From positions 1,984,001 through 2,048,000 of the forward strand of contig CM035356.1 of assembly GCA_020137815.1 (NCBI GenBank): 64,000 nt of DNA. Direction: 5' to 3'. Numbering within the stretch: the first letter of the stretch is position 1; the number at the start of each line of letters is the position of its first letter. The position numbers and the translations under genes are program-made. The notes beneath the pieces are model-generated. The model searched no databases. It was not told where the DNA came from and was given only the letters and a program-made list of their open reading frames with translations. This document shows, piece by piece, positions 1 through 64,000 of the stretch. Source of the DNA: Hormiphora californensis. Lineage: Eukaryota; Animalia; Ctenophora.

Positions 1-1785
1 ATGTATAATAGGGTTTGGGAACTGCAAAACCAGCTCTTCAGTTACGTCACTTTGCCAAATATAGGCATCTGTTGCATATTGACCCTCTCCCAATGAAAAT
101 AGGAGATACCCATTACCCAGGCCAGTTTAACCTTCCAGTCATGTAACCAATGATGTTATCTTAGGCAACATACTGCGGAAATTTGGGCACGTCGCGCCCC
201 TCATGTTCGCACGCCCAAAGGGCGATCCCCTCACACACCTACAGGGCTTGCCTGCTACGCAGGCAATGCGGAAATCTATATTACATATGTACTACATACT
301 ACTCAGGGAGCAGTTTAAGACGCAATGATATGACATTCAATTTAATCATCGGGCCGTATACTTATCTAAATTCGGTATTCATATATTGAATCAATATGAA
401 TACCGAATTTAGTCATTGAGGGAGTGGACTGGCTATACCAATATAAAAACTATTAACGCTCGGCTCACTGTAGAGGCTTGCTTCCATTTCCTAAGAAAAC
501 GCTCTGTCAAACTCTTCCAAGAAATTTAGTTTTCATATAATTAGCCAGTTAAGTGTTACTAAAATTATTGGTATGTCCTTTAACTTGATCTGTGAAGAGA
601 TGCCGGCGAGAGTGCTCAACTGCTCGTTTCGATTATAGTTATGTTCTTTAGTTATAACTTTTCTTTTTTATTCCGTCGAATATGTTTCTGAAAAACTTAG
701 ATAATTCAGGAGAGTTTGCAGTTTGCATACAGACCTACGTATACTGTCAGTATTTTAGATCCTTCAATAGACACCTAAGTCCTAAGCGAGGGCCGGTTTA
801 CTATAGACCTTCATTATAGAACACTAGCTCATCAGTACATCTGCATGGTAAGTTAACAAAGTGATAATGTGACTAGAGAGATGTAGCAGTCAGGTCACTA
901 AAAGGTGTAAATACGCCCGAAATGCACGGCCATCATCGTGTATAGAGCGGCATATATAAATGTTAGCTGAGTTCCAACCCACACAACAACTGTTGTATGT
1001 GATGATGGGTCCGGGTTTAGGCCCCGGTTTAGGTGCTAAATATAGTGCGTGGTTAACGTAGCTTTATAGAATGGTTTTTTATAGCCATTGTCGGGCTGGG
1101 AAATGCAGCATCCTTATAACTTGCACTCTCTCTATCTCCCTCTATCGATATTAGCTTGGTTGGAGAGAGCACTTCGTGAGACCTACATTGTCTCCCTGTA
1201 ATGACCATGGACATTTTAACCTTTCAGTGATCCTATTGCATTGTATTAGGTTATGCAGTTAGCCTGGGATCGCTCGATGTCCCGGAAACCTAGCGAAGGA
1301 AAACCTAAGGCCGTTAATGTTATAAGTGTCACATCCTCATAAAACGGAGAAGCCATTTTTGTATCGATTCCTGGGAATATTACCACATGATCTGACAGTT
1401 ATGCACTGTCGAGGGACCTCAGTTCAGGCCCTTCATGTATATAAGTGACGTGATGTCTTGTTAGCAAGTGTTTGAATAGTTTCAACTAAACTATTGACGT
1501 TGACTAACGTTCTGCTGTTCTTAAAATAGTAACTATATTCTTGAAATATTATATCCTTGTTCTTTTCACAATTTGATCACTTGATATTCACACTAGACAT
1601 ATTTGCTCAGCTGTCACCCATGCAACCCCTTGTCAGAAGCTCTGACATGATATTACTGTCAGAGAAAAGGGGGCGTCAAGAGGGGGAGTTGGTGGTTACA
1701 ACGACTTATCCAGCTGTTGTACAGTATTTAGTCTGCCGGGTTGAAGAGGGATGGGAAGGGCTAGAGAGAGGAGGGAGAGAGGAGG

Positions 1786-1818
<33 letters not shown>

Positions 1819-2927
1819 TTGAACAGGTGGTTCCAACTAGTTTCATAGACCTTCACCCTTTTCTCGCCCTGTCTCCCTCGTTTCAACAGGTCATTAGTAA
1901 TAGCTTGTTGATCTGTCACCATAATTGATAATGCTTTATTATGATGTTACCGACACGCGTCAAAGAATATGTCAGGGACTAGCTGATATATAAAGGACTG
2001 CTTTGAATCGTTTTTGAAGAGGGTCCCCACCCTAAAAAGAAGAGCCGCTAATCTGTTCGTCCAGTGTGTGTACGAGATCTATTGTTTGCCGGTACCCTCT
2101 TTACCTTAGACGCTGCAGTTTACACATAATAGCTTCTAGTGGGCCAGCTCTGCAGCAGCAGGTTGTTTTAATTTCTTATTATGTATGGGTGCACTTTTTA
2201 GTAGGGGAGCTCATTTCCGGGGGGACTTGCGTTGTTAATGACATCAACCAATAACAACATGTAGCCCGGGACACTGCAGCTTGCTTTATAATCTAACCAA
2301 TAGTTGCAGTGGTAATGTGTTCATCCAGTCATGAACCTTTCTTTTGCGAACCACTTGTATAAAACAGCTCTCTTAATTATTCAATGTCGTAACACCATAA
2401 CTTTACGGGGGGTAATTTGCCCTCTTTGGGAAAAGCAGCTTCCTTCGAAACACGTTCCCCCAACACATGTCATGTTTTCTCTCTTATCTTATCTTATATG
2501 CTTATCTGATACGATGACGATGAGAGAACAACAAAAGTTATCATCTCGTAATACTTTAATTTTTTTATAGTCTGTTGAATTGTAGCGTACAGTATATCAT
2601 GATGAAAATTACAGTAATCGTCCTGATAGCCCTCCTTCCTCTCCTTACAAGGTGGGTGTTCATTCATTTTAGAGACATTTAATATCATCCAGGGCACGCA
2701 GCTTTTTGCATCTTTTCATTATCCTTTCAACAGAATTATATAATCCCCTGACCCCAGATCACTCTCAGCCCAATGACCCCAGCTCCCTCTCTCAGCTCAC
2801 TGACCCCAGCTCTCCCTCTCAGCTCACTGACCCCAACTCCCTCTCAGCCCACTGACCCCAGCTCCCTCTCACTGACCCCAACTCCCTCTCTCTTTTCACT
2901 CTCACTCACTCTCTCTCTCCCTCTCAG

Positions 2928-3714
2928 CTCGCAGGCAGTTAACACGGAGGAGGTGGTGGATACGCTCAGTGCCCTCATGTGCAGTCGCCTTTCAAAGGGT
3001 GTAGTACGAACCAGTGATAAGGAGATGAGAAACTTCTGCGAGTCAACCAAGACCATCATATGCGATCAGTAAGTGCATTGTCATGCGATGCCCGGCCACG
3101 ACCCTCTCTCCCGGTTTTAACCTGTCAGAGCGTTGGCTTGACCCTGTTCTAATTTCTTTCACGGAGCACACGAGAACATAGAACCTGACAGATCCAGTGA
3201 TGACACTAAAGCTCTACCTCCCCTCAGGGAAATTAAACTAAAGCTCTACCTCCCCTCAGGGAAATTAAACTAAAGCTCTACCTCCCCTCAGGGAAATTAA
3301 ACTAAAACTCCCCCCTCAGGGATACTTTTGATAAGTCATCTGAGGAGGTATCAGGGTTTGCCTGTAAGGGAGTGAAGAATCCAACTCTATCCTACCAGAT
3401 GCAGAGGACCCCGGGATACGTGTGTAGCTACTCTGGAAGCAGTGAAAAGGTACACTTACTGTCTCATATTACGGCCTCCCTTGCACCTCCGGAGATCTCT
3501 GGAGGTGCAAGGGAGGACGTTATGTATCATGGCTCTTTTTTGAGTTATTGAGTACTGTTATTGAGTAAGGAGTAGGACGATTTGATTGGATACCCCATTA
3601 TTAGTGGTACTGATACCCCATACCAAAACAGCTGCAATAGCGGTACCGACAATAATGAACTTTTTGCAGGTCAAAGAATTAAAACGGAGAATGGAGTATA
3701 GTGGATATTGTTAA
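2928..3714 (+). CDS. 3' exons of an unidentified spliced gene
   Basis: Three phase-compatible exons (2928-3068, ~3320-3449, 3670-3714) with AG/GT borders read ...SQAVNTEEVVDTLSALMCSRL...DQ/DTFDKSSEE...SSEK/VKELKRRMEYSGYC*. No recognisable domain; upstream exons uncertain. Confidence 0.45.
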
Positions 3715-4547
3715 AGGACATCCCCTTAACATCATCAATGTATACGCGATGTATACAATGTACAATGTACATATTACACCGTGTGGATAGACCCGCCCCC
3801 AGATAGAGAGGATCAGTACATTCTTCAATACCCTAGTAGAGAGCGCTGGACCGTTTTTTTGCTTATTTCACAAATATTTTATCGCACACATAGTCCGAGC
3901 TACAGAAGAAGTCCTGCAGCGTTAGGTTTGTCTTTTACACACACACACACGAGCTTGTGCAATTGTAAATTGATGTTTTCGAACTAATATTCTACGAGTT
4001 TTATTTGGTACCCAATGACTATGTATGCAATATCCAGGGGGCCGGGGGGTGATCTGGATGGACCGGGTAATGATTTGATTTGAAATAGATATTATATAAA
4101 CGTACAAATTGCACATTAAATAAATACCCGACTGACTCTTACTAATAGTTTAGCAGCCTATGGCGCGAGTGCTTACGTCTTAAAAAACTCGTTTAAAAAT
4201 ATTTAAATAAAGTAGCTATAAGGCTAAAACACACTCTTATACTAGTTGTAATCTAAATTTATTTCACTCATTAATAATAACAATTATACTTAATACTTAC
4301 CCTTGATTCCCAGTCCCCTTCCTCCCTCCCCCATGAACCATACCCCGAATTTAACGTCATGTCGACTGTTGGGTAGATCAGTTATAATTCACATCTGTGG
4401 TGCGGGTCCACCATCTTGTTTCAAACTGTTCAACACCACTCCAAACCTTCAATTTGAGTACAATGTAAGAATGAAAGATATGTGCGGAAGAAGGACAGTT
4501 ACTGTAAAGATAAAAGAAGAGAAAGGGGCCCACACCACAGCAGCGGA

Positions 4548-7500
4548 TTAAGTTATGTCGTGTAAGGCTTTCCAGAGATGGTCTTTCAGTCTAGAGGAAA
4601 ATAAATGGTGTTCAGCTGTATTTCTCAGTTCTTTAGGAAGTAAGTTCCACTCAAGGTGGCAGCGGTAAAAGTAACAGTTTTTGAACAGGTCTACTCTGGG
4701 TTGTTCGGTACATATAATGTCCGTACTGTCTCGGTTTGTTTGTTGTCTGGTGGCACGTCTGTCATGTAATTCCGGATTGTATTTTTGTAGGAAAGATGGA
4801 AGTTTTATAGGAGACGTCTCATAGAATATTTTATGGAACAATTTAAGATCATTATATTGAAATTTTTGAGTCATTGGGAGTACGTCAATCTCCCTGAGTT
4901 TCTTTATATACGTATCTAAACTATAACTGGTATCTGTTTCACCGAATATCCATTTTGTGGCACGTTTCTGGAGTCGTTCAAACTTAAGCAGACTTGACTC
5001 ACTTTGTGGACGCCATATTTGGCTACAGTGTTCGAACAAAGATCTAACTAGACTAATGTAGAGGTTCTTCTTTTTAAGGGGACATTTAACTAATACGCCT
5101 ACACGCTTCACCAGTCCTAATCTTTGAGAAGCTTTGGAAACAACATTTTTCTGGTGTTCGATTGGCGACAACTTGTGATTAGTTGAGACTCCTAGATCAA
5201 CTTCATTTTCACATAATTTGATTTCATCTCTGCCTAGGTGATAATTTAGTTGACGTTGTTTAATAATTTTAGTACACCTAAGCAGCTTACACTTTTTAGG
5301 ATGGAATATCATTTTATTATCCTTTGCCCATTCCACTAAACTATCGATGTCGGGCTGCAAACTATCTTCTTCACTATTTATAACCCGCCAAATTTTCAGA
5401 TCATCTGCATATAGCCTAATTTTAGTTAGATCATCTTCTCTTAAAACATTAACAATATCATTTATGAATAACACAAACAAGAAAGGACCTAGTATTGATC
5501 CTTGTGGAACTCCACTCCTAACCTCTACCCATTCTGAAAAATCTCCATCTAACACAACCCTCTGTTGCCTACCAGATAAATAATTCATTAGGAAACGCAA
5601 CATCTTACCTCCTAAATTAAACTCATTTTTCAGCTTATTTATTATTACATCATGAGATACACTATCAAATGCTTTCTGAAAGTCAAAGTAAACTATATCA
5701 GTTTGATTTCGGTTATTTATGTTCAACGCTAATTCACAATTAAACTCAATCAGTTGTGACGTACATGATTTCAAGGGTACAAAACCATGCTGGTAGGGAG
5801 TTATTTTTTCTAGACAGGCTTTATATAGGCGTTCTCTTACTAATTTCTCAAAAACTTTCATAACAAGGCAAGTCAGGGATATAGGCCTATAATTCTCAAC
5901 GCATGATCGTTCCCCTTTCTTGTAAACTGGGACAACGTTCGCGGTTTTCCATTCTGTTGGTATACATCCCTCTGAGTATGATTTATTAAATATAAGGGTG
6001 AGTGGATAAGCTAGGGATTTATGACATTTCTTAAGCACAACACCGTCAATATTATCTGGACCTGTTGCTTTTGACGCATCCAACTTTTTTAGAATCTTTT
6101 GGATCTCATCAAATCTAAATATCTCAGAGTTAAAATCATTAGTGTGATCTCTATCAATATCAACAGTTTCTTTGTAGGTGCTAGATTCAGTGAATTGATT
6201 ACAGAAAAATTCATTGAACATTTCACATTTACGACGACTCGAAGAGCTAAATTTATTATTAAAGTATACTCTCTCAGGAATTCTAGTGCTATTCGTTTTG
6301 GACTTAACGTGTTTGAAAAATTTCTTTGATACATTAGCATTGGGTGTAAGTTCATCTATAGAGGAAAGCTCGAGAAAAGATGTTTCTTTCTCTATTGCTA
6401 GTGTTCTGTATTGATGTTCTTTGAGTTCGTATTCCTCTTTAGCTACAGTACTATCTATATTTTTCAAGAAGGCTTTTCTAGAGTTATCGAACGATTTCTT
6501 AAGTTGGCGTAGTTCTTCATCATACCAAGGTGGCTGTGAGCCAATTTTTACATTGACTAATGGTACATTATGACGTAGTGCAATGTCTAACCTAGACTTA
6601 AAGACTTGTAGGGACTGCTCTGCTGACAGATCCTTGAACTGTCCTAACCAGTCAATTCCTAAAAGCTCTTCATTTAGAGAGTCCCAATCAGCTTTTCTAT
6701 AGGAGAATTTCTTACAATTTTTATACTTAGGGCGTGATTTTTTGAAATTTATCTCACATTTTAGTGTAAGATGGTCCGACTTTACAAGACTATTCTCTTC
6801 GAGCAAAACATTAGAATAAGTAGTTTCTATGTTAGTAAGTATTAAGTCGAGAATATTTCCATCCCTATGCGTTGGTACATTAACTAGAGATTTTAGGCCT
6901 AGAGATAAAAATAAATTGATAAAACTCTCATGAGTACTATTATTTGACACTGGGACGTCCCAGTTATCCACCGAACTTAGGTTTAGATCCCCTATAATGG
7001 TGAGATTCTTAAACTTCTTAGCAAGATTAGTATAGTAACGTTCCGCCTCTTTGAAGTGTTCCGATCCAGAATAATCATATCTATAAAATGTCGAGATACA
7101 AACGGGTGCTATATTTTTATGCTTTAGAAGAATAGTAACTATTGGTAAATCGGTCTTCGTTTTAACTAACTCTGTCTCAACTCCAATATTGTTTTTACAA
7201 AGTATTAAAACTCCTCCACCTCCTTTTTTACTAAAAGTTTTCATATCCTTCTCAGTGCGGTCTTTTCTAAATATAGAGTAATATTTATCTGATATAAGTT
7301 CCCCTTCACTAATATATTTATTCAGCCAAGTTTCATTTAAAACAACAATATCGGGCGAGTAGGTGAATAAGTATGCTTTTAGATCCCTAAGTTTAGAGGC
7401 CTGAAATTCAGGCTGATCCCCACCTATTGTGTGCATCTTTATCAGACCGTTAACATTACAATACACTAAGTTCAACTTTTTATCAGGTCCTGGATTAATA

Positions 7501-7958
7501 ATGTCAGGATGGCTTCTCAGCAGTAGCATTTTCGCTAACGACGTAACAAACATAACAAGTATAGTATATCTGCATCTGACTTTGAACAAATTAATGCCTG
7601 CAATCCTAAACTTTTTATAACATCGATATGCATACTTACTATGTCTCATACCTTTGACTAAGAAGAGGAATAGGACACAATTTGCATACCAAATATATGG
7701 TGAATTTAGATCAAACACAAATTGGCCTTCTTTTCTGAACTTGACGGGTGGAGGGGTACTCCTGAGCATTATTCCTAAAAGAGCTATCATTAGTATTGTG
7801 TAACAAATATATATGAGGAAATGATAGATTAGTATGTCTGTCGTTTCATTGTATTGTCTTTTGTTATTGTCGGTGTTGTCAATTTTTATCCTTTTCCCCC
7901 CAGCCAGACCCCCCGCAAAACCCCCAATAGCTTTTCTGTATTGTTCGACACTGATCAT
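4548..7958 (-). CDS. LINE ORF2: APE endonuclease + reverse transcriptase
   Basis: APE motifs YCNVNGL, DIVVLNETWL, IIGDLN, ILDLILTN, SDH; RT motifs KATGPDNI, NYRPISLT, QHGF, DFQKAFDSV, GVPQGSILGP, YADD. Uninterrupted frame. Confidence 0.97.
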   Translation of the reverse strand: MISVEQYRKAIGGFAGGLAGGKRIKIDNTDNNKRQYNETTDILIYHFLIYICYTILMIALLGIMLRSTPPPVKFRKEGQFVFDLNSPYIWYANCVLFLFLVKGMRHSKYAYRCYKKFRIAGINLFKVRCRYTILVMFVTSLAKMLLLRSHPDIINPGPDKKLNLVYCNVNGLIKMHTIGGDQPEFQASKLRDLKAYLFTYSPDIVVLNETWLNKYISEGELISDKYYSIFRKDRTEKDMKTFSKKGGGGVLILCKNNIGVETELVKTKTDLPIVTILLKHKNIAPVCISTFYRYDYSGSEHFKEAERYYTNLAKKFKNLTIIGDLNLSSVDNWDVPVSNNSTHESFINLFLSLGLKSLVNVPTHRDGNILDLILTNIETTYSNVLLEENSLVKSDHLTLKCEINFKKSRPKYKNCKKFSYRKADWDSLNEELLGIDWLGQFKDLSAEQSLQVFKSRLDIALRHNVPLVNVKIGSQPPWYDEELRQLKKSFDNSRKAFLKNIDSTVAKEEYELKEHQYRTLAIEKETSFLELSSIDELTPNANVSKKFFKHVKSKTNSTRIPERVYFNNKFSSSSRRKCEMFNEFFCNQFTESSTYKETVDIDRDHTNDFNSEIFRFDEIQKILKKLDASKATGPDNIDGVVLKKCHKSLAYPLTLIFNKSYSEGCIPTEWKTANVVPVYKKGERSCVENYRPISLTCLVMKVFEKLVRERLYKACLEKITPYQHGFVPLKSCTSQLIEFNCELALNINNRNQTDIVYFDFQKAFDSVSHDVIINKLKNEFNLGGKMLRFLMNYLSGRQQRVVLDGDFSEWVEVRSGVPQGSILGPFLFVLFINDIVNVLREDDLTKIRLYADDLKIWRVINSEEDSLQPDIDSLVEWAKDNKMIFHPKKCKLLRCTKIIKQRQLNYHLGRDEIKLCENEVDLGVSTNHKLSPIEHQKNVVSKASQRLGLVKRVGVLVKCPLKKKNLYISLVRSLFEHCSQIWRPQSESSLLKFERLQKRATKWIFGETDTSYSLDTYIKKLREIDVLPMTQKFQYNDLKLFHKIFYETSPIKLPSFLQKYNPELHDRRATRQQTNRDSTDIICTEQPRVDLFKNCYFYRCHLEWNLLPKELRNTAEHHLFSSRLKDHLWKALHDIT

Positions 7959-8087
7959 TGAATGGGAATGGGTTTAGGGTTCAGGAATGGGTTAACAAAT
8001 GGGGAAATTAGGGGACAATGATGAAAACTCGGCCCCCCAAACCCCAGAGAATTGTTATCATTAAATTATATATTATAAATCAAGATA

Positions 8088-9548
8088 TCAGTTAAAAACT
8101 AACTCCTCATACATAATCTCATTTAACACATTGTACCCATTACTGTTGAGGTGTACTCCGTCCTCCGAAAATAAAACACTATTAAAATTAAGTTCATTAT
8201 TTAAAAACTCAATTGTCCAATCCGAAACTACACAATTCAAAGACCTTCCTACACTCATCACAATACGATTGAACATGAACACGTTACTCGCTATCCAACC
8301 ACTATCAGGTCTGAGAGGGATAACCGTAGCGAGAACGATCTCGGTATCCTCCCCAAACCTTCTCCTAACCTCCCTAACTAAATCTACATATGCCTTATAC
8401 ACACTCCCTTTTCCCTTACTCGACCTTACAAACCCTCCCCAATATCTGATGTCATTGGTCCCAAACGCCAAAATAACCTTATTAACCTCTAGACATGGGT
8501 GCGTTACTTCCAGTCCTTTCAACATATCCATAGCCAAACTCCCCCTCCAGTTCTCATTCGGCCTACAAAGTCTCGCCCCTGAAATCGAGATGTTCACTAG
8601 CGCCGGGTCCTCGTGGATCCACTTCGTCATACTGGTTCCTAGTAGAAGTGTCCTTGGTGTCAGTCTGGGGTTCGGCAGTGTTGGTGTTGGTAGAAGGGGC
8701 GATCTGGTAGGGAATACAGAGTTCTCTTCCTGATACCCATCTACGGCAGGCGGCGAGGTTGGCGACAAAGTCATCTGTGATGCTGGAGCTTCCACCCGAG
8801 ACTGGTGTACTGGGAACTGGGGCACCTTCTGGGACTTAGCTGGGGTTGGTGCAGGTGGAGTTGGTTCTGGAGGCGATGTTTTGTGCCTCTTCCTAAAAGA
8901 CAGGGCATATCTCACGCCATACTCAACCTTTTGTGCACGGTGCTTAAAGTGCTCTTGGCATCCTGGCTTCATGGTGTACGCCTCACCATCCTTAGTGGTT
9001 ATAGACAGCTTAGGCCGCATCCGGCCATCTCCAAGGTAGGGAATGAAATCTACAGCACCATCGCTGCCAACGGTCACGACGGTGATGGGTGAGTTGTCCA
9101 CCAGCGAAGTCTCGAAATCTGAGTGGTATCCCACGCCGTCCCCTTTTCTGTATCTAGTGACTAAGCAGGAGTTGAACTCAGTCCCTAGTTCCTTGTTAAT
9201 CCTCTCCATCAGCTTATCGATGTTCGGGTATTTAGTAATGTCCTTGGGTGTCAGGTCCACGTTGGCCCACCCGTAGGGACACCCAGTGTTAGTTAGCCAG
9301 GTATTCTTGCCAGTTAATCCTCCTACTTCCCATTTCATCATCTCGAGGTCCTCATCAGAAACATATCTCCCGTGGTGGGTAACAAACTGATTCGGATCCT
9401 TTTCTGGAACTCCATCTCTCTTACGCCTCTCTAGCTCCTTTTGTACAATCTGTATAATCCTCTCCAACACGGGCGATGATACCCTGGTAAAGACTTCCTC
9501 TAGAGGTGTGTTGTCTAGAATCATGTTGGAGGCGTTGTTAACAACCAT
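8088..9548 (-). CDS. LINE ORF1: AlkB-like 2OG-Fe(II) dioxygenase + Pro-rich linker + SGNH esterase-like domain
   Basis: FNSCLVTRY...GVGYHSD...FKH...RYALSFR (HxD...H...RxxxxxR as in ALKBH2/3); then LLLGTSM, ISGA, FGTND, DGVHLN (SGNH blocks I, II, III, V). Confidence 0.9.
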   Translation of the reverse strand: MVVNNASNMILDNTPLEEVFTRVSSPVLERIIQIVQKELERRKRDGVPEKDPNQFVTHHGRYVSDEDLEMMKWEVGGLTGKNTWLTNTGCPYGWANVDLTPKDITKYPNIDKLMERINKELGTEFNSCLVTRYRKGDGVGYHSDFETSLVDNSPITVVTVGSDGAVDFIPYLGDGRMRPKLSITTKDGEAYTMKPGCQEHFKHRAQKVEYGVRYALSFRKRHKTSPPEPTPPAPTPAKSQKVPQFPVHQSRVEAPASQMTLSPTSPPAVDGYQEENSVFPTRSPLLPTPTLPNPRLTPRTLLLGTSMTKWIHEDPALVNISISGARLCRPNENWRGSLAMDMLKGLEVTHPCLEVNKVILAFGTNDIRYWGGFVRSSKGKGSVYKAYVDLVREVRRRFGEDTEIVLATVIPLRPDSGWIASNVFMFNRIVMSVGRSLNCVVSDWTIEFLNNELNFNSVLFSEDGVHLNSNGYNVLNEIMYEELVFN

Positions 9549-9598
9549 TCCTAAAACTCCATGGCTAAAACAGGCTGTTAATCCAAGAACATTACGTC

Positions 9599-9632
9599 CT
9601 CAAATTAATTTGTTTAAAGTAGTGTCGAAAAG
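9599..9632 (-). other. Genomic copy of spliced-leader-like sequence in the LINE 5' region
   Basis: Minus strand CTTTTCGACACTACTTTAAACAAATTAATTTGAG; 33/34 identical to the copy at 16551-16584. Matches the ctenophore SL as recalled. Not followed by a GT donor. Confidence 0.8.
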
Positions 9633-10003
9633 CCTGATCGGGTGATGGAAAAAAGGAGTACAAGAGGGAGAGATAGAGAGGTCTGTTAATAACGTTCCAA
9701 TAAAAAAGGGCAGGTCGTTTGCCCCCAGAATCCAGATCCATTATTCCTCAGCTATTTGTTGAACCCCAGGTGTTCAAATACCGATCCGATAGGGGGCTGA
9801 CAGTGCAGATATTATAGTGTTGTTGATCTCCTGCTACCTCCATAGCCCTCCATCCTGGCCTGGCCCTAACTGGAGAATACCTACTATAGAATATTAGAAA
9901 CCCTGCCATCGACTCTTGTCTCTTGGGTCACAATGAGAACTGTTTTAGTTTTAATTGTGATAACTCTGTAAGTTTAACTGAACCTTGTTAATGAGCTTCT
10001 ATT

Positions 10004-10858
10004 TTGGTACAGCCTTTGAAAATAGTCTATTTCAGCTCTCTACCAGACGCCACCACAGCACATAACAAAGTTGAGGGTGAGCAGAACAACTTCACTCTCA
10101 ACCTCCTCCGAGTCTATCTCTGTAGTGGGGATGAGAGATGGCTGGATGAGATCCAGGATATCTCCCTGTACATGGTAGCCAAGGTTGCATATCTCGTGCT
10201 GTGCACAATAGACGACCCAGACTTCCTAACCCATGCAATACAAACCTTCCTGCCGTATGTGAATCACGATGATATGAAACCTGCCCGGGCATGCCTCAGG
10301 AGCCTTGCAGTGCAGTACATTGGTGAACTGTCCTGTTATCCTGTTATCATGCAGGAACAGGTTGTTGTGTGGAGAGATGTCTTGTGTGTTGGTGAGGCAC
10401 AGTGTTTAGATCAGGGGATCTGGGATCTCTTTGTGAGGATTGTGGATAGAAAGAAGGAACAATTGAGGGAAGAGTTGTGTCCCAGAGATCTGTTGGAAAG
10501 AAGCGTTTCTAACCGTGGACAGTATCGTAAAGGGAGCAATGGTGGTAACGGACGTTGCCATGGTAACCGATGTACAACTAAGAATCCAGTCCCAAAGGAC
10601 CGTCATCTCAAGTCTGGTCCAGCTCACTCTAGGATCAAGAGGCAGTTTGACCCTCCAGCACACTCTCGGATAAAGAGGCAGTTTGACCCTCCAGCCCACT
10701 CTAGGATCAAGAGGCAGTTTGACCTACAGAGTACCCTGACCCTGTTCAAACATGTGATTTGTGGCAGTGAGCTATCACACCTACTATGGGATGAGGATGA
10801 TATTGTGTATTCAATGTTTAGTGGTTATTATTGTTGTGTTGTTAGGGCCATATCTTGA
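10004..10858 (+). CDS. Unidentified ORF/terminal exon with three 13-aa repeats
   Basis: 284-aa ORF, acceptor-like TTCAG near 10035, 39-nt unit PAHSRIKRQFD(P) three times at ~10619-10722. No recognised domain. Confidence 0.45.
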   Translation: MVQPLKIVYFSSLPDATTAHNKVEGEQNNFTLNLLRVYLCSGDERWLDEIQDISLYMVAKVAYLVLCTIDDPDFLTHAIQTFLPYVNHDDMKPARACLRSLAVQYIGELSCYPVIMQEQVVVWRDVLCVGEAQCLDQGIWDLFVRIVDRKKEQLREELCPRDLLERSVSNRGQYRKGSNGGNGRCHGNRCTTKNPVPKDRHLKSGPAHSRIKRQFDPPAHSRIKRQFDPPAHSRIKRQFDLQSTLTLFKHVICGSELSHLLWDEDDIVYSMFSGYYCCVVRAIS

Positions 10859-11532
10859 ATACAATTCAGTTTAGTTTTACTGTTATTGAAAGCTGTAATT
10901 TATGGTAATATCCAATCAAAATATAATCGAGACTTATTAACGTCTGTTTCTACACACATCGAAATCACAACCCACAATCCTCTTACTATTATACACCCGA
11001 CCAAATTTCAAAAAACCCCTTTTTCATCTGTCTGGCGGAGCCAGACCCCGATTTGATTCTCAAGTGCGCTCAAATGGGTCCCCCCCCCCCCGGTACCGCG
11101 TGCTCAACCCCAACACCCCTTGTACTTACATTCCATATAACAAGGAACATGAGTATAACAGCGATAGGAAGGGAGAGGATGGAGAGTCCTATTTCCACTG
11201 ACATGATGTACCAGCCTTGCTATAGAGAGAGGTTATTGGGTTAGAGGATCTGTTACTGAAAATCAGATGGAATTGTAACTCTGGTAGGGATAGTTAAGGG
11301 GACCCGGGATAGGGGAATATGTTAAACAATAAGATAAGTGACAAGGCAGTATGAGTAAAACGGTATAAAAACAAATTAATAAATAGATGCACTCTGATAT
11401 TATAAGTTGCTGCGCTGGCTAACTCCACCCCAAAACATATCAGCGGTAACATAAAATAGTTACTATGGAAACCATCAACCGTCCCAACCACTTCTGAGCT
11501 GATTCAAGCTACAGTACCCAGCTGATCACTTT

Positions 11533-14500
11533 CTACAGTTCGTCAGATTGCGGCTGTAGTTCCAGGGCCTTGAACTTTTCCAGTTGGTAGAACATGCACT
11601 TGACAGTCCGGCCACCGAAGAACCGGTTATGAAGATCAACCACCGCTGTAAGGGAGTGAAATATGTGTGAGCTGCTTTATTTGGGTATTGGGCAAGTTGT
11701 AATTTGGGTACTTTACTACTAACTATCACTGGATACTAGCTTTAGGTGGGGGGGGGGGGTGAAATGTGTGTTAGCTGCTGTATTTGGGTTCCAGGGCATG
11801 CCTGGCAACCCGAGGAAGGGTCTGGTCCAATCAAGTGAAGGTGGTTGAAAGTGGTTGATTTATGGGATCTAAACCAAGTATAATTCAGTAGATACCACCC
11901 ACCTTTAATTGCACTCTCCACACGTTGGAAATGAACGAATATCCTCACGGCCTCTTCTACCGCTACCCCACTTGGTATCTCGTAAATAACAACCTAGTGA
12001 TAAATTGAAACTCAATTAGCTGCTTGCTTCAGATAATTCAAACCGAACCCGGATCATAAATTTAAACGCTTTTTACTCGTCTAAACCAAATAACCTGGAC
12101 CACCTCCCCATATTTGGTCATATTACTAACCTGGACGACCTCCCCATATTTGGTCATATTACTAACCTGGACGACCTCCCCATATTTGGTCATATTACTA
12201 ACCTGGACGACCTCCCCATATTTGGTCATTACTAACCTGCACGACCTCCCCATATTTGGAGCACTCTTCCCGGGTCTCCGCCTCCAGATCATCATCCACC
12301 TCCCCAGGTCCCACCATGTTCTTCAACAGGATCACCTTACTAGGCTGCTTCAGGGTCTTTTGGACCTGCTCTGCCTTAGCTTTCCGTTCTGAGTGAGGGG
12401 GGAGAAAGAGGTTCTGAGAGAGAGAAAGAAGTTCTGAGAGGGAAAGAGTGGGGTTCTGAGACCGGGGGGGGGGGGGGGGGCTGGGGTGAGACTTTGGCGA
12501 AGTACCAACATCACGAATTTCTTGCTAGACATAACTATCACAGACACAATTGAGTCCCCTATTTGGTTGCATGTAAGGGCGTTCTATAGACTGTGTCTGT
12601 TAGACACAGGAGAATTATATATCTCTTAGGCAGCTGCAGGTTGTTAATTGTTGTCTGACGTGTCATCCTGCATTTTCGGAACGTGTTCGTCTCAACATTG
12701 CGCGTCGCAGGCTGTACCAAACCCGGGTGAACAAGCTAACAATAGTGCAATTACATGCGCGCGATGCAGTATATCGCATGTAAGTTCACTATTGTTAGCT
12801 CGTTCACCCGGGTTAGCTCGTTCACCCGCGACGCGCAATGTGTAGACGAACACGCTCCGAAAAGAGAGCATCATCCCAAGCACACGTGTCGTCAGCTGGT
12901 TTAGTTGCCCAAGCAATATGATGTACACGTGGTGATAACCGTTAAAGTTGGATGAGGTCTATAACTGTGGATCTAAAACTGTTTAACTCTAACTTAAAAC
13001 TGTATAATGTTGTCTCTTTATAGTTCTTAGCCTGTCCTAATCTATTCGACCCTCTTTCACCACACCGTGTTTATCAGGGGCTACAGACTACTGACTAGTC
13101 TGGGTAGTAAAACAAAAGAAATATCAACCCCCATATCAACATAATATGTGCCTAAACGGGCTAAACAATATGCTTTGCATTATTCATACTGTCTGGCCTC
13201 TGGGCTCAGTGCCCGGATATTGCAAACCCCTGACAGTCTGGGACGCCACCCCGTCATTAGCTAAACAATTGTATTTAAACACGGCTGTTTTGTTCATTGA
13301 AAAGGTTATAACCCATTTTGTGTCGACCCTGCAGCCTAGATATATCGAGTTTTATTGCGAGTATTATTTGGTTAACAAGGTGGCATTTAATGTGGGAACA
13401 GCTCTGATACATGTTGTCGATACAACAACGTAAAACCGATATTGGTTTTCAAATTGAGCTAGTTATTACCTTCCTCCTGTCGTGCTAGTTCTATCCTTGC
13501 TTTAGTTTTCTCGGCACTCTCATTCACAATTACACCCCGTGCCCTTCCAGTCTTCTCAACCTGGAGGGCAGACGCCATACCTTGCTCAGCCTTACCAAGA
13601 CCTGTATAAGGGTGGGGGGGTAGTTGGATCTGTTGATGATGTAAAGAGGAGTAGGAGATAAATTAGTTGAGTCTCAACTAGCTTATAATAGTAGCTACTA
13701 ATTTACTAATTGGTTAACAACTAACAAAAAACAATTAGTACCTACCCTGTCCCTCCTTCCACCCGTATTTATTCATGATGTTACTGGCGACACTGCTGAT
13801 ATTCTTAATACTCATCACCCGGGTATGTTTGATGTCTGAATCTGTCTGTTGTAGGAGCTTCTTAGAGTCAACCTCCGGGTGTAGCACGTGTGCCCTGAAG
13901 GAGGGAGGTTGTTAGAAAGTATATCATGCGTAAATGATAAATTAATTAATGCTGGAAAGAGTGTTGGTTACGAAGTCACCCCTATTATTGCATATAGCGC
14001 AGAGGGGGAATTTCATTACCAAGAAAGAGTGACAGTTTGATTGTAAATCGATTATATTATAGTTATACATTCACCGTTCACTAGCCCTGATTTCAAAATA
14101 ATGGTAACTTGTAAAGGAGGTTTGAAGATTTGTGGAAAGAATGGCCCTAAGGTGATCAACAGGGGGTTTGAACCTACTTGTTTGATTTGTCCTTGGCGAC
14201 CAGGGAGGCTGGAGGGGCTATCATAGCGCCACCTTTAGCTGTTGTACTGGGTCCATCGTACTCATTGGTTTCTGTGTCTAGGGGGGGGGGGGTTTAGATA
14301 AAGAAAAGGCAACGTAAATCATAAAATTAAGGGCTAGAGTTTATCTTGACCTGGGCAATATCTTGGGCAATATCAAATGTGTACCTTTGGAAGATCCTTT
14401 TCCGTCCTTCTTCTTCTGTTTTGGATCCTCATAGAAATCCAGATCATCCTCAATACCCATCTTATCCCCATCATCCAGGTAGGCTGATACCAACGATTTA

Positions 14501-15301
14501 GCTGTCTTGTTCTGCAGAGGGGAGGTTGGGTGAAGAAAACGCTGAATAACGTGTACTAAGTGCTCACAACCAGTGCCAGCATCGATACTATCTAGTATCT
14601 AGTGTAGTACGAACTTTAAGAGTTAGAATACTCTTAGAATACTAACACTCTCAGAATACTGAACCACACTATATATTGCACTTACATCTTCTTCATACTT
14701 CTTTTCCCGTTTCCGTTTCTGTTGTAATGCCTGTACGATGCTGTAATCATTAGGTTTCAGGGGATCATACTCGTGCTTGATAGGCATCTTGGACGCCTCA
14801 GTTTCTACAAAGATTTCTGGAGGAGGAGAGCCTGTTGTTATTAAAGGGGGTTACATCTTTGTGCGGAGGTAGTGTAGTAACAGCTGGTATACAGAAGGTC
14901 TAAGGTTCAATCCCCGGTCCCGGGATTTTAGTCACCCTTTTCAAAGTGTAGTACCCTTTTCAAATTGTAGCACCCAGTACTAACCAGGCTGAGGAGGAGG
15001 GGAATCCTCTTTTGCCGCTGCCATTTGTTCCCTCATTGGGGCTGTAGTGTTAGTGGAGCTCTTGGTCAGCTTAGGAAGTGCTTTCCTCATTAGCTGGGCT
15101 GTCATCAGGTTGAACTTGGACTTGGATGCACCTAGACAGATTTGGACTTAATTAAAAACTTTACAAAGGGTCTATTATTAGTCATTTGTGAGAGTTGGAT
15201 CTTCATTGGGTTGAATTGCTAGCTATAGGGTACATTATGTACTTACTATGGCTGGCATCAGACTTGGCAATCTCCACATCTATACCACCGTATAGGGACA
15301 T
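11533..15301 (-). CDS. RBM17: Splicing factor 45 (multi-exon)
   Basis: MSLYGGIDVE start; EYDPLKPNDY SF45 motif; G-patch VASNIMNKYGWKEG/LGKAEQGM; UHM/RRM VILLKNMVGPGEVDDDLEAETREECSKYG...AVRIFVHF...DLHNRFFGGR. Confidence 0.93.
12674..12864. repeat. Palindromic MITE-like element in an RBM17 intron
   Basis: Inverted arms such as CATTGCGCGTCGC/GCGACGCGCAATG and AACCCGGGTGAACAAGCTAACAATAGTG/CACTATTGTTAGCTCGTTCACCCGGGTT. Confidence 0.65.
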
Positions 15302-15571
15302 GGTTCAACTGGCTTCTTATCTGCTTCTAGTTTATCAGTTCACATACCAAATAGCTACAGAGTGGAATTGAGAAGTTATTATCTAATGTAGAAAGATATA
15401 TTTTCTTGCAAAATTGGATACATTTTCTAGCAAAATTGGAATATTAAAAAGTAATAAATAATTAAAAAGTTAGAGTCCATTCTCGACGAAACCATGTATG
15501 TACACACGCTTAAAAACATCTCATGACACTTATTCCTATCCATTATCCAAGCTGAGGGGCTCTATAATGTG

Positions 15572-18500
15572 CTACCCACACCGCAGTGTAGCGAGTATCC
15601 CCCAGTGATCACTGGGAAACATGTCACAACTAATCAGCTTCTCCTGTCCGATCAGCTCGAATGAACGGGGCGAAAGGGAGTTAGATCCACCTCCGTTTCT
15701 GAAGTTGAACAAAATATGTCAAGGAAATATTTAATGCTGGACTACAAAACTGAGAACCTGATACCTAGGTGTACCATGAATAAGAGCATAACATCTGATA
15801 AGCATAGATTATAAGCCGTACAATGAGCCACACATTACAGTGACTTATAGAGCACAGTTCACACCGTACCTGATAAGCATCCTATCAAATCGGAGTCGGG
15901 CCTTATTACCCGGGGCACTCTCCCGTAGGTTCGTGTTCTGGGCCATGTCCCAGGTATAACGAGTCTTGCTGTCACTACCACACGCCTCCCAGATATCCTG
16001 CAGGGGGAGGGGGTGAGGGGAGGGGACTATATACATGTTGGGGGGCTGAAATTTTTGAAGCGATTTTCAAAAACTTCAATAGGTAACTAAAATGGGTAGG
16101 AAACTTCAACTTGTTTTCCATTCTCCAGCCTCCGTGTCCCAGGTGAACAATGGTGACCATGAGAAAAATAATACCACATGTGAAGAGAAATGGTATTTCT
16201 TTCTCAATGTAGTGTGAACTATGAAACAAAGCCCTGGACTATAACAGAATGGTATGTTGTAATAGGGACGAGCTGGGTATACAACATGAAACGGGAAACC
16301 CAGCTTCACTTCTTATTTCTTCTCCGTATCGTTATAACAGTCCATCACCAACACGTACGTACCTCTGGTTACGAAATAACCCCTCTCCCTAGCGCGAAGT
16401 TGGTTACGAAGTCACCCCTTTTATTGCATACAATGAGCAATATTTGTTTGTTGGGATGATATCTCCTTCCGGCTTCAATCAATCAGGGACAAAATGAAAA
16501 GCGGTGTTTTTATTAACGAACAGTTTCGATGTTACAACATCTTCCTCAGCCTCAAATTAATTTGTTTAAAGTAGTGTTGAAAAGTTTGACTTTGTTACCA
16601 CAACTACCTTGACTGAGCTGCCTGCATGATGCTTGTTGATGACTGCTTGGTATTCCTTATCTCGTAGATTGGTATCCCCTCCAAACACCACACAGCACCC
16701 ATCAGTAGCACCCATCTTATTTAGCACCTAGTGGGTGATATAATGATGTTCCTTGAGTATACTTTTATTTATCTTAGTTGTTTTAGTCATTTGGTCTAAC
16801 CCCCTCCCTCGTACAAACTGAACAGTCCTGATTGGTCAGTAATGTGATGACAAACAAATTATTTTTTATTTTTGGGCAAAAGGAAGAAATAAAGGGCTAT
16901 CCGGCAAGTCTTCTGTCTGTGTTTTCTTCTCCCTGAGTACACAATCAACTACTATAATTACCTGTTCTAACTGCTTCTCTCGTTCCTGTCTGTTGGGTCC
17001 GAGACTCTCCAGGTGTGACGTCATGAACTGAATAGTGACGTCATTGTGCATTGTACAGGGCACACTGATGAGGTGCCGGTACATGGTACTGCTGGGAAAT
17101 GGGTGGATAGACTCCCCTCCTATCTTAGTTATTGGACTATCATCGCCACTGAAAGGGGTCGGAGGAGGGTAGAGAGGGGTGGGTGGTTTATGGTTAGGGG
17201 TTGGAGGAGGAGGGTAGGGACTAGGGAGACGTGGGTGGTTAGGGGTTGGAGTAGGGGAGAGGGGGTAGGTGGTTAGGGGTTGGATGAGGGGAGAGAGGTA
17301 GGTGGTTAGGGGTTGAAGGAGGGTAGAGAGAGGTGGGTGGTTAGGGGTTGGAGGAGGGTAGAGAGAGGTGGGTGTTTAGGGGTTGGAGGAGGAGGAGGGT
17401 AGAGAGGGATGGGTGGTTAGGGGTTGAAAGAGGGTGGAGATGGATGTGGTATATAAACAAATACTGAATATTAGATCTCTAACTAGCGATTAAAACCATT
17501 CTTGGGAAATTTCACTGTTTTGAATTTTGAGCTAGTACCTGTAAACCAGTAGGACGTTGAAATAAGGCACTTGGGTGTCTCCTAGGAAGAATCTGTAGGA
17601 TCCTCCCAGACAGTCAATAATGGGTGACACATGTGCCTCCACTACCTCTTGTAGCATCACCTAGAGAAAGATATGTAGTCAGAGATAATTAACTGATTAT
17701 TTTAATTGTCGAGTTTTAGTGGGTGTAGATAATCATATAACTAGCCAGTAACCAGTATCATACTGTAATTGCCATATGAAGCCTGCGTAGATAATATCTC
17801 GACAGTAGTAGCCAATTAAACTTGACGTCACAAGGCAAGTGATTATGTTTAGTTGTGCAATTGTCTACTGCAGCCGTGATGTCACTAGTAGACTGTATGG
17901 ATCAATTCTACTCCTGGCACGTCTGTCAATCTAGTCGTTACTATATCAATCTAGTCGCTACTATATCAATCTAGTCGCTACTATATCAATCTAGTCGCTA
18001 CTATATATCTTTCACGCTGCTATACTACTGAGCTGTTTAACTTCACCTTTCTACACCTTTCTTCAGCTGTTTCGCATCGAGAGCTCTAGACAGCAAACAT
18101 ACACCCGGGAAAGAATACAAGCTGTTATGCTACCCCCGTCACAGTGTAGTATTTAGGACCGCCAGACATGGCTGATATATTAGTTTACAAGATAGGATAT
18201 AAGTGCACTTACAACAGTGCACTTACAACAGTAGGTTTCCGTTGTTTTATCTCCCTTATCACTGCTCTAAACCGATCTCCAATGAACTTGCTACAGAGCC
18301 CATCGACATTCCAGGATAACACAGTCAACTCTGTGGGCCGTTCCAGTTTCGCCTGATGAGAAGAGTTCGTTATTATTATGAGGTTATTAACCTAATTTCA
18401 TCATCATGGAACAGTAGGATTGATCTTCTGGTATTCTCTTTCTTTCTTTCACAGCTCACATGTCTATCAAAATTCCTCCATATGTAAAATGAGCCTAGGC

Positions 18501-19126
18501 CACACTCACATCACAACCAGGAGTTGTTGAGTAAGGCCGGGGGAGGAGGAGACTTAATTACCAGTACATAATATGGCATAGCGTTACGCCAAATTTTAAA
18601 AGAAACTCGCATTTTATCTTGGTAACGAAATTATCCCTAAGGCATCGCGATAGTAAGGCAGGGTTTCTCCTGTTTCTACCATTTTCATATATTTTGGCAG
18701 CCTATGTGTTTGTACCTTTTTAGATGGGCTTTGTGTGGATTCATCTGGAACCACTGTAATGACTTCTTCACCATCTGTCTCGCCATCCTAGACAATTATA
18801 ACATCGATGATTTTATTTTATCGATACCTGCCCGTCGAGTTATCTATCGGACCTATTTCTCAACACGCCTATTTGTCCGAGTTTTTAGAAATAATCTAGG
18901 GGCTGAAACAGTAGTACCTAAAACAGTTATATCTGATAACTTAACTATACCTTTATTTGTCGATATGATCTATAGCCTCACTGATATCACCTCCCCCAAG
19001 GTGTAGAGCCCTCCTGGCAACCCCCTCACTACACCCCACTATTGTTACCAGCCACTGAATCTTATCGGCATCCGTCTGCACCAGATTCACCTCCTCTATC
19101 TCAAAATCATCCTCGTCAGTCATCAT
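15572..19126 (-). CDS. TDP2: Tyrosyl-DNA phosphodiesterase 2 (UBA-like + EEP domain), multi-exon
   Basis: LSWNVDGL, MTSHLES, FGGDTNLRD, YTWD...N.NL, RFDRML, FPSDHWG motifs. Exon 1 has an apparent 1-nt frameshift near 18955. Confidence 0.9.
16551..16589 (-). other. Spliced-leader-like sequence inside a TDP2 intron
   Basis: TCAAACTTTTCAACACTACTTTAAACAAATTAATTTGAG on the minus strand, followed by GC rather than GT. Confidence 0.8.
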
Positions 19127-19453
19127 TGACTAGAATATATCACCCAAGATGCCATCTAATAACTGAACATCAGAGACAGGGTTAAGGGAGAGGGGGGTCA
19201 ATGTGGTGGTTCTGGGGCGAGATAAAAAACGGCATGAAATATGCAAATGTGTTTAAATTAAAAATTCAGTTGTGTTCAACACACAAAATCAGGCTACAAA
19301 ACTGATCACACACAGATTTTTAAAAAAAGGTGGGCATCCAAAAACATGTCATCAGCTATCTCTTTCTCTCACTCACACACACTCTCTCTCTCTCACTCTC
19401 ACTCTCTTTCTTTCTCTCTCTCTCTCTCCCATCTCTCTCTCTCTCTCTCTCTC

Positions 19454-20696
19454 TTATCGCTTACCTCGTTTCCCCGCACCTTGTTGTTGCTTTGGGGCAG
19501 GCTGAATCATCGGCATCATAACCAACATGGAAAACTTTATTTTCTGGGCTTCAGACTGAGCGATCCTTCTCCTGCGAATCCCTTCAAAAACCTTACTCTT
19601 CCCATTGATAACTCGACTCCAAAGTCCCGCTAACGACCCACTCTCCCTGCACCAGATAAACTGACACGCATTGCCCACCTCCAACCTAAACCCACCATCC
19701 GCCTCCCAGAGAAAGTGCTTGTACTGTGTCCCTGGGTTAGCCTAGTATCTCCCGCGGGTACTTCCAGAGTCTTCACTTTACACGGCTGGTAACTCTTTCT
19801 CTGCACCACAAACTGTGGATATTTGAAGTCCCGGGTACAGCCCTGCCTGTAGGTGAGGACTGAGAGGAGATAACAGTAGAGATCTCGTTCCGCAATACCC
19901 CGGGACTCAGCATACTCCTTCAGAAAATCAGTCGCCTCCTCCCCGATATAAACCAGCCGTAACAGGCCCATGAGGGCGGTTAGCTTGTGTTTCCTGCTCC
20001 CTTCTTCCTGCTGAGATCCAATGGAACACAAGGAACAGAGCAGTGTTGCTCAGAGGGGAAGGAGAGGTGCTCGGAGGAATGGGGTGAAGAGATCATAGGG
20101 TAGATGGTGAACTGTTGAAGCTAATCTTATCTAGACACTTTGTATAGTTGATCCCTGCTACGGTGATGTGAACCAAGGTGGTGATTGCAGGCTGGTTGAG
20201 GCCCACCAAGAACCGGTAATGATCCAGGACGTTATCCGAGCAGAGGTGGGCTTTCAGGAACTTCAGGACACTTCTCTTACCATCCACTTTCACCTCGTAC
20301 TGGCATGACAGTTTGAGGAAAAACCGGAAATTATCGTCTGTTACTGTTATTTGGCCGGTGTAAAAAGAATTGAAAAACTTTCCTCAGATCATCTTCCTGC
20401 TCTGGTCCGTACTCGGAGAAGGTCAGAACAGAACTACCATCATCATCATCACCATCACTCCCATCTTCATCTACATCACCTGACAGGAACTTCTGGCGTC
20501 GTCGCTCGATAATCTCATTTGCATCCCGCTGCTCCTTCATAAAATATTCTTCTAACACATTGCTCTGGGCACTTAGTACTGCCTTACTACACTCGATCAC
20601 GCTGGTGGATAGGACGATATTACAGGTACCGGATAGTGTGTTGAAGTACCGTGGTATCGATGATATCAACTTCTCTCTCCAAGCATCACTTGACAT
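19454..20696 (-). pseudogene. BTB/POZ(-BACK)-like gene broken by several frameshifts (pseudogene or assembly error)
   Basis: CNIVL...CSKAVLSAQSNVLEEYF...LRKVFQFF/YTGQITVTDDN continues after an extra T at ~20365. More shifts near 20100-20030; no intron signals at the breaks. Confidence 0.65.
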
Positions 20697-20970
20697 GGTG
20701 TAGCTTACTGAACGCTGTATAGACAGTGGAGGGTTAGGAATATATGAGAAGGGGGTGTGAGTTATAATCTGAGATCTGTACTTGTTTCTAAACTTTACAC
20801 TTTACTTAGATACAATTATATACCAGACCCGCTGGTCAGATAATAATGATCACTCGTGGCTATACTACTCAAAACAAGAGAGAGAGAATAATAAGTCTCA
20901 CTGAGAGAGATAGAGAGACACAAACACATTATCACACAGATATATACGACATATATATAACACTCATCTC

Positions 20971-23900
20971 TTAGTACTGGCCCGTTCCAAGGATAAAAAA
21001 TCGACTTTCCTCCTTCCTGATCCATTTGATCAACTTATCAATGTTATTGAAAACTACCGGCCGACTGACAAGGGGTGAAAATGTACAATAAATCTCAGCG
21101 TTCCCCATTACCCACCCTACCACTGAATCCGCTCCATCAATCTCATAGTAATGGCTGAGTTTATGTGCACTGTGATGGAGTTTATCATAGGCATGACAAT
21201 ACTTGGCATAGAGACCCCTCCTATCTTCATCGCTGAGATAAGGTGCACGGAGAGCGGGTGCTACCATCTGCTGGGAACTAGAACTCTTATATACGAAATG
21301 TCGCAGGTGAGGTATCTTTACCTCCTCCACCAAGAACTCTGGTATCGCCTCGATCTTATCAAATATCCCCTGATCCTGCATCTGGGTTACAATTCTCTCC
21401 TTACACCCGATAATAGTCGTGTGCTCCTCTCGCTCGTTAGTAATTAGCAACAACGACAAATCCATCGTTTCACTGATGTAAGAGTCGTGTACATAAAGGA
21501 ATCCTGTGTCATTAAAATCAGGTAGACAGCACGGGGCCCACTTCTCACCGTGACCCCGGGAACTGCCCGTCTGAACGTAGTTAGCCAGGAGATGAATATC
21601 GCCCGGGGAGATTGTGTACTGTTTCGGTCGCACCACTGAGATGATCTTGTCTCCGTAAAGGAGGATTGCAAATACAAGCTCAGGACACCGGTTGGAGAGG
21701 AGGATTGTGGTGATTTCAGATCGGAGGGAGGAGGGCATTGGGAGGCACTGGGTAGAGGAGAGGAGGAACGCTGGCTCTTCCTCTACAAACCTTATGATCG
21801 AGTTGAAGAACTTGGGAAGACCCGTTAGCAACCTCTTCAGATCAAACCCGTGTCGGTTCCTGAACAGCCGCTCCATGTGGGATTGAGTGAAGAAGAAGAC
21901 AGCGACATTGCTGACATACTTCAGTTGCCTAGCAACCAGCTCCTCCTGCTCCACCTCGCTATCACACACCGCTACAAAGATGAGGGGAGGATAGGATCGA
22001 AACACAAACAACCTGTCTCCCGTTCTGATGCAGTTTAGTTGGTCTCCCTCCATATCTAGAACACAGGAGACAAGGGCCTGCATGACTCCGAAGAGTCCCA
22101 CAATGTTGTCGTCACCATGGCGACTGTATACAGGTTTACCAGCCTCACTCAGCACAAAGAAATGCTTCCGACGGGTATACCAGTCATCCGGGTAGTCCTG
22201 GGAGATAGGGGGGTTAGGAGCCGGGTATACCAGTCATTCGGGTAGTCCTGGGAGATAGGGGGGGGGGGGTTAGGAATCGGCAATATTATCGGAGCGAATC
22301 GGAGCGAATCGAATCGAATCTAGAGGGGAATATGTGATGTGGTCGCATGGGGGAAATCAGAAACAAAGGGGTTGGAAATGAGTAGATTTGTAGTTCCCAA
22401 CTGAGATTTTTGGGAGAATTAGTTCGATTTGATTATGACAGCTTGTTTCTTTGTTGAAAAGCTAGAGAAATCAATTGATCTGGGGATAATCTCGCCTTGG
22501 AACTAGGGAGCCATGATGGCATCAATACACATGAGGAAAGTGTAGAGTGGTTTTCCTAATTGAAAGTTAAATACTATGCACACTCATGGGGGTGGCTTTT
22601 TATTAGATCGGATATCATATTAAAGAGAGATGTAACATATAGGTAGTACCGGGGGGGGGGGGGTAGTATCAGGAGAAACATAATACAACTGTAAGAGTCT
22701 TACAAACATATAATACTCCCATGTGTACTGTAAGAGCTTCTTACAAACATATAATACCCCCCGCCCCCCATGTGTACCTCATCAGCTAGCTCTGTGACGT
22801 CATCAATGCCAGCCACCTCTCCTGTTGTACCATCAACCTCGTCCTCGTCACCCAGACCCTCGTCCTCTGTAGGATGTAGTTGGTTTAGTAACTTGTTTAG
22901 AATAGAAATATACGGTGGTAGTTTAGACCAATATATTGGGAAAGAGATTGATTGAGATCAAAGTGTTGAGAGTGAAGCTAGACAAGAATTAGAAGAGAAG
23001 CTATAAGAGAATTAGAACAGTGATCTCGCCATGTGAAACCTATATGATTGCGTTATCTGATATATGTGAAATAGTACACGTGATATGATCACTAAGGCCC
23101 ACTATTACACACACACCACGTGCTGGCGCTGGTAATTCCGAGAAATGCACTTTTATTACCCCCGCCCCGCAGCCGAGTAATTATGCAGGTTTCATGAGGC
23201 TCGCTCAGATCTGCTCGCTAGTTGACTTACTACTACTGCACCTGCAAGGTATGTAACACGTGCTGAGGGTACCCTAATTCTAATCGTAGCTCTTATCCTA
23301 ACTCTTCGACGATGAAATAACATTATATTGCCTGGAGTTTTCTTACTCTCCGGCGGCCGGTGTCATGCAGATCACGAGTTAGTGCGGAGAATTATCGAAC
23401 ATGAGACGCATGAGATGACGAGTTTTTCTTGCCATTATTTTGTGATGATCGATTTGCCATTTTGTTTTGCTGAATCTTGTTAACTGTACTGTGAGAATTG
23501 AATCGCTCAACAAAGCTGGGAGACCGCGGTATATAGACACTGTATTCATGAAAATAAATATATTGCACCTGCCCCCACACCAATCATATTGGTGGTGTTG
23601 TGGGGACTAGATCAGGGGTAATAATTACTATATATTATCCCAGTCTGACCTCACTAGAGCATGAATTATTGAGAGGAGTAATGACCAATCAAGGAGCAGA
23701 TCTGAGCAGTATATAATAGCTTCTTCATTACATCACATACAGGCCTGATGCAGCTGCCCCTTATTAGTTTGGGAATCAGTGTTGAGTGATCCATGCATTA
23801 GTCTCGTGCTGAAGTTGTGAATAACACCCCCTCTCTCTCTGGTAGTAAACTGGTTGCTGTTGTTTACTGAGTTAATAGGTAGATTTGTAAAGTCTGTTTT

Positions 23901-26386
23901 TCATTTCAGGGATCTTTTATTGTTTTTCTGTTTATTTTGCGTTAAATACCTCTTGTTTTAGGTCCACATTACTCCAGATGGCTATTTTTGGAAATATAAC
24001 AGACGACAATGGGACGCTAGTTCACGTGTCCAATACGGGAGATCTCATAGCCAACATCATCTTCTCAACCCTCCTCATCATCCTCTTCATCATCTCCTGT
24101 ATCGCCAACATCATTGTTTTCACCTCCCACCGTCCGCCAGAAACAAAACGTCTCCTCGGTCCTATTCGAACTGCTCTCAGCCAATGATTTTCTGACTTGT
24201 ATAGTTGGGATTCCCCCAATTATCTATTTAATGGTACACGATGAGGAGATGGATTGCAATAGGTGGATGGAGAAGGTGTATTCAGTGGTGAGGAGCACAC
24301 TCTTCCAGTGGAGTATCTGTATTGGAGCGGTGCTGGGGGTGGTCAGAGCACTCAAGATTAACCGGCCCTTTATAATGATATGTCCCAAGGTGGTCTATGG
24401 GGTTCTCGTTGGAGCTATGACCATGACGCTCCTGGGGTATGTGTGGAGGTTGGAGACTGAGGAGTTAAAGTGGAGTCTATTTACACAGCAGGTACAGTAG
24501 CTGGGTTAGAGGGGGGGGGGGGCTAGGCCCTGGGGGCGGGGGATTCTGACCCAATTTCTGTCTTTTTTTGTTCGGTCGGGCAAAAGCCAAAAGAAAGATT
24601 TCAAAATGCTTGACACCAGCTGGTTTTGAATAGAGGGGGGGGGGGTGGTTAGAATATCAAAGAGGGGGTACTTTCATAATGTCTTTCATTCTAACGATAT
24701 CTCAGTTACCAACTATCTTAGCTCACATTACACCCCTCAACTCTTTCTCGTATTAGTAGCCTTGCTCTATGCGTGAGTGCATTCAAGCCGTCTACGGTAA
24801 TAACTATAATTTATCCACCCATGACTGTAGCCGGAGAGAAAGAGAGAGAAAGCTCTGTCTCCCAGAGAAGATTATAGGGGAAAAGCAGGTGCATGAATTA
24901 TGACCCACATTGCCACACCCCACCTCAATCTCCCAGGTGTTTCAGTGGTCTGGTCCGGTGATCAAGACGCCTTCTTTCATCTGTAACCTGATACTGTACG
25001 TGGTCCTAGTATCTATCTCCATAACCAGTTGCTTCGCTAGTATGTACGGATTAAACGAATCACACAAGGCCCGACTTGAGCAGGTACTAAATCGGCATTA
25101 CATCCCAGCAGTATCTTTCCCAAACTAGCCATTAGGCACTATAGCGCTGACCTTGACTCTCTCTCCCGCGAAACATGGTCTAGGTAGGCAATCTTTCGCT
25201 TAAAAGCAACAGTACCATTACTATTAATTCCCTTTTGCTCCACAACACAGGGTCTAAAGAGTGGTAACGAGTGTCCGGCGTGTTTTACAGTAGCTCTCAT
25301 CAACTTGTTGATCCTCTCTCAGTTTATAATGACTGTTATCTTCCTGGGTCTCAACTGGTGTGGGGAGCTCCCTCCTGAGTGGCAAAACTATCTAGAGTTC
25401 ACACAGTTTCCCCTCTCTAACACAATAAATTCAGGTATGAAAATGGGGTTACCCTACGCTAAAAATATCTTTTAAAATAACCTCAAATTTAGTGTGGCTA
25501 GCCATGGCTGTACTGTGCAATTAATCGGATGAGTCCATCAGTTTCGTAATCTTTGAAACCCCTCTTCAGCTGTAAACCCACTGATAATCGTATCAAGAAG
25601 TGGAGATATGAAGAGACTATGGGATCGGTATATCGGAGCCAGGAGCACCAGGAGACTCACCCTACAGAAAACAGCAATGACTGAGATATGAGGGAAATGA
25701 AGGGATGGCTAGTTTTATGAAAGAGTATTCAACAGAGGTCAAGTGCAGATAAATGGAAGAGGTTGTGAAAAAGGGACGTTGAAATAAGCAAGACACTGAA
25801 CTTGATGAAGAAAAGCTGTTATTCCCCCGTTACAATTTTTGATGTTCATTCCGTAACAAAAGTTCCCCAATTTGCTCTAAACAAACACACTGACACAAAC
25901 AACCTCTTACCTGGAGCAACGACTGGTAAATCTCGTGAGTTGTTTCTTGGCTGATCCCTCACCCCTCCCGGTTCCTGGAACAAATCCTCCATGCTTTCCT
26001 TTTCTGTTACACTCCCGGCAAGATCCCCCGATTCAGTCAGTGTGAGCCCGTCCAGTGTTATAGGCTCCTGTAGTAGCAGAGTTTCTGGTTGTTCAACGGG
26101 TACCATGGTAACGGGTTCTAACGAAGGAACGGGTACCATGGTAACGGGTTCTAACGAAGGGAACGGGTACCATGGTAACGGGTTCCAACGAGGGCACGGG
26201 GGAACCAGGGTAACGGGTTCTGCGTGATCCTCTGATTCGATGGATGAGGATGCTCCATTGTTTAGCAGGAGAGGAGATGAGTCTCGTTTACAGCTGCTAG
26301 CATTAGATCGGGCCCGGTGAGGGTGTTGTTGGAGAGGAGGGTGGAGAAAGGACATGGTCTACTGGGGGGCTCGCTACATCATCCAT
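20971..26386 (-). CDS. MON1: Vacuolar fusion protein MON1
   Basis: KHFFVLSEAGKPVYSRHG, GVMQALVS, FDLKRLL, PCCLPDFNDTGFLY, LRHFVYK in exon 20971-22198. Phase-compatible upstream exons at 22778-22868 and ~25911-26386; the 5' exon is less certain and has a frameshift near 26310. Confidence 0.88.
23978..25691 (+). CDS. Rhodopsin-like 7TM receptor, 4 exons, nested antisense in a MON1 intron
   Basis: Seven hydrophobic segments, LSANDFLTC (TM2), VVRALKINRPF (TM3), INS/AVNPLI (TM7). Exons 23978-24491, 24937-25083, 25251-25434, 25570-25691; frameshift near 24130-24150. Confidence 0.8.
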
Positions 26387-26615
26387 GCATTGCAGGGTAC
26401 CCTGGCTATAACAGAAGGAATAGGGGTTAGAAGAGGGGTAACATTGAGAGGTTAGGGGGGTCAATACGGGGATGGAAAGAAAAGTAGTTATGTGGGGACT
26501 GGGAAAGGGGTAGTTACACTGTGAGAATGAAACAAATTTGATCAAAAGAAGATGAATTGTCTGAAAAGTCATTGAAGTTGTATCTCTGAAGTGGATAAGA
26601 AACAGAACGCAAAAG

Positions 26616-26680
26616 AAAGATATCATCTGTACTTGTCTCGTTTGAGATTTCCAAGGCCAGAGTCATATTCATCCTATCTT
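26616..26680 (-). promoter_or_regulatory. SECIS element (form 2) in the SEPHS2 3' UTR
   Basis: AUGAC-UCUGGCCUUG-G-AAA-UCUC-AAAC-GAGA-CAAGUACAGA-UGAU: core quartet, helix II with 8 of 10 pairs, AAA bulge and apical mini-stem, about 190 nt after the stop. Confidence 0.85.
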
Positions 26681-26867
26681 GCTCTCAGGAAGATCCAGTC
26701 TGCTCACTGCCCTTTCCGAGTCTGTATCTCGTCGCAAAATCAGAGATTTGTTCAGTTTGTGTCAATAAGTTAGGTAAAAAAACTGATCTTAGTGTGTCAA
26801 GATTCTATTCTAAACTTTTTCCCAGAAAAGTAAGATTTTTTTCTTCCATGCCAGTGAAAGGTGTAGT

Positions 26868-27932
26868 TTAGTAAGAGACATCAATTATTTTGGGGTCCTC
26901 CACTATTTTTGCCGTTTTCTTTCCCTCCACGATATCCCCAATAATCCATGCCATCCCTCCCTCCCCTCTCATCTCCGCTACAAACCGTGCAGCATCCTCT
27001 GCTTCCATGGCAATCAGCAATCCTCCAGATGTTTCAGCTCCTGTCCCCAATGTTATCCTGAAATTCCTCCCACCGGCAGCAGCTAACTTCCGGGTGAATT
27101 CAGCAAACCCAGCCAGGATGGGTAGAGTATGGATAACAAAGTTCACATCCTCATTCTGGAACTCAGCCAGGTTTTGGGCATGCCCCAGAATACCAAAACC
27201 AGTGACATCTGTAGCAGCGTGACCATTGTGTTTCTTCATCAGCCTAGCTGCAGTCAGGTTGAGGGTTATCATGGAGGTAGTAGCATCCTGGTAACCCTTG
27301 GCAACGAACTCTGGGGTTGTCAGGGTCTTGGCGAGTTGCCAGCTGGCGTTATCAAGTTGCATCCATTGGTTGAGGTTAACTGCAGCCTGAATACCCAGGG
27401 GTTTGGTTAACACGATAACATCACCCGGTGCTGCTTTATCAGGGATAATGAACTCTCCCTCCTTACAGATAGAGGTAGCAACTCCTCCAACGGTCATCCA
27501 GGGGTTTACCACAGTTTGGCCACCGTTAATGGTGACCCCCGCCTCCGCAGCAAGGTCTCTAAACCCTGCCATCAGCATGGGAATAACTACCTTCCGTTGG
27601 GCTGCGGACAACTCCTTAGCAACGCCTAGCAACAGCAACATGTTGTCAACGTCAGTAACTCCCATTGCATAGAGATCACTGAGCACATTGGCACACGCTA
27701 TCTTGCCCATGTTGTAGGGGTCATCGATCAGAGGGTAGAAGAAATCAGTGGTCTCGATAAGGAAGAGACCAGGGTGTCGGGTGGGTAGGACGCAGGAGTC
27801 CAGACCAATACCAATGGAGGAGTGGTCCGAAGAGGAAGAGGTTGAGGGTTTTAGGGTCTCCAGGTAGGTGAGCAGATCTGCCTGGGGTACCTGCACAGGG
27901 GGAGGGGGTGTCAGCATGGCGTACCTGCACAG

Positions 27933-27973
<41 letters not shown>

Positions 27974-28347
27974 GTTAGCCAAGGGGTGAAGGGGGTGAAG
28001 GGGTATTCGGGGTACCTGCACAGGGAGAAAATGGGAGGAATTAGGGGTGGAGAGAGAGAAAATGGGAGGTTTATTAGGGGGCGGGGTACCTGCACAGGAG
28101 GAGAGAGAGGGTGTTAGCCAGGGGTACCTACACAGGGAGAGGAGGGGAGGAATTAGCAAGGGGTGGAGCTGGGAGGAGAGGAGGGGAACTGGGGTAGGTA
28201 CCTGCAGGGAGAAAGGGGTATATGGGGGGGGGGGAACAACACCATGTCTCTTACCTTGCAACCTCATCCTTTCAGTTGGGTGAAGTCAGTTAGCCTGAAT
28301 CCTGGCTCCAGTCCATGGTCCTCGGGACGGAATGGAGTAGAGGACAT
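26868..28347 (-). CDS. SEPHS2: Selenophosphate synthetase 2 (selenoprotein), 2 exons
   Basis: Exon 1 28255-28347 MSSTPFRPEDHGLEPGFRLTDFTQLKG-TGA-GCK joins exon 2 26868-27890 VPQ...TTDFFYPL...ANVLSDLYAMG...ATDVTGFGILGH...AETSGGLL. Confidence 0.95.
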
Positions 28348-29131
28348 GGCTGCCCTAAACTGGGAGAGATGGGTGAGTGAGGGGTGGAACTGGGAGAGAA
28401 GGGGTTAGCGAACTAGCGGGGCTTGACAGTGTCATAGAGGAAGACGATGCAGATGGGTAGGGATCAGGAGCTGAGGGAATGGGGTGGAGTTGTTAGGACA
28501 GATCAGAAGTCCATTCAAGGGGTTCTTCTTCTTAAGAAAAGAGTTTAGTGAGAGCTGAACTGAGGTGGGATGCAGAGAGACTCATTGACTAAAATTAATG
28601 CAAGAGTGAATTCATGCTCTAAATTCCCTAGAAATGTCACTGCAAAACTTGAACTTCATCGATGGTGTATTGAATTCAATCCCCTCTCAATGCAACAATG
28701 CAACATTGCATTATCTAACTCACCAACTGAGCAACCCGAGATATTCCCCCTCCTCCTCTTCTCAGAGTGAGTAAAGCCATGTGTCTATGCTGTGAAGTGT
28801 GGTTGGAAACGGTTCTGTATGGTGTGATAACAAATAAATTGGATGATAAAATATGGAAGCAGGTAAAATGTACAATGAATAAGTAAAATATCAATACATC
28901 CAAGGCCAATGGAGATTCTACATAACTGATAATACCGGTCAGTTGGATGTGACATAGTTTTCTGAAGTTAGTCTGATGTTACCGATCCACTGCAAACTGT
29001 GTAATACAGATGCAGATGCGTGATCCCTGCGCTGTACCATGTAGGAAGTAGGTTAAACTTGAAGTACTCAATTGGAATATCCCAATATATTTCCTTTGGA
29101 GAGTGGTCTCTAGTTAGTAGTTTCCCCACAC

Positions 29132-29856
29132 TCAGGCCCACTTGAGACACCGTGTTTCTGAGTGTGTATCCCCACAGGGTATGGAACAATACTTCAGCCC
29201 GCACACGATACACTTGTAGGATGATATGTAGCCACACACCGAACAGAAGTTCCGGGCAGGGAGGGACGAGGAAGGGACCTGGGCTGACTGGTATCTGGAT
29301 CCCTCACCCGTAGTGAGACCACCTCCCTCCTCAAACATGGCCTAAAAAGGGGGGTATATAATATTGAAAAGACAAAATACATTGATTTGCTGAGCAATAC
29401 AAGCAAAACAACATGAAACAAAGAACAAAGCTCACTTACAGCGAATGATTTGGGGAAGCGTCGTTTATTTGCCTTTTTCCGTTTCTTGGCAGTTGGTCTC
29501 TCATCGAAGGAGGGTAACTTTGCTGCGGTGATGTTCGGATCTTCGTGGAAGTTGTCCTTGTCAAGAGACTCGATAAACCTGGGAAAGGAGGATTCTAGCT
29601 ATAGGGTGGTAGTCGGTAGAAGGTTCTAGGTAGAGAGTAAGTTGTATTGTTCATACAGTAAGTGGAGGGATTCAATGTGAAGTCTGAAATATCCCTGATT
29701 CAGGGTAGATGGAGAACTGAAGATATATATCTGTCGGGGTGTATCATCATGGGGGGGGGGTTATCATCATGTTAGCTACCTTTTCAGCCGTAGTTTCCTT
29801 TGGGCAGTATCCAGAACTGTCCTGGTAGTTGAACGCTGTGATCTTTTCTCTCCCAT
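29132..29856 (-). CDS. ZNHIT1: Zinc finger HIT domain protein 1 (Vps71), 3 exons
   Basis: RTVLD...IESLDKDNFHEDP...RFPKSF...YQSAQVPSS...RNFCSVCGY...KCIVCGLKYCSIPCGDTHSETRCLKW. Confidence 0.92.
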
Positions 29857-30107
29857 AGTACATAAACCGAGCTAATAAATTGTGATATATTGTCGATATA
29901 TTGTGAATAAACGTGAGAAAGCGAACAGCTAGAAACTAAACACAGATTTACAAATGTTTACAAACTGATGAAAATGGAAAAAGGTTAAAAACGGAATGAT
30001 AACTTTTTAAATAATAATTTACTTTAACTATCTGTACAGTTGTCCTGGTTACCATGGTTACCAGTAGTTATGGTTACCAGTGCAGTAGTCATGGTTACAC
30101 CTGTGTA

Positions 30108-33100
30108 TTATGCTAACATGGTTAACATCTCGTTAAGCTTGTATACCCGCCTGTTATCTGCACAAAGTTGGATGATCGTACCCCATAACTTGTTAACACT
30201 CAGCATTTGTAGGTTACCTGTCGGAGGGAAGCTTGTAATAGGGGAGGGACCCAGGGAGGGAGAGTGGGTGTATCTATGAACAAATAAAGGGTCGTCACTC
30301 GTCAGGGTAACAAGGATAACAGAGTTTCACTGTTACCTAGAATCAGGAGATGGTGTTTGGCACGAGTTAGGGCGACATTGGTGCGCCTTGGACAGTCAGC
30401 AAAACCTATACGGGCAGAACGGACACAACTGAGCAGAACTACACTCCTCTCCGCTCCTTGAACTGCGTCTACCGTGGATATCTGGAGAGGGAGGGGATAG
30501 TAATATGCAAGAATTGGACTATCACGAATATTATTCGGCGAATAATAAACAAGATTTGATCAAATTAGAACGCCCCCACCAGGAAGCGACCCCACATATG
30601 ACATGATACCCCATCCCTACCCCATTTACCTTGACCCGTTTATATTTCATTCCTATTTCCTTCTTCAACAGTGCCTCCTGACCCCTGTATAGTGTTATCA
30701 CTGCTATATCCTCCTGCGCCACAACCTTCAGCACTTTCTCCAGCTAAATGCATGGGGATGTTAGGCTTTTATAGAAAACACTAGATCGTGGGGTTGGGGC
30801 GGGTTACAAAATATCAAGATTATGCAAAAGAAGCACAAAAGAAGAAGTTTTGTTTTCACTATTAATAGTAAAAACAATATCGCACAGCCACGTTGGTTAC
30901 GAAGTCACACCTATTACGCTTAGCTGGGAGGTCGCGTTGAGGGGAAATTTCGTTAGGGTAGCCACTGGCTATTTGAAACAGTTTTTCACTTTTTTCCTTT
31001 GTGTGTCCACAAATCAAGTCGAACCCAAAATTTTTTCACCCTATGTTACCGAGACAGTCCCAGGGTAGTTTTTGAAGTGGTTTGAGATGTCTCATTTTGT
31101 CTTCCGGGGTCAGGGTCACGTGATATCTATCCAAATTTGGTGTTTCAATTAGCCCGCCTCAGTCTGCTAATTTGAAACAGCCGTATCTCCCTCAATTTGT
31201 CCACAAAACCGAGATTTTCGACATGGAATAGTTAGAAAAGGGTTGTACAGAGCTATTCCATGTCTGAAATCTGAATTTTGTTACATGTGCTTGGTGTAGT
31301 GAATGTTTCCGAAAAGTGTTTCAAATAGCCAGGAAAACAGTTTTTGCCCCAAATTCGGCCAATTTTTGGCGGAAATGGCTAAACTCATAATTCATATCCT
31401 CCCTATGCTCAAAATGAACATCAAAAATTTCCGACAGCGGATTTGGAGAAAAGTGTTTCAAATAGCCCTCCGCAGTGTTTCAAGTTACCAGACTCGCTTG
31501 TCCTGCAGATCATATCATAGCGAATACCACTGAACCCGACTAATTTCGATACGCTGAATCACGTAAGCAACTTTTCAAATCCGTCTGAGGTCGATAAAGT
31601 GCCCTAATTGAGTATAATTGGGTCTAATTGGCCTTAATTGCTCAATTAAGGCACTTTCCCGATCTCAGACGGATTGGAAAAGTTGCTTACGTGATTCAGC
31701 GTGTCAAAATTAGTCGGGTTCAGTGGTTTTCGCTATGTTATGAATTAGTTTCAATTTTTACTCTCCAAGCTTGGTCAAATGATCAAGTATGGTCAGTCTG
31801 TGCGCGCCCTGAGGTTTAAAAAGCTATTTATAATTATATTCAAGTTTCCTAATTTTCATTTTTTGAAATAAAATGGAAATCTTTGAGTTTTTTTATTAAA
31901 ACACAAGGATTGTTTCTATTCCAGAATTTAAAACAACGGCATGTCAACATACTATTAGCTATGACTTTCTTAAACAAGCTACCACATACGGGGCACTTTG
32001 TTTCAAATAGCCAGTCCATGTGTTTCACATAGCCAGACACTGTTTCAAATTGGCAGCTGTTTCAAATAGCCAGTGGCTACCCTACCAAACAGCTACGTAC
32101 CATGGCTACTATGGCGGTTGATTCAGCGGTATTGGAGTAGCTATCACCCCACCCCTTGCTCTCAGTTCCCTGTACAGATACAAAGCTAACAGCTGGTATA
32201 TCCTCCAGTGGCAGTTCAATGGAATCTGAAGAGGAGAGTTGTTAAATGTGGCGAGAGAGGTTCCAGCAAGTCAAGAGATGGTTTGTTTAGGAGCAAGGCA
32301 AGAGATGATAGTATAACTTGAGGGAAGAAAGATTGGAGAGTGTATTTACCCCTATGAGTGCCGTCTTGTAGTTGGTTTTTGTAGAACAGCTGGTTTGCTA
32401 TCGCCGAAATATCCGGGTGGCATCGGTATTGAGTACTGGAGAGAGAAAGAGTGGTGATTGTATTAGTTACTGGAGAGGTAATTGATTGTTAAAATTAACA
32501 AGGAGGTTTGAGTGGTCCCAGAATGTTAGAAACAAAACCACTGTTTGTGGTCCAGGGACAGTTCCCAAATTAGGTAAACAAATTAGTACAAACTGAAATA
32601 ATTTACTAAATTTACTAACTTGAGGGTTACAGTAGGGTATCCCAGTTTCTGCATCCTATCGTACAGGGTCATCTCCAGACCTCCCCCTCCACTAATGTTC
32701 TCGTGTTCAGTCTCCACAGTTGGGGGCAGCTGGAGAGGATCACCAACCAAGACCACTCGGGAACAGGAGGATGTGATGAGTGGAAGAAGGGAGGAGGGCT
32801 CTGTGATCTGAAGGGGGGGGGGGGGTGTGGTGAGGGGGAGAAGGGAGGAGGGCTCTGTGATCTGGGGGGGGGGGGGGGTGTGGTGAGGGGGAGAAGGGAG
32901 GAGGGCTCTATGATCTGAAGGAGGATGTAATTAGAGGGAGAAGGGAGGAGGGCTCTGTGATCTGGAGGAAGGGGGAGTAATGAGGGGAAGGAGAGATGAG
33001 GGCTCTGTGATCTGGAGGAAGGGGGAGTAATGAGGGGAAGGAGAGATGAGGGCTCTGTGATCTGAAGGAGGATGTGATGAGGGGAAGGAGAGATGAGGGC

Positions 33101-36100
33101 TCTGTGATCTGGGGAGATTGATTGATTTCGGGGAGAGGATTTTGGGGTAAACAAGTAAAGAATACAAGTTATCAACACGATGGAAAGTGGACCGGGGTCG
33201 ACCCAGTGGTGCTTACCTGAGAAACTTCGTCCAATAATACAATGCTGAATTGTGAAGTGAGGGAGGATGAAGCACAGGTGGTACCAGCCACACGGTACCT
33301 TGCCAGTGCTCTCGTTACTTCTTCCTAGGTGTGGGAAAGAGGGAAGTGGTAACACGAGAAATAAAGGTAGCCAAGGATATGCATTCAGCGGGTAGAGTCC
33401 CAGTATTTCAGGTGTGGGAAAAGGGACAGTGATATGTTATTAACACATGATTAAGTTGTACCATTGTGATAGTTTTAGGGTAACATTCAACTCAGAGAAA
33501 AGAGCTCACCAGTATTTCAGGATTGTTGTTCTCACCTTTGATCCCTCGGTCCGAACAGTGTGTGGCAGGATCTGTTTGTGTATCTTCCTGGTACTGCCTA
33601 CACGTGCAAAATCACCATACCCCAGATCCAACAACCTGAAAACAATCAATCATAAGAAATGGGATATCCGCTTTTTGAAGGCTTGAAAGCTTGAATCCTT
33701 ATAAATTGCTCGACCACTTTCGTAGGAGCTAGCACAAAAATGCAGAACTACACAGATTTAGTCTCATCTAAATCGGTGTAGTTCTGCATTTTTGTGAAAT
33801 AGGATATTCCATGGTTTTGTCCGAATTATGTAACGCAGTAAGTCAAATCTCTCCCACTAACATTAGTAAGCAAACTGAACTGAAGCATCACTGAATCATC
33901 ATTAATCCTACTAACTTGAGTAGAATGTTGTCCACTGCTACATTAGTGGTGGATGCCACGAGGACTCTGTGTTTATCAGTTAGTACACGTGTTAGAGCGA
34001 GAACTAGTACAGCCAGGAGGTAGCTCTTACCAGACCCAAACACGCCGTGCACACACACTACCGGGGGACCTGTGATAGGGGGATATAGGAATATAGTATA
34101 CTATGGCCTACCGGTGGACCTGTGATAGGGAGGAAATAGGAGTATAGTCTACCTGGCACTATGGTTTTCAAGTGCCGGGTGATCTAGGTCAGGGGATTGA
34201 ATAACTTTACCGAAATCGATCTGCTAGGGTAAGGTATGTAGGGAAACAATAACTTTACCCACCATTTTGTAGGGATGATAGAGCGGTTAGAATTGCTTCT
34301 TCCTGTCTCTCGTTCAGCCTGTATTCCTGTACCAGCTCCCTAGCAACATCCTCTGGGTTCCCCTTCAACTCTAACGGAGCACAAACCGAACTGAACGGTG
34401 GGTGGTGTTAAATGATTTGGTAGGCAGAAAGACCATGAGATGCAACCGAATCATGATATCATGATAGATACAACTTTGTCTATTCATGCACAGTGTTCAT
34501 TCTGCTCATTAGCGGGAGGTGTCTCCTACCTGTTATCTAGTAGTGCCGGTAGGAGTGGTAGAGAATGGAGGGAGGTGGTTATAGCAGTTATTATCTCCAA
34601 CTCTGAAACCCCCCTCAGGGTGTGTAGAGCAGTGAGTTGCCGGGAGGTAGAGGGATGATGGGTGTTAAGAAGTCTCATCTCTACTCTACCATCACTGTTA
34701 GGTCCATAGAACGTGCTTAGCATTATACTGGGCGTAACACTGTCTGAAACAAGCAAAGGTAGTGATACAACATCTCCTTTTGGATAATTATCTAGTCTCC
34801 CCTGCGACCCTATCACACCATAATCATGTCTTGGTTACAAAACCAGCCCCTCTTCGCGCGCTGGCAAGGGAGGGTTAACTTCGTTACCATCATCATGTCA
34901 CCCCTGCAGCTTCCCTTACCCTACCTGGATTAAGGATCCACACATCATCCTTATTGTAGTTGTGGTGTTTATCAGTGAAGGGTAGATTAACAAGATACAG
35001 ATTACTGTTGCTCTTCTTCTTCACGCGGCACTCCCTGTACACACTCAGACCCCGTCTAGAGAGGGTGTCGTACACTTGACGGGGAGTAGAGGCGGGTCCC
35101 AGAGCTGTTCCCCCGGATGATGTAGTACTCCATTTGAACAGATTACACATTTCTAGAGAGAGAGATAATTATTAGTATTAGAGTTTAGATTTTTGAAGTA
35201 AATCTCAAATTAAACCTGCCACGCCGGGACATAAAACCTGCCAGAATTAAAATTCAAATATGATAAACTCACTCTGGGGGCAGCAGTAAAACCCTCGTCC
35301 CTTATTAGGGCCCTCCTTGGAAACTGTGTGTAGCTTCCCAGGACCGTGGGGACACGACACAGCCTGGTCACGTGACTGAACTCCTCCCCCTGTTGCTGTA
35401 GCCATTACCTCCCTGTACCTTGCTTTTATCGTAGCCAGGCTGACATTTAGGTGCTCTGAACAGATAGGAGATAAGATTAGAAATAAGAAATAAGTTTACC
35501 AGAAGAAGAACTTCTGAGTACTGATTTACCATAAAGTATAGCAGTCATAGTTTGCTGGTATTCACGAACACTCCCAAACCGATCTGGAACCGTCAACTTC
35601 CTCTTTTCAGGTCCAACCTCAAACCGTAACTGGGTGTGAATATGGTGTGTGGATATGGTGTGATAAGTCATCAAGCCCTCACACACTCTCATTGACGAGA
35701 GAAGCCCCCTTCAGCAGCTGCAGTGGTCTAAGTGCGCGCTTGGAGTGCCTACTAGCGTGGTTTATTTAGTTGCCCATACCCGCGCGCCCCGTTCTCTCAC
35801 CTCAGACCCGACGTCTCTGTGATTCCCAGCAGGGGGTAGATATAATGAGGATCCGCCAAGATATGGAGCTGAGAACTTCACAGGAGGAGGACGGAATGTT
35901 GTTGTTGATGGTGGTAGATCAATTCGGCGGCGTTTGTTGGCAGGAGCAGGTGAAACAGGTTCCGGTTCACTGAACAGATCTTCATAATCATCGTCTGACA
36001 TTATTACTTCCTCTGCGGCGTGAGATTCCTCTGTAGTGTTCCGGGCAGGTATTGTGAGTACCTTGGAGTGCAGTGAATCTGCAGAATAGGAGCTTGAAGG

Positions 36101-38169
36101 TTGGTTGTAGTGAGATGGACCTGATTCGTGTTGAGTAGAGAGGGTAGTAGGAGCAAAACTTTCTGTTACTGAATCCTCTTCTTCCCCGAAGATACCAAAA
36201 TAATCCACCGTCTCAAAGGAGGAATTGGACGCTGCTGGAACCTCTTTCAATTTCCCAACTTTAGGTTCAAATGATGGCCCAGGTTTGGATTCTACATCCT
36301 GTTTAGAAGGTCCTGGTTGATCGTAGATGGTATCAAACCCATCAATTGACAAGTCAAATGAACTATCGAAGTCTCCCTCGGTTAAAAAAGGTTGTGACAC
36401 GGGTTGCTCAACCTTACCACTCATTCTTGGTAACTCCGGTTCCATTGGGAGGTCGCAAGTCAGTTCTGAATCTCTCACCTTCTCAAGCAACAAGTCATTA
36501 CTTTCAACCATCACCTCTCCGTTATCAACAACCACTTCTTCCACTACCTCCTCTACTACCACTTCGTTGATAATCTCTCCGCCATCAACAACCTCAACCT
36601 CCTCTAGGAAACCAGAAAGAAAAGTCTGCCTCAACGATCTCCCTCTCCGGCAAAGAAGTGGTTTTACAGTTAGTTGGTGCTTCTGAAACAGGCATTTGGA
36701 TATGATGAGGATTGTCCCCAGGTGATGGTCCTAGAGCTCTATCCACTTCTTCATCAACCAACTGAGATAGGTCCAACGAATCACCATCGTCATCACCTTT
36801 ATCACCATCATCATCACCATCATCACCATTAGTTTCATCTAGTACCAGTAGTATGGAGTCTAGTGAGCGGCAGTGTTGTGTTGAATTAGCAGACATGTCT
36901 GCTTCTTTGACATCTTTCGCAAACCGTAGAGCAGGTATTGTTCTGCTTGGAATGAGGTATTGGGGTAGATACAAGATGGGTTGACTGGTGGACTGGGGGT
37001 TCATTGAGACTCCTTGTGGCGGGGGTAGAGGAGAGTTGAGTGGGCTCATTTGGAAACCTTGGAGAGCTGTGAGAGCCTCTAGTTGGTACATTCGAAACAC
37101 TCTGAGAGCCTCTTGAAGGAGTAGACGACAGCTTGGGTGAAGGTGAGAACTCTGATCCAGCAGTATCAGCAGTTGAAGGAAAGAGGAACTGAGAGAACTC
37201 CTCATCAGTCCTAAAGATACTCTCATCATTTGATGATGACTGGGAAACATCACTGTGTTTAGTAAACTGTTGCTCAGGGGCGGTGTTCCTGTTAGTAAAC
37301 TGTTGCCCAGGGACAAGGTTCCTGTTCCATGCCGGAACGTTTTCCTTGAGATCATCGGTTATTGAGGCAAAGAGAGAGGGTTTAGTGCTTTGATTTATTG
37401 TCTTACTCCAAGATTGACGAGATGATAGGGAAGGAACTGATGCCTGTGAGAGAGCCTGAAAGGGAGTGTGGTGTGAGTTCTAACTGCGGTTGGAGTGACA
37501 ATAAAAAACATACAGAGAGACAATTACAAAGTCAAGAGTCTTGACTCAAGCTGTCTAAATACCTGGTTTTGGCGAAGTGCCCCCCTACTAACGGTTTGGG
37601 ACCTCAACACCCCACTTTCCTCTTCCTTATCTCTCCTCACCACCATGGCAGGTGGTTTAAACTTGGTCGACTTGAACACCGGTTTGTATCCCTGCTGTTG
37701 TTGCTGTGGTTTCCTGGGTTCTCTTGATGAGTTTCTAGCAGCAGCAGCATTTGATGAGGGTACGGGAACAGTTGATTTGTTATCTAACTCCTGCATATAG
37801 AGAGGAGAGAATCGTATTACAGTGTGTGTACATGAGTTGAGGACGTGTTTTTTGTGTGAGGTCCGATAAAATCATAATGCATGTTTTTGTGCCACGTTTT
37901 TAATTTGAGAAACTGTACTCTTTAGAGCTAGAGTAGACAAAAAGAGTCTCGAAATATAATCTTACCTCAATTAGAATCAGATATGTATCACTCTCGATTT
38001 CCTCTCCCACGGCAACACTATCCCGACTAATGAAGACACTCTCTAGAAACCTCCCTGCCTCGGTGTGTAGGGTGTGTTTGGTTTGGCCGCACTCCCTCAA
38101 CACCCCATCTTGCCACACTTTACTCTTCTTGGTTTTCTGGTGGGTGTATAACACACGGTATGACGTCAT
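30108..38169 (-). CDS. ZGRF1: ZGRF1 helicase (DUF2439 + disordered region + GRF zinc finger + Upf1-like helicase), multi-exon
   Basis: YRVLYTHQKTKKSKVWQDGVL; CPHG...KEGPNKGRGFYCC; VHGVFGSGKSYL; STTNVAVDNIL; GDPLQLPPT; ISTVDAVQGAE; RTNVALTRAKHHL. Confidence 0.9.
30956..32082. mobile_element. Non-autonomous DNA transposon with 26-bp TIRs and TA target duplication
   Basis: GGGTAGCCACTGGCTATTTGAAACAG...CTGTTTCAAATAGCCAGTGGCTACCC flanked by TA; subterminal TTTCAAATAGCC repeats; internal ~100-bp inverted repeat at 31516-31737. Confidence 0.85.
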
Positions 38170-38578
38170 AATGGTTACCTAGGCAACCCCAGGTTACTAG
38201 ATAGTGCTGTCATGTTGGGACATGGTTACACCAAACCTAGAGAAGATAGTGGGTTACTGGCTGGGGAACGGGGTATTATTGGTTCCTTAGTTACGAAAAC
38301 TCGAGATTTTGTAGGAAAAATCAATTGTTGAAAGCAGTGAACAAAAACACAATTTACATCCGATTTACTCTACTGGTTTTATCAATTTAACCAATCTCCA
38401 CAAATTACAATAAGTCTTTACAACACTCCACCCAGAACTTTCCAGAACATATTGCACCAATAATTAACCTCGAGATTAGGATTTATAAAAAGGAAGAGCA
38501 GGAATAAACAATGAGTAGAAGAATAAACACGTACTGTGTATACTGGCAAACATATTGTACACTTGAGTGGACACTACT

Positions 38579-38666
38579 CAGGAACCGACCAAATCAGGAA
38601 ATACTGGTCCCTGATTGGCTGATAACCAGTCACGTGACCTAAATAACGATTTCTGATTGGTTCCTG
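38579..38666. mobile_element. hAT-like MITE, 8-bp TSD ACACTACT
   Basis: CAGGAACC...GGTTCCTG termini with an exact 8-bp direct repeat; same family as 63707-63814. Confidence 0.85.
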
Positions 38667-38669
38667 ACA

Positions 38670-39839
38670 CTACTCATGATAAAATGTCTGTGCCTCTCGA
38701 TCCCAGAAAGCGATGGAAACGACAGCTCTCTGGTGAGCAGCGTACTCCTGTTTAGGACTGTCCGTCCTCAAGGAGTCCCACAATCTTACCGTCCCATCGC
38801 TGCTCCCGGTAAACAGAAACTGGGAGTCTGTAGAGAACTTGGCATCCCAGACCCACTTCTGGTCGGGGCAGGTAAAAACATGCCCAGCACCTAGCTCCCC
38901 CTCCTCAGTGACACCCCAGATCCTGGCTGTGGTGTCAGCACCTGTTGTGGCAAGGGTCGAACAATCCGGGGAGAATGTACACTTTAGCCCCCTGTCCTCA
39001 TGACATTGTTCAACGAAGGGGGCAGGAATGGCAGACAAATCAGCCACTCTCCACACCCGTACCATTCCCTTATTATCAATGGCTGCTAACTGTGTAGCAA
39101 TGTTATTAACCGCTATACTCTGGACACTACCAACTCTCCCCTTGTTACTAAATATCTCCTCACTCTTGTCCATCCTGAGATCCCAGAAGGAAACCATACC
39201 ATTACCCTGGCCAAGGAACAACAAGCTCTGGTTAGGGTGCAGGACTACAGAGTTAACTGGGCTGTCAAGTTTCAGTTTCCGTTGACATGCCGATGTTCTC
39301 ATGTCCCAGACACAAGTTAACCCATCCTCTCCGCCGGTATACAACCACTGTTTCATCCGCTGGAAGCCCACAGTGGTGACGTTCTTGTTGAGTTTATCGT
39401 ATGTAATGAAAGGGTGTTGGGACGATGCGGTGATGTCGTACACCCTGACCTGCTCAAAACCTGCCGCTGCTAGGTGCTTCCCATCGTGGGATATGTCCAG
39501 GGAATTCACCTGGAGGTGTTCATGTTAATGAGGGAGATAGGGAACATTTATGGGTAACGACTAACGACCGACTCACTGAATATCAGTGCAACTAAACGAG
39601 AGAGAGATTATAATTAGGGTACGGGCCACAGGGTAAGTATCATTTTATAGCGAAACTAGATGACCTAAAGATTCCCTAGGGCTGATGGCAGATTCCAGTT
39701 TGTAACTGGCATCCTAAAGATCACAGACCTGGCTGTCCCGGTGAAGAAGCGTCCGGAAGCAGGTGGCATTGAGGGGCGACCACAGCCGGATAGTAAAGTC
39801 AAACCCAGCAGTCGCTAAAATTAGATCTATCTCCGGCAT
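38670..39839 (-). CDS. MLST8: TOR complex subunit LST8 (WD40), 2 exons
   Basis: LILATAGFDFTIRLW...HRDSQ/VNSLDIS...LAAAG...WLYTGGEDG...LHPNQ...KWVWDAKFSTDSQFLFTGSSD. Confidence 0.93.
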
Positions 39840-40441
39840 CGCGATATTGTCATTCTCAACTAGGAGCTAAAACAGTACATAACATGATTATAACATTTCA
39901 AAAAAAGATAAAATTGTACATTAGGGAGATCTAGTACATAGGCACATTGTTGATGTATAATGAGATGTGGTTTTTACTTATGGGAAACTAGTGGCTGACA
40001 AGAGACAAGGTGATTCAGACAAACAAGCTTTTTATTTAATGCTTAACAGTAATATTATATAGCATTCAAAATATGATTATTTAAAAATAAAATAACGTAA
40101 AGTCGGATTTTTTGAAGTTGTAACCCCTTTTTCACACGGCGTCGTATTTGTGCGTGACAGCCCCCACTTGCTCTCACTTTTCGGCAAAAAGTCGCATATC
40201 ATCGGAAAGAGCATAATTTTGTGAGTCCGTAAAAGTTTTGTTTGACAAAATTGGTCAAGAAACAAAGGCGTGAGAGCCAAAACAAGTGTCAGCACTGTCA
40301 TTCGAAACTGGGAGCTGGTAACTGATACCTGTTTCCAATTTTTTAACTGGCGCCTAACTGTTCAGTGTTCGTTAACAATTAGTGTAATTCCAGTACTAAA
40401 GCCAAATAATACATTCTCAAGCTTTAGTAATTAACTAAAGG

Positions 40442-41996
40442 TTAACCTCTTTTTGTACAAGAGACCTCATGTTTCATCCTTGACGGATAAGAGCTAAACT
40501 TTTCCCTACAATAAAAACAATTATAGTCTTTTTTATCAGTGTGGGACTCAGAATAATGTATCTTTAAAGAATGAGCTCTACTATAACTCTTCCCACATTC
40601 CTTACATTTGAAAGGGACCTCACCGGTGTATTTAAGCTGATGTAATCTTAAATGAGATGTGCAAGAAAATGTCTTACCACAATTAGCACATTCAAAAGGT
40701 TTTTGTTTAAGTCCACTGTGAATATGTTTATGACGTGTTAAATCAAACTTACTCCAAAAGGACAAAGAGCAGGCATCACACTGGTGTGGTCGAGCTGGGT
40801 GTGAGGTTTTTATGTGATGATCCAAATCAGCTTTTGGCATTCGACTACCGCATTTATCTACCCGGCATGTCACAATAGTTTTACCAGAATGAACATTTTT
40901 TTGATGACGATGTAAATTCGGTTTCAAGGAGAACAACTTCCCACACTCTTCGCACTGGTATGGTTTATCTCCACTGTGAATCAAGCTGTGTGTCTTTAAA
41001 AGACTTTCCTTTTCGAACCCCAAAGGACATATTTTACAGCGGAATTTTCTCTCTGGATGGTCAAGTCTGACGTGTTCAAATAAGTCTTTTTCAGAAGATT
41101 TTATAACCGAGCAATCCTTAAGTAAACACTCAAAACCTTTTCTTTTACCATTTTCGTCAAGAATCACCCTTTTTTTAACTTCATTAGGATTGAGATGGTT
41201 CTTACGAATTGTACCCCTAGGTTGATACACCGAATCTGAAACTTGAGAGGAAGGTAGAGATGTCTCTACACTCTTGACCCGGGTAGACTTCCGAGGAGGT
41301 GGAACTGAGGCAGAGAGTTGTTTAGATGGTGGCTGGGGAGGAGGGGACTGGGACGGAAATGATGGCAGTGTTTCATCTTCACTAGAATCAGTAGTAGTAT
41401 CGTCCCCAGAATTCATCATATCAATTAAATTGCTAATTTCCTCTCCACTACTGGATTCAGAATCGTCATCTGAACAGGGCTCATCCTCAGAGGAATCATC
41501 TGAAAAGAAAATCAAATTTAGAGCGAGGAAAATGATTAAAACCAAAATTCAAAAAGAAAATGATAAGGTTTGCAGGAAACGACCGAAACAACAACAAAAG
41601 GCCCTTACCATCGTCTGAAGACACAAGTATTGGTGAAGCAGCAGAAGAATCAGGAATAGAGTCACTGTTACTTTTAATTTGACCTGATTTCATTTCTTCA
41701 GTGAGTTTAGAGGTCACTGGTTGCATCTCTGGCTCTTCCCCAGTTTGAATTGCTACATCCACTAACGTGACCGATTTAACAACCCGGTACCCTAGACGGT
41801 GGAACCCTGATTTTCCACAGTGATCACACAGTTGTGTAACGACATGTTTATCATTCACCATCGTTTCGAAATCTTTAGGTAAGGTGGGTGTCGTAATGGC
41901 AGGTTTTGTATCTTCCACCACAATATCCTCAGTTTTCAGTAGAGGTGGGAGAACTTGAAACCTTCCTTTATTGGATGTCTTTCGTCTTTTTGACAT
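40442..41996 (-). CDS. C2H2 zinc-finger protein, tandem copy 1 (2 exons)
   Basis: Exon 1 MSKRRKTSNKG (41996 to ~41610), acidic linker, about 8 C2H2 fingers with HSGDKPY/TGEVPF linkers. Confidence 0.9.
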
Positions 41997-42849
41997 TTTA
42001 CTATGGAAGGAAGGGTTTTAGATTAATAGTCAGAAATAATTAATGACTAGGATTTGGCTAATAAAAAAGCAATACGATACTACTCAGAAAGGGAAAGACC
42101 AGACCAGAGAAGGAGAAAAAACCAATACAGAATGTAAAGTTAGATTTTCAATGATGTAAACCGGGGGCGTGCATCCTAATTTTTTTCGATTTGTGTGTGT
42201 TACACCTACAAGTTCCTGAAAAGCTTAAATTTCGATATTGAAAGTGTTGGAAAGATAATTTTAAGACCTTTTCAATGCAACCAAGTTCAATTATTCTTCA
42301 TATGATCAGGAACCAAAGATATGATCAAAATGGTTTATCACAAACAAATCGAATTATGCAAAAACACTGTGTGTGCGCACTCCACAGTGCGCACCCCCAG
42401 TTCACATGATTAAAAATCGAACTTTAGAATAGTCGATAACTACATTGATCCCTCCTAATTATTGCATTTTTTGTTCCATTTGTTTGAACACACGACACGA
42501 CCTCTGAGCAAATACATTGAAAAACTGAACAATTTTTTCGTCCGATTTTTATGAAACTTGGTGCAAAGATAAAAACAATAAATACGTGAAAAAGTTACAC
42601 CTGTTCAGAGGTCGTGTTAACTGTTTAGAGGGTACAATGAAATGTAACAAAAATTTTAAGGGTTCGATGTAGTTATCAACTCTCCTAAGAGAAAACAGTT
42701 AATTAAAATGATAGGATACTAAAAATATTCCGCTGCAGAAGATACGTAAAATATAATATCCTTATTCCAGTACTATTCCAGTACTACAGCAAAAAGGTAG
42801 TATATTCTTTAGCTTTAGCACTGGGATAACACGGATAGGAAAGTAACAG

Positions 42850-44414
42850 TTACCCTCTCTTTGTACAGGAGACCTCATGCTTCGTCCTTAACTGATAAGA
42901 GCTAAACTTTTTCCTACAATAAAAACAATGATAGTGTTTTTTATTAGTGTGGAACTCCGTATAATGTTTATTTAAATAACTAACTCTACTATATGTTTTT
43001 CCACATTCCTTACATTTGAAGGGACGCTCACCCGTGTGTTTACGCAGATGTATTCTTAATTGAGATGCGTAAGAAAATTTCTTATGACAATAATCACATT
43101 CCAAAGGTTTCAGCTGAAGTCCACTATGTGTCCGTTTATGACGTGTTAGTTCAGCATTACTCCAAAAGGACAAAGAGCAGGCATCACACTGGTGTGGTCG
43201 AGCTGGGTGTGAGGTTTTTATGTGATGATCCAGATCAGCTTTCGGCATTCGAATACCACAATTATCCACCCGGCATGTCACAATAGTTTTACCAGAATGA
43301 CAATGTAAATTATGTTTCGATGCAAACGATATTCCACACTCTTTGCATTTGTATGGTCTATCTCCACTATGAGTCAAGTTGTGTCTCTTTAAACGCTGTT
43401 TATAGTTGAAACCCGTTGGACATAATTTACAACGGAATGTTCTCTCTGGATGGTCAAGTCTGACGTGTTCAAACAAGTCCTTTTCAGAAGATTTTATAAC
43501 CGAGCACTTCCTAATCAAACACTCAAAACCTTTTCTTTTACCATTTTCGTCAACAACTACCCTTTTTCTAACTTGATTGTGATTGACATGGTTCTTACAA
43601 ACAGTACCCCTAGGTTGATTCACCGAATCTGAAACTTGAGAGGAAGATTGAAATGTCTCTCCACTCTTGACCCGGGTAGACTTCCGAGGGGGTGGAACTG
43701 AGGCAGAGAGTTGTTTAGATGGTGGCTGGGATGGAGGGGACTGGGACGGAAATGATGGCGGTGTTTCATCTTCACTAGAATCAGTAGTCGTATCGTCCCC
43801 AGAATTCATCATATCAATTAAATTGCTAATTTCCTCTCCGCTACTGGATTCAGAACCGTCATCTGAACAGGGCTCATCCTCAGAGGAGTCATCTGAAAAG
43901 AAAAATCAAATTTAGAGCGAGGAAAACGATAAGTTTTGTAAATACAAAACTGATTAAAACCAAAATGCAAAAGGAAAATCATAAGGTTTGCAGGAAACGA
44001 CCAAAACAACAACAAAAGGCCCTTACCATCGTCTGAAGACACAAGTATTAGTGAAGCAGCAGAAGAATCAGGAATAGAGTCACTGTTACTTTTAATTTGA
44101 TCTGATTTCATTTCTTCAGTGAGTTTAGAGGTCACTGGTTGCATCTCTGGCTCTTCCCCAGTTTGAATTGCTACATCCACTAACGTGACCGATTTAACAA
44201 CCCGGTACCCTGGACGGTGGAACCCTGATTTTCCACATTGATCACACAGTTGTGTAACGACATGTTTATCATTCACCATCGTTTCGAAATCTGCAGGTAA
44301 GGTGGATGTTGTAATGGCAGGTTTTGTATCTTCCACCACAATATCCTCAGTTTTCAGTAGAGGTGGGAGAACTTGAAACCTTCCTTTATTGGATGTCTTT
44401 CGTCTTTTTGACAT
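42850..44414 (-). CDS. C2H2 zinc-finger protein, tandem copy 2
   Basis: Same structure as copy 1; short in-frame deletion in finger 3 (NLHCHSG). Confidence 0.9.
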
Positions 44415-45524
44415 TTTACTATGGAAGGAAAGGTTTTAGATTAGCGATCAGAAATAATTGATGACTACGATTTGGCTATTAAAAATAATAATACGATACT
44501 AATCAGAAAGGGAAAGACCAGATCAGAGAAGGAGGAAAAACCAATACAGAATGTAAAGTTAGATTTTCAATGATGTAAACCGGGGGCGTGCATCCTAATT
44601 TTTTTCGATTTGTGTGTGTTACACCTACAAGTTCCTAACAAGCTTAACTTTCGATCTTGAAAGTGTTGTAAAGATTATTTTAAGACCTTTTCAATGCAAC
44701 CAAGATCAATTCTTCATATGATCAGGAACCAAAGATATGATCGAAATGGTTTGTCACAAACAAATCGAATTATGTAAACACACTGTGTGTGCACAGTGCG
44801 TACCCCCAGTTCACATGATTAAAAATCGAACTTTAGAATAGTCGATAACTTCATTGATCCCTCCCAATTATTGCAGTTTTTGTTCCATTTGTTTGAACAC
44901 ACGACACGACCTCTGAGCAAATACATTGAAAAGCTGAGCAATTTTTTCCCTGCCCGGGTGAATGCCGAAGGCATTCACCCGGATGCCTTTTTGCTTTGCA
45001 AAAAGGCATAGCAGGGTTAGAATTCGAAAACGAATTAATCGGTAGAGGGACCTTTTTGGTCACACTTTAGTTGCGAGGGGCAACGGTGTAGCAACAAGAG
45101 CCGCGCACACAGTTACGAGCTGCTCCTTCATAAACCACTTCATTGGCAATTTAGTGCTACTAAAACACAAGGATTTGCTCTATACTGTTTGTGTGATATA
45201 TAAATGATCGGGATTTTGTGTCCCGCTTGCTGCTACAGCGGATCTGGTCATGATTTCCTTTCTTCATAGATTCACATGGCAGGGAAATTCAGCATTATGT
45301 TAGAACATAATGCAATTGATCTTGTTTCGTCCGATTTTGATGAAACTTTGTGCAAAGATAAACGTTCAATAAAAACAATAAATACGTGAAAAAGTTACAC
45401 CTGTTCAGAGGTCGTGTTAACTGTTTAGGGTACAATCAAATGTAACAAAAAATGCAAAATTTTAAGGGTTCGATGTAGTTATCAACTCTCCTAAGAGAAA
45501 AAAGTTAATTAAAATGATAGGATA

Positions 45525-46080
45525 CTATCAATATAGTTGTTTCAGTAGGCCACAAGAGAGCTCTATCGGCAAGGAACCGAGAGCAGATAGTACAACAAAT
45601 AGAAACACGTTGGTTTACAAACAAATGTTTCGATCTTGCGATCTCATCAGTGTAATAAATAGGAAAACAAAATTAAACAAAATTATCCGAGTATGCTCCT
45701 TCATAAACTCCTTCACAGTAAAAACTTCTTTTTGTGTCGGCATTTAGAGAGGATCTCTGTTCTAGAATTTAACAGCCGCTGGTCCCTCGATCTTCGCACA
45801 ATCTCTAGCTTTTCCGATGTACAGAGGTCGCATGTTGACTGGCCCACAGTGTAAGGTCTTCCTCTCCTCAAGATCTCCCACTCGATATCCCACGATCTTC
45901 CTTCACGTTTCAGATCCCAGATCTTTTCGGACAGCTTTTTTTTTTACTGTGAAGGAGTTTATGAAGGAGCATACTCGGATAATTTTGTTTAATTTTGTTT
46001 TCCTATTTATTACACTGATGAGATCGCAAGATCGAAACATTTGTTTGTAAACCAACGTGTTTCTATTTGTTGTGATAGGA
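45525..46080. mobile_element. Inverted-repeat insertion (about 130-bp arms) present only in the second zinc-finger spacer
   Basis: 45592-45724 is the reverse complement of ~45940-46072; absent from the homologous spacer at ~42715; an arm fragment recurs at 52306-52368. Confidence 0.8.
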
Positions 46081-46216
46081 TACTAAAAATATTCCGCTGC
46101 AGAAGATACATAATATATAATATCCTTATTCCAGTACTATTCCAGTACTTCAGCAAAAGGTTATATAAGTATTCTTTAGCTTTCGCACTGGGATAACACG
46201 GATAGGAAAATAACAG

Positions 46217-47762
46217 TTACCCTCTCTTTGTACAGGAGACCTCATGCTGCGTCCTTAACTGATAAGAGCGAAACTTTTCCCTACAATAAAAACAATTATA
46301 GTCTTTCCTATTAGTGTGGAACTCCGTATAATGCTTATTTAAAGAACTAGCTTTATTAAAAATGTTTCCGCATTCCTTACATTTGAAAGGACGCTCACCC
46401 GTGTGTTTACGCAGATGTATTCTTAATTGAGATACAAAAGGAAATTTCTTCTCACAATGATCACATTCAAAAGGTTTCAGCTGAAGTCCACCGTGAGTCT
46501 GTTTATGACGTGTTAGTTCAGACTTTTTCCAACAGGAAATGGAACAGGCATCACACTGGTGTGGTCGAGCAGGGTGTGAGGTTTTGATGTGATGATCCAA
46601 ATCAGCTTTCGGCATTCGACTGCCACATTTATCCACCCGGCATGTAACAATCTGTTTACCAGAATGAACAACTTCTTGATGACGATGTAATTGATATATC
46701 AATGCAAACAACATTCCACACACTTCGCATTGGTATGGTTTATCTCCACTATGAATCAAGTTGTGTGTCTTTAAACGCTGTTTAGTGTTGAAACCTGTTG
46801 GACATACCTGACAGCGGAATCTTCTCTCTGGATGGTCAAGTCTAACGTGTTCAAATAAGTCCTTTTCAGAAGATTTTAGAACCGAGCACTTCCTAATCAA
46901 ACACTCAAAACCTTTTCTTTTACCATTTTCATCAAGAACAACCCGTTTTCTAATTTGATCGTGATTGAGATGGTTCTTACGAATTGTACCCCTCGGTTGA
47001 TTCAGCGAAACCTTATCCTGGGTAGACTTCCGAGGGGGTGGAACTGAGACGGAGGGTTGTTTAGATGGTGGCTGGGATGGAGGGGACTGGGACGGAAATG
47101 ATGGCAGTGTTTCATCTTCACTAGAATCAGTAGTAGTATCGTCCTCAGAATTCATCATATCAATTAAATTGCTAATTTCCTCTCCACTACTAGATTCAGA
47201 ATCGTCATCTGAACAGGGCTCATCCTCAGAGGAATCATCTGAAAAGAAAAATCAAATTTAGTGCGAGAAAAATGATAGGTTTCATAATTATGGAACTGAT
47301 TAAAACCAAAATGCAAAAGGAAAATGATTGCAGGAAACGACCAAAGTCCAAAATAACAACAAAAGGCCCTTACCATCGTCTGAAGACACAAGTATTGGTG
47401 AAGCAGCAGAAGAATCAGGAATAGAGTCACTGTTACTTTTAATTTGACCTGATTTCATTTCTTCAGTGAGTTTAGAGGTCACTGGTTGCATCTCTGGCTC
47501 TTCCCCAGTTTGAATTGCTACATCCACTAACGTGACCGATTTAACAACCCGGTACCCTAGGACGGTGGAACCCTGATTTTCCACAGTGATCACACAGATG
47601 TGTAACGACATGTTTATCATTCACCATCGTTTCGAAATCTTTAGGTAAGGTAGATGTTGTAATGGCAGGTTTTGTATCTTCCACCACAATATCCTCAGTT
47701 TTCAGTAGAGGTGGGAGAACTTGAAACCTTCCTTTATTGGATGTCTTTCGTCTTTTTGACAT
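46217..47762 (-). CDS. C2H2 zinc-finger protein, tandem copy 3 (+1 frameshift in exon 1)
   Basis: Same structure; CCCTAGGACGG at ~47556-47566 versus CCCTAGACGG and CCCTGGACGG in the other copies. Confidence 0.8.
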
Positions 47763-48014
47763 TTTACTAGTGGAAGGAAAGGTTTTAGATTAGCGATTAT
47801 ACTGCCATGCTGGTTATGCCTAAGGTCACGACAGCGCCAAGCGGACAAAAGACAGAAATAAAAAAGTATTTTTCTTCGAAATTGTACAGATTCGATAACA
47901 AAAGTTACACTTAAAACTCAATCGACTTGGCTTCAATTTTGTCAAAAATTAAATTGCCCTTGGGTGTCGCTTGATTCGTTTATCCTGTGAAGAATCTTTT
48001 TGACTACTTCGCGA

Positions 48015-48869
48015 TCAAGAGCGCTGGAGGAGGGGAAGAAGAAACGCTGGAACTTCTGAAATGTCTGCCCATGTTTGGAAGAGTTCTTCCAAGTCGGTGT
48101 CAACAACATGCCAAGATATGTCTGATATCAATCGTTCCTTGCAGGGTTTTCCTAAACATAGAAGGACACGTTATTTTATCTATCCTTTTTCTCAACTGGT
48201 GTCACCAACTGGTTTTTTTTATCTAATGCAAAACGAGACTTGACCGAAGTCACAACATTCTGGCTTCTGTATGGCTATAAAACAGTAGTAAACACGATTG
48301 GTAGCACTGATTTAATACAACAAACCTTTTGAATCGACATCCACGTTAACAGTCCGATGCCTCATCAGAAAATCCTTTGGTGCTTCCTTATCCCCACTAG
48401 GTCCAACGACGACCATTCGAATACCGCCTGAGGTCCCCTCACGTGTTCCAGCCACCAAGACCCCACATTTACACCCCGATTCACGTGCAAACTTTGTCAG
48501 TGATTTAAAGTAAACCTTACTATTTCTGATGTGGTCCAAACTATACACCACAGCATGATGACTCCCACCAGTGACATCATCACTTTCAATAACTGGTACC
48601 ACAATTAGTTCTTCAAGATTTTCCAGAACCCATTCTACAATCTGACAGGGTAGGAGGAGCGATCCTATATTGATGTCTTGGGATCCAATTTTAACAGATG
48701 TTACACACCCCTCACAGATGACAATAGTAAGGGGAGAGGATGATGTGGTGGGGTTTTGAAGGAAAGGAGATAGCTGAAATGTGATTCGAGTTTGGAATGG
48801 ATGCTCGTGTATCTCCATCTCTCGTCCCTCTATATACATTGACCGTAACAGTTCAATGTCTTCTTCCAT
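48015..48869 (-). CDS. RWDD3: RWD domain-containing protein 3-like, 2 exons
   Basis: EEDIELLRSMY RWD start; LDHIRNSKVY...RTVNVDVDSK/GKPCKERLIS C-terminal motif as in RWDD3. Confidence 0.75.
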
Positions 48870-49216
48870 TGCCTTTACGTCAGTTCATGTTTATTTCATG
48901 GTTTTCTGATCATTTCTGAAAATCTTATAATTAAATCGGAAGGTTTGTGGGATGATTAAAGATTTTGCATTGATACATAACAATCAAAAATGTCACAACT
49001 ATGAAAACTCAGACTAACCAATTGAATCTCTGCTAGTATCGAAAATCAGAAATGATATTATAGGGCATACCGCACAGTATTATTAAATCATCAAATCAAT
49101 AATTAACGTCTCTTAGTTTTGATCTATATGTACTCGTATCATGGGATTAAACCCAATTGACTAGGAGTTGAGAGTTCTAAAGTCTATCATCGCCCCTCCT
49201 AACTCCACTCCCCGTA

Positions 49217-50221
49217 TCAGCCCGTCGCCATAACTCGTCTTGGTAGCCGCCGTACCCTCCTGGCATCTTTGGAGAACGCTAAATATATCACAGGATCGAC
49301 CAGGGATGTTAGCGGAGGAAGGATGATAAAGGCGGTAAATATAAACCTCACATCGCTTGAGGGAAGATTATAATAAGCTCTCCATAGATCCATGTCATTG
49401 AATTCTTCTGTTGTTCCAAGAAAACCTCCCGCAATGTAGGCAGTGATGCAAATGGTAGACACAGTGTTCATCAGTAGGACACGAAATGTGCTGGAAAGGG
49501 AGTGTCTAACACCTCCAACTGGAGGCTGCTGAGAGAGACGGAACAGATGGAGTATTGTGAGGAGGCCGAACACAAGGCTTACAGAGACGAACAAATATCC
49601 AATACCGAGAGAGATGTGGAAACGCTCGTTGTGGCCGAGAACTGTTGAACCAATTTTGAAGTTCCAGGTTGACAAGAGGTATTGGAATAATGTTACAAAA
49701 TACAGATGTTCCGGATGAAGAAGTTGAGTATTGAATGAGGTCAATGGAAGTAATATACTAATTATCAGGACCCCAATTATCTTTCTCTCGGGAAGCAATG
49801 CGAACGGGAACTGTAACTGAATAAATCGGACAATGGTAAAAACGGCAGTGATAAGGGGAGGTGACATACATACAACTCCATGGCCTACCGTGTAGAAACG
49901 ATACCAATAACTCTGTTCAGGGTACACAAAAGCGTAATATTTATCTTCACATAGATCATCTGGAAACTCTGTGATTTTGAAGCAGGCAGGATCTTTGGGG
50001 GCCCACAACCGTACCACCTTTTGGAGACAAATAAACGGGCATGCGACCATGTCAACAGTGGCCAGAATGATGTATAATGTGCGCGGAATAGACGGTCGCT
50101 TTTGATAGTTATGACTCAAAACACGCCAGTTGAGTGGAATCGAGATTACAGGGAAGGTGAGAAACATCAGGAATAGTGGAAAATCAGGGAGCGAGGTTCG
50201 TCCACCACTAAAGATGGCCAT
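49217..50221 (-). CDS. Single-exon rhodopsin-like 7TM receptor
   Basis: Seven hydrophobic segments, LATVD, VRFIQLQFPF, LVDPVIY. Confidence 0.85.
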   Translation of the reverse strand: MAIFSGGRTSLPDFPLFLMFLTFPVISIPLNWRVLSHNYQKRPSIPRTLYIILATVDMVACPFICLQKVVRLWAPKDPACFKITEFPDDLCEDKYYAFVYPEQSYWYRFYTVGHGVVCMSPPLITAVFTIVRFIQLQFPFALLPERKIIGVLIISILLPLTSFNTQLLHPEHLYFVTLFQYLLSTWNFKIGSTVLGHNERFHISLGIGYLFVSVSLVFGLLTILHLFRLSQQPPVGGVRHSLSSTFRVLLMNTVSTICITAYIAGGFLGTTEEFNDMDLWRAYYNLPSSDVRFIFTAFIILPPLTSLVDPVIYLAFSKDARRVRRLPRRVMATG

Positions 50222-51231
50222 TTCAAAGAGAAATAAGAAAACTATTACCTACCACTCGTATTTCGAGAGAGGCAGCTGCTACTTAAGATCTGGTTATAGC
50301 AAGGGAAGAAATCTAAGAGGAGTATAGCGGCCGGTGTCCAGGAGGAGATCTATAGTCTCTTTAAATACTAGCAGGTGTATTTGTCTACATACTAACCAAG
50401 AAGGCAGTAGCCATTAGGTATTATAAAGCACCTTCAAGTATGTCGCATTGAGTTTGCAGTTATACTTTCGAAGTAACTGGAAAATGCCATCAGGCCTGGA
50501 AAATGTGATGGTCGTTTCCCGACGCTGATCCACGTGCAGGGGCAGGGGGCTCAACCTCTACTTAAAATGGACCGAAAGTTGCGACACGTGCTTCAATTGT
50601 TGGCACATAGGTTGATCAAAAGTCAATAGGAGTGACTCCTAAGGAGTCTGACACCAACCGAAGTCCATTTTTGATTTTGGAACAGTTTTAAAAATGGAAG
50701 TCAGGTGTGATTTTCTTTAATTTTGAGCCAAATATTTTATTTGACAATTGCAGCGCGCTTTGACGCGCGTAGCTAAACAGCGCAGATTTTAAAATACCGC
50801 GCGCGACATGTTACCAAAAAAAATACCGATGGAATGATCGCAAAGCTCCGCCCCAAAGCTCCAATGGTTCAAATTTCAAATAGCGAATAATTTGGCAAAC
50901 AGATTAAAGGATTTTCATACTCATTAGATGCTTGATTCAGCCATTTCTCAATCTACTGACCGGCATCCGGCGGCCACATAGACAAAATAAAACTATACTT
51001 TTTGGGGGCATAACATTAGCTGTTTATGCTTGAATTCTGATCTCTCGCTCTGTTCTTTTCAATTTCACCCTGAATACTGCTGAAGTACTATTTCAAGTAG
51101 TAAAGTTCCTATCGTGCATGTGTGTTTGTTCATCTGCCATGGAGTCTGTTCATCTGCATACATCATATTGTGTTTGTTCATCATTATCTTAATTCAGTTC
51201 AACTTCTGTTTCTCAAATAATTTACTCTCCT

Positions 51232-63950
<12,719 letters not shown>

Positions 63951-64000
63951 CTGAGGGGGGGGGGGGGGTTGAATCAATATTACCAGTGGTTTGAGTAGAG

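Follow-up and report, generated by a model that had tools for sequence, protein, structure and literature searches.

The window (the whole 64 kb stretch of DNA analysed here) contains a complete, young and recently inserted ctenophore LINE on its minus strand. Its features are as follows.

4071..4074: left copy (TGAT) of the target-site duplication, whose letters can also be read as the end of the 3' tail repeat
4075-9634, minus strand: complete LINE, between TGAT repeats
4075..4547, minus strand: 3' UTR, closed by a tail of short TCAAA-type repeats without poly(A)
4548..7958, minus strand: ORF2, 1136 aa, with a hydrophobic N-terminal extension, APE and RT
about 5241-5921, minus strand: reverse transcriptase of ORF2, with YADD (RVT_1 PF00078, E 1.6e-30)
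about 6771-7457, minus strand: APE endonuclease of ORF2 (Exo_endo_phos PF03372, E 3.8e-8)
7959..8087, minus strand: spacer separating the two ORFs, 129 nt, rich in pyrimidines ahead of the ORF2 start
8088..9548, minus strand: ORF1 (P0001), 486 aa, ATG at 9548 and stop at 8088, open throughout
8097..8657, minus strand: SGNH/GDSL esterase domain of ORF1, residues 298-484 (Pfam PF13472)
8658..8882, minus strand: linker, residues 223-297, disordered and proline-rich (Pro at 19 of 75 positions)
8883..9395, minus strand: AlkB-family Fe(II)/2OG dioxygenase domain, residues 52-222 (Pfam PF13532)
9414..9503, minus strand: N-terminal helices, residues 16-45, ending RRKR (modelled as helices at 16-22 and 25-45)
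9549..9598, minus strand: 5' UTR, 50 nt, holding two upstream ATGs
9599..9634, minus strand: spliced leader at the element 5' end (GG plus 34 nt)
9635..9638: right copy (TGAT) of the target-site duplication

The insertion is bordered on both sides by the 4 bp duplication TGAT, and an empty-site joint running from 4070 to 9635, at which 4 letters fit both sides, was recovered in two of four runs (one contig in X2 and two in X5). The element has the hallmarks of an APE-type non-LTR retrotransposon, namely APE and RT in one ORF2, a target-site duplication, a 3' tail and 5'-truncated copies, and a search for long terminal repeats at the element found none. Contig depth, which is not copy number, increases from the bin starting at 4005, near the element's 3' end, is greater toward that end, as for 5'-truncating LINEs, and in X2 amounts to 416-905 over ORF1 versus 55-107 in the four flanking bins at 9724-10927. 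In its esterase ORF1, its repeat tail and a C-terminal WNxLP motif the element resembles the CR1/L2/Crack/Daphne clade of the Jockey superfamily, to which it may belong; our RT tree holds unnamed relatives. Of 7988 candidates scored, 202 are related to ORF2 at E<=1e-100.

A sequence-only reading of this DNA had proposed that the LINE bears its own AlkB-family enzyme in ORF1, and had named an unlinked host gene beside an insertion as the finding that would overturn the proposal. That ORF1 adjoins the LINE as a host gene, or was joined to it by an assembly artefact, might be argued from the unequal third-position GC of the two frames (GC3 0.52 in ORF1 vs 0.32 in ORF2) and from the fact that none of the compared contigs spans the entire element in one piece. 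The empty-site joint, however, removes ORF1 and ORF2 together, ORF1 has no introns, and the spacer is bridged by overlapping contigs from two runs (X2 record 12, 7864-8336; X8 record 29, 7871-8313). Moreover, the same order recurs elsewhere: contig L001 carries an AlkB-SGNH ORF1 followed by an APE-RT ORF2 (30% and 40% identical to the window's ORF1 and ORF2), and P0408, which clusters with a protein of Mnemiopsis leidyi, is a fused gene model in the order AlkB-AlkB-SGNH-APE-RT. The empty site and L001 have thus already refuted the host-gene or artefact explanation, to which we give practically no credence, and ORF1 lies within the inserted DNA. In P0030, the 38 first residues of an ORF1 are in frame with an intact ORF2 and AlkB is lacking, and AlkB-less forms therefore exist. 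Two further candidates were rejected. P0375, P0411 and P0412 (AlkB-APE-RT) jump from mid-esterase into APE, and are therefore read as gene-model joins instead of a true single-ORF variant, while the pairing of P0024 with P0129 as ORF1 and ORF2, their contigs both being 6402 in size, is no better than the equality expected by chance.

ORF1 is built in the order helices, AlkB, proline linker and SGNH esterase. In the AlphaFold model, two well-folded domains are separated by a disordered linker (225-296, pLDDT < 50), which is also the least conserved part of the protein, and residues 16-45 form a predicted multimerising or RNA-contact segment by analogy with ZfL2-1 ORF1p (PMC3905857). Both families of the HMM search that the earlier reading had suggested score above their cut-offs in ORF1: 2OG-FeII_Oxy_2 (PF13532) matches residues 78-210 (E 4.9e-13, 50.2 bits vs a cut-off of 31.2), and Lipase_GDSL_2 (PF13472) matches residues 318-473 (E 4.9e-10, 40.6 bits vs 32.9). 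The particulars of that reading are also borne out. All of the AlkB ligands that it listed (HSD, distal H and RxxxxxR) can be read directly as H142-S-D144, H203 and R213-x5-R219, its GTS in place of GDS is the G-T-S306 that precedes G324, G-T-N365-D and D463-x-x-H466 in the SGNH domain, no RRM or zinc-knuckle Pfam family is found in ORF1 at E<=0.1, and the APE-RT element is intact in that ORF2 is unbroken with both its Exo_endo_phos and RVT_1 matches.

The family of AlkB-ORF1 proteins comprises 150 representatives with mutual identity below 50%, the esterase being present in 102, and some members carry two AlkB domains. By its sequences this is a large, deeply diversified family in two ctenophore orders, and all eukaryotic names among the matches are those of ctenophores (Pleurobrachia, Mnemiopsis). 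Genomic context is seen for few of the representatives, and we infer that the remainder are LINE ORF1s as well. The CCHC pattern occurs in 0 of the 150. Catalytic S, G, N and H are all kept in 70 of the 72 representatives that cover the four esterase positions, with Block I reading GTS in 61, GSS in 13 and GDS in 13 of 88. Narrow scans with a pattern from the AlkB alignment gave 19 pattern matches and 0 confirmed relatives in prokaryote genomes, the same numbers in viral contigs, and 2 confirmed among 74 pattern matches in the metagenome scan. One phage and two plasmid proteins, chosen as top hits, score 71-87 bits, above human ALKBH2/3. An origin of the domain from plant viruses is unsupported, the viral domains scoring 32-42 bits vs 55-60 for human ALKBH2/3. 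Separately, two contigs of low depth from run X19, which is guessed to be RNA, fall on the AlkB region, and these were counted as no evidence of expression.

Loss of the Fe/2OG ligands, which would likewise have spoken against the proposed enzyme, is not what the family displays: H, D, H, R and R are invariant in 15 of 15 aligned sequences, and 133 of the 134 representatives covering all five positions keep every one. Comparison with organism B gives 23 synonymous and 16 non-synonymous changes (pN/pS 0.20, p 8e-7; 39 of 74 differences). The domain has the lid Y92-x-W94 and, as in ALKBH2/3, an acidic residue at HxDxE; Y92, W94 and E146 align with Y122, F124 and E175 of ALKBH2, residues described as contacting m1A or lying at the active site (PMC3985658). 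Tyrosine occupies the Y92 position in 131 of 134 representatives and glutamate the E146 position in 145 of 150. Because the lid motif YxY/F and the acidic residue also occur in the m6A erasers ALKBH5 and FTO, however, these features do not fix the substrate.

Within the PDB, ALKBH2/3 rank first by both sequence and fold. The family profile matches ALKBH2/3 at 55-60 bits and E. coli AlkB at 18-22 bits, but ALKBH5, FTO or any other human ALKBH not at all at E<=10 (0 of 31 matched sequences are ALKBH5 or FTO). The model of the domain (pLDDT 88.5) superposes on 3bty with Z 21.9 and rmsd 2.3 Å over 167 aligned residues, and the Z scores of 21.9 for ABH2, 21.0 for ABH3, 18.3 for FTO (about 3.5 units below ALKBH2) and 17.7 for AlkB, like the Foldseek rank of 43 for ALKBH5, are to be read in the light of a fold that all of these proteins share. 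By sequence, the AlkB domain is ALKBH2/3-like and not ALKBH5/FTO-like, and its fold ranking leans the same way. Two differences from ALKBH2 can be seen. The position of Asn159, presumably a 2OG contact, is Thr131 here (among 150: Ser 56, Thr 48, Gln 11, Asn 8 and Ala 7) and Gln in the four viral AlkBs compared. In addition, the long beta-hairpin bearing Phe102, which acts as a wedge in duplex DNA, appears to be missing: by alignment, helix 65-76 and strand 82-86 of the model are only about 5 residues apart, vs about 20 in ALKBH2.

The 5' end of the element is a ctenophore spliced leader. The published leader ends in AATTTGAG; by eye, the last 39 bases of a second leader copy in the window match it, and the element's leader matches that second copy at 33 of 34 positions. 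The window holds two leader matches vs 0.00 expected, and a search of Rfam gave no leader match and one unrelated weak match. Since the empty-site joint skips it, the element's leader lies inside the inserted DNA, and a leader joined to ORF1 is also present in contigs of organism B (records 8 and 31). Neither copy is followed by a GT splice donor (GACG at the element, GCTG at the second copy), and these are therefore leader copies and not leader genes. An insert that starts with the leader suggests that the RNA template carried a trans-spliced leader, and the splicing itself would have been performed by the host. The sole AG of the 34-nt leader lies at its 3' end, and re-splicing would therefore leave no relic. 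L001 and L002 have an AT-rich motif in common in their 5' regions, and this match is real (0 of 300 shuffles), but the motif's likeness to the window's leader is unconvincing, 91 of 300 and 10 of 300 shuffles reaching the score; the motif may be the leader of another species, or a splice acceptor. Ctenophore genomes are reported to hold hundreds of leader copies (718 and 491; PMC8527503), some of which leader-bearing LINEs may account for, and a leader at this position points to a route by which LINEs could use host trans-splicing.

Our favoured reading, to which we assign slightly better than an even chance on the strength of sequence and model, is that the AlkB domain clears m1A and m3C, methyl lesions that block base pairing, from the single-stranded RNA of the element itself, and so enables full copying by the ORF2 RT. 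Element RNA would receive its leader through host trans-splicing, after which ORF1p would multimerise via its N-terminal helices and coat the RNA, the esterase perhaps targeting membranes as proposed for ZfL2-1. The AlkB domain would then oxidise N1-methyl-A and N3-methyl-C using Fe(II), 2-oxoglutarate and O2, while also giving the folded nucleic-acid-binding surface that is otherwise missing from esterase ORF1ps. ORF2p would nick the target and prime reverse transcription from the 3' tail, and completing the copy to the 5' end would be what places ORF1 in the new insertion. Most LINEs transpose without an AlkB-type enzyme, and the domain would therefore be at most an advantage. Plant-virus AlkBs are reported to repair lesions of the m1A/m3C type with a preference for RNA (PMC2553587). 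Of the two functions considered in the sequence-only reading, m1A/m3C repair fits a domain that appears closest to ALKBH2/3; erasure of host m6A marks seems the weaker, the family profile matching neither ALKBH5 nor FTO.

The domain might instead erase host regulatory marks (m6A or other) on the element RNA, which would then escape sequestration or decay, as has been proposed for the orchid Gypsy AlkB. Against this, PDB sequences matched by the family profile include E. coli AlkB, ALKBH2 and ALKBH3 but neither ALKBH5 nor FTO at E<=10, and the acidic residue stands at HxDxE in the ALKBH2/3 style. Mobility of mammalian LINE-1 is moreover said to be promoted by m6A in the Discussion of a study that, on the other side, reports m6A demethylation of RNA in vitro by an orchid Gypsy enzyme and restraint of a plant retroelement by m6A (PMC9289625). 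Also in favour of mark erasure, FTO follows ALKBH2/3 when classes are ranked by fold (Z 18.3), and the lid motif is common to ALKBH5 and FTO. We regard mark erasure as improbable, albeit the foremost of the alternatives. Next in order, and also improbable, is an action on DNA at integration, whether on the opened target strand, on new cDNA or on 3mC made by host DNA methyltransferases. The best structural matches, complexes of ALKBH2 with DNA and of ALKBH3 with ssDNA, favour it, but the duplex-probing hairpin is apparently missing and the ctenophore host probably has a nuclear repair enzyme of its own. The reported co-evolution of ALKB2 with DNMTs, because DNMTs make 3mC, and the CG methylation present in Mnemiopsis (PMC9246332) are likewise consistent with a role on DNA, but ORF1 proteins are described as mainly coating RNA (PMC3905857).

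A further alternative is that the AlkB fold is kept chiefly as the RNA-binding or chaperone module missing from esterase ORF1ps, with catalysis incidental. RNA-binding modules often occur in more than one copy per protein, and two AlkB domains are found in some members; here, moreover, neither an RRM (Pfam) nor a CCHC knuckle (0/150) is present, as in the Repbase esterase ORF1ps, for which neither an RRM nor any other structural domain that binds RNA is described (PMC3905857). If the domain served for binding alone, its ligands should tend to be lost, as several viral AlkBs are reported to have lost theirs for Fe/2OG (PMC2553587), but the five are kept in 133 of 134 sequences that are less than 50% identical to one another. 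This alternative is the least probable of the three, and repair of the element's RNA remains our preferred reading. A broader picture, which we offer tentatively and would ourselves sooner doubt than assert, is of a phylum-wide ctenophore LINE lineage in which ORF1p has become a protein of two enzymes and mends the element's RNA ahead of reverse transcription; no earlier LINE would have had a nucleic-acid repair enzyme in ORF1. Such elements may have given up an internal promoter, the only AG of the DNA leader serving as acceptor for a fresh host leader on read-through transcripts, so that each cycle would regenerate a precise capped 5' end.

This ORF1 architecture is new, and it suggests how an ORF1p of the esterase type can hold RNA without an RRM. 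It also opens to test the question of whether retrotransposition is limited by methyl damage to the template RNA, and whether such damage adds to 5' truncation. In practical terms, AlkB-ORF1s sit as ordinary gene models in ctenophore gene sets and can inflate counts of host ALKBH genes. The earlier claim of novelty stands in part: no paper on an AlkB-ORF1 LINE was found in the literature searched, outside which lay Repbase, Dfam and most subscription journals, but a retrotransposon bearing an AlkB with activity is already reported (orchid Gypsy, PMC9289625). Neither leader-capped LINEs nor LINEs of ctenophores turned up as a subject in titles or the starts of abstracts. Mobile elements with AlkB are already known from plant RNA viruses and orchid Gypsy elements; the present case extends the evidence of repeated AlkB recruitment by RNA-stage replicons to LINEs, where the AlkB is of another subclass and the family is old and diverse.

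Among known systems, the Type IV ORF1p of CR1/L2 LINEs, such as zebrafish ZfL2-1, is described as having helices at its N-terminus and an SGNH esterase at its C-terminus, with a poorly conserved linker (PMC3905857, PMC4120745), and is also alike in its intact S, G, N and H, in having neither RRM nor CCHC knuckle and in the APE-RT ORF2 downstream; the ctenophore element differs in having a complete AlkB dioxygenase between helices and esterase. The text of the 2013 Repbase survey gives no folded RNA-binding domain for any esterase ORF1p (PMC3905857), and the words 'AlkB' and 'oxygenase' are absent from the main text of the 2014 survey of 448 Jockey-group ORF1s (PMC4120745). The Ty3/Gypsy elements of Phalaenopsis are likewise retrotransposons with a fixed AlkB-family domain and an intact HxD...H, but are described as LTR elements with a separate extra ORF that is ALKBH5/ALKBH9-like, has been shown to demethylate m6A and arose recently in one orchid lineage (PMC9289625), whereas the ctenophore element is non-LTR, with an ALKBH2/3-like AlkB fused into ORF1 and deeply diversified. 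The replicases of plant RNA viruses (flexi-, clostero- and potyviruses) also belong to RNA-stage replicons with an ALKBH2/3-related domain in a multidomain protein, and the repair of methylation damage with RNA preference reported for them makes them the best functional model (PMC2553587); they are not the nearest sequence relatives, the four compared forming a long-branched group of their own. Human ALKBH2 and ALKBH3, with bacterial and large-phage relatives, are alike in fold (Z 21-22, rmsd 2.2-2.3 Å), and the human enzymes share with the ctenophore domain the lid Tyr-x-aromatic, HxDxE, the distal His and RxxxxxR, but at about 21% identity, without the Phe102-type hairpin in the ctenophore domain and with mostly Ser/Thr at the Asn159 position. 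Finally, in dinoflagellate retrogenes (PMC12014239), RNA that was reverse-transcribed and re-inserted has likewise preserved its trans-spliced leader, at the 5' end of the DNA. Those retrogenes carry host mRNA, and a shortened relic remains after re-splicing, whereas here the cargo is the autonomous LINE itself and its leader would leave none.

The element under study is a minus-strand LINE whose ORF1 was described, in a sequence-only reading, as an AlkB dioxygenase joined to an SGNH esterase beside an intact APE-RT partner, and the Pfam matches, the ligand residues and the domains of ORF2 bear out that description. Its features are as follows.

9634-9599, minus: spliced leader, GG followed by 34 nt
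9548-8088, minus: ORF1, open frame of 486 aa
ORF1 residues 78-210: 2OG-FeII_Oxy_2 (Pfam, E 4.9e-13, above the curated cut-off)
ORF1 residues 318-473: Lipase_GDSL_2 (Pfam, E 4.9e-10, above the curated cut-off)
Between ORF1 and ORF2: spacer of 129 nt
7958-4548, minus: ORF2, 1136 aa, unbroken, with APE and RT domains
4071-4074 and 9635-9638: target duplication TGAT, the four letters common to both sides of the empty-site joint

No further Pfam family is seen in ORF1 at E<=0.1. Read from the sequence, the dioxygenase ligands are H142-S-D144, H203 and R213-x5-R219, and the esterase residues are GTS306, G324, GTN365D and D463-x-x-H466. AlphaFold models ORF1 with helices near the N-terminus (16-22 and 25-45) and two confidently folded domains; residues 225-296 form a disordered linker, the least conserved part of the protein. 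GC3 is 0.52 in ORF1 (8088-9548) as against 0.32 in ORF2 (4548-7958), perhaps reflecting a separate origin or different selection. ORF2 begins with a hydrophobic N-terminal extension (residues 1-157, window 7958-7490) ending in NPGP just before APE; the NPGP is present in most close relatives, and the region does not match the full 2A-type consensus.

Contigs assembled from four public DNA runs (X2, X5, X8 and X11) were aligned to window 2500-11500. A joint from 4070 to 9635, which skips 5564 bases and has four letters fitting both sides, occurs in one X2 contig and two X5 contigs, whose short sides measure 30 and 38 letters respectively. This joint marks the empty site, and the target duplication is 4 bp long; the left TGAT copy also closes the TCAAA-type tail of the element. 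In X8, from a second sampled organism (organism B), a joint from 4039 to 9928 is consistent with absence of the element there too. No single contig spans the element whole, and records from both X2 and X8 cross the spacer between ORF1 and ORF2. Together with the empty site, these records imply that ORF1 belongs to a young insertion absent from other alleles, and they rule out ORF1 as a neighbouring host gene. Contig depth, which is not copy number, is 416-905 over ORF1 in X2 versus 55-107 in the four bins just past the 5' end; in X2, X8 and X11 it rises towards the 3' end of the element, the pattern that 5'-truncated copies should give, and in X5 it is irregular. Further X2 joints (4857 to 5455 and 5522 to 6517, depth 758) point to a family derivative with internal deletions that is probably non-autonomous. 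Another dispersed repeat lies at 11028-11063, a short segment of very high depth that in each of the four runs has loose ends at either side.

Candidate plus-strand exons flank the LINE (2926-3068, 3306-3450 and 9995-10858; no Pfam match in 9995-10855), and the LINE may lie within an intron in antisense orientation. Upstream of the element and on its strand is a gene at 12062-12524 (minus), with a repeated short segment at 12103-12260; we take it to resemble a splicing-factor RRM, and it has no Pfam match at 0.001. A C2H2 zinc-finger gene is present three times in tandem at 40442-47251 (minus), and other host genes in the window are MON1-like, AIRS/SelD-like, WD40 and O-GlcNAc-transferase-like.

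The leader arrived with the element, since the empty-site joint skips it, and the template RNA of the element is thereby shown to have carried it. Its 34 nt are identical at 33 of 34 places to a second copy at 16551-16584, whose last 39 bases match, by eye, the published leader of one ctenophore, reported on at least 56% of that animal's full-length reads and in 718 genomic copies (PMC8527503). The second copy (16551-16590, minus) is longer on its 5' side than that of the element and has no GT donor after it, and is either the relic of a leader or the start of a different retrocopy. Two organism B records likewise join the leader to ORF1. X5, X8 and X11 contain a sister sequence that shares the leader and 5' UTR (window 9554-9612) and diverges at 9554, before the ORF1 start; it represents another family or a short element with the same head. 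Among the best 10 of 13 loose-end rows, none has a different sequence upstream of the UTR. The leader lies 50 nt from the ORF1 start codon, and its only AG is its last two bases. We infer that the leader either was captured once and is now copied with the element, or is added anew by the host in every cycle, with the genomic copy's AG as the site, by analogy with dinoflagellate retrogenes, which are described as re-spliced (PMC12014239). The additional GG could have been copied from the cap. In contigs L001 (520-570) and L002 (35-85), which hold distant relatives, a common AT-rich motif ending in TTTAG and then GT stands upstream of ORF1; it may be the leader of a different ctenophore or serve as an acceptor site.

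LINEs with an AlkB ORF1 form a large family in ctenophores. Searching with ORF1 as a single sequence finds 14 relatives (27-86% identity; both Pfam domains on record in 12), the organism-named members being Pleurobrachia bachei gene models. An AlkB-domain profile built from 12 sequences and searched against 1.84 billion representatives returns 150 at E<=1e-30, each a separate 50% cluster; DNA context was seen for a minority of them. By a local profile the esterase is present in 102 of the 150, and in 97 of the 102 representatives with at least 150 residues after AlkB. Ten of the 150 clusters were looked up and two carry names, both Mnemiopsis leidyi; in Atlas AlkB+GDSL clusters of 103, 61 and 66 members Ctenophora is the commonest recorded phylum, on 1-3 records each. 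The spliced leader in the window likewise indicates that the host is a ctenophore. Linkage to ORF2 recurs in L001, a 6346-base contig whose AlkB-SGNH ORF1 and APE-RT ORF2 are 30% and 40% identical to those of the window, and in the joined gene models P0408 (AlkB-AlkB-SGNH-APE-RT) and P0412. An RT tree built from 120 of 122 sequences (2 left out for short alignment) separates the window element and L001 at its midpoint root, so the AlkB type of ORF1 must be old or else have passed from one lineage to another. Tandem double AlkB domains occur in P0283, P0282, P0318, P0321 and P0325, with an esterase downstream in four of the five. In the database protein P0030 (1134 aa, 3894-base contig), residues 1-38 of a sister-family ORF1 run in frame into an intact ORF2 that shares 89% identity with the window's, and AlkB and esterase are both absent. 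Judged from the protein rather than its DNA, P0030 may stem from an ORF2 mRNA made by splicing or from a copy with an internal deletion; its matching points in the window share an AG.

The five Fe/2OG ligands are invariant in all 15 full-length relatives, and 133 of 134 representatives covering all five positions keep them intact; for the esterase, 70 of 72 retain S, G, N and H. Between the window and organism B contigs over 8860-9612, 39 of 74 listed differences were classed (40 shown, one not in organism B): 23 are synonymous and 16 non-synonymous, an uncorrected pN/pS of 0.20 (binomial p 8e-7) that includes changes private to the window copy. The AlkB domain thus looks, from its sequence, active and selected.

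In a PDB search with the family profile, ALKBH2 and ALKBH3 reach 55-60 bits, as against 18-22 bits for E. coli AlkB. The domain model (pLDDT 88.5) matches ABH2 with Z 21.9 (rmsd 2.3 A, 167 residues aligned), ABH3 with Z 21.0, FTO with 18.3 and AlkB with 17.7, and Foldseek agrees on the ABH2/ABH3-first order. The Phe102 hairpin of ALKBH2 has a role on duplex DNA, and because the model and alignment appear to leave no room for it, the modelled domain points to single-stranded substrates. The position of ALKBH2 Asn159 is Thr in the window ORF1 and Asn in 8 of 150 representatives. Y92, W94 and E146 align with ALKBH2 Y122, which touches m1A, F124, which stacks on the base, and E175, the active-site acid (PMC3985658); Tyr143, the lid-Tyr equivalent in ALKBH3, is reported to matter for activity (PMC10816986). 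As to the donor, among the viral, phage and plasmid proteins compared, four plant-virus-type AlkB domains score 32-42 bits with the family profile and three phage/plasmid proteins, chosen as top matches, 71-87 bits.

The pairing-face lesions m1A and m3C stall reverse transcriptases, and on balance we favour demethylation of element RNA ahead of reverse transcription by the AlkB domain, whose activity is predicted. ORF1p would coat the element RNA, gripping it through the N-terminal helices and AlkB pocket, and the dioxygenase would strip m1A and m3C, leaving ORF2p to copy the full 5.5 kb. A new copy retains ORF1 only when copying reaches the 5' end, so repair would be rewarded. The esterase might send ORF1p to membranes, as proposed for zebrafish ZfL2-1 (PMC3905857). 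Evidence against an essential AlkB role comes from P0030, with its intact ORF2.

The lid motif is also common to ALKBH5 and FTO (PMC3985658), and neither these nor any human ALKBH besides ALKBH2 and ALKBH3 are among the 31 PDB matches of the family profile at E<=10; erasure of host m6A is improbable. Action on DNA at integration, with the likeness to ALKBH2 in its favour and the apparent lack of the hairpin against it, is about as improbable, if not slightly more so. Binding without catalysis, against which the near-invariant ligands speak, we hold slightly less probable again. That ORF1 is a host gene or an artefact is scarcely credible beside the empty site.

By the criteria tested, the element encodes an AlkB dioxygenase and is an APE-type LINE, putatively of the CR1, L2 or a related clade. 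Plant-virus AlkBs, described as repairing methyl lesions with a preference for RNA (PMC2553587), would by analogy work alike. AlkB does not occur in three surveys of retroelement domains, supplements aside (PMC4120745, PMC6431247, PMC5408684), and we found no LINE with AlkB in the literature searched, Repbase, Dfam and most subscription journals apart. The nearest precedent comes from orchids, where a Gypsy LTR retrotransposon carries AlkB as an ORF of its own, ALKBH5-like and reported to demethylate m6A (PMC9289625). AlkB itself on a retrotransposon is therefore already known, and an AlkB-bearing LINE ORF1 is apparently new among the literature searched; this ORF1 is built like the esterase-type ORF1p, with AlkB as one extra domain.

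What the first reader, a model, noticed from the sequence alone, without database searches (positions are those of the whole stretch)
9549..9700. Spliced-leader sequence hard-wired 50 nt upstream of LINE ORF1, behind a new acceptor
Seen: a 34-nt SL-like motif ending TTAATTTGAG lies in sense orientation before the ORF1 ATG and is followed by GAC, so it is not an SL RNA gene. Just upstream is a long pyrimidine tract ending ATCAG. Inference: the element RNA was trans-spliced and then reverse-transcribed, fixing the leader in DNA like dinoflagellate relic SLs. It could be re-spliced at the upstream acceptor. This suggests a LINE that relies on host polycistronic transcription and trans-splicing rather than its own promoter.
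Basis: partly seen in the sequence, partly recalled or inferred. Interest (0 to 1): 0.85.

Follow-up and report, generated by a model that had tools for sequence, protein, structure and literature searches.

The report
Comb-jelly LINE headed by spliced leader
A jumping gene (LINE) with both genes intact, in what appears to be a comb-jelly genome, carries in its DNA a shortened copy of the leader that comb jellies splice onto messenger RNAs, and three distant relatives have leader-like blocks at the same place, so these elements likely copy themselves from leader-spliced RNA.

Summary
Observation confirmed. Bases 9632-9599 (minus strand) are the last 34 of the published 44-nt Pleurobrachiidae spliced leader (SL), with one substitution. 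They lie 50 nt before ORF1 of a LINE whose two ORFs are both open. Contigs of three runs pile on exactly this block and branch at its ends. The upstream acceptor is real (80 of 127,880 window sites have one as strong), but 2 of 3 relatives lack one. All 3 relatives with a visible 5' region (about 30% ORF1 identity) carry an AT-rich SL-like block ending in AG. That resemblance is good for two, weak for one, and is not recovered by held-out profiles. Best reading: retrocopies of trans-spliced RNA, as a lineage habit (0.65). Not shown: a promoterless life, polycistronic transcription (both flanking genes face the other way), re-splicing, or any SL-ORF1 transcript. Genomic SL copies are common in ctenophores (718 in Hormiphora), and a second lies in this window. 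Precedents exist in Schistosoma, Hydra and dinoflagellates; this scan noted SL-headed LINEs earlier in dinoflagellates and Perkinsus.

The parts
9599..9632 (-). Genomic copy of the host spliced leader: last 34 of 44 nt, one substitution at 9626; likely 5' end of the element
   Evidence: that it is the element's 5' end is inferred
9634..9680 (-). Pyrimidine tract and CAG (splice-acceptor-like), one G before the SL copy; probably flank
   Evidence: 80 of 127,880 sites; not shared by L001 or L022
9549..9598 (-). 50-nt 5' UTR with two short uORFs (ATG at 9592, 4 codons; ATG at 9562, 3 codons) and three YAG sites, the last ending 2 nt before the ORF1 ATG
9578..9608 (-). Predicted 13-14 bp hairpin (four or more G-U pairs) joining the SL 3' end to the start of the UTR
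   Evidence: 1 of 500 shuffles; 2 of 1500 random 50-mers reach 14 bp; 2 of 200 shuffles; the whole UTR folds no better than shuffles
8088..9548 (-). ORF1, 486 aa: AlkB-like 2OG-Fe(II) oxygenase plus GDSL/SGNH esterase
4548..7958 (-). ORF2, 1136 aa from the first ATG: hydrophobic N-terminal extension, AP endonuclease, reverse transcriptase
   Evidence: the hydrophobic stretch was read by eye
4071..4547 (-). 3' UTR ending in a short (TCAAA)-type repeat; probable 3' end at about 4071
   Evidence: the boundary is inferred, no second copy was available to confirm it
16551..16589 (-). Second, separate genomic SL copy (39 nt, followed by GCT) inside an intron of a TDP2-like gene; not part of the LINE

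Best explanation
The block is a 5'-shortened DNA copy of the ctenophore spliced leader at the front of an intact LINE, likely left there because the element's RNA was trans-spliced and then reverse-transcribed almost to its cap, likely as a habit of this whole LINE lineage. Steps: (1) shown: the block is the host SL and sits sense, 50 nt before ORF1. (2) Inferred: the parent RNA received the SL at the start of the UTR, and target-primed reverse transcription stopped 10 nt short of the 5' end. (3) Partly shown: distant relatives have SL-like blocks at the same place, each followed within 4-7 nt by a short uORF. (4) Inferred, about 0.3-0.4: new copies, having lost whatever lay upstream of the splice site, would be expressed by host read-through and re-spliced at or next to the old leader, whose end is itself an AG. 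An internal promoter is the open alternative.
For: SL identity. The copy is truncated and not followed by GT. A second copy in the window has another truncation point and unrelated flanks, as scattered retrocopies would. All 3 relatives with a visible 5' region have a block ending in AG before ORF1. L022 matches the window SL better than all 2000 shuffles and shares an exact 13-mer. L002 has both SL ends 46 nt apart; the pattern occurs in 1 of 132 loci and 0 of 200 shuffles. L001 and L002 match each other (0 of 1000 shuffles) although their ORF1s are 35% identical. The relatives' RTs group with Mnemiopsis proteins (SH-aLRT 96, quick tree); the nearest named ORF1 is Pleurobrachia bachei at 62%. 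ATG at +4 to +7 in 4 of 4 heads against a 10% background (heads not independent). Precedent: six SL exons merged to transposable elements in Schistosoma (PMC5832876); SL on about 30% of Hydra TE Iso-Seq reads (PMC12220107).
Against: No contig bridges the SL and ORF1, and no second copy of this family's 5' end was obtained, so the element boundary is unproven. Held-out profile searches over 471 kb did not find the relatives' blocks at significance: L022 E=14 from the window-only model; L001 and L002 absent from the top 12. Against the 39-nt window SL, L001 scored 121 of 1000 and L002 24 of 1000 shuffles, while a reverse-strand control scored 6 of 1000. The degenerate K in the L002 pattern was chosen after seeing L002. 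Part of L022's block may be satellite: a non-LINE locus (L091) shares it together with upstream 161-bp satellite sequence. The hosts' own SLs are unknown for all three relatives. The only target-site-duplication candidate (10 of 12) is not significant (23 of 300). All three relatives have GT after the block, which also fits an SL RNA gene.
Confidence: 0.65

Rival explanations
1. SL-gene association. The lineage inserts into, or once captured, SL RNA genes (as NeSL or CRE/SLACS elements do) and is co-transcribed from the SL promoter. The SL donor could then be spliced to an acceptor near ORF1.
For: GT follows the block in 3 of 3 relatives. Their sequence stays alike for about 70 nt beyond it (3 of 1000 and 9 of 1000 shuffles). 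The SL pairs with following sequence in 2 of 4 heads (14 and 13 bp), as SL exons and introns do (recalled). L022 shares upstream sequence with another SL-like locus, L091 (0 of 500). A YAG lies 2, 7 and 35 nt before the ORF1 ATG in the window, L022 and L002.
Against: The window copy lacks its first 10 nt and has GAC, not GT. No common fold in the three relatives (consensus -1.14 kcal/mol). The sequence shared by L022 and L091 upstream is a 161-bp satellite. L001 against L002 beyond the block is not significant (36 of 1000 and 203 of 500). The endonuclease is AP-type, whereas NeSL-clade elements have a restriction-like one (PMC4640811, passages).
Confidence: 0.15
2. Chance neighbour. The LINE landed just behind one of the hundreds of scattered SL copies, and the relatives' AT-rich blocks are ordinary acceptor or UTR sequence.
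For: 718 genomic SL copies in 110 Mb of Hormiphora, 35-48 bp long, and 491 in Mnemiopsis (PMC8527503); two in this window; weak held-out scores for the relatives.
Against: At that density a sense copy within 200 nt of a given ATG is expected about 7 times in 10,000 (my arithmetic from the paper's counts). The L022 and L002 matches lie at the expected place.
Confidence: 0.1
3. One-off template switch. During insertion the reverse transcriptase jumped from the LINE RNA to an abundant SL-bearing host RNA and copied its 5' end.
For: A very deep X3 contig (depth 4536) lies on 9589-9623 with two other letters, so it resembles the SL plus the next 10 nt. Chimeras of this kind are known for L1 with U6 (recalled).
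Against: With 374 SL contigs in X3, a few 10-nt extensions are expected by chance, and similar ones occur at the other SL copy. A one-off event does not explain the relatives.
Confidence: 0.08

Closest known systems
SL exons merged to transposable elements in Schistosoma mansoni (PMC5832876; passages read)
   Same: Genomic SL exon fused to (retro)transposons in an animal, read by the authors as possibly trans-spliced and reverse-transcribed elements.
   Different: Six unclassified loci that the authors thought might be assembly chimeras. Here: a ctenophore, an element with both ORFs open, and similar heads in three distant relatives.
Relic-SL retrocopies of dinoflagellates (Slamovits and Keeling 2008, not read; described in PMC3229502, passages read)
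   Same: SL fixed in DNA by reverse transcription of trans-spliced RNA, with possible re-splicing at an AG in or by the old leader.
   Different: There relics pile up in tandem and decay, on ordinary genes. Here each of 4 heads has one block, on an autonomous LINE of an animal.
Trans-spliced TE transcripts of Hydra (PMC12220107; passages read)
   Same: Animal TE RNAs use the host's SL trans-splicing (about 30% of TE Iso-Seq reads).
   Different: RNA-level only in the passages read; nothing on SL fixed at the head of genomic copies.
NeSL and SLACS/CRE elements that target SL genes (PMC4640811, passages read; Malik and Eickbush 2000 not held)
   Same: A non-LTR element standing directly behind an SL exon.
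   Different: Those are site-specific, with a restriction-like endonuclease. This one has an AP endonuclease, two ORFs, a truncated SL and no shown target.
CR1/L2-group LINEs with esterase (type IV) ORF1 (PMC4120745; passages read)
   Same: AP endonuclease plus RT in ORF2, esterase in ORF1.
   Different: ORF1 also has an AlkB-like oxygenase; that paper has no occurrence of AlkB, oxygenase or ctenophore and found the esterase only in vertebrate subgroups.

Membership tests
Pleurobrachiidae spliced leader (exon sequence) | Identity to the published 44-nt leader | tested here: met
   33 of 34 over its 3' part
Pleurobrachiidae spliced leader (exon sequence) | Shared head of many different transcripts | tested here: met
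   398 contigs of 3 runs laid, nearly all on the block only, branching at its 3' end; RNA status of the runs is a guess
SL RNA gene | Full-length exon followed by a GT donor | tested here: not met
   Window copy lacks 10 nt and is followed by GAC; relatives do have GT
SL RNA gene | Conserved stem-loops and Sm site | tested here: inconclusive
Relic-SL retrocopy (dinoflagellate type) | SL in genomic DNA at the 5' end of a retro-inserted sequence | tested here: met
   SL 50 nt before ORF1 of a LINE; that it is the very end is inferred
Relic-SL retrocopy (dinoflagellate type) | Target-site duplication enclosing SL and tail | tested here: inconclusive
   10-of-12 candidate, reached by 23 of 300 random windows
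Relic-SL retrocopy (dinoflagellate type) | Tandem, decaying relics from repeated cycles | tested here: not met
   One block in each of 4 heads
Relic-SL retrocopy (dinoflagellate type) | Transcripts with a fresh SL on the copy | not testable with these tools
   Only contigs were available; none covers the junction
SL-gene-targeting non-LTR elements (NeSL, SLACS/CRE) | Restriction-like endonuclease | tested here: not met
   AP endonuclease, PF03372
SL-gene-targeting non-LTR elements (NeSL, SLACS/CRE) | Fixed insertion site with the rest of the SL gene as 3' flank | tested here: inconclusive
   One 3' flank seen; the relatives' contigs end in the 3' UTR; SL intron unknown
AP-endonuclease LINE, CR1/L2 group | ORF2 with AP endonuclease and RT; separate ORF1 | tested here: met
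AP-endonuclease LINE, CR1/L2 group | RT phylogeny with named clades | not tested
   No named reference elements in the tree; the group label rests on domain layout and recall

The most novel reading that the evidence does not exclude
A ctenophore-wide LINE clade has given up its own promoter and uses the host spliced leader as a self-renewing head. Each full-length copy starts with an SL whose terminal AG (or an acceptor beside it) takes a fresh SL when host transcription reads through. The head thus tracks the host's current SL while the proteins diverge, tiny uORFs behind it damp ORF1, and the same enzyme seeds the hundreds of scattered SL copies in ctenophore genomes.
Probability: 0.25. Interest if true: 0.8.

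Novelty: new variant of a known kind. Interest (0 to 1): 0.55.

Why it matters
If full-length copies of this clade begin with the host SL, an animal LINE is tied to trans-splicing in its life cycle, and this intact copy makes that testable by 5' RACE, long reads and a family-wide 5' alignment. It also offers an origin for the 718 and 491 scattered SL copies counted in Hormiphora and Mnemiopsis, which the passages of PMC8527503 that I read treat as leader loci without asking how many are retrocopies. SL-fused retroelements as such are already in print for other groups, which limits the surprise.

Tried and rejected
No whole genome is held, so family copies could not be aligned; no second fragment of this LINE lies in the window. 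Sequencing runs: no RNA holder listed. X1 and X2 have five contigs on ORF1 and the ORF2 start, with 4-8 other letters each, and no cover of the 5' junction; this says nothing on expression. A 25-nt SL pattern found nothing in viral or genome contigs. Viral scans gave four weak AlkB-domain hits in long polyprotein ORFs and no ORF2 relative; dropped. Rfam has no relevant match. The bacterial promoter scan does not apply. In bin G001, further SL-like heads were sought by pattern, DNA, profile and ORF1 searches: only L022 and L091 turned up, and the 20 contigs begin too late. L089 has an AlkB ORF, but its 5' region is cut after about 90 nt by an inverted LINE piece and shows no block; counted as uninformative. 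One ORF1-profile match in five other bins was a bacterial AlkB. Six long LINEs of a more distant group have no match to model R1, but that model was built from the positives, so the test is circular; one search is the fair one. A target-site duplication was not significant for the LINE or the intron copy. SL translations were not found in the N-termini of 188 ORF1-family proteins. An HDV-like ribozyme was considered by eye and not seen. The atlas did not answer. Derelle et al. 2010 and Malik and Eickbush 2000 are not held. Supplements of PMC8527503 could not be read and may describe the genomic SL loci.

Full report
What is in the sequence. On the minus strand, 9632..9599 holds the 34-nt motif, followed by GAC; the ORF1 ATG is at 9548. 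ORF1 (486 aa) has an AlkB-like 2OG-Fe(II) oxygenase and a GDSL esterase domain. ORF2 (1136 aa from ATG 7958) has an AP endonuclease and an RT, and both frames are open. A short (TCAAA)-type repeat at about 4071-4083 is the probable 3' end (inferred). The 50-nt gap holds two short uORFs and three YAG sites.

The motif is the host SL. PMC8527503 (passages) prints a 44-nt leader for Hormiphora, found on 56% of Iso-Seq reads and at 718 genomic places, 35-48 bp long; Mnemiopsis has 491. The motif is its last 34 nt with one substitution. On window 9520-9699, 19, 5 and 374 contigs of runs X1, X2 and X3 were laid. They cover the block and stop, and loose ends upstream continue with the leader's own 5' letters. 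None reaches ORF1. The runs' RNA status is a guess. The nearest named ORF1 relative is Pleurobrachia bachei at 62%, so the window is very probably a pleurobrachiid ctenophore. A second SL copy (39 nt, followed by GCT) lies at 16589..16551 in an intron of a TDP2-like gene. A genomic SL is therefore not rare here; the question is whether it belongs to the element.

The acceptor. The tract and CAG are real: 84% pyrimidine over 45 nt and no other AG for 49 nt. 80 of 127,880 window sites have an acceptor as strong within 3 nt (over 20 nt, 4% of YAG sites do as well). It is not a family trait: none in L022, a pyrimidine-poor CAG in L001, a possible one 25 nt off in L002. A 10-of-12 repeat at the two junctions is not significant (23 of 300). 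The genes on both sides lie on the plus strand (read by eye), and the nearest minus-strand gene, SPF45, ends about 1.9 kb upstream. The layout does not suggest an operon.

Relatives. No genome is held. Scans gave three relatives with ORF1 and its upstream region: L001 and L002 and L022 from a bacterial bin rich in LINE contigs. Their ORF1s have the same two domains and are 29-31% identical to the window's and 35-39% to each other. In a quick RT tree of 24 rows, L001 and L022 group with a Mnemiopsis protein (SH-aLRT 96), and the window's RT lies in the enclosing group (92); L002 has no ORF2. All three have an AT-rich block of 35-46 nt ending in AG, 102-167 nt before ORF1, followed by GT and an ATG at +4 to +7. 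For SL identity: L022 beats all 2000 shuffles against the window SL and shares a 13-mer; L002 has both SL ends 46 nt apart, in 1 of 132 loci and 0 of 200 shuffles (one degenerate letter chosen afterwards); L001 and L002 match each other (0 of 1000). Against: L001 and L002 score 121 and 24 of 1000 against the 39-nt SL while a reverse-strand control scores 6 of 1000. Held-out profiles over 471 kb did not recover L001, L002 or L022. L022's upstream sequence and the first 25 nt of its block recur in a non-LINE locus, L091, beside a 161-bp satellite that itself holds a 9-nt piece of the block. The hosts' SLs are unknown. I count two heads as probable SLs and one as possible.

How it most likely works. 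Shown: an SL copy, 5'-shortened, sense, before ORF1. Inferred: the parent RNA was trans-spliced at the start of the UTR and copied by target-primed reverse transcription to within 10 nt of its end. A near-perfect current SL on an element whose ORF1 has diverged by 70% from its relatives implies that the head is renewed from the host, at least now and then. Since trans-splicing removes what lies upstream, such a copy needs either an internal promoter or host read-through. The old leader ends in AG (TAG in all three relatives, a weaker GAG here, where a strong acceptor lies just upstream), so a fresh SL could replace it exactly. That would explain single rather than tandem blocks in 4 of 4 heads. 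This last step is untested (about 0.3-0.4). The uORFs, present in 4 of 4 heads, would lower ORF1 translation (inferred). A 14-bp and a 13-bp helix between SL and UTR in the window and L022 (1 and 0 of 500 shuffles; none in L001, L002, L091 or the intron copy) is unexplained and fits both this reading and the SL-gene rival.

Rivals. SL-gene targeting or capture (0.15) is favoured by GT in 3 of 3 relatives and by similarity beyond the block (3 and 9 of 1000). It is disfavoured by the truncated, GT-less window copy, the lack of a common fold and the AP endonuclease. Chance adjacency (0.10) and a one-off template switch (0.08) do not explain the relatives.

What is known. Schistosoma has six SL exons merged to transposable elements, read as possibly trans-spliced retro-transcribed elements (PMC5832876, passages). 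About 30% of Hydra TE Iso-Seq reads carry an SL (PMC12220107, passages). Dinoflagellate relics are described in PMC3229502 (passages). SL-targeting NeSL elements are covered in PMC4640811 (passages). PMC3795323 and PMC2566580 gave nothing relevant in the passages found. Ten searches (listings seen) showed no paper on SL-headed LINEs in ctenophores, but Derelle et al. 2010 and the Hormiphora supplements could not be read. This scan noted SL-headed LINEs earlier in dinoflagellates and Perkinsus (unchecked notes) and none on this genome or sequence.

Verdict. A real feature, and a new variant of a known kind. Interest 0.55: the element is intact and the lineage-wide, promoterless reading is directly testable, but the central mechanistic claim is not shown and precedents exist.

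Noticed in passing
window 16551-16589 (-): Second genomic SL copy, 39 nt, starting 16 nt into an intron of a TDP2-like gene, followed by about 120 nt of unknown sequence and then a short repeat also seen near 13990; no target-site duplication found.
   Followed up: partly
window 8088-9548 (-): ORF1 joins an AlkB-like oxygenase (H142, D144, H203, R213, R219 invariant in 15 sequences) to an esterase. The family is large (347 clusters at E up to 1e-30; partial matches included). One search found no paper on this ORF1 type. An RNA or DNA demethylase in a LINE particle may deserve its own look.
   Followed up: partly
window 7460-7958 (-); L001 2400-2890; contigs L105-L112: ORF2 has about 160 residues with hydrophobic stretches before the endonuclease, in the window and in relatives (read by eye).
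   Followed up: no
L001 2287-2298: Exact 12-nt match to the 3' end of the window's SL between ORF1 and ORF2; not significant by alignment score (192 of 1000), but it would fit a separately trans-spliced ORF2 message.
   Followed up: partly
L091 1088-1180: SL-like start, a hairpin ending in TAG then GT, a second hairpin and a T-run like an Sm site, directly behind a 161-bp satellite: a possible SL RNA gene variant or the end of a satellite-bearing repeat. Folding is no better than shuffles.
   Followed up: partly
window 15301-15572 (-): The TDP2-like gene ends about 270 nt before the probable start of SPF45 on the same strand: a possible operon pair (start codon read by eye).
   Followed up: no
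window 9995-10858 (+): 287-codon open frame, head to head with the LINE, with no Pfam match; the atlas did not answer.
   Followed up: partly
window 2598-3714 (+): Four probable exons of a small cysteine-bearing protein with a signal-peptide-like start (read by eye).
   Followed up: no
window 40433-47785: Three tandem copies of a C2H2 zinc-finger gene unit, and long inverted repeats at 45592-46073, 61124-61591 and 31510-31743 that look like MITEs.
   Followed up: no
G001 (L007-L035, L104-L123): A bacterial genome bin holds many eukaryotic LINE contigs (44 endonuclease matches); other bins also carry LINEs. These look like host contamination of the bins.
   Followed up: partly
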